DNA of 64,000 nt from Candidatus Aminicenantes bacterium (GCA_041686095.1 JAWLEN010000001.1:35471-99470); one strand, 5' to 3'. Numbered from the stretch's first letter, positions 1 through 64,000 are shown. Numbers and translations: made by a program. Notes: a model not told the origin generated them from the sequence alone.

Positions 1-303
1 GAATGGTCAGAGGGAATGTTTGAAGCAGAACTCAGGGTGGCTTCTTTCCAGAATGGATATTTTGCTGCTTTGACCAACAGAGTGGGAGAAGAAGATAAAT
101 TAATATTTTCTGGAGGATCGTTTGTAGTGAATCCAGAAGGAAATGTCATTGCTCAAGCTCCTCAGGGAAAAGATGCTATTCTCTATGCTGACTGTGATTT
201 AAATGAAATCAATCACTGCACAGCCAAAAAATATTTTCTTCCCGATAGGAGACCTGAATATTATAGAAAGTTTAAAACAACCGATAATAGAGAGAAAAAA
301 TAA
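1..303 (+). CDS. Carbon-nitrogen hydrolase (nitrilase superfamily) C-terminal fragment, 5' end cut by the window edge; possibly an N-carbamoyl-amino-acid amidohydrolase
   Basis: The frame is open from base 1 (EWSEG MFEAELRVASFQNGYFAALTNRVGEE...GGSFVVNPEGNVIA). This pattern is typical of C-N hydrolase C-termini. The context is hydantoinase/racemase genes. Confidence 0.5.
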   Translation, partial: EWSEGMFEAELRVASFQNGYFAALTNRVGEEDKLIFSGGSFVVNPEGNVIAQAPQGKDAILYADCDLNEINHCTAKKYFLPDRRPEYYRKFKTTDNREKK

Positions 304-321
304 ACAACAAGGATGAATTGA

Positions 322-801
322 ATGAAGAACTGGTTTGTACTCAACACAAAACCCAAAAAAGAATTTCAAGTGGAAAAGATATTTAGCGAAAACGGTTATA
401 AAATATACAACCCTAAGTACAAGCAGGAGAACCGGATACGACCTTTTTTCGCAGGATATGAGTTCATTTATTTTGATCATCCCTCTCAATACAGGACAGT
501 CAAATACACCAGAGGAGTCAAAAAGATCATCGGTAATGAACAAGGCCCCATTCCCATCCATGAGAAGTTAATCAATGAAATAAAAAAAAGAGAAATTGAT
601 GGTTTTATTGAATTAAATAAATACGGAAGTGAACCTAAATCAGGAGATGAAGTTCAAGTGATGGAAGGGGCTATGAAAGGTTTAAAGGGAATTTTTAAAA
701 AGGAAATAACTCCCAAAGAAAGAGCTCTTATCCTTTTAAACTATGTCTCATACCAGGGGCATTTGATTATTGATAAAAAGAAGTTAAAAAAAGTTTTATA
801 G
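322..801 (+). CDS. NusG-family transcription antiterminator paralog (NGN + KOW; UpxY/LoaP-like)
   Basis: 159 aa with an N-terminal MKNWFVLNTKPKKE (NGN-like) and a C-terminal KOW-like GDEVQVMEGAMKGLKGIF. Confidence 0.55.
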   Translation: MKNWFVLNTKPKKEFQVEKIFSENGYKIYNPKYKQENRIRPFFAGYEFIYFDHPSQYRTVKYTRGVKKIIGNEQGPIPIHEKLINEIKKREIDGFIELNKYGSEPKSGDEVQVMEGAMKGLKGIFKKEITPKERALILLNYVSYQGHLIIDKKKLKKVL

Positions 802-803
802 AA

Positions 804-1784
804 TTACTCCATTATAATTTGTTTTAGTTTTTCAAGACTTAGTTTGGATCCGCTTATAATCAGAACCACTTTTTTGTGAATAAAATTCTCCTTTTCTTTC
901 ATAAGAGCAGCTACAGATAGGGCCGCAGCTCCTTCTATTAAGAAATGCTCTTTTTCAATGACCAGTCTAATGGCCTGTTCAATTTCATGCTCAGAAAGAA
1001 TAACAAATCGGTCCACATAATCCCTGCATAAATCATATGTTATAGAACCTTGTTCAATCCCTCCTGCAGTGCCGTCAGATAGAGTGGGTTTAGACTCCAT
1101 TTCAAGGATTCTTCCGGCTTTTAGAGATTCATACATAACAGGAGAATTTTCGGGCTGAGCTCCTATGATTTCAATTTCTGGATTTTTACTTTTTAGATAT
1201 CCTGCTAATCCAGATACCAATCCCCCTCCTCCCACAGGTACAATAACCACATCCAATTCTGGTAACTGTTCCGTGAGTTCAATCCCGATAGTCCCTTGTC
1301 CGGCAATAATTTCCAGATCATTGTAAGGAGAAATATAAGTAGCACCTTTTTTATTGGCTTCCTTTTTTGCCTTAAGTTCTGCCTCTAGGCAGTCATCACC
1401 AAAGATTTCGATCTCTGGATCATAAATCTTTAGAGACTCGATTTTTGTTTTTGGAACATAGGATGGTAAGAACAAGGCTGCCTTAATCCCCAATTTTTTG
1501 GATACATATGAAACTGCGGCACCATGGTTTCCAGAAGAAGCGGTTAGGATGCCTTTTTTTCTCTGAGCCTCACTTAAAGAAAGAATTTTATTCACAGCCC
1601 CTCTTATCTTAAAAGACCTAGTAATCTGAATATTTTCCAGTTTTAAGAAAACTTCGGATTGTGTTTTTTTGCTTAAATAAAAAGAAAATTCAAGGGGGGT
1701 GTATCTTATAAATTCACGGATTCTTTTTTCAGCTTCCTGGCATTTGCTTTCTATGTTTATTTTAAAATCAGATCGGATCATCAT
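804..1784 (-). CDS. PLP-dependent threonine/serine dehydratase family enzyme
   Basis: SFKIRGA lysine motif, GNHG and a glycine-rich loop (VPVGGGGLVSG) typical of the fold-type II PLP beta-family. Confidence 0.7.
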   Translation of the reverse strand: MMIRSDFKINIESKCQEAEKRIREFIRYTPLEFSFYLSKKTQSEVFLKLENIQITRSFKIRGAVNKILSLSEAQRKKGILTASSGNHGAAVSYVSKKLGIKAALFLPSYVPKTKIESLKIYDPEIEIFGDDCLEAELKAKKEANKKGATYISPYNDLEIIAGQGTIGIELTEQLPELDVVIVPVGGGGLVSGLAGYLKSKNPEIEIIGAQPENSPVMYESLKAGRILEMESKPTLSDGTAGGIEQGSITYDLCRDYVDRFVILSEHEIEQAIRLVIEKEHFLIEGAAALSVAALMKEKENFIHKKVVLIISGSKLSLEKLKQIIME

Positions 1785-1795
1785 TAAACTCCTTT

Positions 1796-3220
1796 TTATG
1801 TGTCTTTAGTATGGATTCCTTTTTTTAGTGCTTTTCTCTTCCAGTAAAAATATACAGGTATCCCCAATAGGGTCAGAATAACTCCGGCCAAAGATTCCAC
1901 TGGTTTTTCTATCAAAGTGTTGATAAGGATCCCCAGAGAAAAAATAATGAACAAGAAAGGAACAATAGGATATCCCCATGTTTTATACGGGCGTTCCATA
2001 TTTGGATATTTCTTCCTTAACGTAAAAACTGAAGCAGCTGCAGCCACCCAAAAAGCAATGGCGATGAACATAGCAAATGTAAATATCTGTTCAAAAGAAC
2101 CCAGGATGGTCAAAAATGAAGCCCAAACTGCTTGAATGAGGATGGCAAAACCAGGTGTATGAAACTTTGGGTGGACTTTTGAAACTCTTTTGAAGAACAA
2201 CCTATCTTTGGCCATAGCATAATAGACCCTAGGCCCTGTTAAAATAGAACCATTCAAGGAACCAAATGTGGAGATAATGACAGCTGCTGATACAAAAATT
2301 CCAGTGGAAGTGCCGAAGAGAGATGTGGTGGCTTGTTCAGCTATTCTCACAATTCCCTTTATCTCTGGAATGGGAAGAGCGTATAAATATATATAGTTCA
2401 ATATTAAGTAAAGAAAGGTGACACCTAAAGTTCCTAAAAAAAGTGATAAAGGAAGATTTTTACCGGGTTTTTTTATTTCTCCGGCCACAAAATTGACATT
2501 ATTCCATCCATCAAAAGCCCAGGATACAGCCACAAGAGCCACTCCGAATCCCATGATCAGCTGAGTCAAGCTCATGGATTCTGGATTTAGGGTTAAGTCA
2601 ATAGGAGTTCCTTTGCCTAAAGCAAAACCCAAAACAATGATGCCCACAATAGTGCCGATCTTTATGATGGTGATAAAATTCTGTATGCCTTTTCCCAGTC
2701 CAACTCCTAAAAAATTACATAGAGAAAGAAAGACAATGACCCCCACTCCAACTAACTGTCCTGAAGAAAGGGAATAAGTCAGGGTATTCTGAAAAAGGTT
2801 AATATCAAAAGAAAAGATAACTCTTTGAGTGGAAAGAAAAGGAAACAAATGTCCTGTGTATTCTGAAAAAGCCAGAGCAAGTCCTGCGATCCCTCCTGTC
2901 ATATAGACTAAAAACAAGATCCAGCCAAAAAGAAATCCTGCCATAGACCCGTAAGCCTCTTTAAGATAGACATATTGTCCCCCGGCTTCGGGCATAGCTG
3001 CTCCCAGCTCAGCATAAGTTAAAGCGCCTGCAAAAGTGAGAAGTCCTCCCATTAACCACGCAAGCAGTATTAAAGGTGCAGAGGGAATGGATTTTGCCAT
3101 GATTCCAGTAGTAAGAAATATCCCGGAGCCGATGACAATTCCCATTATCACCATGGTTGAATCAAAAAGGCCAAGCTGACGGACCAGTTTTTTTTGGTTG
3201 TCTATTCTGACTTTTTCCAT
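1796..3220 (-). CDS. APC-family amino acid permease
   Basis: 474 aa, about 12 predicted TM helices, with a typical APC N-terminus (LGLFDSTMVIMGIVIGSGIF). Confidence 0.7.
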   Translation of the reverse strand: MEKVRIDNQKKLVRQLGLFDSTMVIMGIVIGSGIFLTTGIMAKSIPSAPLILLAWLMGGLLTFAGALTYAELGAAMPEAGGQYVYLKEAYGSMAGFLFGWILFLVYMTGGIAGLALAFSEYTGHLFPFLSTQRVIFSFDINLFQNTLTYSLSSGQLVGVGVIVFLSLCNFLGVGLGKGIQNFITIIKIGTIVGIIVLGFALGKGTPIDLTLNPESMSLTQLIMGFGVALVAVSWAFDGWNNVNFVAGEIKKPGKNLPLSLFLGTLGVTFLYLILNYIYLYALPIPEIKGIVRIAEQATTSLFGTSTGIFVSAAVIISTFGSLNGSILTGPRVYYAMAKDRLFFKRVSKVHPKFHTPGFAILIQAVWASFLTILGSFEQIFTFAMFIAIAFWVAAAASVFTLRKKYPNMERPYKTWGYPIVPFLFIIFSLGILINTLIEKPVESLAGVILTLLGIPVYFYWKRKALKKGIHTKDT

Positions 3221-3342
3221 ATTTGTCTCAACACTTAATTTTATAATATATTTACCAAGAATCAGTCCAGCTTATCTTTTTGACTTCAAGAGTATGGTGT
3301 GATTTAATGCTTTATATATATATCATTTTTAGGAGACATGAA

Positions 3343-4038
3343 ATGAAGACCATTGGATTAATAGGAGGAATGAGCTGGGAATCTTCTCTTGAGTACTACA
3401 GGATTCTGAACCGCCTTGTCAAAGAAAAACTCGGCGGTTTTCATTCAGCCAAATGTGTTATGTATTCTGTTGATTTTGAAGAAATCGAAAAACTCCAGCA
3501 CAAGGGGAAATGGGATGAATTGACTGACCTTATGATCGACGCAGCTCAAAGAGTCGAAAAAGCCGGTGCTGACTGTGTTGTCATATGCACCAACACCATG
3601 CATAAAATGGCTCCTGAAGTGCAAACAAATATCAATATTCCATTACTTCATATCGCAGATGTAACGGCTGAAGAGATAAAAAACAGAGGTCAGAAAATGG
3701 TTGGCCTTCTCGGTACTAAATTCACCATGGAGCAGGATTTCTATAAAGGAAGATTGATCGAAGAACATGGCATTCATGTGGTCATTCCTGATGAAGAACA
3801 AAGAAAAGTTATCCATCACATATTATACGATGAGCTGGTTCAGGGTGAAATAAGTGAAACTTCAAAAAATAAGTTCAAGGAAATCATCGCTTCGTTGCAG
3901 AGCAGAGGTGCGGAAGGGATCATACTGGGTTGTACGGAAATTCCCCTGTTAGTGAAGCAAAAAGACTATGATATCCCTTTATATGACACCACTTTTATTC
4001 ATGCCCGGGCTGCGGTGGAATGGTCTTTAAAAGAATAA
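3343..4038 (+). CDS. Asp/Glu/hydantoin racemase family protein (aspartate-racemase-like)
   Basis: MKTIGLIGGMSWESS N-terminus, two catalytic Cys contexts (AKCVMYS, LGCTEIPLL). AGGAG RBS lies 7 nt upstream of the ATG at 3343. The ORF track start at 3280 is probably too long. Confidence 0.7.
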   Translation: MKTIGLIGGMSWESSLEYYRILNRLVKEKLGGFHSAKCVMYSVDFEEIEKLQHKGKWDELTDLMIDAAQRVEKAGADCVVICTNTMHKMAPEVQTNINIPLLHIADVTAEEIKNRGQKMVGLLGTKFTMEQDFYKGRLIEEHGIHVVIPDEEQRKVIHHILYDELVQGEISETSKNKFKEIIASLQSRGAEGIILGCTEIPLLVKQKDYDIPLYDTTFIHARAAVEWSLKE

Positions 4039-4055
4039 ATCTAAACTTCTTTCGT

Positions 4056-5273
4056 TTATTTGATAAATAGCTTAACGATATTCCAGATTCCGATAAAGGA
4101 GACAATGGATATCACCACGACTCCTAATAAGTTATTTTTGAAGTCATTGGCCAAATCTCCCATTTTCTTTCTGTCATTGAGGACCATTAATAAAAATATT
4201 GAAGCCATCGGCAGGATAACCCCATTGGCTACCTGAGCAAAAACAATAACGGAAATGGGATTGAAATCAAACAGTGAGACCACCAATCCCACTAAAATAA
4301 CTCCTATCCATACCAACCGAAATGATCTTGTATTCTTTTCTGTCCATCCCAACACTCCTGAGGCAGCAAAGGCAGCGGCATACGGAGCCGTGACCGCAGA
4401 ACTCATTCCAGCCGCAAAAAAACCCATCCCAAAAAGAAAAGTAGTCAAAGGACCGAAAAGAGGCTCAAGCTGCTGGGCAAGTTGAGCTCCACTGTTGATA
4501 TGGATGCCTTTTTGGAAAAAAGCCACACTTGAAGTCACTACAATGGATGCAGATATAAATCCTCCCAGACATATAGATAGTGTCAAATCTTTTCTGAATT
4601 CTTTTAAATTATTTTTTGACTTCCATTTCTTTCTTACTGCTGAGGAGTGAAGAAAAAGATTATAAGGAACCACAGTTGTGCCTACAAGAGCCAACGTAAT
4701 GAAAAGGGAATTTTTTGGAAAAGAAGGGATCAATCCTTTTAAAATAAGAGAAACGTCAGGTTTTATGATAATAAGGGTGCTGATAAAAGACACGCTCATT
4801 AAAAAAACCAATGTTATCAAGACTTTTTCAATAATTTGGTGTTTTTTTATACTCAGCAACAGAACTGAGGCAGCTGATATGAGTAATACCCATATTTTCT
4901 GGGGTAGGGAAGAGATCATTTCAAGTCCTATTGAGCCGCCGATGATATTTCCTGCTTCATAAGCCGCACAGCCAAGAGATATGGCTGAAATAGTCAAAAC
5001 AATGAATACTATTCTGGTGAGATTACTTTGGGGGTATTCTCTTAAAGACTGACTAAGGTCAAGCCCTGAACCCAAGCTGAGTCTCCCGGTCATCTCCTGG
5101 AGTATGATAGTGGTCACAGTGGCGAATATCAGAACATAAATAAGAGAATATCCAAAATCTGCTCCGGCTATAGAACATGTGGTCACAGTCCCAGGCCCAA
5201 TAAACGCTGCAGTAACCAAGAATCCAGGACCATAGTGGCTGATTCTATTCTTTTTTGCCATAACCCCCTCCAC
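4056..5273 (-). CDS. mntH: Nramp-family divalent metal (Mn2+/Fe2+) transporter
   Basis: GPGFLVTAAFIGPGTVTT N-terminal motif characteristic of Nramp/MntH; about 11 TM helices. Confidence 0.75.
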   Translation of the reverse strand: MEGVMAKKNRISHYGPGFLVTAAFIGPGTVTTCSIAGADFGYSLIYVLIFATVTTIILQEMTGRLSLGSGLDLSQSLREYPQSNLTRIVFIVLTISAISLGCAAYEAGNIIGGSIGLEMISSLPQKIWVLLISAASVLLLSIKKHQIIEKVLITLVFLMSVSFISTLIIIKPDVSLILKGLIPSFPKNSLFITLALVGTTVVPYNLFLHSSAVRKKWKSKNNLKEFRKDLTLSICLGGFISASIVVTSSVAFFQKGIHINSGAQLAQQLEPLFGPLTTFLFGMGFFAAGMSSAVTAPYAAAFAASGVLGWTEKNTRSFRLVWIGVILVGLVVSLFDFNPISVIVFAQVANGVILPMASIFLLMVLNDRKKMGDLANDFKNNLLGVVVISIVSFIGIWNIVKLFIK

Positions 5274-6813
5274 CCGGAGTTTCTATATGGAGAACATCTC
5301 CTGCCTCTGCTTTCAGGTTTACTTTTGAGCCTAATTTTATTCTTTTCCCATCAGCCCGAATCAGCATATTCACTCCTTTTTTTCCGCTCTTTCCGTGCTT
5401 CAGCCCATAGGGAGAAAATTTTCTCCTTTCGGAAATTATAGATATCTGGGTGGGTACACGAAATTCGTACTCTCGGATAATTCCATCTCCTCCCTTATTC
5501 TTTCCATCTCCTCCAGAATGAGACCTTAAGGAATATTTTTGTATATAAAGAGGAAGATAATTTTCCATGGCCTCCAAAGGAGTGTTTAAAGAGTTGGTCA
5601 TATGAGTGTGAATCCCGCTCAATCCATCATAATTAAAACCAGCCCCCATGCCCCCGCCAATGGTTTCGTAATAAGCGAACCTCGATTTTCTCTCTTTATT
5701 ATACCCCCCAAAAGTAACATTGTTCATGGTCCCTGAACTAGCTGCTGGGATTTTATCGGGCACAGCTTTATAAAGAGCACCCAGAAGGACGTCCACGATT
5801 CTCTGTGAGGTTTCCACATTGCCTCCCGCAGTGGCAGAGGGGAATTCAGCATTTAGGAGTGACCCTTTAGGTGCGATTATTTCTAAAGGCCTGAGAAGAC
5901 CTGTATTAAAAGGAATGTCTTCTTCCACAAGGGAACGGAAAACATAGAGAACCGCAGAGAATGTCACAGCTGAATTTGCATTGATTCCACCAGCCACTTG
6001 ATCAGAGGAAGAACTAAAATCGATGATGGCGTGGTCTCCTTTTATCTTTATCTTGACCGCTATTGGAACTGGTTTGTCACTAATGCCGTCATCATCCATA
6101 TGATCTGAGAATTCGTATTGTCCGTTTGGAATGGTTTTGATGGTTTTTCTCAGTATTTTCTCTGTATAGTCTTGGATGAGAGAAGCATAGTGGAGTATCT
6201 TGCCCAATCCAAATTTTTCAATGGTCTCTTTCAATCGAGCTCTTCCTTTGTCATTAGCTGCTATTTGGGCCATCAGGTCGCCTTTTCTTTCCTCTGGCGT
6301 TCGCACATTGGCAAGAATAAAATGAAGAAGGTCCTTATCCAGTTTTCCTTTTTTAACTAATTTTATAGGAGGTATGATCAATCCTTCCTGGAATATTTCA
6401 GTAGCCAACGGCATTGAACCAGGAGTCATGCCTCCGATGTCAGAGTGATGGGCTCTATTGGCTGCCAAAAAAGAAAGTTTGTCATTGATAAAAACAGGGG
6501 ATATGCATGTTATATCTGGAAGATGAGTGCCTCCTTTATAAGGATCATTCAACAAGGCCACATCTCCGTCTTGGAAATTCAAATAATGAAGAGATGCCTG
6601 GACAGAAAGAGGCATAGCACCGAGATGAACCGGGATATGAGAGCCTTGGGCAAAAGTTTCCCCTTTGTTGTTAAATAAAGCGCAGGAAAAATCTCTTCGT
6701 TCTTTAATATTCGGAGAAAGAGAAGTTCTTTCCAGGACTGCTCCCATTTCTTCTGATATAGAAACAAATAAATTTTTGAAAAGCTCCAGTTCAATGGGAT
6801 CAAATTCAGTCAT
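5245..6813 (-). CDS. hyuB: Hydantoinase B / 5-oxoprolinase B-subunit family
   Basis: 522 aa with an MTEFDPIELELFKNLFVSISEEMG N-terminus typical of HyuB/acetone-carboxylase-alpha-like proteins. It overlaps the upstream hyuA by 8 nt. Confidence 0.75.
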   Translation of the reverse strand: MTEFDPIELELFKNLFVSISEEMGAVLERTSLSPNIKERRDFSCALFNNKGETFAQGSHIPVHLGAMPLSVQASLHYLNFQDGDVALLNDPYKGGTHLPDITCISPVFINDKLSFLAANRAHHSDIGGMTPGSMPLATEIFQEGLIIPPIKLVKKGKLDKDLLHFILANVRTPEERKGDLMAQIAANDKGRARLKETIEKFGLGKILHYASLIQDYTEKILRKTIKTIPNGQYEFSDHMDDDGISDKPVPIAVKIKIKGDHAIIDFSSSSDQVAGGINANSAVTFSAVLYVFRSLVEEDIPFNTGLLRPLEIIAPKGSLLNAEFPSATAGGNVETSQRIVDVLLGALYKAVPDKIPAASSGTMNNVTFGGYNKERKSRFAYYETIGGGMGAGFNYDGLSGIHTHMTNSLNTPLEAMENYLPLYIQKYSLRSHSGGDGKNKGGDGIIREYEFRVPTQISIISERRKFSPYGLKHGKSGKKGVNMLIRADGKRIKLGSKVNLKAEAGDVLHIETPGGGGYGKKE

Positions 6814-8836
6814 CCATGTTTTCCTTTCGACTCATAATAATATTCAAATATTCATCAATTTTTGCCCTAAAATCAGGAGGAATAAATGTTGTGGATTCAA
6901 GGTCAACAATAAGAGCTGGACCGGAAATTTTATTTTCAGGTTTTAATAAGGACCGATCATAAACTGAAGAGACTTCATATTTTCCCTGGTAATAAATTTT
7001 TTGCTTTTTTACCACAGCTTTTTCAGTGTCAGCTTTTTCCTTTCTTATTTTTTCTAATTTGACCTTTTCTGTTTTTCCTGTTGCTTTAAGTCTTATGTTC
7101 ACAATTTCAATAGGGCGTTCAGGATGACTGTATAAATAAAGTCTTTCATGAGATTCATGAAATTTGTTAACACAGTTTAAATCCTCTGCGTAAGGAATCG
7201 TGATCTCAAATGACTGCCCATAATATCTAAGGTCAAGAAACCTTTTCAGCAATATGTTTTGTTTAGCAAAACCTTCTTTTTGCATGTCAGAGACTGCTTT
7301 TATTTCTAAATTATTGAATTCTTTATTCAGATCTTTTCCAATGGAATCTGTATCAAAAATCTTCAAGATTGATTTTGAGTAATCTCTGGTGGAATCAGCT
7401 AAAAGCAGTCCTAATGAGGAAAGGACTCCAGCATTTTTTGGGATGATGATAACTGGAATTTGGAGTCCCAAGGCAATTTCTGCAGCGTGCATGCCTCCAG
7501 CCCCGCCGAATGAAAAAAGAGCAAATTTTCTCACATCAATTCCTTTTTCTATGGAAATGACACGAATAGCCTTACTCATATTTGAGTTAGCTATTTTAAT
7601 AATTCCAGCTGCTGCTTCTGGAACAGATTTACCTATTTTTTTCCCCAAATTCTTGATAGCTGCATAACTTCTCTCAGGAAATATTTTCATTTTTCCGCCT
7701 AGAAAATGATCGGCTGATAGTCTTCCCACTACCAAATTAGCATCCGTCACTGTGGGGATTTTTCCTTTGCCATAGCAGGCTGGGCCAGGATCAGCTCCTG
7801 CACTTTTTGGGCCTACTCTCAAAGAACCGCCTTTATCCATATAGGCAATGGATCCTCCTCCAGCTCCCACTGTATTTATATCAATGATAGGCAGGCGTAG
7901 GGGAAATTCACCTATCTTATTTTCGCTGGTCCTTTGAATTTTTCCATCAATTAATGAAACATCTGAAGAAGTGCCGCCCATATCAAAGGTGACTATCTTA
8001 TGGTATCCTGCTGATTTTGCGACATAGTAAGCGGCCACCACGCCTCCTGCCGGACCCGAAAGAGCGGTTCTTATTGGTTCTTTTTTTGCGATTTGTGTGG
8101 ATATGTGTCCTTCATTTGACTGCATGATTCGAAGATGCACATTTTCCAAGCAATTTTCTAGATTCATTAAATACCGGCTTATCACAGGCATCAAATAAGC
8201 ATTAACAGCTGTAATCACTGTTCTTTCGTACTCTCTGTACTCGGGCAGAATCTCACTGGACCTGGAGACAAGATAACCCTCTTTATCAAAGGCTTTGTGG
8301 ATCTTTTTCTCATTATCTGCATTGGCGTATGAATTTATGAAACACACCGCTACTGCCCTGGCCTGGATTTTTTTTACCGCTTCCACAGCCTTTTTTATAT
8401 CTTTTTTAGATATTTTCTTTAGAATCTTCCCAGATACTGAAGTCCTTTCTCTGATCCCAATACAGTGAGAACGGGGGAAAAGAGGAATTCTGGTTTCCCC
8501 TTTAAGATCATAGAGTCTGTTCCTAGTCTGTCTTCCGATGAATATGACATCTTCAAATCCTTGAGTGGTTAGGAGGGCGATAGGATCTCCAGATTTTTCT
8601 AAAAGGCTGTTTGTGGCCACAGTGGTTCCATGGATTATCTGAAGAGATTCCCCTTTTTCTAAATAATTGTTCACTCCTTTGACAATAGCCTCAGATGGAT
8701 CCTCGGGGGTAGATGGAACCTTTTTAATAAAGATTTTTCCATTCGAGTATATGACAAAATCAGTAAAAGTCCCTCCAGTGTCAACACCAATACGGATAAT
8801 ATTTATCACAAGGGCTAAATTATGCTTATAGGGCAA
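6806..8836 (-). CDS. hyuA: Hydantoinase A / 5-oxoprolinase A-subunit family (ATP-dependent)
   Basis: 676 aa; IGVDTGGTFTDFV N-terminal ASKHA motif; DMGGTSSDVS second ATPase motif. Confidence 0.75.
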   Translation of the reverse strand: MPYKHNLALVINIIRIGVDTGGTFTDFVIYSNGKIFIKKVPSTPEDPSEAIVKGVNNYLEKGESLQIIHGTTVATNSLLEKSGDPIALLTTQGFEDVIFIGRQTRNRLYDLKGETRIPLFPRSHCIGIRERTSVSGKILKKISKKDIKKAVEAVKKIQARAVAVCFINSYANADNEKKIHKAFDKEGYLVSRSSEILPEYREYERTVITAVNAYLMPVISRYLMNLENCLENVHLRIMQSNEGHISTQIAKKEPIRTALSGPAGGVVAAYYVAKSAGYHKIVTFDMGGTSSDVSLIDGKIQRTSENKIGEFPLRLPIIDINTVGAGGGSIAYMDKGGSLRVGPKSAGADPGPACYGKGKIPTVTDANLVVGRLSADHFLGGKMKIFPERSYAAIKNLGKKIGKSVPEAAAGIIKIANSNMSKAIRVISIEKGIDVRKFALFSFGGAGGMHAAEIALGLQIPVIIIPKNAGVLSSLGLLLADSTRDYSKSILKIFDTDSIGKDLNKEFNNLEIKAVSDMQKEGFAKQNILLKRFLDLRYYGQSFEITIPYAEDLNCVNKFHESHERLYLYSHPERPIEIVNIRLKATGKTEKVKLEKIRKEKADTEKAVVKKQKIYYQGKYEVSSVYDRSLLKPENKISGPALIVDLESTTFIPPDFRAKIDEYLNIIMSRKENMDD

Positions 8837-9001
8837 AGAATGTCAAGAAGCTCTATCACTCTGAACTAAAATGATGAGTATAGCAAAATTATTGAGTAAG
8901 GATCTCAGAAACATTTTTTAATGGCTGCATTTACTGCATTTGAACTCATATATTGGCATCTTGATATTATTATAAATGAAAATGAATCATTGGCAAGATC
9001 A

Positions 9002-9361
9002 TTAAAACAAGATATGAGTGATTATTTCCCTTAATTTATCTTCATCCACAGGTTTTGTCATGTATCCGGCAGGGGATAGGATATTTGCTTTTCTTTCTGT
9101 ATTACTATCTGCAAATCCAGTTAAAAAGACCACAGGAATACTATATTCCCTAGAAATAATCTTTGCCGTTTCGATCCCATCTATTTTGCCTTTGAGTCCT
9201 ATATCCATTATCACTAAATCAAATCTATCCTTTTTGACCATATTCAGAGCTTCTTCTCCTGCGAAAGCAATCTCAGATTCAATTTCTCCAAAACTAGAAA
9301 GAGAGTTTTTCAAATCCAGAGAAACGATACCTTCGTCTTCAACAATCAGTACTTTTTTCAT
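9002..9361 (-). CDS. Stand-alone CheY-like response-regulator receiver domain
   Basis: 119 aa; KVLIVEDE, DLVIMDIGL, and a conserved Lys context (MTKP). Confidence 0.7.
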   Translation of the reverse strand: MKKVLIVEDEGIVSLDLKNSLSSFGEIESEIAFAGEEALNMVKKDRFDLVIMDIGLKGKIDGIETAKIISREYSIPVVFLTGFADSNTERKANILSPAGYMTKPVDEDKLREIITHILF

Positions 9362-9459
9362 GTATTCCAGGATATTTAAATTATGTTTTTATTGCCCCAA
9401 TCATTATATAACTTCACTAACAATAATGGCAAGAAAATAAGTAGATAATGCTGAAACCT

Positions 9460-9933
9460 TTATTCAAATGACTTCACAGCAATGGCTTCTATCTCAACTT
9501 TGACGTCTTTGGGAAGACGTGCGACCTGGACTGCAGCCCGTGCCGGGTAGGGAGGTTTAAAGAATTCCCCATAAACTTCATTCATTTTAGAAAAATCATC
9601 CATGTCCTGTAAAAAAACAGTACACTTAACAACATTATCTAAAGAACATCCCGACTTCTCAATAACCGCCTTAAGGTTTTCCAAGGCTAATCGTGTTTGC
9701 TCCTCCACTGAACCTTTATTCAATTCTCCTGTTTCAGGGTTTATGGCAATCTGTCCTGAGGCAAACACAAATCCATTTGCTTCAATTCCCTGTGAATAAG
9801 GTCCTATGGCTGCAGGGGCTTTTTTTGTTTTGATTTCTTTTTTCATTTTAGTTTTTTCTCCTTTACACGAAAATAAAACAGGGCTGGCTAAAGCCGCACA
9901 CCCTAAGAATATCATGGCTTCTCTTCTTTTCAT
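9460..9933 (-). CDS. RidA/YjgF family protein with N-terminal lipoprotein-type signal (LFSC)
   Basis: [26 protein letters not shown]...[12 protein letters not shown], characteristic of RidA; signal peptide with cysteine. Confidence 0.7.
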
Positions 9934-10019
9934 TTAAGGTGCTCCTATCGCTAGAAAATCATTCTTGTTCCAAAAGGATCAAATCATTGTCGCCTGATTG
10001 CTCTAAATTTAAGATGGAA

Positions 10020-10994
10020 TTAGTATTCTTCAGAAAACAGAGTGACTTTATTCTTTCCTGATTTTTGACTTGAGTGAGCTAAATTTCGAGCTTCTTCCAC
10101 CATAGATTCAATGGTGCTTGTTGATTCTGCCATTACACCTCCCACCGAAATGGTAATATGAATGAGTTTGTCCTCAACTTGAATACTTGATTTTTCAGCA
10201 AGCAGTCTTAATTTATTGGCAATAAGATCCAATTTATGAATATTTACATTACTGAGAATAACTAAAAATGAGTCTTCATCCCATCTTCCTACAAACTCAA
10301 AAAAACGTATATTTTTAGAGATAGTTTTTCCAATCATTTTGATGACTTTGTCCTTAACCACTGTGCCAAAAACATCATTAATGGAATCAATATCATCTAA
10401 AATACAAAATAATATACCCACTGGCAAACCATATCTTTTCATTTCATCCAGTCTGTAACCTAAATTCATCTTAATATATCTCCGGTTGCCTGTTTCAGTA
10501 AGGGGATCGAGCATATTCATATTTTTTAACTCTTTAGGAAGGTGCGGCATACTTACTTTGGGAGAGTATTCATGAAAAGTGATGATAGATCCATCCAATG
10601 AATCGTTTTTGTTTTTTATGGGAAATACTCTCATAAATGCCGGTATTCTAAAGCCCTCTTTATGAAGGATATAGGCCTTGTAGTTTCTTATCACTCTGTC
10701 TTTAAAGCTTTGGATGACAGGGCACATTTCCGCACAAATTTCCAGTTTTTCTTCAGCTCCTTGAATAAGTAGATTTTTTTTGCATTTCTGATTAATCATA
10801 TCTCCGGCTTCATTGCCCGTTAGTTCTTCTAGAGATCTATTACAAAATAAAATGTTTAAATCTTTATCAATAACACAGGCGGCTTCATAAGCATTATCAA
10901 GCAAGTCTATGAACAGATCTTTTCTCCCTCTGTCGATCATATCTTTTAATTTTTCTTCTGATTTTGTTTTGTTTTTTTGATCTGTTTGATGCAT
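10020..10994 (-). CDS. PAS domain protein with degenerate GGDEF domain (RWDEDSF in place of RxGGEEF)
   Basis: N-terminal PAS-like (IDKDLNILFCNRSLEELTG); C-terminal GGDEF fold (DPLTETGNRRY ... VGRWDEDSFLVIL), but the GG[DE]EF signature is replaced. Confidence 0.6.
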   Translation of the reverse strand: MHQTDQKNKTKSEEKLKDMIDRGRKDLFIDLLDNAYEAACVIDKDLNILFCNRSLEELTGNEAGDMINQKCKKNLLIQGAEEKLEICAEMCPVIQSFKDRVIRNYKAYILHKEGFRIPAFMRVFPIKNKNDSLDGSIITFHEYSPKVSMPHLPKELKNMNMLDPLTETGNRRYIKMNLGYRLDEMKRYGLPVGILFCILDDIDSINDVFGTVVKDKVIKMIGKTISKNIRFFEFVGRWDEDSFLVILSNVNIHKLDLIANKLRLLAEKSSIQVEDKLIHITISVGGVMAESTSTIESMVEEARNLAHSSQKSGKNKVTLFSEEY

Positions 10995-11169
10995 ATTTTT
11001 TTCAACCCCAAAAATTTTATATCAAACCATATCTATCTTGTCAATAAAGTAATAAACTGGCAAAATCCTCACTTTAATTTCCCGGATTATAGAAAAATAA
11101 AATCTTTTGCATGAAAATTGTTGACAATAAGATAACTTATGGTTATAAAAAAATCAATCGGGGATTTAA

Positions 11170-12201
11170 ATGAAAAAAAAATTGGGAATTAAAATCAGGA
11201 AAGTTAGAGAGTCTCTTCAGCTCACTCAAGAGCAAGTCTCAAAAGGAACCGGACTTTCCAGTGAATTCATATCTTTAATAGAGAAAGGGAAAAGATATCC
11301 CAGTATCCAGTCTATTGAAAAAATATCAAACTACTTAAACAAAAATATATCCTATTTTTTTGAAGAAGAAACAGATCCCTTCAAAAGAATAATGAAAGAT
11401 AAAGGGATTACAAGAAGCACTAAATCCGAGCTTAGAACTTTTAAAAAATACTGTGATGAATATTTGCACATGGAAAAAATTTTAGGAAACTCATTGGAAG
11501 AAGCCCCGCTTTATTCAAGTCCTTTGCCTGAAATAATGGCGGCTGAAGAAAGAAAAAGACTTGGTTTGGGAACTCAATCTGTAAAAAATATATTCACTTT
11601 GCTTGAGTTTAACGGTCTGCGTATTCTGAGACAATCCATGAAAACAAACCTAAAAATAGCAGGAGCCTTTGTCTATTTTAAAAACCAACAAGCTGGATTT
11701 GCTTTGATAAACACCAATCAGAGTTATGCCAAGCAGATCATCACAGCAGCTCATGAATACTGCCATTATCTTAAAGACAGGGAATTCATTTCGCTCATAG
11801 ATAACACCGATATTTTTGTTGACGAATACCTGCCTTTATATCCTTCCAGAGAAAAATTCGCCCATTTGTTTTCTCTTCATTTTTTAATTTCCGAGGAGCA
11901 GATCAATTCTTTCATGAATAAAGAGTTTCACAAAAAAGATAAGAAAATAGAGAATATAATTATACTGAAAAGATATCTTGAAATGCCTATGGAAATTGTC
12001 CTAAAAACTCTGCTTAGGATGAAACACATATCCTCATCTGAATATAATGAATACAGCAAACAAAGATATTTGGAGTATGAAAAATCATTATTCGGATATG
12101 TGAAGGCAGAGACAGCTCCTTACAAAAAAAGAACAAAAACAATACCGTCAGATAGATATAAAACTCTTGCTGTCCAAGCTTATAAAGACCAAAAATTTTA
12201 A
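11170..12201 (+). CDS. XRE-family HTH fused to ImmA/IrrE-type zinc metallopeptidase domain
   Basis: N-terminal HTH (IRKVRESLQLTQEQVSKGTGLSSEFISLIEKG); HEXXH at AAHEYCHY. Divergent from the PAS-GGDEF gene. Confidence 0.65.
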   Translation: MKKKLGIKIRKVRESLQLTQEQVSKGTGLSSEFISLIEKGKRYPSIQSIEKISNYLNKNISYFFEEETDPFKRIMKDKGITRSTKSELRTFKKYCDEYLHMEKILGNSLEEAPLYSSPLPEIMAAEERKRLGLGTQSVKNIFTLLEFNGLRILRQSMKTNLKIAGAFVYFKNQQAGFALINTNQSYAKQIITAAHEYCHYLKDREFISLIDNTDIFVDEYLPLYPSREKFAHLFSLHFLISEEQINSFMNKEFHKKDKKIENIIILKRYLEMPMEIVLKTLLRMKHISSSEYNEYSKQRYLEYEKSLFGYVKAETAPYKKRTKTIPSDRYKTLAVQAYKDQKF

Positions 12202-12207
12202 GTAGAC

Positions 12208-12468
12208 TAACCTGGATTATTCACGAGTCGAGGTTGTTGCAGATGCAAGGCACAGGGCGTGAAGACGTGGTCCTTCACTTCGAATGCCCTGTAACGAAGC
12301 AGATGCAGCAAGATCGGCTCGCCTCAAAGGTAAAAAAATGGCGATTAAAATGAAATACCTAAACAGGAAAATATTTCCAATCGTCATTTTTGAAAAAACT
12401 TTGTATATCGCTGAAAACAAATTGATAATAAAAACATCGCCATTTTTTTATGGATAGGTCAGGCTAAG
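12208..12468 (-). mobile_element. MITE-like repeat, family B, copy a (inverted relative to copy b)
   Basis: About 95% identical to the reverse complement of 24268..24525. Imperfect terminal inverted repeats TTAACCTG(R)(Y)TATTCA. It fills the gap between the convergent stop codons at 12201 and 12464 and overlaps the pepD stop. Confidence 0.7.
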
Positions 12469-13918
12469 CTAACTCTGCTAACAAGTTGATTAAAAATTTC
12501 CAAAACTTTTCAACCGTGCCTATATGAATTCTTTCGTCAGGTGAATGGGGGTGTTCAATAGTGGGGCCAAAAGATATCATATCCATTCCAGGAAACTTTT
12601 CTCCAATGATTCCGCATTCAAGACCCGCGTGAACAGCAGCCACCTGGGGCTCTTTATCAAAGGTGTCTTTATACACTTTTTTTAAAGTCTTGAGCAGCTC
12701 TGATTTAAGATTAGGCTTCCAACCTGGGTATCCTTCCTCTCGAGTGATCTCTGCTTGAGCCATATTGACAATGGCGTTGATGGCATCTCTTGTGGCTTCA
12801 AGGGCTGATGCGGTAGAGCTTCTGGTGCTGCATATGATTTGAATTTTATCCTTTTTGGTGTTGACCACAGCAAGATTAGTAGAGGTTTCCACAAGACCCT
12901 CTATTTCAGGGTGCATTGAAACAACACCATGGGGGACCCCAAAAATAAGATTTATTATTTTATCCTTTGCATCATCAGCAATGGCTTCTCCAAGTTCATC
13001 ATTGTATTGTTCTAGGGTGTATTTTGCATCTGGTTCAATGGGCTTGTATTCGCTTTTTATTTCGTTGAATTTGTTCTCAATTATTTCTTTAATCCTATCT
13101 TTATCTTCTGATTTGATTCCTAACACTGCCGCGGATTCTCTGGGTATAGCGTTACGGAGATTGCCTCCTTCTATATGAAACAACTGAAAGGAAATACTCT
13201 GAGATACATTCCAAAGTATTCGTGACAACAGTTTTATGGCATTTCCTCTTCCTAGATTTATATCGATTCCTGAATGACCTCCTTTAAATCCAGACAACTT
13301 TAATTCATATATTTCATCACTGGTGTTTTTTTCTGTTTCAAATGGAAGGAAAATCTGACTGTCAGCCCCTCCAGCACAGCCGATAGTGAATTCACCTTCA
13401 TCTTCACTATCCAGGTTTAGAAGCCTTTTTCCTTTTAGAAATCCCTCTGGAATCTGAGAAGCTCCAGTCAAACCGGTCTCTTCTTCTACAGTAAATAAAA
13501 ATTCTAAAGGAGGGTGCTTGATATCATCATTTTCCATAATTGCTAAAGCAGCACATCCTCCGATCCCATTGTCAGCTCCAAGAGTGGTTCCTTTTGCCTT
13601 CACCCACTCTCCATCTATTTGTGTTTTTATAGCGTCTTTTTTGAAATCATGTTCCACATCTGAATTCTTTTCACACACCATATCCAAGTGACCCTGGAGT
13701 ATCACTCCTACAGAATCTTCACTTCCTCTAGACGCTTTCTTAGAAACAACAACGTTTCCTACATCATCTCTTTTATAATCAAGATTAAGGCGTTTTGCCA
13801 CTGATATAATATAATCTCCAATAGCTTTTTCATTTCCTGAACAATGCGGGATCTTTAGAAATTCTTGAAAATGTTTCCATAAAATCGGGGGCGCCAAATC
13901 AGTTAAATCTTTAGCCAT
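12464..13918 (-). CDS. pepD: Aminoacyl-histidine (Xaa-His) dipeptidase, M20 family
   Basis: 484 aa; LWKHFQEFLKIPHCSGNEKAIGDYI N-terminus and HLDMV motif typical of PepD. Confidence 0.7.
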   Translation of the reverse strand: MAKDLTDLAPPILWKHFQEFLKIPHCSGNEKAIGDYIISVAKRLNLDYKRDDVGNVVVSKKASRGSEDSVGVILQGHLDMVCEKNSDVEHDFKKDAIKTQIDGEWVKAKGTTLGADNGIGGCAALAIMENDDIKHPPLEFLFTVEEETGLTGASQIPEGFLKGKRLLNLDSEDEGEFTIGCAGGADSQIFLPFETEKNTSDEIYELKLSGFKGGHSGIDINLGRGNAIKLLSRILWNVSQSISFQLFHIEGGNLRNAIPRESAAVLGIKSEDKDRIKEIIENKFNEIKSEYKPIEPDAKYTLEQYNDELGEAIADDAKDKIINLIFGVPHGVVSMHPEIEGLVETSTNLAVVNTKKDKIQIICSTRSSTASALEATRDAINAIVNMAQAEITREEGYPGWKPNLKSELLKTLKKVYKDTFDKEPQVAAVHAGLECGIIGEKFPGMDMISFGPTIEHPHSPDERIHIGTVEKFWKFLINLLAELA

Positions 13919-14122
13919 TTATATCCTCCAATATTTTTTATTTATATATCATTTTAATCATGGCATAAATAAATCAGATAAGCAAGGAAAAATCATCCAT
14001 AGACAAAGCTCTAGAGCAGGCTGATTTTTTTAATTCAGATACTTATAGAAAAATGATGGATAGTCCCACTTATCTATCCAACCGCTAACATTAATATAGA
14101 GTGATTTTTTCTATTAAAATAA

Positions 14123-14659
14123 CTATTTTTCAATATTATCTAACGTTCCTTCAAAAACAGAGAAAGATTTATCTCCGTATAAACACAAAATGATCTCTTT
14201 TGGATATTCATGTTTTTTCAGGAAATCCAAACATGTTTTTATCATGATCTCACTGCACCGTTTTATGGGAAATCTAAAAATCCCAGCACTTATGGCAGGA
14301 AAGGCAATATTTTTTAATTTTTTCTTTTCAGCTATTTCCAGGCTGTTGCGAGTGGCTTTCCTCAGCTTTTCGTCTTCATTTCCTTCACCATATACAGGGC
14401 CGGCAGCATGGATAACATATTTGGCTTTGAGTTTTCCAGCACCTGTAATGACGGCTTCACCCACCTCAATGGGGCCAATTGAATTGCATTCTTCTTGAAT
14501 GGAAGGCCCCCCAAAACTGCGAATAGCTCCAGCCACTCCTCCCCCAAGTATTAATGACTTATTAGCTGCATTGACTACCGCCTCTGCATCAACTAAAGCA
14601 ATGTTTCCTTCAATCAACTTGAGTGCTTTTTGTCCTTTTCTCCATTCTTTCATTCCCAT
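14123..14659 (-). CDS. Macro domain protein (ADP-ribose / O-acetyl-ADP-ribose processing, YmdB-like)
   Basis: VDAEAVVNAANKSLILGGGVAGAI and GPVYGEGNE motifs. Confidence 0.7.
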   Translation of the reverse strand: MGMKEWRKGQKALKLIEGNIALVDAEAVVNAANKSLILGGGVAGAIRSFGGPSIQEECNSIGPIEVGEAVITGAGKLKAKYVIHAAGPVYGEGNEDEKLRKATRNSLEIAEKKKLKNIAFPAISAGIFRFPIKRCSEIMIKTCLDFLKKHEYPKEIILCLYGDKSFSVFEGTLDNIEK

Positions 14660-14699
14660 CTCCCCACAGAAAAATTTTTTATTATTATATCAGATTATT

Positions 14700-16181
14700 C
14701 TATAACTGCGAATTATTTTGTGCCTCTTTTTTTAATTTATATTGGAATACACCTTCATTGTTATAGATCTCTACTTCTTCAAATTCTTTGATATAATCCA
14801 AAACAACATCTTTGTCTCCGACCACCACAACCACAGGGTTTAAGAAATTAACATTCTGGAAAGTATTAAATACAGAATTTGAGTTAATATACATGATATT
14901 TTCGTAATAATTTCCCCAGTAAATTTCTTTCATATCTAAGGCAACCATTTCCGATATCCTTAATGAAAAATCACTGTGTTCTGAAATTTTAACGGGAAAA
15001 TGACCAATCAAATAGGATTTTGCCTGCTCGATCTCATGATTGGGTATTTTATTCTCAATCAAACTTCTTATTTCTTTTAATATCTCTTTGATAGAAGGAT
15101 ACAAATATTCTGTTTTTACTTTAGCCTTGACATAAAACAATTCACAATTTTTAAATAGTTCTATATTGCTGAATGCCCAATAAGCATAACCTTTTGTTTC
15201 TCGAAGATTCATAAAAAGTCTGCTTATATGAGATCCTCCTAGTATTTGATTGAACACCAAGTATGAGAAATGGTCCTCAGTGTCTTTGTGAGGAAGGATA
15301 TTCCCAATAAAAATGATGGCTTCTTCTGTATTAGAAACATCGGTGAAGCAAATCTTTGGCTTTGTTATTGCAGGAGGAGGATTGATATGATAAGTTTCGA
15401 GCGATTTTTTTTGCCATAAACTGAGATGCTGTTCAGTAATACTTACAGCCTGGGAAGGGGAAATATCACCAATAATCAAAAGCTTTGCATTATTAGGCCT
15501 GTAAAACTTATCAAAAAATGTTAACAAGTCTTTTCTTGTTAATCTCTTTATAACACCACTATTAAACACATATTTTTCATAAGGGTGGTTATTGAAAATA
15601 ATTTGAAAGAGCAGTTTTCTCCCTAAATGTTCTGGATTCGTATTTCTTATAATCTCATAAAACATATCTCTTTTGACATTATTGACTTCATTTTTTGAGA
15701 AATCAGGTTGAGTCAGCAAATCACTCAAAAGCTTAACTGCTTCACTCAAGTAATCTTTGAGAAAAGTGATTGAAAATAAAGAATAATCAGGATAGGTTCT
15801 TACAGAAACGTCTCCTCCAATGAATTCGATTTGTTCTTGCACTTGGGAAGATGATAAGCCCACCGCTCCTTTAAAAAGCATGTTGGCTGTAAAACTAGCT
15901 AAACCTGGAAGGTGGTCCGGAGACAAGCTTTCTCCAGTCATAATGATTAAATGCATATCAATATAAGGCTGTTGTTTTGGAACCACTGAAATTTGCAGTC
16001 CGTTCGATAAGGTAGAGGTCTCAATGGCAGGCATATTTAAATCAGGTAAAGGATAGGGAAGCGGAGGCGATTTCCGGAATTTTTCCTGGGCTTCCACAGG
16101 AGATGTCAAAAATAAAAAAACAAAAAGAACAAGTAAAATTGGCAGATTAAAAGATTTGCTTTTTCTTTTTTTTATCTTCAT
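14700..16181 (-). CDS. M16 (insulinase/pitrilysin) family homolog lacking the HxxEH zinc site; signal peptide
   Basis: M16 fold signature around ...LASFTANMLFKGA (expected HFLEHMLFKG). There is no HxxEH anywhere in the 493 aa. N-terminal signal peptide. Confidence 0.6.
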   Translation of the reverse strand: MKIKKRKSKSFNLPILLVLFVFLFLTSPVEAQEKFRKSPPLPYPLPDLNMPAIETSTLSNGLQISVVPKQQPYIDMHLIIMTGESLSPDHLPGLASFTANMLFKGAVGLSSSQVQEQIEFIGGDVSVRTYPDYSLFSITFLKDYLSEAVKLLSDLLTQPDFSKNEVNNVKRDMFYEIIRNTNPEHLGRKLLFQIIFNNHPYEKYVFNSGVIKRLTRKDLLTFFDKFYRPNNAKLLIIGDISPSQAVSITEQHLSLWQKKSLETYHINPPPAITKPKICFTDVSNTEEAIIFIGNILPHKDTEDHFSYLVFNQILGGSHISRLFMNLRETKGYAYWAFSNIELFKNCELFYVKAKVKTEYLYPSIKEILKEIRSLIENKIPNHEIEQAKSYLIGHFPVKISEHSDFSLRISEMVALDMKEIYWGNYYENIMYINSNSVFNTFQNVNFLNPVVVVVGDKDVVLDYIKEFEEVEIYNNEGVFQYKLKKEAQNNSQL

Positions 16182-17512
16182 TTGGATTTAATCTCTATTA
16201 GAACATTATTTTCTGTAAAATATCTATTCATGATCCCAACAATTTCCGAGGCACTCACATTTAAATACTTATCTAATTCTCCTCCTAAGTCCCGGATATC
16301 AATTTTAGATAAGTAATTCCTAATCAGAAACAAAGCTCTTTTTTCAGGAGAATAGTAGTTATCTATATAATCTGCCTTGAATATATTTTTCACCTTATTT
16401 AGTTCCCTGTTTGAAATCAAAGAAGACTTTAACTTATTAATTTCTGATAACAAAGATTTCTTTGCGATTTCTTTGGTAGCCTCATTATTAGAAAGAACAA
16501 AAAATTTAAATACAGCTAAGTCTATTCTTTTTTCTATTCCCCCGTTAAGCATGAGAGCAAGTTTGTTTCTTTCAATCAATCTTTTGTAAAGACGAGAACT
16601 CTCTCCATGAAGCAATAAATAATCGATCATAGTCATAATGTAAAAATCATTAGAATATGGAGAATCAAGCCTATAGCCCAATCTAAATCCCGGAGTTGAA
16701 ACATTTTTATTTATGATTATTTTTTCATGCTTTTCCTGTTTGAAATCTCCCTTAAAAGATGGAGCCAAAGGTATATTTTTAGATGGATCTATAGTATGGA
16801 AGTATCTTTTTATTAAACGGAGTGTTTTTTCTTGGTCGATATCTCCAGTAATACACAGAACCGCATTGTTAGGCTTATAAAAAGTGTTATAAAAATCCCT
16901 CACATCTTTTAGAGTGATGCTTTTTAAATCCTCTTCATTTCCCAAAATGAGATGGTTGTAAGGAAATTCAGGGTAAAGCAATCGGTCAAATTCCTGCAAA
17001 CTCTTCAGAAAAAGATCTTCCTTTTTTTGAGTTCTTATCATTTCCATGAGCAAATTTTTGGTCTCCTCAACATTTGCATAATTTAAATTCAGAGAATTCA
17101 TCCTATCTGATTCAAGCCACAATACCAGAGGAAGCTGGTTAGAAGAAACTGTTTGATAAAAGAGAGTTTTGTCCCAGGATGTAAGGGCGTTAAACTCACC
17201 TCCTATCCTTTGGATAAATCTTATGTGCTGCATAGGGCCCACGTTTCTTGATCCCATAAACATCAGGTTTTCCAATAAGTAGGTCATTCCAGTTTTGCCT
17301 TTTTCCTCATAAGCTGAGCCCACTTTATAAGCACAAGCTACCGTAACCAGAGGGAGAGTGTGGTCTTCAGAAAGAATAATAGTTAATCCATTTTTAAGGC
17401 TATATATGGAAAAATGGAAGGGCTCTTGGACTTCTATTTGCTTGACTTGCGAAAATCCATTAAATACAAAATTAAGCCCCAAACAAAACAGCACTATTTT
17501 TTTTAAATTCAT
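16178..17512 (-). CDS. M16 family homolog, also lacking HxxEH (YLLEN instead); signal peptide
   Basis: GMTYLLENLMFMGS aligns to the HxxEH-MxFxG region of M16. A 4-nt overlap with the downstream M16 gene suggests a heterodimer pair. Confidence 0.6.
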   Translation of the reverse strand: MNLKKIVLFCLGLNFVFNGFSQVKQIEVQEPFHFSIYSLKNGLTIILSEDHTLPLVTVACAYKVGSAYEEKGKTGMTYLLENLMFMGSRNVGPMQHIRFIQRIGGEFNALTSWDKTLFYQTVSSNQLPLVLWLESDRMNSLNLNYANVEETKNLLMEMIRTQKKEDLFLKSLQEFDRLLYPEFPYNHLILGNEEDLKSITLKDVRDFYNTFYKPNNAVLCITGDIDQEKTLRLIKRYFHTIDPSKNIPLAPSFKGDFKQEKHEKIIINKNVSTPGFRLGYRLDSPYSNDFYIMTMIDYLLLHGESSRLYKRLIERNKLALMLNGGIEKRIDLAVFKFFVLSNNEATKEIAKKSLLSEINKLKSSLISNRELNKVKNIFKADYIDNYYSPEKRALFLIRNYLSKIDIRDLGGELDKYLNVSASEIVGIMNRYFTENNVLIEIKSK

Positions 17513-17580
17513 TATTGGTTTAAATAGTTTTCATTTAATTATCATTAACTATTAAGCATAATATAAGAGCGGATCAAAGT

Positions 17581-19995
17581 TCAAGGCTTTCCCAGGGAAA
17601 CATCCTCTATGATCGGAATGAGCAATTCTCGTAATTCTTTATTCAAAGTATTATCCAAAAGCTCTATTGCGTAGGCTGTGGAATCTTTAGTTCCGCTCTT
17701 GATATTCTGATAAGCTTTCATCATGTCATCTTGAGAATAGATAAGACCGAGAAGTTTAAAAATATCGCTTAAAGAATTGGATAATTCTTTTTCTTCTTGC
17801 TCTCCTAACTCAGTATAAGTGAATTGCAGCTGAGAATGTTTTTTTATTTTTTTCAATACATAGGATTTAATAAACGGAACATCAAAATTTAAATCTGGTT
17901 CTTCTGAACAGATTTTATCCAGTGAGTCAATGATATCATCTTCAAGTTCATCTGGGCCCTTTTTAAGATTTTTTATAAGGATATCTACAGCCTGCTGACT
18001 GCTCTCTTTGGATAAGATCCTAACTATACCTTTCTTGATCTGAATATCTGTACTCGAATCTTTGAGGCTTTTCTCCAAATAGGGGAGAGCTGTTTTTCCA
18101 TATTTGGTTAAGGCTGTGATGGAATCCTCCGTGAGAGGGGGATTCCTCAGTTTTTCAATAAGAAGAGGTATAAATTCTTTTTTCTTCAATTTAGCAGCGC
18201 TTTCAATAGCGTATCTTGATATTTCGGGGGAATTGTCTTTAATGAGTGCAGGGAGTTTACTGACCAGCGGAGAATCTGGAGCCATAAGACCAATAGCTTT
18301 GGCCACCTCCATTTTCTCTATCTCTGTTTCCTTGCTTTTATCCATGACTCTATCTGTATATTTTTCCATCAATTCCTGGTAAGACTTAAGGGACATCACT
18401 TCATTGATATTTGTTTTAAGGTCTTTTTTTGTTTCTTTGTCCTCTGATATATAGGCCCAGGAACCTCCCTCTGCTCCAAAAAGAGCATCATAGGAAGAGG
18501 CTTTTGCTTCTTCTGTTTTTTCAGAAATGATTTTTTCCAATTCCGGAGTTAATTTATCCTGTCGGATCAAATCAAAAACATGCATGGCATAGAGAATTTC
18601 ACTTCTTTTTCGGCTCTCTAGAGTATCAAACACCAATTTAGTGTAATCCAAATCCACGGTGTCAGAAACAGATTTTTCAGCGCGGTTCCATTTTCTTTGT
18701 ATACTCTGTTTAATGACATTAAGATAGCCCCTATTTATTCTAAGGCTGATCAGAATCCATATGGCGATAAAAACAAGAGAGACAAGGCTTATAAACTTTA
18801 CTTTAATTTCAAAATAGATAAATACAAGGGTCACCAAAGCGCCTATTCCCCTGGCAAAACGCTGTAGGAACATATCTATAAACACTTTGGCTTTATATCT
18901 GAGTTCAGGATCCACAGGAATATAGAGAATTTCTCTGATCGACTGATTCACAGAATAGGAAAGGCTTTTATCACTTGCCTTGATAGCCGCACCAAAAAAT
19001 ATTATAGGAAAAAACAAGATTCCGATTGACAAAAAGATAAGAATCAGAGGACAAAAAAGCAAAGCCCCTCTGACTCCCAAGTTTTTGATCAATTTCCCGG
19101 TAATAAAAATCTGAAACAGGAAAGCAAAAACCATGACTCCGGCATTAAACAGTCCATAAAATGAAGCGAGATTACGTTCTCCTGTGATGTTATTATATAC
19201 AATCGAGTTGAACTGAAAATCAATCAGCAAAGAAACAATAAAAGTGACAGAAACGATCAGAGCCATTAAATAAAGATAAGGATTATTCCTCACACAATCC
19301 CAACATGATTTAAAACTAATTTCAGAGGCTGGATTTATTTTTTCTTTTCTTTCAACAGTATCTTTTTTTTCTTCAGATAAATCATCTTTATAATTTTTAA
19401 AAATCAGGCTGGCTATAAAAAAACACAGGAGCAGCATAAAGGCTGATATCAAAAATAAATAGTTATAAAGAAAAGTACCCGCAGAAAATTTAGTTAAAAG
19501 ACCTCCTAACAATCCACCCAAAATCCCTCCGCTTCCTATGAAGCCAATGATCTTTCTTATTTCTCTTGGATTAAACACCTCATTGGCTACCAGCCAGAAT
19601 TGAGTCATGAGAACAGAAATCAAGATATTGACCCATATCCAATTTGCTAAAGGAAACCATCTTAATTCTGATAGAAAAAGAAAATACAAAGCAATATTTA
19701 TGAATGAAAAAAAGACAAGACTGGACAAGATTAATTTTCTTTTCGCAATCTTAGCCTGAAATTTGGCGTGCAGGACCACCACGATTCCAGCAATCAAAGC
19801 GGTTAAAAGATAGGCATAAGGGAGATGATCTTTTCCCAGTTTGTCAATGAAGTCCGCATTTCTAACAGACTTCATTATGGTGAAAGGAGCTGTGATTAAA
19901 AAGAAATACAAAAAAAGATATATGGATAATCTTCTTTTTTCTTGACCTATATTTATGAATCTAAATGTGAATTTTCTAAGCATATTTTCACTCAC
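17581..19995 (-). CDS. Fusion protein: TLC/Npt-like (ATP:ADP antiporter family / MFS-like) membrane domain + C-terminal HEAT-repeat domain
   Basis: 804 aa. The N-terminal ~430 aa has about 11 TM helices and a TLC-like start (LFLYFFLITAPFTIMKSVRNADFIDKLG). The C-terminal ~350 aa is hydrophilic with repeated alpha-helical HEAT/PBS-lyase-like units (AIESAAKLKKKEFIPLLIEKL...). Confidence 0.5.
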   Translation of the reverse strand: MSENMLRKFTFRFINIGQEKRRLSIYLFLYFFLITAPFTIMKSVRNADFIDKLGKDHLPYAYLLTALIAGIVVVLHAKFQAKIAKRKLILSSLVFFSFINIALYFLFLSELRWFPLANWIWVNILISVLMTQFWLVANEVFNPREIRKIIGFIGSGGILGGLLGGLLTKFSAGTFLYNYLFLISAFMLLLCFFIASLIFKNYKDDLSEEKKDTVERKEKINPASEISFKSCWDCVRNNPYLYLMALIVSVTFIVSLLIDFQFNSIVYNNITGERNLASFYGLFNAGVMVFAFLFQIFITGKLIKNLGVRGALLFCPLILIFLSIGILFFPIIFFGAAIKASDKSLSYSVNQSIREILYIPVDPELRYKAKVFIDMFLQRFARGIGALVTLVFIYFEIKVKFISLVSLVFIAIWILISLRINRGYLNVIKQSIQRKWNRAEKSVSDTVDLDYTKLVFDTLESRKRSEILYAMHVFDLIRQDKLTPELEKIISEKTEEAKASSYDALFGAEGGSWAYISEDKETKKDLKTNINEVMSLKSYQELMEKYTDRVMDKSKETEIEKMEVAKAIGLMAPDSPLVSKLPALIKDNSPEISRYAIESAAKLKKKEFIPLLIEKLRNPPLTEDSITALTKYGKTALPYLEKSLKDSSTDIQIKKGIVRILSKESSQQAVDILIKNLKKGPDELEDDIIDSLDKICSEEPDLNFDVPFIKSYVLKKIKKHSQLQFTYTELGEQEEKELSNSLSDIFKLLGLIYSQDDMMKAYQNIKSGTKDSTAYAIELLDNTLNKELRELLIPIIEDVSLGKP

Positions 19996-20018
19996 AGATG
20001 CCGATTAAAAGAATGCGG

Positions 20019-20366
20019 TTATCCTTTTGAAAAGCTTTCCAATGCTTTTTGTTCATCACTAAATATATCTAAGACTTTTGATAACATAGTGACTTGGAAT
20101 ACAAGAGAAAGCTTTTTCGATATATTTGTGAGTTTTAAACTTCCCCCTACGTTTTGAGTTGAGATATAACTGGCAAGTATTTCACCCACCCCGAAACTGT
20201 CAATAAATTCCACTTTTTCCAAATTTAGAAGAAATTTTCTTTTGTTTTGATCAAGATGATCTTTAATCATTTGATGCAGAGTAACGTCAGAGGCTTCAGA
20301 TCTTCTGATCTCTCCTTTGACATCCAATATGGTGACTTCTTGTTTCTCTCTGATGTTTATTTTCAT
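20019..20366 (-). CDS. STAS-domain anti-sigma factor antagonist (SpoIIAA/RsbV-like)
   Basis: 115 aa; EFIDSFGVGEIL contains the conserved Ser (DSxG) phosphorylation site. Confidence 0.7.
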   Translation of the reverse strand: MKINIREKQEVTILDVKGEIRRSEASDVTLHQMIKDHLDQNKRKFLLNLEKVEFIDSFGVGEILASYISTQNVGGSLKLTNISKKLSLVFQVTMLSKVLDIFSDEQKALESFSKG

Positions 20367-20428
20367 CTTTTCATCTATAAGCTTTTATCAAAACAATAGT
20401 TATAAGTCAATATTTTAACATTCTCTTT

Positions 20429-21046
20429 TTATATTAACTCTTTATCTTTTAAGAATTTATAAATAATCTTTGTGCTTTCTTTGATGCTGTATTTTGACGT
20501 ATCTATGATAATTTCAGGATAGAAAGGTTCTTCATAAGGAGCAGATATCCCCGTGAATTCCTTGATCTCTCCTTTTCTTGCTTTTTTATAAAGTCCTTTG
20601 GGATCTCTTTTCTCAGCAATTTTTAGGGGAACTTTTAAAAAAACTTCAATAAATTTACCTTTTTCCAAAAGCGCACGGGCTTTATCTCTGTCCCTGCGGT
20701 AAGGAGATATAAAAGCAGTCATGGTGATGATACCAGTCTCAGAAAAAAGTTTAGCTACCTCTCCTATACGCCTAATATTCTCTTCTCTATCTTCTGGAGA
20801 AAATCCTAGATTTTTGTTTAATCCGTGGCGGATATTGTCTCCATCCAGAACGACAGATAGTTTTCTTTCATAAAAAAGTTTTTTTTCCAAGGCATGGGCC
20901 AGTGTTGATTTTCCGGATCCAGACAATCCTGTGAACCAGATAACAATTCCTTTCTGATTGAGGAGCTTATTTCTATCTTCTCTGGTGACATCGCCTTTGT
21001 GCCAGGTAATATTGGTTGCTTTTTGAACGGTCATGGTGTTCTCCAT
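20429..21046 (-). CDS. cysC: Adenylylsulfate (APS) kinase
   Basis: [15 protein letters not shown]-loop and NITWH motif. Probable start is MENTMTVQ at 21046, 8 nt after the sat stop; the ORF track extends to 21088. Confidence 0.85.
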
Positions 21047-21053
21047 TTGTATC

Positions 21054-22232
21054 TCACTTTGAATGCCCAGATTTTTTGTAGTAATCAATCAAAATTTGAG
21101 CCACTTCGGGCCGGGTGAATTCTTTAGGCGGCATCTGGCCTTTTGAAAGCATTTCTCTTACTTTGGTGCCGCTTATAAGAACTCGATATTTTTTATCATG
21201 GGAGCAGGTCTTCATGGATGCCATTCCATCACATTTATGACACCAAAAAGTCCAGTCAATATTAAGAGGCTGAATTTTCAGTTCTCCGGGTTTTATTTGA
21301 GTGAATATTTTCTGAGCATCAAAAGGACCATAATAATTTCCCACCCCTGCATGGTCTCTTCCTATAATGAGATGAGTACATCCATAATTCTGCCTGAATA
21401 TGGCATGAAGCAGAGCTTCCCTGGGACCTCCATACCTCATCTCCATGGGATATACTTTGAGAACCACTCGTTCCTTAGGGTAATAATTTTTAAGAAGGAC
21501 TTCATAACACTTCATCCTTATATCAGCAGGTATATCATCTGCTTTTAACTTTCCTACTAGAGGATGAATCAAAATCCCATCAGTCAATTCAAGAGCGATT
21601 TTTGTGCAGTATTCATGACTTCTATGAATGGGATTTCTGGTCTGAAAAGCAGAGATTGTTGACCATCCCTTTTTTAAAAATATTTCCCTTGTTTCGGCAG
21701 GTCGAGCATAATAAGATCCATATAATTCAGGATAAGGACCCTCACTCAGAGCTTTCACGGGTCCTCCGAGGAGAACCTCATGTTGTTGAAATACTTTTTT
21801 TACGCCTGGATGAGCCTCATCTTTGGTGAAAAAAACCTGCTTAGCTTCATATTCCTTATCATAGCTGTACTTATCTTCAACCTTCATAAGACCCATTAAG
21901 TTGCTGCTTTCATCATCTATGAGCGCGATTTCTTCTCCTAAAGTAATATGATCAGCTTGTTGCTTGGTGACAGACAAAGTGATAGGAATAGGCCAAAGAG
22001 TCCCGTCAGATAAATGCATATTATCCATAACTTCTTTATAGTCTTGTTCTTTCATAAAGCCGTACAGGGGACTGAATGCGCCTATGGCCATCATAATAAG
22101 ATCTGACGTCTCACGGGAGGATAGCCTTACCTCGGTAAGAGTCTCTGCTTTTTTTTTGTATTCTTCTGATTGTTTTCCTTTAACCAGAAGAGGCCGAAGT
22201 TTTCCCCTATGAGGAGAGATAAGTTGACTCAT
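21054..22232 (-). CDS. sat: Sulfate adenylyltransferase (ATP sulfurylase)
   Basis: [11 protein letters not shown] and GRDHAGV motifs; 392 aa. Confidence 0.85.
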
Positions 22233-22324
22233 GTCATTTTTCTCCTATAACTATCAACCTGAACTCATGAATAATCCATGTTAATATTTTTTTGTTTCAA
22301 CCGCCTGTATATAGATCCACGAGA

Positions 22325-22726
22325 TTAAAAAGACTTGCTCATAAGAAGAATATTTTGATTTTTTTTTCGTTGGTATTCAACACTGTTCATAAGGCTCCTT
22401 ATGAGAAAAACACCTAAGCCTCCTTTTTTTTCCTTGTCTATTATTTCTGATATATTGGGTTTTTTAATGCTTCTGGGATCAAAAGGAATCCCGTCATCCT
22501 TTATCTCAAAAAAAACTTTATTTTTTTCTATCCAGCTTTTTAGATAGATAGTGCCTTTGTTTTTTGGATAAGCATACTTAATGATATTGATACATACTTC
22601 TACCAGGGACAGGTCCATAATATAGTAGTCTTTCTCAGACACATCTTTTTCCTTAAGAATTTCCTTTAAAAAAGACCGGACTTTTTTAAGTTCCGACAAA
22701 TCGCTTTTAACTTTCAAAGTTTTCAT
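22325..22726 (-). CDS. Anti-sigma regulatory factor Ser/Thr kinase (RsbW/SpoIIAB-like HATPase)
   Basis: 133 aa; EVCINIIKYAY (N-box) and GGLGVFLIRSLM (G-box) of the HATPase_c_2 type. Confidence 0.65.
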   Translation of the reverse strand: MKTLKVKSDLSELKKVRSFLKEILKEKDVSEKDYYIMDLSLVEVCINIIKYAYPKNKGTIYLKSWIEKNKVFFEIKDDGIPFDPRSIKKPNISEIIDKEKKGGLGVFLIRSLMNSVEYQRKKNQNILLMSKSF

Positions 22727-22805
22727 GATATTCAGGCTTTATCTTTTATCATGAAAATTGTCTTAATTCAACCTGCTCATCCAAGAATCTCTTATGCAGT
22801 TTAAT

Positions 22806-22938
22806 TCGGAAGTATTTCTAAAAACCGTGATACAGGTGATGAATAATATTTATTAAAGGGAATCGATCGGGTGACGAATCCCTTGCCCTTCCCCTTATCT
22901 GTCAAGTAAACTCTATCACGTTTTTTAGAAATACTTCC
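22806..22938. mobile_element. MITE-like palindromic repeat, family A, short copy 1
   Basis: Terminal inverted repeats GGAAGTATTTCTAAAAACCGTGATA ... TATCACGTTTTTTAGAAATACTTCC, flanked by 8-bp direct repeat AGTTTAAT (22798-22805 and 22939-22946). Shares a core with the copies at 31.9, 43.8, 46.7 and 55.7 kb. Confidence 0.75.
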
Positions 22939-23089
22939 AGTTTAATCCCTATAATTGAAATAATATTCTTAATATGATAATGTCTTTATTTATTCCAGCC
23001 TTTTATTACCTGGATAATTCATAAATAGATTTTTTTATGGGTCATCCAGATTTACAACTGGATTGATACCAGAAAGGAGTATCATAATT

Positions 23090-24250
23090 ATGAGTAAAGA
23101 CGGAATACATCTTTTCACTTCTGAATCTGTAACTGAAGGCCATCCAGATAAAATTTGCGATCAAGTTTCTGATGCCATCCTGGATGATCTGATCAAAAAG
23201 GACCCTAAGAGCCGGGTTGCCTGCGAGACACTTGTGACAACCGGGATGGTGATCATAGCCGGAGAAATAACAAGCGAAGCCTACTGCGACTTCCAGCAAG
23301 TGGTCAGAGATACAGTCAACGAGATCGGATACAACAGCTCAAAATATGGATTTGATTATGAGACCTGCGGGGTGATGTCTTCTATACATGAGCAGTCTTC
23401 TGATATTGCCAGAGGGGTGGATGAAAGCAAAAAACGGGAACAGGGAGCTGGAGACCAGGGATTGATGTTTGGATATGCTTGCAGTGAAACCAAAGAACTG
23501 ATGCCCCTTCCTATTATGCTGGCTCATAAACTAGTCAAAAGACTGACTCAGGTAAGGCGCGAAGCAATATTGGATTACATACGTCCTGACGGAAAGTCTC
23601 AGGTCACAGTAGAATATGATGGAGACACCCCTAAAAGAATCGATGCTGTGGTTATTTCTGCCCAGCATGAACCCAATGTAAAAATGAAAGATCTACGAGC
23701 TGATGTTGAAAATAAAGTTATCCGTGAAGTCATCTCTGAAGATATGCTGGATAAAAATACAAAATTTTATATCAATCCCACAGGCCGATTTGAGCAGGGT
23801 GGACCGTTTGCAGACACTGGAGTGACCGGCCGTAAAATCATTGTGGATACCTACGGCGGCATCGGAAGTCATGGAGGAGGGTGTTTTTCAGGAAAAGATC
23901 CATCAAAAGTAGACCGGTCCGGTTCTTATATGGCCCGCTACATCGCAAAAAATTTAGTGGCTGCTGGAATTGTTGATAAAATCGAAGTTCAGATTGCCTA
24001 TGCCATTGGAGTTGCTGAACCCGTTTCCATCATGGTTGATTCCTTTGGAACATCAGATGTCCAAGAAGATAAAATAAAAGAACTCATCAGGGCGCATTTC
24101 GAACTCAAACCCAAAGGAATGATCAGCACCTTAAATCTTTTGAATCCGATCTATAAAAAAACAGCTGCCTACGGTCACTTTGGGCGAAACATATTCCCAT
24201 GGGAAAAGACTGATAAGGCAGAAGCACTGAAAAAAGATGCCGGACTTTAA
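23090..24250 (+). CDS. metK: S-adenosylmethionine synthetase
   Basis: [20 protein letters not shown] motifs. GGAG RBS precedes the ATG at 23090. Confidence 0.9.
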
Positions 24251-24267
24251 TTTTTTCGATATTGATT

Positions 24268-24525
24268 AACCTGACCTATTCATAAAAAAATGGCGATGTT
24301 TTTATTATCAATTTATTTTCAGCGATATACAAGGTTTTTTCAAAAATGACGATTGAAACTATTTTCCTGTTTAGGTATTTTATTTTAATCGCCATTTTTT
24401 TACCATTGAGGCGAGCCGATCTCACTGCATCTGCTTCGTTACAGGGCATTCGTAGTGAAGGACCACGACTTCATACCCTGTGCCTTGCATCTGCAGCAAC
24501 CTCGACTCGTGAATAATCCAGGTTA
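24268..24525 (+). mobile_element. MITE-like repeat, family B, copy b
   Basis: About 95% identical to the inverted copy at 12208..12468. It lies between the metK stop and the ahcY start. Confidence 0.7.
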
Positions 24526-24576
24526 AATAAAAAGATTTGTTATATAAACAGAAATAATAAACAAGAGGAGTATCCA

Positions 24577-25833
24577 ATGAATTATGACGTCAAAGATTTA
24601 AGCCTTGCCGAAAAGGGCCAACTGCGTATGGAATGGGCAGCAAGATTTATGCCCGTTCTTGCAGACATAAAAGAGAAATTCAGGAAAGAGAAACCTCTGG
24701 ATGGGGTAAGAATATCTGCCTGTCTTCACGTAACCAGTGAGACAGCTAATCTTATGGAAACTTTGAAAGAGGGAGGAGCCAAAGTTGTTTTAACCGCTTC
24801 CAATCCATTAAGCACCCAAGATGATATAGCAGCTGCCTTGGTCAAGAAGCATGAAATCTCTGTTTTTTCTATAAAAGGGGAGGACAATGAAACCTATTAT
24901 AAACACATCAATCAGGCATTAGATAATAAACCTCAAATCACAATGGATGACGGAGCAGACCTGGTAAGCACTATCCATTCCCAAAGAAAAGAACTCCTCC
25001 GGAATATTATAGGAGGAACTGAAGAAACCACTACTGGGGTTATCCGCTTAAAAAGCATGGCTGCGCAAAAAGTTTTGAATTATCCAATTATTGCAGTCAA
25101 CGATGCCAAAACAAAACATCTGTTTGATAACAGATATGGGACCGGTCAAAGCACTATTGACGGAATATTAAGGTCTACCAATATACTGATTGCCGGGACC
25201 AATTTTGTTGTTTGTGGCTATGGGTGGTGTGGCAGAGGAGTCTCCTTAAGAGCTAAAGGAGCCGGAGCTAAGGTCATTATATGCGAAGTGGAACCACTTA
25301 AAGCTTTAGAAGCGGTCATGGATGGATTTCAGGTCATGCCTTTGGAAAAAGCAGCTGAGATCGGAGATTTGTTTGTGACTGTGACTGGAGATAAAAACGT
25401 TCTGTCAACCCAGCACTTTGAGAAAATGAAAGATGGAGCCATTGTGGCTAATTCAGGACATTTCAACGTTGAGATCGACATACCAGCTCTTAATAAAATG
25501 TCCAAAGGAAAAAGAGACATCAGAAAGTTTGTGGAAGAATTTACCCTTAAAAACGGAAGAAAAGTCTTTCTTCTTGCCAACGGACGCCTTTTAAATCTCT
25601 CTGCAGCCGAAGGCCATCCAGCTTCTGTTATGGATATGAGTTTTGCCAATCAGGCCTTGAGCGCTGTCCATCTTTATAAGGAAGGAAATGTCCTTCAGAA
25701 AAAAGTATATCCAGTGCCTTTAGAAATTGATGAGGACATTGCTTTGAGAAAATTAAAGTCCATGGGTGTTCAAATAGACAGCTTAACTGAGGAACAAAAA
25801 AAGTATCTGGCGGGATGGGAAGAAGGAACCTGA
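24577..25833 (+). CDS. ahcY: Adenosylhomocysteinase
   Basis: 418 aa with a GYGWCGRG (core GxGxxG) NAD-binding motif and a typical SAHH N-terminus. Confidence 0.9.
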
Positions 25834-25837
25834 TCCC

Positions 25838-26611
25838 TCAGTGTTTTTTGTTCTCTTCAATAATATCAAGATATTTATCAATATTTTTCTTCATCTCAGG
25901 GTCCTGGACTTTGGGCTTGATCTCAAGCAGAACTTTTTCTGCCTCTTCATAATCGCCTTTTTTTAAATAAGCCCCTGCTAAATTAAACTTGATATTTATT
26001 TCATCTGGAGAAAGCTTGATTGCCTTTTGGTAATAGTCTATGGCTTCTTCGTATCTTTCAAATTCTTCACAAATTACAGCATAAAGATTCAAAGACATAA
26101 CAAGATTGTTATTCATTTCAATGGACTTCTTTATATATTCATAAGCCTTCTCTTTTTCCTTCTTAATCAAATAAAGACGGGCCAAGTTATAATAAGGAAG
26201 TTCCCGAGAGTGATAATTTTCATTTCGAGCTGCTTTAAGAAACTCCTGCTCAGCTTTATCCAGAAATCCCATTTCTTGATACACAGATCCTAAATAGTTA
26301 TGGGCTTCTGATAAAGTGGGATCCAGGCTCAAGGCTTTTTTGTAATATTTTTCAGATTCCTTTAAATTTCCCTGCAACGAATGAGCCAGTCCCATCCCTA
26401 TTAAAGTTAGGGTATTATCAGGATCCAAAGAAAGTGATTTGTTGAGATATTCCAAAGCCTTTTCTGGCTGATCATTATTGATATAAAAAATACCAAGGTT
26501 GTATTGATAATGAGGATCTTTTTCTCTCTGCCTTTGTATTTTTTCCTGAGTCGAAACACAGGTTATCAGAGAAGCGCAAATCAAAAGAATAACGACTGGT
26601 TTTATTTTCAT
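25838..26611 (-). CDS. TPR-repeat lipoprotein
   Basis: Signal peptide with Cys (LITCVS); multiple 34-aa TPR units (ALEYLNKSLSLDP..., AEQEFLKAAR...). Confidence 0.6.
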   Translation of the reverse strand: MKIKPVVILLICASLITCVSTQEKIQRQREKDPHYQYNLGIFYINNDQPEKALEYLNKSLSLDPDNTLTLIGMGLAHSLQGNLKESEKYYKKALSLDPTLSEAHNYLGSVYQEMGFLDKAEQEFLKAARNENYHSRELPYYNLARLYLIKKEKEKAYEYIKKSIEMNNNLVMSLNLYAVICEEFERYEEAIDYYQKAIKLSPDEINIKFNLAGAYLKKGDYEEAEKVLLEIKPKVQDPEMKKNIDKYLDIIEENKKH

Positions 26612-26628
26612 TTATATTTCCCCCATAT

Positions 26629-27633
26629 TTAAAATATTTTTTCTTGTTTTAATTTTCTGGACATAAGGTCTTTAAGAGCCTTTCTTGGGTCCTTGTTTTT
26701 ATATAATATATTATAGACTTGTTCACAGATGGGAATTTCTATTTCAAATTTTTCAGCCAGTTTTCTGGCTGAAAGCGTTGTGGTGACCCCTTCGGCCACC
26801 ATTCTCATTTCCTTTAGAATGCTCTTAATCGAATTTCCCTTTCCTAATTCGAATCCCACATGTCTATTCCGGCTTAACTTTCCGGTACAGGTTAGAACAA
26901 GGTCTCCGATCCCTGCTAATCCTGAAAAAGTTTCTGCCTTTGCTCCCATCCTTACTCCAAGTCTTGTTATTTCAGCAATACCTCTGGTAATAAGAGCTGC
27001 AAGTGTGTTTCTTCCATAGCCAAGTCCATCTGAGATTCCTGCAGAGATGGCAATGATATTTTTGAGAGCTCCTGCAAGTTCCACTCCAACCACATCGCCT
27101 GATGTGTACGCTCTGAAAAAACTATTAGAAACAAAAAACTGTACTTTTTTTGCAATATCTGGATTATTGGAAGCCACAACCACGGCGGTGGGATGAGATT
27201 CCGCAACTTCTCTGGCGAAACTGGGTCCGGACATCACTGCAATTCTTGAAATTGTTTCAGGTCCAAATGTGCTCTGCATCAATTCACTCATCCGCTTCAG
27301 GGATTCATATTCGATCCCCTTGGTCAGACTGACGATGATTTGATTCTCACTAAGGAATGAGGAGATCTTTTCATACATCTGCCTGCAGTATTCTGAAGGA
27401 ACCGCAATAAACACAATATCAGAATTTTGAAGAGTCTGCTTGAGGTCATTACCGAATGAAACCGATGAAGGGAATTCAACTCCGGGTAAAAAAGTTTTAT
27501 TTTCTCTTGTTCGGGAAGTGGATTCATATATTTCAGGCTCTCGGATCCAAAGTTTGGTCTCTATCCCTTTGCGCCCAAGATGGACACTAAAAGCACTTCC
27601 CCAACTCCCACCTCCTATAACACTTGCAATCAT
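26629..27633 (-). CDS. gpsA: NAD(P)H-dependent glycerol-3-phosphate dehydrogenase
   Basis: Rossmann motif GGGSWGSA and a GpsA C-terminal domain. Confidence 0.85.
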   Translation of the reverse strand: MIASVIGGGSWGSAFSVHLGRKGIETKLWIREPEIYESTSRTRENKTFLPGVEFPSSVSFGNDLKQTLQNSDIVFIAVPSEYCRQMYEKISSFLSENQIIVSLTKGIEYESLKRMSELMQSTFGPETISRIAVMSGPSFAREVAESHPTAVVVASNNPDIAKKVQFFVSNSFFRAYTSGDVVGVELAGALKNIIAISAGISDGLGYGRNTLAALITRGIAEITRLGVRMGAKAETFSGLAGIGDLVLTCTGKLSRNRHVGFELGKGNSIKSILKEMRMVAEGVTTTLSARKLAEKFEIEIPICEQVYNILYKNKDPRKALKDLMSRKLKQEKIF

Positions 27634-28220
27634 GCTTCTTTTTCTCCTAATTTCCTTTCTTTTCCCTGGATTAAACGTTTTATGTTTTCTCTGTGCTGGA
27701 AAGCTATGAGAATAAACACAAGAATACCAAAATAAATGACAAACTTATCATATCCGAAAATCAAAGCTGTGAACGGTAGTGTCATCACAGAAACAAGAGA
27801 CCCTAAAGAAACATATTTTGTGATCATGATTATGGCCAAGAAAACAAACACCAATATCAATAAAGAAGGTAAAGATAGAGCCAGATAAACACCTACAGTA
27901 GTGGCAACCCCTTTACCTCCCTTAAATTTTATGTATATGGGAAAACAGTGCCCAAAAACAGCTAAAAATCCGCAGATAAGTGAGAAAAATAGATCGTCAA
28001 AAAGTTTTAAGGATAGAAAAACAGGGATAAATCCTTTGATTACATCAAATAAAGCTGCTAAAAGAGCTGTTTTTTTATCAGTTAGTCTTAAAAGATTGGT
28101 GGCTCCTATGCTTCGGCTGCCAAAGTTACGGATATCTCGTTTCTTGATTTTTAGATAAAGGAGGTAACCTGTTGGGATAGATCCAAATAAATAAGAAAAT
28201 AAAGCAAATAATATTTTCAT
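27630..28220 (-). CDS. plsY: Glycerol-3-phosphate acyltransferase PlsY
   Basis: 196 aa; FGSIPTGYLL and GSRSIGATN motifs. 4-nt overlap with gpsA. Confidence 0.8.
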   Translation of the reverse strand: MKILFALFSYLFGSIPTGYLLYLKIKKRDIRNFGSRSIGATNLLRLTDKKTALLAALFDVIKGFIPVFLSLKLFDDLFFSLICGFLAVFGHCFPIYIKFKGGKGVATTVGVYLALSLPSLLILVFVFLAIIMITKYVSLGSLVSVMTLPFTALIFGYDKFVIYFGILVFILIAFQHRENIKRLIQGKERKLGEKEA

Positions 28221-28783
28221 CTTAATGGGCTCTCATAAAGTATATCATACACAGCTCCCTGAGGAGTTAAGGTGCTCTTAAATAAAGTCAATCTATTGAC
28301 TTGTGTTTTCCCGAAGTCTTTATTTTTCGTTCGTTCGAGTTCAGGAATAAGTTTTTGGATCTCTGCCTTTTTTTTGACTCTTCCTAAAGTTAGATGAGGG
28401 TGAAAACTTCTCTTCTCTTTAGAAAAGCCGATTTTTTCAGCTTCTGTTTCAATATCCGCATATACCCCTTTAATGAATGAATTATCTTCTATTCCAACCC
28501 AGATCACCTTTGGATTTTTGCTTTTTAAAGGAAAGGTGCCGATTCCAGAACAGGATAAATCAAAACAAGAATGCTTTTTGGAAACCTTATCCAGGATATT
28601 CTTCAATTGACCTGTTTTTGTTTCATCTATGTTCCCCAAAAATTTAAGCGTTAAGTGCATGGCTGATGGCTTGACCCATTTGACTCTTGAGCTTAATTTT
28701 TCAAAATGACGGATCATTTTTGTTAAGTTCTTTTTTACTTCAGGATCGATTTCTATGGCAATAAAAGCTCTCATCCTAGCCAT
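28217..28783 (-). CDS. thpR: RNA 2',3'-cyclic phosphodiesterase (2H family, LigT/ThpR)
   Basis: Two H-x-T-x motifs (HLTLKFLG and HPHLTLGR). Confidence 0.75.
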   Translation of the reverse strand: MARMRAFIAIEIDPEVKKNLTKMIRHFEKLSSRVKWVKPSAMHLTLKFLGNIDETKTGQLKNILDKVSKKHSCFDLSCSGIGTFPLKSKNPKVIWVGIEDNSFIKGVYADIETEAEKIGFSKEKRSFHPHLTLGRVKKKAEIQKLIPELERTKNKDFGKTQVNRLTLFKSTLTPQGAVYDILYESPLR

Positions 28784-28818
28784 CAGACCTCTTTATAAAT
28801 AAAATGGCACGTCTCTTA

Positions 28819-30072
28819 TTAGAATAAAATTTGTCTTCTCAACATATCCATTGCTTTTTGAGTGGCTCTGAACTTGACAGTACTTCTGTTTCCTAAGAAA
28901 CGGTTCTGATCAATCTTCACCCCATTATCCCAGGATAAGGCGGTAAACACAAGTCCCACTGGTTTTTCTTTTGTGCCGCCCCCGGGCCCAGCTATTCCTG
29001 TTATGGCTAAGCCATAATCCGTTCCAGATCTTTTTCTTATTCCCTCGGCCATTAAACCGGCAACCTCAGAACTCACAGCCCCGTATTTACGAATTACCCC
29101 TTTGTTCACTCCTAAAAGCCGGGTTTTGGCTTGATTAGAGTAGACTTGAACGCCTTGTAAAAAATATTGAGAGCTGCCAGGTATGTTTGTAATCCGATGC
29201 CCTAAAAATCCTCCGGTACAGGATTCTGCAATGGATAATTTTTTTTTGTTTTTAACCAGAAGTTTTCCAATAACTTCCTCTAATTCATCTCCATTTTCAG
29301 AAAATACATACCTTTTTAAACGTTCGGTTAATGATTCAATAAGCGGTTTAATTTGTTCTTCAGCTTGTTTGGAGGAAGCTACAGAATGACTGGTAATATG
29401 GATCTCGATCTGTCCTGGATGAGCTAAAACCGTTATATTCAATTCCGGTGATTTTGGGTATAGATCTGAAATCAGCATCTCTGTTCTGGACTCGGTGATT
29501 CCAGCCATTTTCAATATTTTATGAGCTATAAATCCTCTTTTAAATGTCTTCATCTTAGGCATAATACCGGATTCAAACATAGTCTTTAATTCAACCGGCG
29601 GACCAGGAAGGAGTATAGACACTCCTTCTGATTCTTCAATCCACAACCCAGGAGCTGTCCCAGATTTGTTTTCAATGACTTCAGATCCTTTTATAATAAA
29701 AGCCTGTTTTCTATTGGAGGGAGCCATATCAAGGCCCCTTTTGCGGAATCTTTTTTGAATAGTTTTTAGTAATTCCTGTTTAAATTCTAATTCTTTTCCT
29801 AGGGATTCTGCAAATACTTCTCGGGTTATATCATCACTTGTAGGCCCTAAGCCTCCAATGATAAAAATCATATCCGATCTTTTTAAAGCTTGATTGAAAC
29901 AGGATAATAATGATTTGCGATCATCACCAACAATACTTTTATAACTGACTTTTAGACCCAAATCATTTAATCGGGAAGTGATATAAAGGGAGTTTGTATC
30001 TTGATAAAAAGGAGTGAGAAGCTCAGATCCAACCGCAATAATTTCAATGACCAAGCTTTTTTTTTCTCTCAT
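28819..30072 (-). CDS. cinA: Competence/damage-inducible protein CinA (MoCF-binding + CinA C-terminal domain)
   Basis: 417 aa; IEIIAVGSELL N-terminus; C-terminal SIAESCTGG. Confidence 0.8.
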   Translation of the reverse strand: MREKKSLVIEIIAVGSELLTPFYQDTNSLYITSRLNDLGLKVSYKSIVGDDRKSLLSCFNQALKRSDMIFIIGGLGPTSDDITREVFAESLGKELEFKQELLKTIQKRFRKRGLDMAPSNRKQAFIIKGSEVIENKSGTAPGLWIEESEGVSILLPGPPVELKTMFESGIMPKMKTFKRGFIAHKILKMAGITESRTEMLISDLYPKSPELNITVLAHPGQIEIHITSHSVASSKQAEEQIKPLIESLTERLKRYVFSENGDELEEVIGKLLVKNKKKLSIAESCTGGFLGHRITNIPGSSQYFLQGVQVYSNQAKTRLLGVNKGVIRKYGAVSSEVAGLMAEGIRKRSGTDYGLAITGIAGPGGGTKEKPVGLVFTALSWDNGVKIDQNRFLGNRSTVKFRATQKAMDMLRRQILF

Positions 30073-30518
30073 GTCAAAATAATCACAATATTAAGAAGAA
30101 TGCTGGTATAAATTCCAGCAATGACGTCATCCAGCATAATTCCCCAGCCTTTAGAAAAATCTTCCGCTTTTTTTATGTAAAAAGGCTTTAGGATGTCAAA
30201 GAAACGAAAAACAAAAAAAGCTGACAAAATCAAAATCCAGGATGGCTTAAGCATAAAAAGAGCCACAAGCTGGCCCAAAACTTCATCCAGGACCACTTCA
30301 CTGGGATCATCGATTCCCGATCCAGAGACATGGATGGAAGAAGTGATCACACCTAAGATATACAGCAACAAAAAAAGCAGCAGCATATACAGCCAGTTCC
30401 ATTTATAGAGAATGTATTTATAGATCAACACTGTTGCCAGACTTGCTAAAGTTCCAGGGGCAAGAGGGAAATAACCGATTCCAAAAAAAGTCGAAATCAC
30501 TTTTGAGACAAGCTTCAT
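30069..30518 (-). CDS. pgpA: Phosphatidylglycerophosphatase A
   Basis: FFGIGYFPLAPGTLASL motif; 149 aa. Confidence 0.8.
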   Translation of the reverse strand: MKLVSKVISTFFGIGYFPLAPGTLASLATVLIYKYILYKWNWLYMLLLFLLLYILGVITSSIHVSGSGIDDPSEVVLDEVLGQLVALFMLKPSWILILSAFFVFRFFDILKPFYIKKAEDFSKGWGIMLDDVIAGIYTSILLNIVIILT

Positions 30519-31837
30519 GTTATGAATTCTCCGTATAAGTCATAAGCATCACTTCCAGTGATCTTGAATTTTTCAATTCTGCCGGAATAATCTTTTTGGT
30601 CCTTTTTGGTATCAATATAGACCATTCCATCTACTTCTGGAGCTTGATATTTTGTTCTTCCCATTAGAAGAGTGGGATCTTGGGTGAGCCGTCCCTCCAC
30701 AATAACCTCCATGATCCGATCTAAATACTGTCTATTTTTATGGGCAGAAATATGTGATTGAATATCTAATAATTCACGCTGCCTTCCTATTTTTGTTTCA
30801 TAACTCACAGGATCGCCAAGTGCATAGCATTCTGTATTCTTCTCCCTCGAATAAGTAAACACTCCTAAGTGATCAAATTTAGCGGCCTGTACAAAATTTT
30901 TGAGCTCCTCATACTTCTCTTTGCTCTCTCCAGGAAAACCCACTATGAGAGTGGTCCTTAAGGCAATATCAGGAACTTTTTTTCTTATTTTCGCTATAAG
31001 TCTTAAAGCTTGAGATCCATGCATCCCTCTTCTCATCTTATTTAATATTTCGCGGTTTGAATGCTGAAAAGGACAGTCCAAATAAGAGCATATCTTATGT
31101 TCTTTGAATATATCAAGTAAAGAATCATGGATCTCTTCAGGATAAGCATACAAAACCCTTATCCATTTTATTTTTTTGATTTTGATGAGTTCTTCTATGA
31201 GAAGGGTCAAACCATTTTTTAGACCGAGGTCTTTTCCATAGTAGGTGGAATCCTGAGAAATGATATTGATTTCTTTTATTCCCTTATCCGCCAGTCTTTT
31301 TGTTTCATTCACAATAGATGAAACAGATCGGGATTGATAAGGGCCTTTAATGAGAGGAATAGCGCAAAAAGAACAGGTATGAGAACAACCCTCTGAAATT
31401 TTCACATAGGCCCAGGAAGGAGGTGTTGAAAGATACCGAGGGGATAGATGATCATACAAATAACACTTGTCTGATTTTTGATAAGGAGTGTTTGTGATGA
31501 TATCCACAATATGATTTAAATCTTTAACTCCAGTCCAATAATCCACTTCAGGAAACTTATGTTCAAGCTCACTCAAACATCTCTCTACATAACAACCTGC
31601 CACAACCACTTTTTTTTCTCCCTGAAATCTATCCTTGGCTTCAATGGCCTCTTTGATAACCGATTCTGATTCTTTTCTGGCCTCTTTGATAAATCCACAG
31701 GTATTTATAATGATGATATCTGCCTCCTCCGAATCAGCAGTGATTTCATAATCCTGTTGATTAAGATATCCCAGCATAACCTCACTATCGACCAGATTCT
31801 TAGCGCAGCCGAGGTTGATTAAGGCAACTTTTTCCAT
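30515..31837 (-). CDS. rimO: Radical-SAM methylthiotransferase (RimO-like; MiaB family) with C-terminal TRAM
   Basis: VALINLGCAKNLVDSE (UPF0004 Cys), CSHTCSFC radical-SAM cluster motif. 440 aa is a RimO-like length. Confidence 0.65.
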   Translation of the reverse strand: MEKVALINLGCAKNLVDSEVMLGYLNQQDYEITADSEEADIIIINTCGFIKEARKESESVIKEAIEAKDRFQGEKKVVVAGCYVERCLSELEHKFPEVDYWTGVKDLNHIVDIITNTPYQKSDKCYLYDHLSPRYLSTPPSWAYVKISEGCSHTCSFCAIPLIKGPYQSRSVSSIVNETKRLADKGIKEINIISQDSTYYGKDLGLKNGLTLLIEELIKIKKIKWIRVLYAYPEEIHDSLLDIFKEHKICSYLDCPFQHSNREILNKMRRGMHGSQALRLIAKIRKKVPDIALRTTLIVGFPGESKEKYEELKNFVQAAKFDHLGVFTYSREKNTECYALGDPVSYETKIGRQRELLDIQSHISAHKNRQYLDRIMEVIVEGRLTQDPTLLMGRTKYQAPEVDGMVYIDTKKDQKDYSGRIEKFKITGSDAYDLYGEFIT

Positions 31838-31890
31838 AGTCCTTTATCTTATATCAGCCCTTTTGACTCTTCAAGCGAAATGAGTTGAAA

Positions 31891-32021
31891 GGAAGCCTTT
31901 CTAATTCTGTGATACAGGTGAAGTATAATATTTATTAAGGGGAGAGGGCAAGGGATGAGGAATCCCTTGGCCTTCCCCTTATCTGTCAAATAAATTCTAT
32001 CACGGTTTTGGAAATGCTTCC
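31891..32021. mobile_element. MITE-like palindromic repeat, family A, short copy 2
   Basis: Shares the GGGGAGAGGGCAAGGGAT...ATCCCTTGGCCTTCCCC core arms. Flanked by 9-bp direct repeat GAGTTGAAA (31882-31890 and 32022-32030). Confidence 0.75.
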
Positions 32022-32044
32022 GAGTTGAAATTCGGAATAAATAA

Positions 32045-33337
32045 TTAGGGATATATTCGATAAAGCAGCCTGGGAAACGGAATGGTTTCTCTGATATGCT
32101 TGATGTTGCAGATCCAAGCTAAAGTGCGTTCAATTCCCAAGCCAAACCCAGAATGAGGGACCGATCCGAATTTCCTTAAATCAACATACCACTGATAGTC
32201 TTTTTTGGGAAGATCATGTTCTTTTATCTTTTTTTCAAGGAGCTTTAGATCATGTATCCTTTGACCACCGCCTATGATTTCTCCATATCCCTCAGAGGCA
32301 AGCACATCTAAGCCCAGCACTAGGTCAGGCCGTTTATCATCAGGCTGCATATAAAACGCTTTGATCTTAGCAGGAAAATGTGTTATGCAAACCGGCTGCT
32401 TGAATATTTTTGATATCAAAGTTTCTTCAGGAGCTCCGAAGTCATCTCCAAATTGCAACTTCCTTCCTTCTTTTTCAAGTTCCTGAAGGATTTCTTCATA
32501 AGTTAATTGAGGAAAAGGCTTTTTTACCTGCTCAAGAGGTTTCATATTTCTCTCTAGTGTATCAAGTTCTGTTTTTTTGTTTTCTAAAACTCTCTCAATA
32601 AGGTAAAGAACAAGATCTTCGCTTAATTCCTTTATGTCATCCAGCTCAGCAAAAGCAACCTCTGGTTCGGCCATCCAAAATTCAATCAGATGCCTTCGGG
32701 TCTTGGATTTTTCAGCCCTGAAGGTAGGGCCAAAGCAGTAAACCTTTCCAAAGGCCATAGCTGTGGCTTCATTATAAAGCTGCCCGCTTTGGCTGAGAAA
32801 AGCGCTTTGATCAAAATATTCTGTTTCAAAAAGGGTGGTGGTTCCTTCACAGGCACTCGGAGTAAGGATAGGAGTGTCCATGAGACGGAAACCTCTGTTA
32901 TCAAAAAAGTCCCTCACTGCCTTTATTAACTCAGTTCTTATTTGAAGGATGGCATTCTGTTTCCGGGACCTCAGCCAGAGATGCCTGTTTTTCATCAGAA
33001 AGGAGATTCCGTGCTTTTTAGGAGTGATGGGATAATCTTTAGCCACTTGGATGATCTCAATCTCGCTGACACTTATTTCATATCCACCTGGTGCTCTTTG
33101 TTCCTTTCGGACTTGACCTCTCATATAAAGAGATGATTCCTGGGTCAATCGATCAAATTTTTTAAAAGCAGGACTGTCTTTTTTAGGGCTATAAATAGTC
33201 CCCTGGACATAGCCAGTTCCATCTCTCACAATGATGAATCTTATTTTCCCGCTGGAACGTTTGTTATAGACCCAGCCTCTTATTTCGACTTGCTGGTTCT
33301 CATGCTTTGGAAGGTCCTCAATATATACCCATTTCAT
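32045..33337 (-). CDS. asnS: Asparagine--tRNA ligase (class IIb AsxRS; Asn vs Asp assignment tentative)
   Basis: 430 aa; N-terminal OB-fold anticodon-binding domain; class II motifs (FRAE, GLGIER). Confidence 0.7.
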   Translation of the reverse strand: MKWVYIEDLPKHENQQVEIRGWVYNKRSSGKIRFIIVRDGTGYVQGTIYSPKKDSPAFKKFDRLTQESSLYMRGQVRKEQRAPGGYEISVSEIEIIQVAKDYPITPKKHGISFLMKNRHLWLRSRKQNAILQIRTELIKAVRDFFDNRGFRLMDTPILTPSACEGTTTLFETEYFDQSAFLSQSGQLYNEATAMAFGKVYCFGPTFRAEKSKTRRHLIEFWMAEPEVAFAELDDIKELSEDLVLYLIERVLENKKTELDTLERNMKPLEQVKKPFPQLTYEEILQELEKEGRKLQFGDDFGAPEETLISKIFKQPVCITHFPAKIKAFYMQPDDKRPDLVLGLDVLASEGYGEIIGGGQRIHDLKLLEKKIKEHDLPKKDYQWYVDLRKFGSVPHSGFGLGIERTLAWICNIKHIRETIPFPRLLYRIYP

Positions 33338-33432
33338 AATGGGAAGAATTATAAAAGATATTGTCTCAAATGTCTATTCATTGTCATTGAGAATTTGAGT
33401 TATGTTTTTTATTAATATAAAATTTTGAGGTA

Positions 33433-33966
33433 ATGGCTGAAACAAAATCATTTGAAAAACGGAAATTAATCATAGGAGTCATGGCTGGAAAGCTAGAATT
33501 TTTTCTAAGTGCTGAGAAGGAAGTGCAGCGCTTATTTGGTCCTATTGATTTAAAAAGTGATGTGTTTGAGTTCACTTATTCAGATTATTATTCAAAACAG
33601 ATGGGCGGGGCTTCCCTGAGCAGAAAATTTTTAAGTTTTGAAAAATTGATCGATCCTGAAAAATTGAGTGAAATAAAAATAAACACCAACCATCTCGAAG
33701 AAAAAATAAGAAAAAAATTCCACAGATACCATCGCATAGTGAATTTAGATCCTGGGCTCGTGAACTCTTCCTCTTTAATTATGGCGACAGTCAAAGACTT
33801 TGCTCACAGGATTCCTTTAAGTCAGGGAATATACGGTCATTTAGAACTTTTGTTTGGTAAAGATGAAATAAGAACCATTAATTGGACTTATCCAGATTTT
33901 AGAGAGAAGACCTACCACTCGTTTTTCCTAAAGGTAAGAAAAAAATACCTTAAACAGATAAAATAA
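33433..33966 (+). CDS. Conserved hypothetical protein (177 aa, no assignable function)
   Basis: Clean ORF with a plausible start; no recognisable catalytic motifs. Confidence 0.4.
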   Translation: MAETKSFEKRKLIIGVMAGKLEFFLSAEKEVQRLFGPIDLKSDVFEFTYSDYYSKQMGGASLSRKFLSFEKLIDPEKLSEIKINTNHLEEKIRKKFHRYHRIVNLDPGLVNSSSLIMATVKDFAHRIPLSQGIYGHLELLFGKDEIRTINWTYPDFREKTYHSFFLKVRKKYLKQIK

Positions 33967-33969
33967 ACA

Positions 33970-35139
33970 TCAATCTTCTAAACCCGAGGATATTTTTCTG
34001 AGATTATCGATGATTTCTGGAAGTTCTTTGAGAACAGTTTTGATGTCTTCTTCTGTGTTGAATCTTCCAATAGAAAATCTAAGAGAGGAACGGGCTTGTT
34101 CCGGACTAAGCCCTATGGCGGTGAGAACATGAGAGACATCATCAGAGTCTTCACTACAGGCAGAACCTGTTGAAACATAGATTCCTTTGGTAGCTAAAGC
34201 CAAGAGAACCGCTTCTGCTTCCAGTCTAAGAAAAGAAAAATTCAATGTTGTCTTAATCCGTTCTTCTTCAGGACCATTAAACTTAATATCAGGGACGCTG
34301 GACTCTATTCCTTTTTTGAGCTGATTAGCCAGCTTGTAAAGTCTTTTTTTATCTTTTTTTAACCTATCAGTGGCTATTTTAGCTGCTTCTCCAAATCCCA
34401 CAATCCCAGCTGTGTTTTCGGTTCCCGCTCTCATTTTTCCTTCTTGATGCCCTCCATGGATGAGAGGGAGGAGGGGAGTCCCTTTTTTAACAAATAAAGC
34501 TCCCACTCCTTTGGGACCATAAATTTTATGACCTGATATGGATAAAAGATCAACACCTAACTTATGAACATCAAATTCTATTTTTCCAAATGTCTGAACC
34601 GCGTCTGTGTGCACTAATGCTTCTTTGTTTTTGGCAATCCGGACAATATCCTCAATAGGCTGAAGAGCGCCGATTTCATTATTCGCATGCATGATGGAAA
34701 CAAGGGCTGTCTTTGAAGTCACTTTTTCTTGGAACCTATCCAAGTCAATCATGCCGTATTTATCAACAGGAACAAAAGAGACCTTTTTCCCCAATTTTTT
34801 CAGATAATTGGCTGTTTCTATAACGGCAGGATGCTCAATAGCAGAAGTGACAAATTCATCTTTTTCAGGAAAAGCTTCCATAACTCCCCTGATGGCAAAA
34901 TTATCTGATTCTGTTCCGGAAGCGGTGAAAATGATTTCACTTCTCTCTGCTCCGAGTCCGTCAGCTATATTTTCACGAGCCTGGTTTATGGATTCTTTAG
35001 CTTCCCTTCCTATAGGGTAAAGAGAAGAAGGATTCCCGAACTGGTGTTCCAGAAACAAAGACATCTTTTGACATACCTGAGGATCGATTTGAGTGGTGGC
35101 ATTGTTGTCAAGATAAATCATCGGACTATCAATACTCAC
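33970..35139 (-). CDS. Cysteine desulfurase (NifS/IscS-like, class V aminotransferase)
   Basis: IYLDNNATTQ N-terminus, SGHKIYGPKGVGAL PLP-Lys motif, SACSE active-site Cys. Confidence 0.85.
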   Translation of the reverse strand: MSIDSPMIYLDNNATTQIDPQVCQKMSLFLEHQFGNPSSLYPIGREAKESINQARENIADGLGAERSEIIFTASGTESDNFAIRGVMEAFPEKDEFVTSAIEHPAVIETANYLKKLGKKVSFVPVDKYGMIDLDRFQEKVTSKTALVSIMHANNEIGALQPIEDIVRIAKNKEALVHTDAVQTFGKIEFDVHKLGVDLLSISGHKIYGPKGVGALFVKKGTPLLPLIHGGHQEGKMRAGTENTAGIVGFGEAAKIATDRLKKDKKRLYKLANQLKKGIESSVPDIKFNGPEEERIKTTLNFSFLRLEAEAVLLALATKGIYVSTGSACSEDSDDVSHVLTAIGLSPEQARSSLRFSIGRFNTEEDIKTVLKELPEIIDNLRKISSGLED

Positions 35140-36041
35140 AAATATTTTTCCTTAAGTATTTTAACCACTTCCAATCCCGCTCTTCTCTGTCCTTCGGCAC
35201 AGGCCGCTCCTATATGGGGAGTCGCAAGAACATTAGGATGATCAATGAGATCGAATTCCTCCGGAGGTTCTACCTCACACACATCCATGGCCGCGGCTTT
35301 GACTTTTCCTTCATCGAGTGCTTTTAAAAGGGCTTTCTCATCCACCACTCCTCCTCGAGCCGCATTCACGATCACCACTCCATCTTTCATTTTCGAGAAC
35401 TCTTCATCGCTTATGATATGTTTGGTGTCTTTTGTTAAAGGCAGGTGGAGAGAGATGATATCCGCCCGTTTGAAAAGTTCATCTAAGGATACTTGTTCAA
35501 TATCAAGGTCAGTTTTGACTTCAACAACATCATACACAATGACCTTCATCCCAAAAGCAATGGCTCTTTGGGCAACAGCCAGTCCTATCCTACCACTCCC
35601 GATAATCCCCAATGTTTTTCCATAAAGTTCACTTCCTTTTAATTTCTTTTTCTCCCATTTGTGCTGTTTCATGGATAAATTTCCTCTGCCGTGCTGCCGC
35701 ACCGCTCCTAACATCAGTCCAAATGTATGCTCAGCCACAGAAATAGTAGTGGCCGTAGGTGTATTCCTCACCTCAATCCCTTTTTCTTCAGCTGCATCAA
35801 GGTCAATGTTATCCAGCCCTATCCCAGCTCGGATGATAAGCTCTAAGTTTGAGGCAGCCTCAACAACGTTTTTAGTTATTTTGGTGGCACTTCTAACCAC
35901 AGCTGCATTGTAATCAGGAATTGTTTTTATCAGTTCAGATTCATCCATTCCTGTTTTTAATGTAACATCTAAATCAGATAAAGACTTAAGCTCTTCCAAA
36001 GCATCAGGATGTAAAGCATCACATATTAATACTTTTTTCAT
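35136..36041 (-). CDS. D-isomer-specific 2-hydroxyacid dehydrogenase (short SerA-like phosphoglycerate dehydrogenase)
   Basis: GIIGSGRIG NAD motif; catalytic R/E/H pattern. Adjacent to a class V aminotransferase, which suggests serine biosynthesis. Confidence 0.65.
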   Translation of the reverse strand: MKKVLICDALHPDALEELKSLSDLDVTLKTGMDESELIKTIPDYNAAVVRSATKITKNVVEAASNLELIIRAGIGLDNIDLDAAEEKGIEVRNTPTATTISVAEHTFGLMLGAVRQHGRGNLSMKQHKWEKKKLKGSELYGKTLGIIGSGRIGLAVAQRAIAFGMKVIVYDVVEVKTDLDIEQVSLDELFKRADIISLHLPLTKDTKHIISDEEFSKMKDGVVIVNAARGGVVDEKALLKALDEGKVKAAAMDVCEVEPPEEFDLIDHPNVLATPHIGAACAEGQRRAGLEVVKILKEKYL

Positions 36042-37183
36042 TATAAATCCTCCTTTAATGTCTTTTCAGCAGCTTTGATTGACTCTCCCAGTTCAAATCC
36101 GTATCCAAGTTCAGAGAGAGTCATCTCGAGTGCTGATAAAGCAATGATAATATCAAACCGACTCATATATCCTAAATGAGAAATCCTAAAAAACTCACCT
36201 TTGTGAGGGGCCTGAGAACCCGCTATATAAACACCATATTTATTATGCATGATTTCTATCAGCTTAAGCCCGTCTATTCCCTCAGGTATTTTAACAGCTG
36301 TTAATATATTGCCTGGATTTTCAGCTAAAAGTTCTAGACCCAAAGCTTTAATTCCTGCCCGGGTGGCTCTCCCGAGCAAGCTGTGATGTTCTATGAGATC
36401 ATTTAATCCTATATTTCTAATGATTTCCAGGGCTTTTTGTTGCTGAACAATCAAAGAAATTCCAGGAGAATAAGGAGTTGTCTTTTTCTCCAAGCTCTGT
36501 TTAGCGCTCTTGGCATCAAAATAAAATTTAGGAAGTGAAGATTCTTCAACAAAACCCCACGCTTTCTGGCTGAAAGCTATATATGAAAGTCCAGGAGGAA
36601 CCATAAAAACTTTTTGTGAGCCGGCAATCAAAACATCTATATTCCATTCATCCATAGGGCATGGAGCCGCACCTAATCCTGAAATTCCATCCACCACGAA
36701 CAGGATTTCTTTATTTTTAAGCACTTTACTGTATCCTTTTATGTCATAAACAGCTCCTGTTGATGTCTCAGAAAGAGTAGAAAAAACAGCTTTAATATCA
36801 GGACTGTTTGAAAGATCCGCTCTGAGTTTATCCTTAGGATAGCCTTTTCCCCATTTGATTTTAATATCTTTTGTTTTCAAACCATATTCCCTGCATAGGC
36901 AAGCCCATCTGTTTCCAAATTTACCGCCATTTATTACCAAAACTTCATCGCCAGGAGAAAGAGTATTCACCACAGCGGCTTCCATAGCTCCTGTGCCAGA
37001 GGAAGTCAAAACAAATACATCTTGTTTGGTTTGAAACACGTATTGAAGCCCTTGAACAACTTCCATAAATATTTTAGAAAATTCAGGCGTCCTGTGATGG
37101 ATCAAAGGCTGAGCTGCTGCAGAGAGGACAATCTCAGGAATGGGTGTTGGACCAGGGGATATAAGATATTTTTTCTTAATCAT
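36041..37183 (-). CDS. Class V aminotransferase (serine-pyruvate/alanine-glyoxylate or archaeal-type phosphoserine aminotransferase)
   Basis: LISPGPTPIP N-terminus; the PLP-Lys region has SQKVFMVPPGL. Start chosen at MIKKKYLISPGP (37183); the ORF track extends to 37330. Confidence 0.65.
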   Translation of the reverse strand: MIKKKYLISPGPTPIPEIVLSAAAQPLIHHRTPEFSKIFMEVVQGLQYVFQTKQDVFVLTSSGTGAMEAAVVNTLSPGDEVLVINGGKFGNRWACLCREYGLKTKDIKIKWGKGYPKDKLRADLSNSPDIKAVFSTLSETSTGAVYDIKGYSKVLKNKEILFVVDGISGLGAAPCPMDEWNIDVLIAGSQKVFMVPPGLSYIAFSQKAWGFVEESSLPKFYFDAKSAKQSLEKKTTPYSPGISLIVQQQKALEIIRNIGLNDLIEHHSLLGRATRAGIKALGLELLAENPGNILTAVKIPEGIDGLKLIEIMHNKYGVYIAGSQAPHKGEFFRISHLGYMSRFDIIIALSALEMTLSELGYGFELGESIKAAEKTLKEDL

Positions 37184-37328
37184 CTGCAGCTCTTTATTAT
37201 ATTCATTTTTATGAATGAGGTAAATATATTTATCCGGATCAATTCCTTTAATTTTCTTAATGCAGCTCGAATATCTAAATTTACAGATTTTCTTGACATG
37301 TTCCTTTGATATGATTAATTTTTTAGCC

Positions 37329-38681
37329 ATGTCTATTTTCTTTTATCTGGGAGAGTTTGTCTTTGCTGTGGTACTTCTGGGATTACTTGTGTTCAATGTA
37401 TTCAGTGCTGTCGAAAAAGAAAAGCGTGCTTTCCAAAGAAGTTTTTACGTTATCTTAGGTGTGTTATTTCTCAATGCCTTTGTATTACTGCTGCCTTTCA
37501 TCATCAAAAATATCATTCTGGGAGCTTTTTTTCTGTTATTTATCCTAGTGTTAATATTTATTCTTTTTTCTCCCAAACCAAATAAAAGCACAGAAATAAC
37601 AGGGAAACAGAGGAAAATAGATGAACGGGATATTATCTTTTCACGATTTGACCTCAAACAAGGGTCTCATCTTTATCATGAGTATTACAAAAGAAAAAAA
37701 GAATATAAAAATACAGACGATCGGATCAGAAAAAATCCGGATATACTCACCTCTTATCATATGGCCAGAGACAGAATAAATTTTTCTTTGGCTGATTCTG
37801 AGTTTGATTTTCTGGAATATCTGCTGAACCGAACAAAGGCTGACATTTCCAGTGAAAAAATGAATATGGAAAAGCCAAAGAACACCCGCCTTGTAAAAAA
37901 TGTCTTGAAGTATCTAGGGGCCGATATTTCCGGTATCTGTGAACTGGATCAATCTTATGTTTACTCTCATGTAGGAAGAGGGCCTAATGCCTACGGATCG
38001 ACTATAGAATGCAAGCATAAATACGCTATTGTGTTCGCCATAAAAATGAACTTTGAATTCATTTCCATGTCTCCAAAGCCTCCTGTTATTGTTGAAACCG
38101 CTCATAAGTATGTCAAAGCAGCTAACATATCGATCGTCACAGCCAACTTCATTCGAAAACTAGGACATCCTGCGAGAGCTCACTTCGCAGGAAGCGATTA
38201 TAAAGCCATGGTTCCTCCGTTGGCCTATAAAGCCGGCCTTGGGGAAATTGGAAGATTAGGGATTTTGATTACAGAAGATTATGGGCCCAGAGTGAGGCTG
38301 GGGCTTATCACCACTGATCTGCCTCTCGATATAGATAAACCCAGAGTGTTCGGTGTTCAAAGTTTTTGTGAAACATGTAAAAAATGTGCTTTAAACTGTC
38401 CCTCCCGTGCTATCCCTTTTGGAGAAAAAAAAGAAGAAAACGGTTCTTTTAGATGGATTATCAATAGAGAAGCTTGTTATGAATTTTGGAGAAAATGTGG
38501 GACAGACTGTGCCAAATGCATTTATGTCTGTCCTTACAGCAAACCAAATAATTTAATGCATAACATAATTAGAATCGCTAACTCAAAATCCACAGGAGTA
38601 CAAAAGCTGTGTTTAAAAGGAGATGATTTTTTCTACGGGACTCACCCCAAAGAAAAAAAATCTCTTGATTGGACAAAATAA
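37329..38681 (+). CDS. Reductive dehalogenase / epoxyqueuosine reductase (RdhA-QueG) superfamily Fe-S protein with N-terminal 3-TM membrane anchor
   Basis: KAGLGEIGRLGILITEDYGPRVRLGLITTDLPL signature of RdhA/QueG. Two 4Fe-4S motifs (CETCKKCALNCP; CGTDCAKCIYVCP). Hydrophobic N-terminus. Confidence 0.55.
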   Translation: MSIFFYLGEFVFAVVLLGLLVFNVFSAVEKEKRAFQRSFYVILGVLFLNAFVLLLPFIIKNIILGAFFLLFILVLIFILFSPKPNKSTEITGKQRKIDERDIIFSRFDLKQGSHLYHEYYKRKKEYKNTDDRIRKNPDILTSYHMARDRINFSLADSEFDFLEYLLNRTKADISSEKMNMEKPKNTRLVKNVLKYLGADISGICELDQSYVYSHVGRGPNAYGSTIECKHKYAIVFAIKMNFEFISMSPKPPVIVETAHKYVKAANISIVTANFIRKLGHPARAHFAGSDYKAMVPPLAYKAGLGEIGRLGILITEDYGPRVRLGLITTDLPLDIDKPRVFGVQSFCETCKKCALNCPSRAIPFGEKKEENGSFRWIINREACYEFWRKCGTDCAKCIYVCPYSKPNNLMHNIIRIANSKSTGVQKLCLKGDDFFYGTHPKEKKSLDWTK

Positions 38682-38733
38682 TAAATATTTTAGATACTAA
38701 TCAATGAGATAAGTAAAAATTAAAAAAAGGAGA

Positions 38734-40062
38734 ATGAAAATGGGGAAAAGCCGCAGGCAATTCATTAGAGAAATCGGATTAGGTGTTGGTTCTATTGGAA
38801 TGTTTGGACTTTTAAGTAAGAATGCCCAAGCAGGACTCAAGTCAAAACTAAATGAAGTCAAAGGTCTTCCCGCTCAAAAAATAGCCCAAGATGAGGACTT
38901 CTGGTTCTATGTCCAACAAGCGTTTAATATTGATAGAAGTCTCATAAATTTTAATAACGGAGGGGTTCATCCAGCTCCTAAAATAGTCATCGATGCTGTC
39001 AAAAGATACATGGATTTCTCAAACGGAGCCCCGGCTTATAATTCCTGGCGTTTCTTGCGTCCCAGAAAAGAACTCATCCGAAAAAGGTTGGCTGATACAT
39101 TCGGGTGTTCGCCTGAAGAAATGGCCATCACTAGGAATGTCACAGAATCCATGCAGATCGCTTTATTGGGATTAGAATTAGAACCAGGGGATGAAATTTT
39201 AACCACCACCCATGACTATCCCTCTATGAAAAACGCTCTTTATCAACGACAAAAAAGAGAAGGGATTAAAGTCAAAACATTTTCATTTCCTTATCCTCCC
39301 AAGAACTTAAAAGTCCTGACTGATCTATTCGAAAAAAATATTACCCCAAAAACAAAATTAATCTTATTATGCCATATCACTAACCTCACCGGTCAGATAT
39401 TTCCAGTGAAAGATATATGCCGACTAGCCAAACAACATGGCATAGAAGTCGTCATTGACGGAGCCCATTCCTTTGGGCACTTTGTGTATAAACAAAAAGA
39501 TCTTGAATGTGATATTTACGGCGCCAATCTCCACAAATGGATGATGGGTCCTATAGGAACAGGATTTCTCTATGTTAAAAAAGAAAAGATAAAGAAAATC
39601 TGGCCTTTGTTTCCTGCCCCAGATCCAACCAGTGATGATATTCGAAAATTCGAACATGTGGGCACCCAACCAGAAGCCCTGAAATTAGCGATCGGTGATG
39701 CGCTGACCTTTCATCATGGAATTGGAGGAAAAAGAAAAGAAGAAAGATTGAGGTATTTAAGAAACTATTGGGCTAAGGAAATCGAACAGCTTCCAGGAGT
39801 CAAAATTTTAACCTCATACAGCCCTGATCAGTCCTGCGGCATAGGGGCTTTTGCCTTAGAAAACAGAGATATCAGCGAGCTTCAAAAACAGCTTCTTGAT
39901 AAACTCAAACTCTACACTATTAATGTTGGTGTTCCTTCTCCCCAAGAAGGAGGCGAAAAGGTCACTGGAATGAGAGTGACCCCCAGTATTTATTCCACCA
40001 TCCAAGAGCTGGATATCTTTATTGACGGAGTTAAAAAATTCATGAAAAATGGATCCATATGA
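38734..40062 (+). CDS. Class V aminotransferase-fold PLP enzyme with twin-arginine (Tat) signal peptide
   Basis: SRRQFIREIGLGVGSIGMFGLLSKNAQA is a Tat signal. ITNLTGQIFPV...DGAHSFGH...NLHKWMMGPIGTG is typical of the class V (isopenicillin-N-epimerase / cysteine-desulfurase-like) fold. Confidence 0.6.
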   Translation: MKMGKSRRQFIREIGLGVGSIGMFGLLSKNAQAGLKSKLNEVKGLPAQKIAQDEDFWFYVQQAFNIDRSLINFNNGGVHPAPKIVIDAVKRYMDFSNGAPAYNSWRFLRPRKELIRKRLADTFGCSPEEMAITRNVTESMQIALLGLELEPGDEILTTTHDYPSMKNALYQRQKREGIKVKTFSFPYPPKNLKVLTDLFEKNITPKTKLILLCHITNLTGQIFPVKDICRLAKQHGIEVVIDGAHSFGHFVYKQKDLECDIYGANLHKWMMGPIGTGFLYVKKEKIKKIWPLFPAPDPTSDDIRKFEHVGTQPEALKLAIGDALTFHHGIGGKRKEERLRYLRNYWAKEIEQLPGVKILTSYSPDQSCGIGAFALENRDISELQKQLLDKLKLYTINVGVPSPQEGGEKVTGMRVTPSIYSTIQELDIFIDGVKKFMKNGSI

Positions 40063-40188
40063 TATTTGTCTTTTGTTTCTCCTTAAATAAGTTATTGTTC
40101 CAGAAAGAGAATGAATAAAAAAATTGATTTAAATAAGAAAAATACGTAGATTAATTACCATAAAGAGATAACACAAACTGAGAGAGAA

Positions 40189-42543
40189 ATGAAAAAATTT
40201 TTGGTGAGTATTTTGGTTTTAGTTTTTCTAATAATCCTTCTATATAACCTGAACGCAGAGATATATTATCCTTGGAAAAATGTATTCATAGGAGCTTTAG
40301 CCTCTAACAATTGGGCGGGTCTGGTATTTATCCCTGAAAAAGAAAATGTTTTTGGTTTTAGGATTGTGGCTAAAAAAGAAAATAAAACAGCCGAAGGAAT
40401 AGACTTTCTCTATCTTATTTCAGAAGTGGGCCCTCATGCTCCTGATGGTTCGTACGCCCGAGTTAAAATGGATCTGGGACTTGCTTTGGAAAGGGGAGAA
40501 GACACTCCTATTCTGAAAAAGCCTTCTAAAAAATCAGAAACCCTCATTTTTGAATGGTCTAGAAAGGATGAAAAAACAGTCATAGGCAAGATTTCCATTC
40601 CTAAAGATGTGGAGATACAAATCATCCATTATTTTCCATGGAATCTTAGCGGAGAATACACTCTTTTAGAGGATGGTCAAATTAAAGGAATCAGTTCTTC
40701 TCAAAAATATCATTATTTATTCTGGCCGCAGGTAAAAGGGCAACCTCTAACTTCAACAAAAAAAGAATTGGGCCTTTCCTATCTATCAGAAGAAACAAGA
40801 GAAATCTACTTCACAGCTGGGATTGAGGAGGATGTTCAGAGTCTAAACAGCCGATTACTGAGTTACAAAAACACAAAAACCATAGAATCATTGCTGAATG
40901 AAGAACAAAAAAGATATGAAAAAAGAAGAGTCAAAATAAATGGGTTTTATGAAGGAGTAGCCAGAGCTGTGACCAATAATCTTTTCTGGATGACTCTTTA
41001 TCAGCCAGGTGAACACAGATTTTATATTCCAGCAGGAAGAAGATGGATTTTCCCAAAGCCAGACGGAACCAAAGATTTGTGGACACTATTTGAATGGGAT
41101 TCTTTTTTCAATGCCCTTCAGACATCTATAGAAAGCTCTAAGCATTCCCAGGATATCTTAAAATCAGTTCTCCAAACACAATACCCCAATGGGAATATTC
41201 CTAACTGGAGGAGTGAATCCGGAGGCACTCCTGACCGGTCCCAGCCTCCTGTCGGAGCCTATGTGGTGTATAAAATATTTCAGAAATTAGGAGATATGAA
41301 TATACTTGAATCTTCTTATTCAATTTTAAAAAAATGGCATTCATTCTGGAAAGATAAAAACCTCTCGGGAATTCCGCGGAGGGATGGGAATCAAGACGGC
41401 CTTTTGGAATGGGGATCAGATACGGAACTGGTTTCAAAAAATCCCCCTTCCTGGGAACAAAACGTACTGGGGCGAAAACGAGCTATGTGGGAATCAGGAC
41501 AGGATGACCTTCCTAACTGGGATGAAACATCATTTATCGAACATACCGGAACATTAAATATGAACTGTCTTGACTTAAACTGTCTTTATGCTCTGGATGC
41601 TTATTGTTTGGCTCAAATAGCGAATGTTCTCAAATTAAATCAAGAATATAAAGAATATATGAATGAATACAGAGAGATGAAAACATTGATAAACCAGATG
41701 CTTTGGAATGAAAGTGAAGGATTCTATTATGATCGTTACTGGAACGGAACTTTTTCTACCCAAAAGGCGGCCTCCAATTTTTATCCCCTTATAGCAGGCA
41801 TTCCTGATGATGAACAAGCCAGAAAAATGATTGCTCATCTTCTTGATGATGAGGAATTTTGGGGAGAATATATCATTCCAACTATTTCCAGGGATAATCC
41901 AGCGTTTGATGATCAACAGTACTGGAGAGGTTCTATTTGGCCTCCCTCTAATTATTTAATCTATCAAGGTCTGAAAGCCTATGGATTTGACGCAGTGGCC
42001 TCGGAATTCGCATTTAAAAGCTCATCTCTTTTTATGAGAACATGGGAAAATTATCAAATATGCCCCGAAAACTATGACTCAAGGTCCGGAGAACCGGGTG
42101 GCAAGAGATTTCAGAGCTGGGGACCTCTTTTTGCCCTCATGGCTCTTGAAGAATACATAGATTTCACTCCTTGGGAAGGATTTAGACTCGGGATGTTGGA
42201 TACAGAAGTAAAAGGAGAGCTTTCTAGAATATATATACAAGGAAGACATTACAATTTGCTTGTTTCTCCTTCTAAGCTTGTTCTGGAGGAAGAAGGAGAA
42301 AAGATCCTGTCTGTTAATGGACCTGCCGTAATAAGACATTTCCTCTATTCGAAAAATATCATATCATTCGAAATCAAATCCCTTGAAAAAAGAAAAGTAG
42401 AGTTGAATTTTCTAACAAAAGGAAAATATCAATTGACTATAGATGACCAAGCCGAAGAGATATTCAAGGGAAAGTCCACAAAATTTAAACTTCCTGATGG
42501 AGAACATTCTGTCCTCATTTTACTCTTAAAAGTCCTGGATTAA
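40189..42543 (+). CDS. Secreted (alpha/alpha)6-barrel glycoside hydrolase, GH63-like (YgjK / processing alpha-glucosidase family)
   Basis: 784 aa with a signal peptide. GH63/MGH1-like motifs: ESGQDDLPNWDE, YWRGSIWPPSNYL. Size is like E. coli YgjK. Confidence 0.5.
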   Translation: MKKFLVSILVLVFLIILLYNLNAEIYYPWKNVFIGALASNNWAGLVFIPEKENVFGFRIVAKKENKTAEGIDFLYLISEVGPHAPDGSYARVKMDLGLALERGEDTPILKKPSKKSETLIFEWSRKDEKTVIGKISIPKDVEIQIIHYFPWNLSGEYTLLEDGQIKGISSSQKYHYLFWPQVKGQPLTSTKKELGLSYLSEETREIYFTAGIEEDVQSLNSRLLSYKNTKTIESLLNEEQKRYEKRRVKINGFYEGVARAVTNNLFWMTLYQPGEHRFYIPAGRRWIFPKPDGTKDLWTLFEWDSFFNALQTSIESSKHSQDILKSVLQTQYPNGNIPNWRSESGGTPDRSQPPVGAYVVYKIFQKLGDMNILESSYSILKKWHSFWKDKNLSGIPRRDGNQDGLLEWGSDTELVSKNPPSWEQNVLGRKRAMWESGQDDLPNWDETSFIEHTGTLNMNCLDLNCLYALDAYCLAQIANVLKLNQEYKEYMNEYREMKTLINQMLWNESEGFYYDRYWNGTFSTQKAASNFYPLIAGIPDDEQARKMIAHLLDDEEFWGEYIIPTISRDNPAFDDQQYWRGSIWPPSNYLIYQGLKAYGFDAVASEFAFKSSSLFMRTWENYQICPENYDSRSGEPGGKRFQSWGPLFALMALEEYIDFTPWEGFRLGMLDTEVKGELSRIYIQGRHYNLLVSPSKLVLEEEGEKILSVNGPAVIRHFLYSKNIISFEIKSLEKRKVELNFLTKGKYQLTIDDQAEEIFKGKSTKFKLPDGEHSVLILLLKVLD

Positions 42544-43709
42544 CTTTTTCTTCCATCAGGGTCTATCAAAGGGAATTTCCAATAATAAATCAAAGTCAGA
42601 ATGCCTAGTAGTGCAAGAAGAAGAAAAGGAGAATTAATTCCGAATAGATCAGAAATAAATCCTGATACCAGGCTCACGACAGCTCCCCCCAGCATCTGGA
42701 TATCAGCAAACAAACTAAAAGCAATGTCCTGGTCTTTGTGATCGGCTGAAATACCGGTATAAGACTGAAAAGCCGGAAAAATCAAAAATAGAAACGAACC
42801 GGTAAAAATAAGACTTAACAAAGCCATTACTTGGACTTGACTCAGCCAGAGAATAAAAGAAAACAGGGTGGTTCCTGCTAAACAAATAAAACAAAGATGC
42901 CGGCGTCCTATTTTTTTAGAGAGGCCCCCATAAAAATAAGGCATTAGCGTTCCCACGGCAATCCATAAGGCCATGGATACACCTGTTTTGGCGAGAGGCA
43001 TATTGAACTTATGATTCAAAAGGGAAGGAGCGTAATAAACTGTAGTGGCCCAACATCCTCCCCCAAAAAAAATGCCTATAAAATATTTTTTTATGCTGCT
43101 CAAAGATTTGAGCCATAAGGAAAGATCAGGTCTTCTGTATGTGGCTTTAAGTCCTGAAATATGGCTCACAGAAAGAAAACTCACTCCCCCCAAAACTAAT
43201 CCTGCCGCAGCCCATATATATAGGGGAAACCTCCAATTCCAGTTCTGAGCCAGATACCCTACAGATATGAAAGCGATAAACACGCCAAAATTTCCAGATC
43301 CACTCTGCACACCCATAGCAGAATCAAGCGCGTCCATCGGATGTGCCCGAGATACAGCCGCCACTCCAAGGGGATGGTAAAAACTCAGAAAAATTCTCAT
43401 CAAAACATAAAAAACAATAAGAAGTAATAATGTTTGAGCAAAAGTCAATAAAAATATAAAAAGAGAAATTCCGCAGATGCTTATGATAAGCATGGATCGA
43501 TAAGACAAATTTTTAGAGTAATTAACAATCAAAATTTGAAAAATAAAGGTTACAAAAAGACCTAGGTATGAGAGTATTCCAATGTGGGAATATTTAGTGA
43601 TAATGAATCTCTGACTATAAAGGAGTGGAAAAATCATAGGAACAGCCACAGCGGATGCATCATTAATAAAATGAAAAAGGGAAGCAGAGAAGAGAACCTT
43701 ATTTTTCAT
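42540..43709 (-). CDS. MFS transporter
   Basis: 389 aa, about 12 TM helices. Confidence 0.6.
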   Translation of the reverse strand: MKNKVLFSASLFHFINDASAVAVPMIFPLLYSQRFIITKYSHIGILSYLGLFVTFIFQILIVNYSKNLSYRSMLIISICGISLFIFLLTFAQTLLLLIVFYVLMRIFLSFYHPLGVAAVSRAHPMDALDSAMGVQSGSGNFGVFIAFISVGYLAQNWNWRFPLYIWAAAGLVLGGVSFLSVSHISGLKATYRRPDLSLWLKSLSSIKKYFIGIFFGGGCWATTVYYAPSLLNHKFNMPLAKTGVSMALWIAVGTLMPYFYGGLSKKIGRRHLCFICLAGTTLFSFILWLSQVQVMALLSLIFTGSFLFLIFPAFQSYTGISADHKDQDIAFSLFADIQMLGGAVVSLVSGFISDLFGINSPFLLLALLGILTLIYYWKFPLIDPDGRKS

Positions 43710-43771
43710 AAGAAAATAAATCGTTTTATACTAAACTGAGAAAATCATGTCAAACTTCCCATTAAAAAATG

Positions 43772-44004
43772 TAATCATTTCCAAAACCGTGTTAGAGTCT
43801 ATTTGACAGATAAGAGGAAGGGCAAGGGATTCGTCACCCACTCGATTCCCCAGCGCGGAATCTCTCTCCCGGTTCGGGCTTCGCTCTCCTCTAAAGAGGA
43901 ACCATGCCCGCTCCGCCCTCACAGGGGATTCCTCATCCCTTGCCCTCTCCCCTTGATAAACATTATACTTCACGTGTCTATCCACGGTTTTGCAAATGCT
44001 TTCC
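43772..44004. mobile_element. MITE-like palindromic repeat, family A, full-length copy 3
   Basis: About 230 bp. Inverted arms CCAAAACCGTG...GATAAGAGGAAGGGCAAGGGATTCGTCACCC / GGGGATTCCTCATCCCTTGCCCTCTCCCCTT...CACGGTTTTG around a ~75-bp core (CGATTCCCCAGCGCGGAATCTCTCTCCCGGTTCGGGCTTCGCTCTCC...). Confidence 0.75.
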
Positions 44005-44073
44005 ATTGAAAATAAAACAGAAATAAAGTAATTTTAAAGCAAACATCAGACCAAAAGGAAAGGAGGTATTCAA

Positions 44074-45123
44074 TTGACTAAAGACATTTCTCGGAGAAAA
44101 TTTATAAAAACGGGTTTGAGTTTAAGCGCTGCATCTATGATTCTGGACAAAAAGAGAATCTTGGCCCATGAAAAACAGTCGTATAAGCCCGTAGTGATCT
44201 CAAGCGCCAATGGACTTAAAGCCACTGAAAAAGCCATGCAAATGATTAAAGAGGGAAAAGATCCTCTTGATTCAGTGATAGCTGTAGTCAATATCATTGA
44301 AAATGATCCAGAAGATGTAACGGTGGGATATGGTGGTCTTCCCAATGAACAAGGAGATGTTGAGTTGGATTCATCTGTTATGCACGGACCCACTCACAAT
44401 GCAGGAGCGGTTGGCAGTCTGAGAAATATAAAAAATCCCTCTAAAGTTGCCAAATTAGTTATGGAAAGAACAGCTCATGCCCTTATTGTAGGGGAAGGGG
44501 CCCTTGAATTTGCCAAGAGCCATGGATTTAAACAGGAAAATCTTCTTACAGAGAAGGCAAGGGAAATATGGTTGAAAAAAAAGGAAACGCTTTCTGATAG
44601 AGATTTCTGGTATCCTCCCGAATCCGAGAAAATTGATCCAGAACTTCACTCATTTATGGAATCTCATGGAACCATAAACTGCTGTGCCCTAGATACAAAA
44701 GGCGATCTCGCAGGTGTGACCACCACCAGTGGCTTTTTCTTTAAAATACCTGGGAGAGTAGGGGATTCACCCATTATTGGAGCGGGATTGTATGTAGACA
44801 ATGAGATAGGTGCGGTTGGCTCCACTGGTTTTGGAGAGGCAAATATCCTGAACTGTGGAAGCTTCACTGTTGTGGAATATATGCGCCAAGGTTATTCTCC
44901 TGAAGAAGCCTGCTTAAAAGCACTTAAGAGAATAACTGAAAAAGCAAAATTATGGTCAAACTATGTGGATAAGAATGGAATTCCCACCTTTGAATTGAAT
45001 TATTATGCTATCCATAAAAAAGGAAAGTATGGATCTGCTTCCTTATGGAAAGGCAGTAAATTTGCCGTTCATGATGGAACAGAAAACCAGCTGAAAGAAT
45101 CTGCTTATCTTTATAAAAAATAA
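44074..45123 (+). CDS. Ntn-hydrolase of asparaginase-2 family (glycosylasparaginase / isoaspartyl peptidase) with Tat signal
   Basis: SRRKFIKTGLSLSAASMIL is a Tat motif. NCCALDTKGDLAGVTTTSGFFFKIPGRVGDSPIIGAG resembles the autoproteolytic Thr-nucleophile region. Confidence 0.65.
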   Translation: MTKDISRRKFIKTGLSLSAASMILDKKRILAHEKQSYKPVVISSANGLKATEKAMQMIKEGKDPLDSVIAVVNIIENDPEDVTVGYGGLPNEQGDVELDSSVMHGPTHNAGAVGSLRNIKNPSKVAKLVMERTAHALIVGEGALEFAKSHGFKQENLLTEKAREIWLKKKETLSDRDFWYPPESEKIDPELHSFMESHGTINCCALDTKGDLAGVTTTSGFFFKIPGRVGDSPIIGAGLYVDNEIGAVGSTGFGEANILNCGSFTVVEYMRQGYSPEEACLKALKRITEKAKLWSNYVDKNGIPTFELNYYAIHKKGKYGSASLWKGSKFAVHDGTENQLKESAYLYKK

Positions 45124-45139
45124 AAAACTGCCCTTTGCC

Positions 45140-45805
45140 TTAGTCATGATATTCCACAATAAACACTTCACGACCTTGCTTCTGAAGGTCTTTTGCTGTG
45201 CTCACAGCTTCCCTTCTGGAATTAAAATGAAGTCTTACTCTGTAATAGATTCTATGAGGTGTTTTAAACTCTGATATATAAACATTTTGATATTTTTTGT
45301 CCAATTCTGATTTCAATACCAAGGCATTCTCTTTAACCAAAAAAGCTCCTACCTGAAGGGCATACTTTTGTTCATCAAGGTCCTTACAAACATGGGAAAG
45401 AACCTCAATTCGTACTGGGACCACTCCTGGTCCCACCATATCCAATACTCTAGCCGCTGCATAAGAAAGATCAATAATTCTTCCCCTTTTAAAAGGTCCT
45501 CTGTCGTTTATTCTAACTTTCACTGACTTGCCGTTGTTTAGATTCGTCACCATGACATAGGTTCCAAACGGAATGGTTTTATGAGCTGCCGTCATGTCAT
45601 ACATGTCAAAGACTTCTTTACTGGATGTTGTTCTGCCGTGAAACTTAGGTCCATACCACGAGGCCTTTCCGGTCATGACATTTGGGTAGGTTCGGTAACT
45701 TTTTTGACGGCATGAAGAGAGACAAACAAGGACTAAAATCATAAAAAAAGCATAGTATTTTAAAATTCTTTTATTCATCCTTTTTTCATGGTCACAAAAT
45801 AACAT
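45140..45805 (-). CDS. rlpA: Septal ring lytic transglycosylase RlpA (DPBB domain) with C-terminal SPOR domain
   Basis: [22 protein letters not shown]...[11 protein letters not shown] (DPBB), with a C-terminal SPOR-like tail. Confidence 0.7.
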
Positions 45806-45852
45806 TCCTGAATCAATCCCCTTTTGAGGTGAATTTTACTCAGATTAAGGAA

Positions 45853-46584
45853 TTATAAGTGTTTAACTAAATTTTCTTTCAGTTCTGAGAAAGCTTCCTT
45901 TGGATCTGAACAAAAATGAAACAGTTCCAAATCCTCACTTGATATGGTCTCATTTTTGACCAAAGCGTCAAAGTCAATGATTTCTTTCCAGTAATCTTCT
46001 CCATAAAGCATAATATATATATCATCTTTACATACTTTCTCTGTCTGCACTAAAGTTAAAATCTCAAATATTTCATCCAAGGTTCCGAAACCTCCTGGAA
46101 GGGCAACAATAGCTCGTGCTTTGTAAGCCAGCCAAAACTTACGCATAAAAAAGTAGTGAAACTCAAAAGTAAGCTCAGGAGAGATATAATGATTGGGTTC
46201 CTGTTCCTTGGGAATAGATATGTTCATCCCGATTGATTTGCCTCCCGCCCGGCTAGCTCCTCTATTAGCTGCTTCCATAAATCCTCCGCCTCCTCCAGTG
46301 CAGATGACAAAGTGCTTCCCCTTTTCCTTTAAATCAATGGCCCATTTGGCGAGACTGTAGGCCAGCTCTTCAGCTTCCCAGTAATATTTGACCATATCAG
46401 AATTCTTGCTGTCTGGATTTATTCTTGCTGATCCAAAAAACAGAACCGTATTGTTGACTTTAAAATCCCTGAGCCTTTTCAAAGGCTCCAGATATTCACT
46501 CAAAATCCTTATAACTCTTGCATCTCTAGAGGTTAGAAATTCCAGATTTTTATAAGCTTTTATAGGAGGTTTGTTTTTATTCAT
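45853..46584 (-). CDS. LOG family protein (cytokinin riboside 5'-monophosphate phosphoribohydrolase / TIGR00730)
   Basis: VICTGGGGGFMEAANRGA and GGFGTLDE motifs. Confidence 0.7.
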   Translation of the reverse strand: MNKNKPPIKAYKNLEFLTSRDARVIRILSEYLEPLKRLRDFKVNNTVLFFGSARINPDSKNSDMVKYYWEAEELAYSLAKWAIDLKEKGKHFVICTGGGGGFMEAANRGASRAGGKSIGMNISIPKEQEPNHYISPELTFEFHYFFMRKFWLAYKARAIVALPGGFGTLDEIFEILTLVQTEKVCKDDIYIMLYGEDYWKEIIDFDALVKNETISSEDLELFHFCSDPKEAFSELKENLVKHL

Positions 46585-46636
46585 AGTGTCTTTATTCTAC
46601 ACAAAAACAGACTGTAAATAAATCCTAAGCAGCTTA

Positions 46637-46866
46637 GAAGTATATTTAAAACCGTGATAGAGTTTATTTGACCGATAAGGTGAGAGGGCAAGGGATTCGT
46701 CACCCGCTCGATTCCCCAGCGTGGAATCTCCCTCCCGTTCGGGCTTCGCTCTCCTCTAAAGAGGAACCATGCCCGCTCAGCCCTCAAGGGGATTCCTCAT
46801 CCCTTGCCCTCTCACCTTTAATATAAATTATCTTTCACGTGTATTACGGTTTTAAATATACTCACT
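46637..46866. mobile_element. MITE-like palindromic repeat, family A, full-length copy 4
   Basis: Same core and arms as copy 3. Terminal inverted repeats AGTATATTTAAAACCGT. Probable target-site duplication AGCTTA (46631-46636 and 46867-46872). Confidence 0.75.
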
Positions 46867-46932
46867 AGCTTAAATTACTTTTTGACACTAAACCAGACCT
46901 ATGATATTTAATACACAATTAAAATTTTCAAA

Positions 46933-47670
46933 ATGTCCTTTAAAAAAAACATATTAAGAAACATGACTTATCCCGGAAGGCTGATCATCCTGGGGAAAGA
47001 TATAACAGATCAATATGTGGTCGTTGTCTATGCTATCACAGGCAGGTCTCCTTCGAGCCAAGCAAGGAAAATAGAGTACTCTTCAGGCCAAGCTCTAGTA
47101 AAACCCACAGATTCACAGGAGTTAAAAAAAGGAAACATTGAACTTCTCATTTATCCTGCTGTAAAAATAAAAGAAGGCATAGCGGTCAGTAATGGAAAAC
47201 ACACCCATGATATTTTCAAAAACATAAAAAATTCATCTCACCCTGTCAGAGTTCTGGCCCCTGCTTTAGAGTTATGGGATTATGAGCCAGATGCCCCAAA
47301 TTTCACTCCCAGAATAAGCGGCTGTGTTCTCTCCGGAGAGAAAGCGGCTTTGTCCGTAATAAAAAGAGATGAAAATGGACGTTCATTAAGAAATTATTAT
47401 GAGTTTACCTTAACACCGGGAAAAGGAAAATTGATTTCAACATATACAGGGAAAAACAGGGATCCTCTCCCTTCATTCGATGGGGAGCCCCTAGACATCA
47501 AGATTCACACTCAAAATGCTGATAAGACCGCTCAATATTTCTACAATTCATTAGAACCCAAAAAAAATCATGCAGACTTAAGAGTGGCTCTGGTGTGTGT
47601 TTTTTCCCAACCGCCAAAGTTTCATAAAAGCGATGTTTCCATAATAAACCGGCAGGAAAGGAGGGGATAA
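46933..47670 (+). CDS. purO: Archaeal-type IMP cyclohydrolase
   Basis: MTYPGRLIILGKD...VVVYAITGRSPSSQARKIEY closely follows the PurO N-terminal pattern (YxGRxxxxGxxxxGxxxxxYRVSSRSFPNR-like). Confidence 0.6.
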   Translation: MSFKKNILRNMTYPGRLIILGKDITDQYVVVVYAITGRSPSSQARKIEYSSGQALVKPTDSQELKKGNIELLIYPAVKIKEGIAVSNGKHTHDIFKNIKNSSHPVRVLAPALELWDYEPDAPNFTPRISGCVLSGEKAALSVIKRDENGRSLRNYYEFTLTPGKGKLISTYTGKNRDPLPSFDGEPLDIKIHTQNADKTAQYFYNSLEPKKNHADLRVALVCVFSQPPKFHKSDVSIINRQERRG

Positions 47671-47673
47671 AAG

Positions 47674-48753
47674 ATGGAAAAGTTAGATAAACAAACCAGA
47701 CAGCAGTATAGAAGAAAGGTGAAGGAAGAATTTCCAGAAAAAATAAACATGGGAAAAACAAGCTTTATAAAAAAAATTCCCATGAGATACGGAGAAAATC
47801 CTGGATACCCTGGTGCTTTTTATCAGGAACAGGGCGCCTCTGGTCCCAACATGGCAACTCTTGAGGTTCTTAAAGAGGGGTCTAAAGGGCTGAGTTATAT
47901 AAATGTCGCTGATATGGATTTAGGTCAGAGGTTAGCGAGAAAACTTTCTTCTATCTATAAAGACAAAAAAATATGTGTTCTTATCAAACATGAGATTCCT
48001 AGTGGAGTGGCCATAGGGGATAGTCCTGAAGAAGTATTTATCAAGTCATGGAAGTGTGATCCTTTATCCAATTTTGGAAGTGTTGATGTGTTTAACTACA
48101 CCATTACTGAAGAATTGGCTGAAATCATCGTTGAAAAAGGAAGAGTGGTTGAAGTCGTGTATGCGCCTGGCTATACAGAAAAAGCTTTGGAAGTGCTTTC
48201 AACCCGAAAACCCCTTAGAATAGTCAAAATGGGTTCTTCTTTACTTGAACCAAGCAGAGATAATGATTTGGAATTCAAAAGAGTGGCAGGGGGGCTTCTT
48301 GTCCAAAAGAGATTTGATTCACGAATAACATCCCCTGATAAAATTGATGTGGTTTCTAAAAGAACTCCCTCTTCAGATGAGATTGAAGCCGCTATCTTCA
48401 ACTGGAATGTAGCCTGTTTCACCAGATCTAATGCTGTTATCATTGGACAAAAAGACAAAGTCCATGGGATTGGTTCTGGCCAGAGAAGCCGAATAGATGC
48501 GGCACAAGATGCCATCAAATTTTCTCGGAGAGGATATGGTCCTGAAAACTGCGTTATGGCCTCTGATGCATTCATGCCTTTTCCAGACGTTGTGGAACTG
48601 GCGGCTCAAAGCAATATAACTTCCATTATCTTTCCCCTGGGCTCAATAAGAGATAAAGAAGTGATTGAAAAAGCCGACGAATTGGGTCTATCCATGGTAG
48701 CCACAAAAAGCCCCAGTCAAAATGATAGTGAACGATGTTTTCTGCACCGATAA
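47674..48753 (+). CDS. purH: AICAR transformylase-only PurH (no fused IMP cyclohydrolase/MGS domain)
   Basis: MRYGENPGYPGAFY corresponds to the AICARFT xRYGENPHQ motif. 359 aa is the transformylase domain only. It immediately follows purO. Confidence 0.6.
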   Translation: MEKLDKQTRQQYRRKVKEEFPEKINMGKTSFIKKIPMRYGENPGYPGAFYQEQGASGPNMATLEVLKEGSKGLSYINVADMDLGQRLARKLSSIYKDKKICVLIKHEIPSGVAIGDSPEEVFIKSWKCDPLSNFGSVDVFNYTITEELAEIIVEKGRVVEVVYAPGYTEKALEVLSTRKPLRIVKMGSSLLEPSRDNDLEFKRVAGGLLVQKRFDSRITSPDKIDVVSKRTPSSDEIEAAIFNWNVACFTRSNAVIIGQKDKVHGIGSGQRSRIDAAQDAIKFSRRGYGPENCVMASDAFMPFPDVVELAAQSNITSIIFPLGSIRDKEVIEKADELGLSMVATKSPSQNDSERCFLHR

Positions 48754-48830
48754 GTGTGATAATAAACTTGACTTAGAAACCATTAAGTTTATAATTTAGC
48801 CATTAATATAAATATATTATGAGGAAAAAA

Positions 48831-48862
48831 ACCGCCATTTTTTTATGAATAGGTCAGGTTAG
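48831..48862. repeat. Solo terminal fragment of family-B repeat
   Basis: ACCGCCATTTTTTTATGAATAGGTCAGGTTAG matches the terminal ~30 bp of the family B copies (ATCGCCATTTTTTTATGGATAGGTCAGGCTAA). Confidence 0.55.
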
Positions 48863-48922
48863 ATATTATAATAATAAATAGAGGCATTATAGATAAAACC
48901 TCTAAAGAAAAGGAGCAATAAA

Positions 48923-50275
48923 ATGAGTAAAGAAGTCACAGTTGAACAGCTCCTGGCAAAGGCTGAAGAGCCTTCAAAGGATGCAATGAGGTTACACCCT
49001 TTTTATAAAGGGAAAATTATGGTTCTCCCTAAATGCAGAATAAGAGATTTCAATGATTTTGCAATTTGGTATACACCCGGAGTAGCCAGTCCTTGTAGAG
49101 AGATAGAAAAAGACATAGACAAAGTTTATGAATTGACAAATAAAGGAAATTTTGTCGCGGTCATATCAGATGGAACAAGAGTTTTGGGACTTGGGGATAT
49201 TGGTCCTGAGGCAGGACTCCCGGTTATGGAAGGAAAAGCTCTGCTTTACAAATATTTAGGTGGAGTGGACGCTTTTCCCATAATGCTCGACACCAAAGAC
49301 ACTCAAACAATCATAAACACGGTAAAAGTTCTACAACCCACCTTTGGTGGAGTCAATCTTGAGGACATCTCCCATCCAAAATGCTTTGAGATACTGGACA
49401 CTCTTCGCGAAGAATGTCGAATTCCCATCTGGCATGATGACCAGCAGGGGACTGCTCTCGTCACAGTCGCAGGGCTTATAAATGCATTGAAAATTGTTAA
49501 AAAGAATATTGAAGATATAAAAGTAGCCCTTATAGGTGCTGGAGCCGCCAATATAGCCATTGCTCGTCTTATTATTTCAGCAGGAGTGACCCCAGGAAAT
49601 ATCATTCAGGTAGACTCAAAAGGCATCCTCCATAAAGACCGCGAAGACAAAGAAACCTTAAAAGAGAAATATAAGGAGAAATGGCATATTTGTCAGACAA
49701 CAAATGCCAAAGGGATTAAAGGTGACATTCCTGATGCCATGAAAGATGCGGATGTGCTTATTTCAGCATCAAAGCCCGGACCCGGTGTGATTAAAAAAGA
49801 ATGGGTGGAACAAATGGCAGATGATGCCATTGTTTTTGCTGAAGCCAATCCTATTCCAGAAATATGGCCATGGGAAGCTAAAGAAGCAGGGGCCCGCATT
49901 GTGGCCACAGGAAGGTCAGATTTTCCAAATCAGGTGAATAATTCTCTCGGTTTTCCTGGGATATTCAGGGGAACTCTCGATGTGAGAGCCAAAAAAATCA
50001 CAGATGAGATGTGCATTGTCGCAGCCAAGGAACTAGCACAGGTGGCAGAAGACAAAGGACTTAATGAAGATTACATCGTACCAAACATGGACCAATGGGA
50101 AGTCTTCCCCAGAGAAGCAGTTAAAGTTGGCTCAAAAGCCATAGAACAGGGTGTGGCTAGAATAGATCTTCCTGAAGAGGAAAGATATAAAATGGCAGAA
50201 GAAACCATTAAAAAAGCAAGAGAAGAAGTGCAGCTGTTGATGAAAGAAAAATTTATCATCGATCCAGATAAATAA
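48923..50275 (+). CDS. NAD(P)-dependent malic enzyme (malate dehydrogenase, decarboxylating; MaeB-like without PTA domain)
   Basis: LHPFYKGKIMV, YTPGVA, and GAGAANIAIA dinucleotide-fold motifs. Confidence 0.8.
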   Translation: MSKEVTVEQLLAKAEEPSKDAMRLHPFYKGKIMVLPKCRIRDFNDFAIWYTPGVASPCREIEKDIDKVYELTNKGNFVAVISDGTRVLGLGDIGPEAGLPVMEGKALLYKYLGGVDAFPIMLDTKDTQTIINTVKVLQPTFGGVNLEDISHPKCFEILDTLREECRIPIWHDDQQGTALVTVAGLINALKIVKKNIEDIKVALIGAGAANIAIARLIISAGVTPGNIIQVDSKGILHKDREDKETLKEKYKEKWHICQTTNAKGIKGDIPDAMKDADVLISASKPGPGVIKKEWVEQMADDAIVFAEANPIPEIWPWEAKEAGARIVATGRSDFPNQVNNSLGFPGIFRGTLDVRAKKITDEMCIVAAKELAQVAEDKGLNEDYIVPNMDQWEVFPREAVKVGSKAIEQGVARIDLPEEERYKMAEETIKKAREEVQLLMKEKFIIDPDK

Positions 50276-50291
50276 TATTCAGTGGAATTTT

Positions 50292-50324
50292 AAAAGGCCT
50301 GTTTTAAAGCAGGCCTTTTTTGTT
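50292..50324 (+). terminator. Rho-independent terminator after malic enzyme gene
   Basis: AAAAGGCCTG / CAGGCCTTTT 10-bp stem with an 8-nt loop, followed by a TTTTGTTT tail. Confidence 0.75.
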
Positions 50325-50345
50325 TATAGCCATTCTATAAAAATA

Positions 50346-50374
50346 CTTGACATTATCTCACTCAAATATTATAC
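50346..50374 (+). promoter_or_regulatory. Sigma-70-type promoter of dnaK operon (TTGACA-N17-TATACT), overlapped by HAIR-like inverted repeat CTTGACA-N7-ACTCAAA
   Basis: Consensus -35 at 50346-50351, 17-nt spacer, -10 TATACT at 50369-50374, about 45 nt upstream of the dnaK ATG. The HspR gene is in the same operon. Confidence 0.55.
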
Positions 50375-50419
50375 TATTTGCAGACTAAAATTAATCAAAT
50401 TGAAAATCGGAGGTTATAA

Positions 50420-52366
50420 ATGCCAAAAATTATAGGAATCGATTTAGGAACAACCAATTCAGTTGTTGCTGTCATGGAAGGAGATAAACCGGTCATTATC
50501 TCTAATGAAGAAGGAGGCCGAACAACTCCATCTGTCATTGCCTTTAATGATAAAGGAGAAAGGCTGGTGGGACAAGTTGCCAAACGTCAGAGAGTCACAA
50601 ATCCAGAAAATACCATTTATTCTGTGAAAAGATTTATGGGTCGAAGGTACAAAGAAGTATCTGAAGAAATCAAACAGGTTCCCTTTAAAGTTACGGAAGC
50701 TAAAAACGGAGATGTTCGAATAGAGGCTATGGGTAAAAAATACGCCCCTCCAGAACTATCAGCTATGATATTGAGAAAACTAAAGAAATCAGCTGAAGAT
50801 TATTTGGGTGAAAAAGTAGAAAAAGCGATCATCACGGTTCCTGCTTATTTCAATGATAGTCAAAGAAAAGCCACCAAAGATGCCGCTAAAATCGCTGGGT
50901 TAGATGCACACAGAATCATCAATGAGCCCACAGCAGCTGCCTTGGCTTATGGAATGGACAAGAAAAAAGACCAGACTATAGCTGTTTATGACTTTGGTGG
51001 AGGCACCTTTGATATATCAATCCTAGAAGTTGGTGAAGGTATTGTGGAAGTTAAAGCTACCAACGGAGACACCCATCTTGGTGGTGATGACATAGACCAG
51101 GTGGTGCAGGACTGGCTGGTAAAGGAGTTTAAAAAGGAATCAGGGATTGACCTGACCAAAGATAAAATGGCTCTTCAGAGACTCAAAGAAGCGGCTGAAA
51201 AGGCAAAAATGGAGCTTTCAAGCACTATGGAGACTGAAGTCAACTTGCCATTTATTACAGCTGACAGCTCGGGTCCAAAGCATTTGCTGATCAAATTAAC
51301 TCGCTCAAAACTCGAACAATTGATGGAGCCTATTGTTAAAAAGACTATAGATCCCTGCAGAATGGCCTTAGATGATGCAGACATAAAAGCTTCAGGTATC
51401 AATGAAGTGATCCTTGTGGGAGGTTCTACCCGAATTCCAAAGGTTCAGGAATTGGTCAAAGACCTATTTGGAAAAGAACCCCATAAAGGAGTAAACCCTG
51501 ATGAGGTTGTGGCTACAGGAGCCGCCATACAGGGAGCTGTGATGTCCGGAGATGTCAAAGATGTCCTTCTTTTGGATGTCACTCCACTGACCCTAGGAAT
51601 AGAAACTCTGGGTGGAGTCTTCACCAAGATGATCCCTCGAAACACCACCATCCCTACCAAGAAAACAGAAATTTTCTCCACCGCATCAGATAATCAGCCC
51701 AGTGTTGAAGTGAATGTTCTTCAAGGGGAAAGAGAGATGGCTAAAGATAACCGGAGTTTGGGAAGATTCCATCTTGACGGAATCCCTCCGGCTCCCAGAG
51801 GAGTTCCTAAAATAGAAGTGACTTTTGACATCAATGCTGACGGCATTCTCCATGTTTCTGCAAAGGATAAAGGAACAGGTAAAGAACAGGCCATCACCAT
51901 CACAGGACACAGCGGACTGGAGGAAGAAGAGGTAGATCGAATGGTGAAAGATGCAGAAAAACATTCTGAAGAAGACAAAAAAAGAAGAGAATTGATTGAC
52001 GTGAAAAACCAGGCAGATAATCTGGTCTATAATCTGGAAAAGACATTAAAGGAAAACAAAGATAAAATAGATCCCAAAGAAGCTTCCCAAATACAAAGTG
52101 AGATTGAGAACACAAAATCAGCCATCGAAGGAGACAATGTGGAGCATATAAAGAAAGCTATGGAAAAACTTACCCAGGCTTCTCATAAAATCACGGAGAT
52201 GATGTACCAGCAGGCTTCTCAGCAGCAGACCCAAGGCGCTGGAACTCAAACAGGAGAAGCCTCAACACAACAAGGCAGTGAAGGACAAAAAAAATCTGAA
52301 AAATCCGAAGAGGAAGAAGAAGTGATTGATGCCGAAGTGGTTGACGAAGAAGAAAAAGATAAATAA
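50420..52366 (+). CDS. dnaK: Molecular chaperone DnaK (Hsp70)
   Basis: [18 protein letters not shown], and a full substrate-binding domain. Confidence 0.95.
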
Positions 52367-52472
52367 ATAATTAAATTTTATATAAATGAGAGAGGAGGGA
52401 TTGCCCTTATTGAGTGTTTTTTAACACAAAAAAGGGTAATCCCAACTCAGAATAAATTATAAAGCATTTATC

Positions 52473-53576
52473 ATGTCTAAAGATTATTATAAAATCATAG
52501 GAGTCGATAAAAAGGCTTCCACTCCTGATATAAAAAAAGCTTACCGTAAATTAGCTCGTAAATATCATCCGGATTTGAATCCTGGTGATAAATCAGCAGA
52601 AAATAAATTCAAAGACATCCAAGAAGCTTATTCTGTTCTTAAAGATCCTGAAAAAAGAAAGCAATATGATCAATACGGAGTGGTCGGTGACCAGGAAAGA
52701 ACACAAAGGGCTTACCAACAAGATTTCACAGGATTCCAAGGATTTGATTTTTCAGGATATGGTTCGTCGTCCTTTCAGGACTTTTTTGAAAATATCTTTG
52801 GTTCTTCCCAGAAACAAACCAGATTGAGACCAGAAAAAGGTGAAGATCTTCTTTATTCCATGAAGCTTGGATTCTTTGATGCTATAAACGGGATCAAAAC
52901 ACGCATTAAGTTAAATCGGATGAAAGAATGTCCCTCTTGCGGGGGCATGGGAACCATGACCGGCACAGGAAGTCAAACCTGCCAAGTTTGTAGGGGAACC
53001 GGACACACCACTATGCAAAAAGGTTCCATGAGATTCCAAACCACTTGTCCTTCATGTGGAGGGAGTGGGGTTACAAAAGGAAAAGAATGCTCTCAATGTC
53101 ACGGAACCGGTCAGGTCAGAGAATCTGAGTTCATTAGTGTCAAAATACCTGCTGGAGTCAATACAGGATCAAAAGTAAGGATCGCAGGAAAAGGGAATGC
53201 AGGAAAAAGAGGAGGTCCTCCCGGAGATCTTTTTATCACCATTGAAGTGGAGGCCCATCCTTTCTTTAAAAGAGAAGGATCAAATATATATGTCAAAGTC
53301 CCGATCACTGTACCAGAAGCAACTCTTGGAGCCAAAATCCCAGTTCCCACAATTAATGGAAAAAGCACCATAAAAATACCCCCAGGAACAAAATCAGGAC
53401 AAAAATTTAGGCTGCAAGGAAAGGGTTCTCCTAAAATAGGGCAAAAAAGCAATGGAGATCAATTTGTGGAAGTCACCATTGTTCCTCCGCCTTTTAACGA
53501 TGAAAAAATTAGGAGCCTTATGAAAGAGCTCGAAAAAACCTCTGATCAAAATCCAAGGAAAAGACTAGGGGTATGA
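52473..53576 (+). CDS. dnaJ: Molecular chaperone DnaJ
   Basis: J-domain HPD, G/F-rich region, four CxxCxGxG zinc-finger repeats. Confidence 0.9.
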
Positions 53577-53577
53577 A

Positions 53578-53991
53578 ATGGCAAAAAATACGAAAGAAAA
53601 AAATAAGTATTATCACATAAGTACTGTGGCTAATATTTATGATGTTCATCCCCAGACACTGAGACTTTATGAAAGAGAAGGGCTTCTAAAGCCCTCAAGA
53701 AGCAAAGGAAATACTAGACTGTATTCAGAAGAAGACTTAGAGCAGCTCGAATTTATTCTTAATTTGACCAGAGATCTAGGTGTTAATCTAGCTGGGGTGG
53801 AAGTGGCAATGAACATGAAAAAAAAGATGGAAAAAATTGAACAAGAAGTGAATCAATTCCTTAATTACATTAGAGCGGAATTTTTTGAAGGAAAGGAAGA
53901 AGAATTTGAGAATAAAAAAGATTCCTTAGTCAGACTCAATCCCACAAAGATAATCAAAATAGAAAGAAAAGAAACAAACAACCATAAATAA
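53578..53991 (+). CDS. hspR: MerR-family heat-shock repressor HspR-like
   Basis: YHISTVANIYDVHPQTLRLYEREGLLKPSRSKGNTRLY is a MerR HTH. It lies directly after dnaJ (4-nt overlap), as in hspR operons. Confidence 0.65.
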   Translation: MAKNTKEKNKYYHISTVANIYDVHPQTLRLYEREGLLKPSRSKGNTRLYSEEDLEQLEFILNLTRDLGVNLAGVEVAMNMKKKMEKIEQEVNQFLNYIRAEFFEGKEEEFENKKDSLVRLNPTKIIKIERKETNNHK

Positions 53992-54840
53992 ATGAAAAAG
54001 AAATTTCCAAGACAGTATCAATCAAAAAACCTAAAACTTTACTTAAAACAGATTTCTGAATTTTCTCCCCTTGACCAAAAGGAAGAAAAAAGACTGGGCC
54101 GGCGCATACAAAAAGGAGACCAGGCTGCTTTGAAAAAACTAATCGAGGCTAACTTGAAATTTGTGGTCTCTTATGTAAAAAAATATAAAGGGATGGGATT
54201 AAGTATGCTGGATTTGATCAATGAAGGAAACATAGGGCTTATAGAAGCAGCAAAGAGATATGATCCCACTAAAAACGTTAAGTTTATTTCCTATGCAGTT
54301 TGGTGGATTAGACAGGCTATCTTTAACGCGCTAACTCGAAATTCGAGAATTTATCATATTCCCCAAAAACTCTCTGACCAGGTCTCAGAAATGAAAAAAG
54401 TGCGATCTAGATTAAAAAAAGACCTGGGCCGAAATCCAACCAGGGAAGAAGTGGCCGGAGCAATGAATATAAACGTACCGGATGTGGAAGACCTTGAAAT
54501 CTTAGAAGAAAAAAACCTGTCGCTGAGTGATAAATACTATGATGAGGAAATAGAGTTAGGTGATAAGATAGAGGATGAAATATCCCCATCTGTAGAATAT
54601 CTGATTATTAAAAACGCAATCCAAGAGCAGATAAGGGAGGTACTGGAAGAACTGGATGAAAAAGAAGCTTTTGTGCTAAAATTAAGATTCGGACTCGATG
54701 ACAATAGGCCAAAAACGCTACAGGAAATCGGCGATGCACTCCATCTCACCAGGGAGAGAATAAGGCAAATAGAAGAAAAAGCAAAACGGAAATTGTCTAA
54801 ATCACATACCATGCAACAACTTAGAGGATATTTAAACTAA
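53992..54840 (+). CDS. Sigma-70 family RNA polymerase sigma factor (group 3-like, regions 2-4)
   Basis: Region 2.x (LDLINEGNIGLIEAAKRYDPTKNVKFISYAVWWIRQAI) and region 4 HTH (TLQEIGDALHLTRERIRQIE). Confidence 0.75.
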   Translation: MKKKFPRQYQSKNLKLYLKQISEFSPLDQKEEKRLGRRIQKGDQAALKKLIEANLKFVVSYVKKYKGMGLSMLDLINEGNIGLIEAAKRYDPTKNVKFISYAVWWIRQAIFNALTRNSRIYHIPQKLSDQVSEMKKVRSRLKKDLGRNPTREEVAGAMNINVPDVEDLEILEEKNLSLSDKYYDEEIELGDKIEDEISPSVEYLIIKNAIQEQIREVLEELDEKEAFVLKLRFGLDDNRPKTLQEIGDALHLTRERIRQIEEKAKRKLSKSHTMQQLRGYLN

Positions 54841-55607
54841 TGAAAAAAGAAATCTGTCCTAAATGTGAAGGAACTGGTTGGATTCTGGAGACAGACTCAA
54901 CAGGAAAGTCTGTAGCCAAACGATGCACCTGTTATACTGAAAACAAAGTCAAAATACTCTTAAGACAAGCAAACCTTCCTAAGAGATATGAAGAATGCAC
55001 TTTTGAGAATTTTGAGATCCATAATCCTTCCCATAAAAACGCCGTTAAAATATCTAAAAAATTTGTGAAAAATTATCCAGTGCAGAACATTGGTCTGCTT
55101 TTTCAAGGTCCATGTGGTGTAGGAAAGACCCACTTGGCAGTGGCCATAATCAATGATCTCATAAAAACCAAATCCACACCGTGTTATTTCTGCGATTTCA
55201 GGGATCTTATAAGAAATATCCAGAAAAGTTATTCTTCAGAATCATCCATGACTGAATCAGAATTGATCGCTCCTATCTTTGCTAATAATGTTCTTGTTCT
55301 CGATGAATTGGGTGCAAAAAGGACTTCCCCTTGGGTAGAAGAAACCATTTTTTATATCATCAATCATCGTTATAATCATAAGAAGCTCACGCTATTCACA
55401 TCCAACTATCTTGATATGGGGGAAGAAGACGAAGACAAAAGAGAGCCTTATTTTAAGAAAAGCAATTTTTTTAAAAAACAGGAGGACAGTTTAGTTGATC
55501 GGATCGGAATAAGGCTCCGCTCCCGGATTTATGAAATGTGCAAGTTAGTGACTATAGAAGGCGATGATTATCGCAAGAAAGTGAAGCAGGCAGGTTACCG
55601 CTTCTAA
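54840..55607 (+). CDS. DnaC/IstB-like AAA+ ATPase with N-terminal Cys4 zinc ribbon
   Basis: CPKCEGTG...CTC zinc ribbon, Walker A (GPCGVGKTHLA), Walker B (VLVLDELG). Confidence 0.6.
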   Translation: MKKEICPKCEGTGWILETDSTGKSVAKRCTCYTENKVKILLRQANLPKRYEECTFENFEIHNPSHKNAVKISKKFVKNYPVQNIGLLFQGPCGVGKTHLAVAIINDLIKTKSTPCYFCDFRDLIRNIQKSYSSESSMTESELIAPIFANNVLVLDELGAKRTSPWVEETIFYIINHRYNHKKLTLFTSNYLDMGEEDEDKREPYFKKSNFFKKQEDSLVDRIGIRLRSRIYEMCKLVTIEGDDYRKKVKQAGYRF

Positions 55608-55647
55608 TATAGATTATTCAAAAAAACACCGATACGTTCATCAGTTA

Positions 55648-55875
55648 AGCCTTTCCAAAAACGTGAAACACATTAATTATTATGTTCATTAAGGGGAGAG
55701 GGCAAGGGATTCGTCACCCGATCGATTCCCCAGCGTGGAATCTCTCTCCCGGTTCAGGCTTCGCTCTCCTCTTAAGAGGAACCATGCCCGCTCAGCCATC
55801 ACAGGGGATTCCTCATCCCTTGCCCTCTCCCCTTATCTGTCAAGTAAACCCTATCACGGTTTTGGAAATGCTTAC
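55648..55875. mobile_element. MITE-like palindromic repeat, family A, full-length copy 5
   Basis: Same core and arms. Terminal inverted repeats AAGCCTTTCCAAAAACGTGAAACA / TATCACGGTTTTGGAAATGCTTAC. It is 60 bp upstream of tRNA-Asn. Confidence 0.75.
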
Positions 55876-55934
55876 ATTCAATAGATAAAAGTTGCTATTC
55901 CTGGCGTTTTTTGCTATAAAATAGGTTCTTTGAC

Positions 55935-56009
55935 TCCTCGGTAGCTCAACGGCAGAGCGGGTGGCTGTTAACCACTAGGTTGGGGGTTCAAATCCCTCCC
56001 GAGGAGCCA
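55935..56009 (+). tRNA. tRNA-Asn (anticodon GTT)
   Basis: 75 nt. 7-bp acceptor stem TCCTCGG/CCGAGGA, T-arm GGTTCAAATCC, anticodon loop CTGTTAA with GTT at 55967-55969, encoded CCA. Confidence 0.85.
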
Positions 56010-56089
56010 GTTCCTTCCCACACGTAATATACCTCATAAAATATTAAATATTTATTGAGTCTCTGTGAATTTACAAGTAAAATCAGTTT

Positions 56090-56770
56090 ATGAACAAACT
56101 TATTGCAGTGGTGGATGATGAACCAGATATAGCTGAACTGGTCAGGGTCCACTTAACAAAAGCCCGGTTTGAGGCAAAAACTTTTTTATCTGGGAATAAG
56201 TTTTATGATTTTTTATCCCGTCATAGACCAGATCTGATCATTCTGGATCTTCTTCTTCCGGATATAGATGGGCTTGAAATATGTAAAGACTTAAAAAGCA
56301 ATCCAGAATTAAGTGAAATACCCATCATCATGCTCACAGCTAAAGGCGAAGAAATGGATAAAATACTAGGTCTAGAACTGGGAGCCGATGATTATGTGAC
56401 CAAACCGTTTTCTCCAAGAGAACTCATTGCCCGTGTCAAAGCTGTGTTAAGAAGACCGAAGGAAGGCAAAGAGATGGATAAAATTAAAGTAGGGGATTCA
56501 CTTTTAATAGATCGATCCAAACACGAAGTCTGGGTTAAAGGATACAAAATCAACCTGACCACCACAGAATTTAAAATACTTGAATTATTGGCTTCAAAAA
56601 AAGGATGGGTTTTTTCCAGAGAAAAAATATTGGATTATTTATGGGGAATAGAAAAAGCTGTGCTGGATCGAACGGTGGATGTTCATGTCAGGCACCTAAG
56701 AAAGAAATTGGGAAAACAGGCGAAATTGATTAAGAATGTAAGAGGAGTGGGATATAAACTGGAAATATGA
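56090..56770 (+). CDS. OmpR/PhoB-family response regulator
   Basis: Receiver (DLIILDLLLPDIDG) plus winged-helix (VDVHVRHLRKKLG). Confidence 0.85.
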   Translation: MNKLIAVVDDEPDIAELVRVHLTKARFEAKTFLSGNKFYDFLSRHRPDLIILDLLLPDIDGLEICKDLKSNPELSEIPIIMLTAKGEEMDKILGLELGADDYVTKPFSPRELIARVKAVLRRPKEGKEMDKIKVGDSLLIDRSKHEVWVKGYKINLTTTEFKILELLASKKGWVFSREKILDYLWGIEKAVLDRTVDVHVRHLRKKLGKQAKLIKNVRGVGYKLEI

Positions 56771-58491
56771 AAAAAACAATTTTCTTAAAACTATTCGGGA
56801 GATATGCCTTAATCATATTAACCCTAGGTTTGCTCATTATTATTTTTTCACATGTCTTTGAAAAAAAATTTCATATAGATACTCTCTCCCAAGAGCTCAT
56901 GGACTTGGGCCATACCATACAGCCGGAAGTCATCCAATTGTTTAAAGAAAATAAATTAAATCAATTGGATTCCTATGCCAAAGATTTAGGCGAAAAAATC
57001 AACACCCGAATCACGGTCATAGACCTTCAGGGAAAAGTGGTGGCTGACTCTGATAATGATCCCCTATTAATGGAAAATCACAGATACCGGCCCGAAATCA
57101 TCAGAGCCTATACTGGGGAAATTGGAAAATCTGTTCGGTTCAGTCGCACTGTAAAGGAAAAAATGCTGTATATTGGTCTTCCTTTAAGGATCGGAGGTCA
57201 GATCTCAGGAGTTTTGAGACTCAGTCTTTATTTTGAAAGAATAAATCTCTGGTTTTTCAACTTACGAAGGGATGTGGTCTTTTTTGTCTTAATTCTGATC
57301 ACCCTGTCGCTCGTTGCTTCTTATATATTGTCCCGCAACATAACCAAACCCATAAAAAAAATAAGAGAAGCAGCCCAGAGAACCGCTTCCGGCGAAATGA
57401 ATGTTCAAGTTCTTATAAAAAAGAGAGGGGAACTCAAGCAGCTTGCTGAAAGTTTTAATTCTATGACAGAGCGGATAAGCCAATTATTTGATGACCTGAA
57501 TGCCCAAAAAGAACAGCTCATGTGTATTCTTCAAACTATGGAGGAAGGACTTCTAACCCTGGATGACAAAGGAAAAATAGTCTTCTGTAATGAGAATTTT
57601 AAGACAATGATTAAAAACAGGAGCCCAGAAGGAAAGTTTTACTGGGAGTTTATCCGTATGAATGAGTTTAAAGGCCTCGTTTCAGAATTAAAAAAAGATC
57701 ATAAAACTCAAGTCAAGGAAATAAATTTTGATGGAAGTGTGTACCTGTGCAGCGCTAATTATCTTGAGACACGAAATGAGATGGTGATCACTTTCCATGA
57801 AATCACCAAAGAAAAGAATCTAGAAAAAATAAAAAAAGATTTTGTGATCAATGTCTCTCATGAACTGCGAACTCCTCTCACGGCCATAAAAGGGTATCTG
57901 GAAACCATAGAAGGCTTGAATAAAACCCAGCAAAAATACTTGGATACAGCCCTACGGAACACAGATCGGCTGATAAATATAGTCAAAGATCTGCTTTTAA
58001 TTTCCGAGGTAGAATCAGACGAATTTGAATTAAACCAAGATAATGTTGATATCCAAGAGCTGATCTTAAAAGTTGTGAAGATATTCAATCAAAAAATAGA
58101 GAAAAAAAACTTGGATATAAAAATAGACATAGAAAAAAAACTCCCTTTAATCAAAGGGGATTCTTTCAAATTAGAGCAAATGATCATAAACCTGTTAGAT
58201 AATGCGGTGAAATACACTGAAGAAGGAAACATAGACATATCTGCAAAAAGAACAGATTCTAAAATTGACATCACGTTAAAGGACACAGGAATCGGTATCC
58301 CTGAGAAGGATTTACCGCGAATATTTGAAAGATTCTATGTGGTGGACAAATCTCGTTCAAGGAATGTGGGAGGGACTGGATTGGGGCTTTCTATAGCGAA
58401 ACACATTGTTCATCTACATAAAGGCACAGTCAAAGTTGAAAGCAAACCTGGAATAGGCACGGCCTTCCATGTGAGTTTGCCTCTTGGATAA
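56767..58491 (+). CDS. Sensor histidine kinase (TM, HAMP, PAS, HisKA, HATPase)
   Basis: H-box SHELRTPLTAI; N, G1 (DTGIGI) and G2 (GGTGLGLSIAK) boxes. 4-nt overlap with the regulator. Confidence 0.85.
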   Translation: MKKTIFLKLFGRYALIILTLGLLIIIFSHVFEKKFHIDTLSQELMDLGHTIQPEVIQLFKENKLNQLDSYAKDLGEKINTRITVIDLQGKVVADSDNDPLLMENHRYRPEIIRAYTGEIGKSVRFSRTVKEKMLYIGLPLRIGGQISGVLRLSLYFERINLWFFNLRRDVVFFVLILITLSLVASYILSRNITKPIKKIREAAQRTASGEMNVQVLIKKRGELKQLAESFNSMTERISQLFDDLNAQKEQLMCILQTMEEGLLTLDDKGKIVFCNENFKTMIKNRSPEGKFYWEFIRMNEFKGLVSELKKDHKTQVKEINFDGSVYLCSANYLETRNEMVITFHEITKEKNLEKIKKDFVINVSHELRTPLTAIKGYLETIEGLNKTQQKYLDTALRNTDRLINIVKDLLLISEVESDEFELNQDNVDIQELILKVVKIFNQKIEKKNLDIKIDIEKKLPLIKGDSFKLEQMIINLLDNAVKYTEEGNIDISAKRTDSKIDITLKDTGIGIPEKDLPRIFERFYVVDKSRSRNVGGTGLGLSIAKHIVHLHKGTVKVESKPGIGTAFHVSLPLG

Positions 58492-58508
58492 ACATAAAGG
58501 AAAAAAGG

Positions 58509-59846
58509 ATGAAAAAAAGTTCTCGGGCTTTATCCACTAACAGACAGATTGCCCTTTATCTCTTTGTTTCAGCAGTGATTCTTTTAAACTTTGTCTCCTG
58601 CGAAAAAACTGAACCGAACTCTTCACAGGTGAAACCTGGCATTGAGGTTTTTTTAGAAAAACATATTGATCTGGTTAAAGGAAAAAGAGTGGGCCTGGTT
58701 ACAAATCCTACTGGAGTGGACACTTATCTCAAAACAGATATTGAGCTTTTATTCCAGCACCCGGATATCAACCTGACTGCTCTTTATGGTCCAGAGCATG
58801 GAGTCAGAGGAAACGCTCAAGCAGGAGAATATGTGCCTTTTTATATGGATGAAATTTATCATCTTCCTGTGTTCAGCCTTTATGGTCAAACCATGAAACC
58901 AGATGACAATATGATCACCCACATCGATGAATACATGCGTTCTTTTGATACACAAAACAAAGAAAAAGCACCTAATAAACAAATGGTTTCTAAACTGGAT
59001 GTCATGATATTCGACATCCAAGATGTAGGCACCCGAATATACACATATATCGCCACCATGGCTTTTTGTATGCAGGCCTGTGCTGAAAATAACATTGAAT
59101 TTATTGTTCTTGACCGTCCAAATCCCATAAATGGTATTGATTTAGAAGGCCCTGTGTTGAAATATCCCGAGTTCAGTTCTTTTGTGGGCCTTTATCCTAT
59201 CCCGGTAAGACATGGCATGACTATAGGCGAATTAGCTCTTTTGTTTAATGATTCTTTTTTTAAAAAAAAAGTTACTTTAAAAGTTATTCCCATGAAGAGT
59301 TGGAAAAGAGATATGTGGTATGATGAGACTTTAATGCCGTGGGTGATCCCTTCACCTAACATGCCTACTCTGAATACAGCCATGGTCTATCCTGGACAGG
59401 TCTATCTGGAAGGAACTAATATATCTGAAGGCAGAGGAACCACAAAACCGTTTGAATTGTTCGGGGCTCCCTGGATTGAGGCCAATCATCTCACTCAAAT
59501 TCTTAACTCTCTGAACCTGCCTGGAGTGGGCTTTAGAGAAGCCTGGTTTAAACCCGTGATGTCAAAATATAAAGGAAAATTGTGCGGAGGCTCTCAGATC
59601 TATATAACAGACAGAGACTTTTTCAAACCATTCGAATGTACGCTTTGGATTATTAAAACCATTAGGGAAGAATATCCTGAGCATTTCAGATTTCATGAGG
59701 AGTATTTTGATAAAATAATGGGGACAGATCAAATACGACAAGCTTTAATCAAAGGAACTTCAATCAAAAAAATAACAGATTCCTATCAAAAAGAGCTTGT
59801 GTCATTTAAACAAAAGAGAGAAAAATATCTGATTTATTCTCCTTAA
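58509..59846 (+). CDS. DUF1343 family protein (exo-beta-N-acetylmuramidase NamZ-like), lipoprotein signal
   Basis: 445 aa. N-terminal signal with Cys; KRVGLVTNPTGVD and FDIQDVG motifs match my recollection of DUF1343. Confidence 0.5.
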   Translation: MKKSSRALSTNRQIALYLFVSAVILLNFVSCEKTEPNSSQVKPGIEVFLEKHIDLVKGKRVGLVTNPTGVDTYLKTDIELLFQHPDINLTALYGPEHGVRGNAQAGEYVPFYMDEIYHLPVFSLYGQTMKPDDNMITHIDEYMRSFDTQNKEKAPNKQMVSKLDVMIFDIQDVGTRIYTYIATMAFCMQACAENNIEFIVLDRPNPINGIDLEGPVLKYPEFSSFVGLYPIPVRHGMTIGELALLFNDSFFKKKVTLKVIPMKSWKRDMWYDETLMPWVIPSPNMPTLNTAMVYPGQVYLEGTNISEGRGTTKPFELFGAPWIEANHLTQILNSLNLPGVGFREAWFKPVMSKYKGKLCGGSQIYITDRDFFKPFECTLWIIKTIREEYPEHFRFHEEYFDKIMGTDQIRQALIKGTSIKKITDSYQKELVSFKQKREKYLIYSP

Positions 59847-59856
59847 GAAAAATATC

Positions 59857-60753
59857 ATGACCTCAAACCATCAAATAGGTTCTGATTACGAATCAAACGT
59901 AAGAAGAATCTCCATCATAGGCTTGATTGTTAACATTTTCCTTTTCATAATAAAATTATTATTGGGTATATTTGGTCAAAGTCAGGCTTTGACAGCTGAT
60001 GCCTTTCACTCTCTATCGGATTTCACAACAGATATCTCTATTATATTAGGTGTAAAGTTCTGGTCAAAACCACCTGATGAACGCCATCCTTACGGACACA
60101 GGAGGATTGAAACCATCATAACCATAATCATATGCGTTATTTTGCTTATTGCTGCTTTTTCCTTGGGATATAATGCCATTTTAAGCCTCAAAGGAGAATC
60201 CAAAGGGCCTCCTCAATTCATCGCTTTTATAGGAGCTCTGATATCTATTATTTCCAAGGAAATTCTCTATAGATTGACTTTAAAAACAGGAAAAAAAGAA
60301 AAGTCAAAAGCCCTTATTGCCAATGCTTGGCATCACCGGACAGATGCCTTAAGTTCCATCCCGGTTGGAGTGGCTATTCTGGTTACTCTCATCGATGAAA
60401 AATTAGCCTTTTTAGACCAGGTGACAGCCCTTTTAGTCTCATTTTTTATTCTCTATGCAGCCTATAAACTTTTCAAACCTTCATTATTGGAGATCATAGG
60501 AACAGGACTTTCAGAAAAAAACAAAAAATTTATTAAGTCACTAATCCACTCCGTCGAAGAAGTCAAATCCGTTCATGCAGTCAGGAGTCGGCAGATGGGC
60601 TCAGGATGGTTTGTTGACCTTCACATCCAAGTTGATGCGAACATGACCGTTGAGAAAGGCCATAAAGTGGTAGAATCTGTAAAAAAAGTCCTCTTAGAAA
60701 AAGGTCCAGAGATCATAGATGTGGTGGTGCATATTGAACCATACAAGAAATAG
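59857..60753 (+). CDS. Cation diffusion facilitator (CDF) family metal efflux transporter
   Basis: 6 TM helices; HSLSDFTTD and AWHHRTDAL metal-binding motifs; cytoplasmic C-terminal domain. Confidence 0.75.
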   Translation: MTSNHQIGSDYESNVRRISIIGLIVNIFLFIIKLLLGIFGQSQALTADAFHSLSDFTTDISIILGVKFWSKPPDERHPYGHRRIETIITIIICVILLIAAFSLGYNAILSLKGESKGPPQFIAFIGALISIISKEILYRLTLKTGKKEKSKALIANAWHHRTDALSSIPVGVAILVTLIDEKLAFLDQVTALLVSFFILYAAYKLFKPSLLEIIGTGLSEKNKKFIKSLIHSVEEVKSVHAVRSRQMGSGWFVDLHIQVDANMTVEKGHKVVESVKKVLLEKGPEIIDVVVHIEPYKK

Positions 60754-60767
60754 TCCGAGAGAGAAGA

Positions 60768-61505
60768 TTATTTAAGGTCTCTTATGCGGACTTCAATTTC
60801 CTCAACTTCCTTAAGGAGTTCCACCAGTTTTTGAGGATCTGTATTACCATAATGATAAGGATAGAGGATTTGCGGCATGAAAGATTTGGCTGCATCAGCC
60901 ACCATTTCCGGTGTCATGGTGTAGGGAAGATTCATGGGCAAAAAGGCAATATTTATATCATTTAAAGATTTCATTTCTGGAATGTTCTCTGTGTCCCCGG
61001 CAATATAGACTCTTTTATCTCCCAACTCTAAAATATAACCATTGCCTTCACCTTTAACATGATAAGGTGTGTTTTCGCTCCTCATGTGCTCGATATTATA
61101 AGCGGGGATGGCTTTTATTTTGATTCCTTTGACTTCTTTTTCATCCCCGTTATGCATCACGATTCCTCTGTCAAACTGCTCCAAGCATTTTTCAGCCAGC
61201 ACCACTTTGGTTTCTTCACCGCATATCATATTCAAGACCTCTGGATCCAGATGGTCTCCATGATGATGGGTGATGAGAACAAGGTCAGCTTTGGGCATTT
61301 GACTGTAATCAGCGTATCGACCCACTGGGTCTATATGGATGATTTTTCCATCAAATTCAAACATCAAGGTTCCGTGTCCTATAAATGTCATCTTGAGATC
61401 GCCTTCTGAAGTTGGAATAATATCCTGTTCAAAGTCCTGATCAGCGTGAAGTCCTAAAAAACAGAAGATTGTAAAAAAAACGATAAAAAAAGTGATTCTA
61501 GACAT
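60768..61505 (-). CDS. MBL-fold metallo-hydrolase with signal peptide
   Basis: HHHGDH motif and an N-terminal hydrophobic signal. Confidence 0.65.
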   Translation of the reverse strand: MSRITFFIVFFTIFCFLGLHADQDFEQDIIPTSEGDLKMTFIGHGTLMFEFDGKIIHIDPVGRYADYSQMPKADLVLITHHHGDHLDPEVLNMICGEETKVVLAEKCLEQFDRGIVMHNGDEKEVKGIKIKAIPAYNIEHMRSENTPYHVKGEGNGYILELGDKRVYIAGDTENIPEMKSLNDINIAFLPMNLPYTMTPEMVADAAKSFMPQILYPYHYGNTDPQKLVELLKEVEEIEVRIRDLK

Positions 61506-61624
61506 AATTTCCTCCCTTTATTCCCACAATTTTCAAATATATTATGATCACTTTAGCCATATGAATTAGCATTTATATTTTAAAAAATAAAAACTTCTAT
61601 TTCAAGAGTGTTATAACTATATAT

Positions 61625-62785
61625 TCACTTTTGGGATTCGGCGATTTCTTTAACCGCTGTAACCGCTTTTTCAATATGTTCCTCTGTATTAAAAGGGCCC
61701 ACAGCAAAACGGACCGCTCCCTGGGTATTCGCTGTTTTGATCTGTTGATGCACCAATGGAGCGCAATGAAGACCGGCGCGACAAGCTATGTTGAAGTCTG
61801 TATCAAGCTTAGCTCCTACGTCCAAAGCCTTGGAACCCTTTATGCTAAAAAGGAGGAGGGAAATATGATTATTGAGATCGTTCTGGCAGTAAAGGGTCAC
61901 TCCTTTGACTTCTCTAAGTCCATCTCTGAGTTTTTTTATGAGATTCATCTCATGTCTGTGTAATTCATCCAGGCCTTTTTCAAGCACCCAAGTTAACCCT
62001 GCATAAAGACCAGCCACACCCAATGTATTCAATGTTCCGTACTCCAGCCGGTATGGATATTCATCCAGATGTGTTCTTTCTGCTGAACGAATCCCTGTCC
62101 CCCCGGCCCGAGTATGCCTAATTTTGACCCCTTCTTTCACGTAAAGCCCTCCTATTCCTGTGGGACCAAGAAAAGATTTGTGTCCAGTAAAAGCCACCAC
62201 ATCCACATTCAAATCTTGAATATCAATAGGGATCTTCCCTGCAGACTGAGAAGAATCAATCACAAACGGAATTCCTGCTTCTCTGCAGTACCGCCCAATT
62301 TCTCGGATAGGTTGAATAGTTCCCAGAACATTGGAAGCGTGGTTAACCACCACTAGTTCGGTGTTTTTCTTGAACTTTTTAGGGAAATCATCAGGGTCAA
62401 CAAATCCATTCTTATCAAAACCAATATAATCGACTTCGACTCCATTGTATTTCTGAAGATGGTAAAGAGGCCGCAGTACAGAATTATGTTCAAGAGTAGT
62501 GGTGACTGCATGAGCACCTTTTTTTAACATTCCGAAAATAACTAAATTTAACGCATCTGTGGAATTATAAGAAAAACACAATCGGTTGGGGTTTTTTCCA
62601 TTAAAATATTGAGTGAGAAGTCTGCGCGTTTTTTCAACGATTTCTCCAGCTTCCAGGCACAAGTCAAATCCTGACCGCCCTGGATTGCCACCAAAATTCC
62701 TATAGAAATGATCCATAAAATTGTAAACTTCATCTGGTTTTGGATAAGAGGTGGAGCCGTTATCCAAATATATCAGGTTATCCAT
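61625..62785 (-). CDS. Class V aminotransferase / cysteine-desulfurase-family protein
   Basis: IYLDNGSTSYP N-terminus, TGHKSFLGPTGIGGL PLP-Lys motif. Confidence 0.7.
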   Translation of the reverse strand: MDNLIYLDNGSTSYPKPDEVYNFMDHFYRNFGGNPGRSGFDLCLEAGEIVEKTRRLLTQYFNGKNPNRLCFSYNSTDALNLVIFGMLKKGAHAVTTTLEHNSVLRPLYHLQKYNGVEVDYIGFDKNGFVDPDDFPKKFKKNTELVVVNHASNVLGTIQPIREIGRYCREAGIPFVIDSSQSAGKIPIDIQDLNVDVVAFTGHKSFLGPTGIGGLYVKEGVKIRHTRAGGTGIRSAERTHLDEYPYRLEYGTLNTLGVAGLYAGLTWVLEKGLDELHRHEMNLIKKLRDGLREVKGVTLYCQNDLNNHISLLLFSIKGSKALDVGAKLDTDFNIACRAGLHCAPLVHQQIKTANTQGAVRFAVGPFNTEEHIEKAVTAVKEIAESQK

Positions 62786-62960
62786 TTGTAAGCTCCCTGT
62801 GTTTGAAGAATAAATGATATAATTAGACTATACTCATAGAAAATCATGTATATTAAATTACAATTAACTTGAGTTTAAATCAACATTTTTTAACATAAAT
62901 TGACATGAGTCGATGTTATGCATTAAAATTTATAAACTCTTAAAATATAAGGAGGTTGGG

Positions 62961-63320
62961 ATGGCTTTAAAAGCCATTTTTCGTTTTATAAATATTTTTC
63001 TTGTTTCTCTTCTCCTGTTTTTTATAAACTCTGGTGTCTCTGAAAACCACTATCATATCCTCATAAAAAACGGGACCATTATAGATGGAACAGGAAAGCC
63101 CTCCTTTATCTCAGATATCGGAATATCAGGTAGAAAGATAGTTAAAATAGGCTCCATCAAAGCCTCTGAAGCAACTGAAATCATTGATGCCCAAGGTCTT
63201 ATAGTTGCTCCTGGATTTATTACAGCTACCAGCTCTGGATTTTCCAGCAGTTTTCCTTCCTGGGCATTTGAGGGAGGAACAAAAAGATTTCTACAGAGAC
63301 CGGCAAACTACCAGGAATAA
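62961..63320 (+). pseudogene. Truncated N-terminal fragment of a D-aminoacylase-type amidohydrolase (signal peptide + first ~90 aa of the beta-sandwich only)
   Basis: HYHILIKNGTIIDGTGKPSFISDIGISGRKIV...AQGLIVAPGFI matches the N-terminus of N-acyl-D-amino-acid deacylases (about 500 aa), but the ORF stops after 119 aa. It is preceded by TTGACA-N18-TAAAAT and an AAGGAGG RBS. Confidence 0.5.
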
Positions 63321-63349
63321 TCATTTACGGCCCTGGTAAAGGAGAATGA

Positions 63350-63703
63350 ATGATGATCAAAAAGAGAGACAATGAAATCAAAATAGAACATTTGGAAGAT
63401 GAAAATGTTCATAATGTTCAGAAAAAAGTTTTGATTGGTCCTGAAGATGGATCTAACAATATCATTATGAGGCGTTTTACAGTCACTTCTGGAGGATCCA
63501 CTCCTCATCACACTCATGACTTTGAACATGTGGTCAGAATAGAAAAAGGCAAGGGTATAGTCATTAATGAATCCGGTGAAGAAATCATTATCTCTAAAGG
63601 AGATAGTGTTTTTATAAACAATAATGAGAAACATCAATTCAAGAATCCATATAAAAAACCGCTCGAATTTCTCTGCATTATTCTTAATCAGGAGCCTTCT
63701 TAG
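63350..63703 (+). CDS. Cupin domain protein
   Basis: 117 aa with two-His cupin motifs (GGSTPHHTHDFEHVV; EKHQFKN). Confidence 0.6.
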   Translation: MMIKKRDNEIKIEHLEDENVHNVQKKVLIGPEDGSNNIIMRRFTVTSGGSTPHHTHDFEHVVRIEKGKGIVINESGEEIIISKGDSVFINNNEKHQFKNPYKKPLEFLCIILNQEPS

Positions 63704-63777
63704 ATAATTTATGTTTAAAATCCAGGCTGACCAGGAATCAAATTGAAAATCCATAATAAATTCAGGATGTAACCATA

Positions 63778-64000
63778 TGAAAAAAAGACTAAATAAAGCT
63801 ATAGAATTTTTACTAGCCAGAGGAAATCTTCCTATTTTATACTGGTTAAAAAAAGATATTTTGGAAGTCCCCATAGACCGGGAATACAAGAACCTTAAAA
63901 AATATGCGTCACGAATTCGAATATTAAATGAGCAAAGGCCTAACGGAGGATGGTGTGAAAAAAAATATTCAAACAATCCCAAATGGGAAAAAACTCATTA
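63778..64000 (+). CDS. Partial ORF (3' end beyond window); possible prenyltransferase/terpene-cyclase-type alpha-toroid repeat protein
   Basis: Frame open to the window end. QRPNGGW resembles a QW / PFTB repeat motif. Very short sample. Confidence 0.25.

Follow-up and report, generated by a model that had tools for sequence, protein, structure and literature searches.

On balance, we read an eight-gene block of a Candidatus Aminicenantes genome as a class-wide Aminicenantia locus that was compacted in one lineage and comprises at least two functional units, and its functional core as a partner-switching phospho-switch that would be dedicated to NTT-HEAT transporters and gate them via their HEAT domain. 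The further proposal that such gating, and not a sigma factor, is the direct output of the switch across the whole class is drawn from sequence comparison and is more tentative. The gene content, conserved motifs, synteny, promoter-like element and transporter architecture on which this reading draws are seen in the sequences. We found no published description of a link between STAS proteins and NTT-HEAT, and the initial annotation of the block had likewise not recognised a described system. If correct, the reading would give the first regulatory and functional handle on the widespread orphan NTT-HEAT family.

The eight-gene block and its surroundings

The block lies in a stretch of 64,000 nucleotides (64 kb; hereafter the window) whose source genome belongs to Aminicenantia (Acidobacteriota) and is not that of a chlamydia-like intracellular bacterium. 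ORF calls and searches with Pfam and NCBIfam profiles returned eight minus-strand ORFs, with exactly the coordinates and domains of the initial annotation. They are given here with a promoter-like element and the neighbouring genes.

23063–25833, plus strand: metK and ahcY (Pfam), divergent from the kinase gene
22325–22726, minus strand: RsbW/SpoIIAB-like serine protein kinase (GHKL, HATPase_c_2), 133 aa; PF13581, 97.9 bits
21054–22232, minus strand: sat, homo-oligomeric ATP sulfurylase (PUA_2 and ATP-sulfurylase domains); NF003166, 560 bits (cutoff 387); TIGR00339, 428 bits (cutoff 323)
20429–21088, minus strand: cysC, APS kinase; NF003013, 290 bits (cutoff 163); TIGR00455, 275 bits (cutoff 139)
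20384–20410, minus strand: sigma-70-like promoter-like element TTGACT-N14-TGATAAA (-35, 17-nt spacer, extended -10) between cysC and the STAS gene, ending 17 nt before the ATG of STAS
20019–20366, minus strand: single-domain STAS protein (anti-sigma-antagonist type), 115 aa, predicted phospho-acceptor Ser57; PF01740; TIGR00377, 65 bits (cutoff 53)
17581–19995, minus strand: NTT-HEAT fusion, a 12-TM NTT/TLC-like MFS transporter with a HEAT-repeat C-terminus; Pfam MFS_1, TLC (partial) and HEAT_2
16178–17512, minus strand: M16 non-peptidase homologue a, secreted, YLLEN replacing HxxEH; Pfam Peptidase_M16 and M16_C
14700–16181, minus strand: M16 non-peptidase homologue b, secreted, SFTAN replacing HxxEH; Pfam Peptidase_M16 and M16_C; 4-nt overlap with the preceding gene
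14123–14659, minus strand: macro-domain protein (ADP-ribose binding/hydrolase type); PF01661, full-length, 138.8 bits (cutoff 22)

From the kinase to the macro gene, the successive gaps are 92 bp, an overlap (or 7–19 bp), 62, 23, 68, -4 and 40 bp. These are the short gaps described before (0–92 bp), with the overlap of the M16 pair in addition. The cysC gene probably starts at ATG 21046 or 21034 and not at TTG 21088, because its homologues in relatives are 199–204 aa long. No minus-strand terminator was predicted in the intergenic gaps of the block in the window clade. The eight genes occur in identical order in seven independent assemblies, which excludes an assembly artefact.

The block would comprise a first unit with the RsbW-like kinase gene followed by sat-cysC, for PAPS synthesis, divergent from metK-ahcY, and a second that would begin at its own promoter-like element and run through STAS, NTT-HEAT, the two pseudo-M16 genes and the macro gene. 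The metK/ahcY-kinase-sat-cysC layout recurs in 12 loci. A Pfam scan of nearly every other ORF of 100 aa or more in the window, except shorter ones overlapping longer ones, found no cysH, cysI, cysDN, sulfate permease, sulfotransferase or PP2C gene in the 64 kb, and phmmer and Pfam searches found no PP2C/SpoIIE phosphatase there. No sigma factor sits beside the module: the window's only sigma-70-family gene (53992–54840) belongs to a dnaK-dnaJ-MerR cluster at a distance of 31 kb.

A core of STAS, transporter and phosphatase genes

We compared the window with 79 related loci from about 80 uncultured Aminicenantes genomes, all of one class. The conserved core begins with STAS, continues with one NTT-HEAT gene or two and ends in a gene for an FHA-GAF-SpoIIE phosphatase. 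In 65 of 72 loci the STAS gene immediately precedes NTT-HEAT on the same strand, at a median distance of 32 bp; leaving out two truncated loci and a case in which ORF calls overlapped gives 66 of 70. Two tandem transporter paralogues separate STAS from the phosphatase in 49 of 80 loci, and in the tree the window transporter belongs to the STAS-adjacent ‘copy 1’ clade of these paralogues. The flanks of the core vary, with Metallophos, PilZ, an RpoD-like gene or cysC upstream of STAS, and M16, PMT_2/TPR, AroM or Peptidase_S9 downstream of the phosphatase.

The initial annotation stated that no PP2C accompanies the module. This is true of the window clade but not of its relatives, since 54 of 65 loci carry the FHA-GAF-SpoIIE gene directly after the transporter (median gap 44 bp). 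In the tree, the window gene falls within a single-copy clade, and three sister lineages of that clade keep the phosphatase, so that the absence of the phosphatase from the window clade is a secondary loss. This lack of a phosphatase in cis counts against the reading that the switch gates the transporter.

The switch proteins

The STAS protein is the most conserved of the set, with a median identity to the window copy of 66%, versus 53% for the kinase and about 45% for the transporter. It aligns end to end with SpoIIAA (1th8/1tid), Ser57 matching the phosphorylated serine. Across 66 orthologues its motif VEFIDSFGVGEILASYIS shows a conservation of at least 90%, and the phospho-Ser lies within a DSxG motif. 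TTGAC-N15-TGATAAA occurs once in the 64-kb window, versus 0.02 times expected by chance, and in 34 of 66 loci the same element, with the same internal spacing, precedes STAS by 16–130 nt, regardless of the upstream neighbour. This suggests that the element functions as a promoter and that STAS is probably the first gene of its own transcript.

The best solved relative of the kinase is Bacillus subtilis RsbW (6m36), and its N-box (E..N..YAYP), G1 (D.GiPFDP) and G2 (GGlG) motifs are kept in 34 orthologues. It scores far below the NCBIfam RsbW and SpoIIAB equivalog cutoffs (53 vs 145 bits) and is thus an orthologue of neither. A profile HMM recovered exactly one kinase orthologue per locus (E 1e-61 to 1e-71), on the same strand as STAS and 2.3–8.9 kb upstream of it, with or without sat-cysC nearby. 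The conservation of the phospho-Ser and of the kinase boxes argues for the original proposal that the two proteins are a partner-switching pair. In most genomes, kilobases of sequence separate the kinase gene from STAS, which counts against a dedicated switch.

The NTT-HEAT transporter

The transporter has a membrane domain, a disordered acidic linker of ~45 residues and a C-terminal, cytoplasmic HEAT-repeat domain. The NTT/TLC and HEAT profiles expected of the NTT-HEAT fusions of Major et al. 2017 both match above cutoff (PF03219, 51.7 bits, cutoff 21; PF13646, 36.1 bits, cutoff 27.7), membership being judged by domain content and structure match. The sequence profile matches alphaRep/HEAT proteins as well as C. 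pneumoniae NTT1 (9j3n, E 8e-23). In the AF2 model, residues 18–443 contain the TM helices, 492–536 are of low confidence and 536–797 form a helical repeat (pLDDT about 90); Foldseek matched the model best to NTT1 (9j3n and 9j3l). The chlamydial/plastid ATP/ADP translocase NTT1 is thus the best profile and structure match of the membrane domain, but it shares only 16–20% identity with the window protein and lacks a HEAT domain. The canonical NTP/NDP exchanger model, TIGR00769, gives 45.5 bits against a cutoff of 387.2 and matches just at model positions 140–360, which counts against the gating reading. Of the TLC/Npt-like transporter-HEAT fusion first proposed, the domains are there, but the TLC match is partial and far below the NTT cutoff. 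The AF2 model and the MFS topology place the HEAT domain in the cytoplasm, in the same compartment as the STAS protein and the kinase.

Many free-living bacteria have NTT-HEAT proteins, as do cyanobacteria, chlamydiae and oomycetes; none has been assigned a substrate or role (PMC5381601), and they have the same NTT/TLC-like membrane domain and C-terminal HEAT repeats as the window protein. A precedent for the proposed regulation comes from other phyla, in which a regulatory cyclic-nucleotide-binding domain is either encoded just downstream of NTT-HEAT or fused to it (Major et al. 2017, PMC5381601), in the position that the GAF-containing phosphatase has here. Neither STAS nor anti-sigma proteins appear in that paper (0 occurrences), whereas the regulators of the present locus are STAS upstream, GAF-FHA-PP2C downstream, and the kinase.

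A proposed switch and its possible outputs

We propose that the kinase would use ATP to phosphorylate STAS on Ser57, and that a PP2C phosphatase would reverse this. In most relatives the latter would be the product of the FHA-GAF-SpoIIE gene after the transporter; in the window genome it is presumably encoded elsewhere or lost. The phosphorylation state of STAS would decide whether STAS or the kinase docks on the HEAT domain, turning transport on or off. We infer both the role of the HEAT domain as docking target and the direction of regulation. An RsbW-type kinase needs a supply of ATP, and the switch could thus tie nucleotide exchange to the energy state. The class-wide packing of STAS, NTT-HEAT and PP2C would give the HEAT domain a role, that of docking a phospho-switch, and suggests that transport is regulated post-translationally in the NTT-HEAT family.

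The Bacillus modules RsbU/RsbV/RsbW-sigmaB and SpoIIE/SpoIIAA/SpoIIAB-sigmaF have the same three types of proteins: STAS, GHKL kinase and PP2C/SpoIIE phosphatase (the last present here in the relatives). Unlike them, the locus lacks a SigB/SigF-type sigma gene, its genes wrap one or two transporters, its phosphatase has FHA and GAF input domains and its kinase gene is kilobases off. Partner-switching modules are increasingly found with non-sigma outputs, as in HptB-HsbR-HsbA of Pseudomonas, which acts on the diguanylate cyclase HsbD, BtrU/V/W of Bordetella and SypE/SypA of Vibrio. In these systems, STAS, kinase and PP2C control a non-sigma target by protein-protein binding, and we propose the same here. 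To our knowledge, none of them targets a transporter or a HEAT domain, and as far as we searched no transporter target has been described for such modules; here, unlike there, the gene of the candidate target sits between those of STAS and the phosphatase. Transporters with STAS elements are known: MlaB is the STAS unit of the MlaFEDB ABC transporter. SLC26/SulP proteins carry a C-terminal STAS domain (PMC8256260). In both, the STAS fold is a cytoplasmic accessory or regulatory element of a transporter, as proposed here. They belong to other transporter superfamilies, and we know of no switching of either by an RsbW-type kinase and a PP2C.

The output could instead be classical, with the kinase sequestering an RpoD-like or alternative sigma factor encoded elsewhere, STAS freeing it, and NTT-HEAT being co-transcribed cargo or part of the regulon. 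The closest relatives of the kinase and STAS proteins, RsbW/SpoIIAB and SpoIIAA/RsbV, are indeed anti-sigma systems, and the Rsb switch of Chlamydia is reported in PMC4552016 to act on the primary sigma factor. An RpoD-type sigma gene (505–518 aa, TIGR02393 above cutoff) divergent from STAS in 12 loci of two clades would fit such an output. We nevertheless consider it unlikely, because just 12 of the 66 loci with STAS have such a gene within the sequence compared, and neither the window locus nor most others have a sigma gene beside them; nor would this output explain why a transporter gene, or a pair of them, always lies between the STAS and phosphatase genes.

The comparison is confined to one class, and some of the synteny could therefore reflect descent and not selection. 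At the extreme, slow rearrangement of Aminicenantia genomes would alone account for the gene order, and the switch would serve an unrelated target. The housekeeping neighbours metK, ahcY, plsY and gpsA are also syntenic in close relatives. However, at 38–50% protein identity the core still has the same gene order and very short gaps, although its flanks were repeatedly rearranged. Furthermore, four loci have lone transporter paralogues without STAS, showing that STAS adjacency is not forced by the transporter gene family. These observations make inherited synteny an improbable explanation, and they fit a switch dedicated to the transporters.

sat-cysC as an optional companion of the kinase gene

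In Bacillus-type sulfate activation, the gene of a homo-oligomeric ATP sulfurylase is followed by that of an APS kinase. The window has the same pair, but its neighbours are metK/ahcY and the switch kinase, with no cysH, cysP or cysJI nearby. For assimilatory sulfate reduction, ATP sulfurylase and APS kinase are thus present, both above their NCBIfam cutoffs, whereas genes for PAPS/APS reductase, sulfite reductase and sulfate uptake are absent from the window and from the 10 kb around the locus in six annotated relatives. The Pfam scan confirms the absence of cysH/cysI and sulfate permease reported at first. It also shows that the 64-kb window lacks flanking genes of the cysH/cysDN type, whose presence the initial annotation had named as grounds for dropping its model. 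Sulfotransferases are found neither in the window nor in the six annotated relatives, and nothing in the window supports the suggested sulfation pathway for an exported product.

The pair follows the kinase gene in 12 of the 33 loci where a kinase was found, and in 11 of the 41 STAS-positive loci with at least 9 kb of upstream sequence. The other 21 kinase-bearing loci lack it, yet retain STAS, NTT-HEAT and the phosphatase. Where both are present, 6–768 bp separate the kinase gene from sat, and 330–768 bp in four lineages. Outside the window clade, a four-gene block on the opposite strand lies between sat-cysC and STAS, which therefore cannot share a transcript there; in most relatives this block parts the kinase gene (and sat-cysC, if present) from STAS. 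The ‘bracketing’ of sat-cysC arose when the window clade lost the four-gene block, the phosphatase and any second transporter copy. Hence, sat-cysC accompanies the kinase gene as an accessory and stands outside the switch; what looked like a designed circuit is the product of deletions in one clade.

These results contradict the initial view of sat-cysC as an integral, bracketed part of the switch: its occurrence in 12 of 33 loci, the opposite-strand block and the promoter-like element between cysC and STAS all speak against it. The check proposed at the time, conservation of the order RsbW-sat-cysC-STAS-TLC/HEAT, gave a mixed answer, as seven assemblies share the order and the STAS-transporter linkage is wide, but sat-cysC is optional. 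Synteny does not support coupling of APS/PAPS to the STAS switch. A single eight-gene system in which APS/PAPS from sat-cysC is sensed by, or coupled to, the switch and the transporter, with APS/PAPS as the transported substrate, or which sulfates an exported product, is thus highly improbable, even if kinase, sat and cysC are contiguous in seven other loci and the window clade at 42–50% transporter identity, the gaps of that clade are at most 92 bp and free of predicted terminators, and NTT relatives carry adenine nucleotides.

The M16 homologues and the macro-domain protein

The HxxEH motif is absent from both M16 proteins, in agreement with their description as homologues without zinc ligands, and the substitutions are conserved (YLLEN in 21 orthologues and SFTAN in 19). 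Both have N-terminal sequences that by eye resemble signal peptides. The gene of homologue a follows the phosphatase gene in 14 relatives. The macro gene is linked to the block by synteny only; in relatives it is found 3' of the M16 pair at a variable distance, once on the opposite strand.

The eight-gene block of the window

The initial annotation had described eight minus-strand ORFs, in which an RsbW-like kinase and a STAS protein bracket sat and cysC. ORF calls, Pfam and NCBIfam recovered all of them, with their domains, at exactly those coordinates (sat and cysC far over the curated cutoffs):

22325-22726, minus strand, RsbW-like GHKL kinase
21054-22232, minus strand, sat
20429-21088, minus strand, cysC
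20019-20366, minus strand, single-domain STAS protein
17581-19995, minus strand, MFS/TLC + HEAT protein of 804 aa (NTT-HEAT transporter)
16178-17512, minus strand, M16 homologue
14700-16181, minus strand, M16 homologue
14123-14659, minus strand, macro-domain protein

The genes are spaced by -4 to 92 bp, and the true start of cysC is probably an ATG inside the called ORF. The M16 homologues had been read as devoid of zinc ligands, and the HxxEH motif is indeed gone from both, replaced by YLLEN and SFTAN, as it is in their orthologues. Pfam scans of the other ORFs of the 64-kb window revealed no cysH, cysI, cysDN, sulfate permease, sulfotransferase, or PP2C phosphatase, in agreement with the earlier remarks on reductases and permease. 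The sole sigma-70-family gene of the window lies 31 kb from the block, behind dnaK-dnaJ-MerR. A search of the window and six related loci with Rfam for riboswitches or leader RNAs returned only tRNAs.

A conserved core around the transporter in Aminicenantia

We compared 79 loci, one genome per species and all from the class Aminicenantia, which were searched with the window proteins and one relative's phosphatase after ORF calling. All transporter homologues listed, and all genome loci, belong to metagenome-assembled genomes of Candidatus Aminicenantes/Aminicenantia; a chlamydia-like intracellular genome, which we had suspected, was thereby ruled out. The eight genes occur in identical order, with divergent metK-ahcY, in seven independent assemblies (transporter identity 74-78%), so the arrangement is real.

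Among the 72 loci with sufficient upstream sequence, 65 have the STAS gene immediately 5' of NTT-HEAT and in the same orientation (median gap 32 bp); of the other seven, four are lone paralogues, two lie on truncated contigs, and in one the ORF calls overlap. On the 3' side, 54 of 65 loci have a gene for an FHA-GAF-SpoIIE (PP2C) phosphatase next to the last transporter gene, with a median gap of 44 bp. The transporter gene is a tandem pair in 49 of 80 loci, and the neighbour-joining tree separates these tandem copies into two old paralogue clades, one adjacent to STAS and the other to the phosphatase. With the kinase profile, we identified a single strong orthologue per locus; all match at E 1e-61 to 1e-71 and lie on the same strand as STAS, 2.3-8.9 kb 5' of it. 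The kinase gene is followed by sat-cysC in 12 of the 33 kinase-bearing loci. The STAS-transporter-phosphatase core remains intact while its flanks vary by lineage, with Metallophos, PilZ, an RpoD-like gene, or cysC on the 5' side and an M16 pair, PMT_2/TPR, AroM, or Peptidase_S9 on the 3' side.

Some genomes carry additional NTT-HEAT loci: two of these have STAS and the promoter-like element described below, with no phosphatase (L049, L056), and lone copies lack both STAS and phosphatase (L038, L040, L046, L069). In the tree, the transporter and phosphatase on contig DATKXS010000036.1 (L067), which is labelled Candidatus Desulfaltia sp., group tightly with those of the Aminicenantes loci L074, L042, and L061, and the taxonomic label or the contig binning is therefore possibly wrong; alternatively, the module was transferred between lineages.

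Secondary compaction in the window clade

In most relatives, all outside the window clade, a conserved block of genes on the opposite strand separates the kinase region from STAS, whether sat-cysC is present or not. This block, absent from the window, encodes two or three proteins of ~270 aa without Pfam match, a TLC-only transporter of ~465 aa, and a metallophosphoesterase, for example at these related loci:

L084:3576-9243, opposite strand
L085:2223-8550, opposite strand
L086:5268-9519, opposite strand

Together with tandem NTT-HEAT genes, it brings up to three TLC-type transporters into a 12-kb region.

The window transporter is of the STAS-adjacent type and falls in a single-copy clade of the neighbour-joining tree. 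Its sister lineages (L012, L017, and L011/L013/L072) show the order kinase-sat-cysC, opposite-strand block, STAS, transporter, phosphatase, M16-M16. Both the opposite-strand block and the phosphatase were lost from the locus in the window clade, which brought kinase-sat-cysC into contact with STAS-transporter-M16-M16. The bracketing of sat-cysC, initially read as a possible regulatory module, is thus a secondary compaction and not an ancestral design; the synteny from kinase to transporter holds in the seven close assemblies, but in most other relatives the opposite-strand block intervenes. In search of a relocated phosphatase of the window clade, we used the L012 phosphatase as query and found 6515 Aminicenantia homologues at E<=1e-30; the best non-self matches had 77-75% identity and the next <=55%, and no match was attributable to the window clade.

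A promoter-like element upstream of STAS

The alignment of STAS upstream regions exposed a conserved element, TTGAC-N15-TGATAAA, with the features of a -35 box and an extended -10 box separated by a 17-nt spacer. It lies <=160 bp 5' of STAS in 34 of 66 loci, regardless of the next gene upstream. In the window it has a single match in 64 kb (0.02 expected by chance), inside the 62-bp gap between cysC and STAS:

20384-20410, promoter-like element TTGAC-N15-TGATAAA

From the conservation of this element ahead of STAS, we infer that STAS heads its own transcript, with read-through from cysC being possible. A generic scan of positions 13900-23100, whose -10 rule overlooked the element, found promoter-like sites no commoner than chance, and a terminator scan of the same region placed no minus-strand terminator within any intergenic gap.

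The transporter and the switch proteins

The family profile of the transporter matches Chlamydia pneumoniae NTT1 (9j3n) across the membrane domain (E 8e-23) and designed and natural HEAT repeats at residues ~550-705. The AF2 model (pLDDT 72.8) has twelve transmembrane helices (18-443), an acidic linker at low confidence (492-536), and a helical-repeat domain that is modelled with confidence (536-797); its closest structural neighbours are NTT1 ATP/ADP translocators, ahead of generic MFS proteins. The MFS topology and the positive-inside pattern place the HEAT domain in the cytoplasm. The protein scores far under the curated cutoff for canonical NTP/NDP exchangers.

The disordered linker (residues ~488-545, window ~18361-18534) contains a conserved SS(L/M)(G/D)xL(F/L)E, an acidic stretch, and EIMSLDxYQ. 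Both paralogue clades have this motif, which may be a site of docking or phosphorylation. Docking of the phosphatase FHA domain on a linker phospho-threonine was rejected: the threonine should be conserved with the phosphatase and lost in the window clade, and the linker alignment has no such pattern.

The STAS protein aligns end to end with SpoIIAA, with Ser57 on the phosphorylated serine, and the surrounding motif is >=90% conserved in 66 orthologues. Its median identity is the highest of the set (66%, versus 53% for the kinase and ~45% for the transporter). The kinase retains the N, G1, and G2 boxes, and among solved structures RsbW is its closest relative. Judged by sequence, both switch proteins look functional.

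A putative switch acting on the transporter

Gene content, conserved motifs, and synteny are what the analysis shows; from them we infer the following mechanism. The kinase would phosphorylate STAS Ser57 and the PP2C phosphatase would reverse this, and either the phosphorylated or the unphosphorylated partner would bind the HEAT domain, gating transport. In relatives, the phosphatase bears the input domains GAF (small-molecule) and FHA (phospho-threonine). RsbW-type kinases respond to ATP supply, as established in B. subtilis, and by analogy the switch could therefore couple a nucleotide-type transporter to the energy state. MlaB, too, is a STAS unit that goes with a transporter. Another such unit belongs to SLC26/SulP (PMC8256260), and the logic of both systems parallels that of the proposed switch. 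NTT-HEAT fusions are a monophyletic, widespread, and uncharacterised family, and in other phyla a cyclic-nucleotide-binding domain is fused to them or encoded next downstream (Major et al. 2017, PMC5381601), again a parallel logic. That study mentions neither STAS nor anti-sigma proteins. Our literature search, which covered NTT-HEAT proteins, partner switching linked to transporters or HEAT domains, and partner switching in Aminicenantes, found no published description of STAS or partner switching associated with an NTT-HEAT transporter, and the papers on Chlamydia Rsb do not support a suspected adjacency of chlamydial rsbV1 to a chlamydial NTT-HEAT gene. Partner-switching modules and NTT-HEAT transporters are each already known; what is new is their combination, with evidence from one class.

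Could the switch have a classical anti-sigma output instead? We find this doubtful. The switch proteins resemble that family, and 12 loci, which fall into two clades, have an RpoD-type sigma gene divergent from STAS, but most loci lack any sigma gene and transporter genes are invariably inserted inside the module. The RpoD-type protein might be the sigma target of the switch or a mere neighbour. These genes encode 505-518 aa, score over the TIGR02393 cutoff, and are found at L053:7898-9415(-), L074:7731-9287(-), L015, L019, L022, L026, L030, L032, L033, L042, L061, and L065; dnaG cannot precede them at the STAS-divergent loci. That the association is pure inherited synteny is decidedly unlikely, because repeated rearrangement of the flanks has left the core intact. 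The coupling of an APS/PAPS pool to the STAS switch and transporter, as first proposed, is most improbable given the distribution of sat-cysC among relatives, the opposite-strand genes between sat-cysC and STAS, the wide spacing of kinase and sat in four lineages, and the promoter-like element inside the eight-gene block.

Other features of the window

The region 50420-55607 encodes dnaK, dnaJ, a MerR-family (HspR-like) regulator, a 282-aa sigma-70-family protein under all NCBIfam equivalog cutoffs, and an IstB/DnaA-like AAA ATPase, and tRNA-Asn comes next (55935-56009); a heat-shock operon containing a sigma factor is unusual. Four class-V aminotransferase/cysteine-desulfurase-like genes occur in the 64 kb (33970-35139, 36041-37330, 38734-40062, and 61625-62785), three of them grouped around a 2-hydroxyacid dehydrogenase and a 4Fe-4S protein. 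Two ORFs overlap head to head by 71 nt (36041-37330 on the minus strand and 37260-38681 on the plus strand). Just past an M20 peptidase, positions 9002-12201 encode a lone receiver domain, an L-PSP/RidA protein, a PAS-GGDEF diguanylate cyclase, and an HTH + M78 (ImmA/IrrE-like) regulator; the M20, HTH-M78, and PAS-GGDEF genes keep their synteny in the close relatives L001 and L003.
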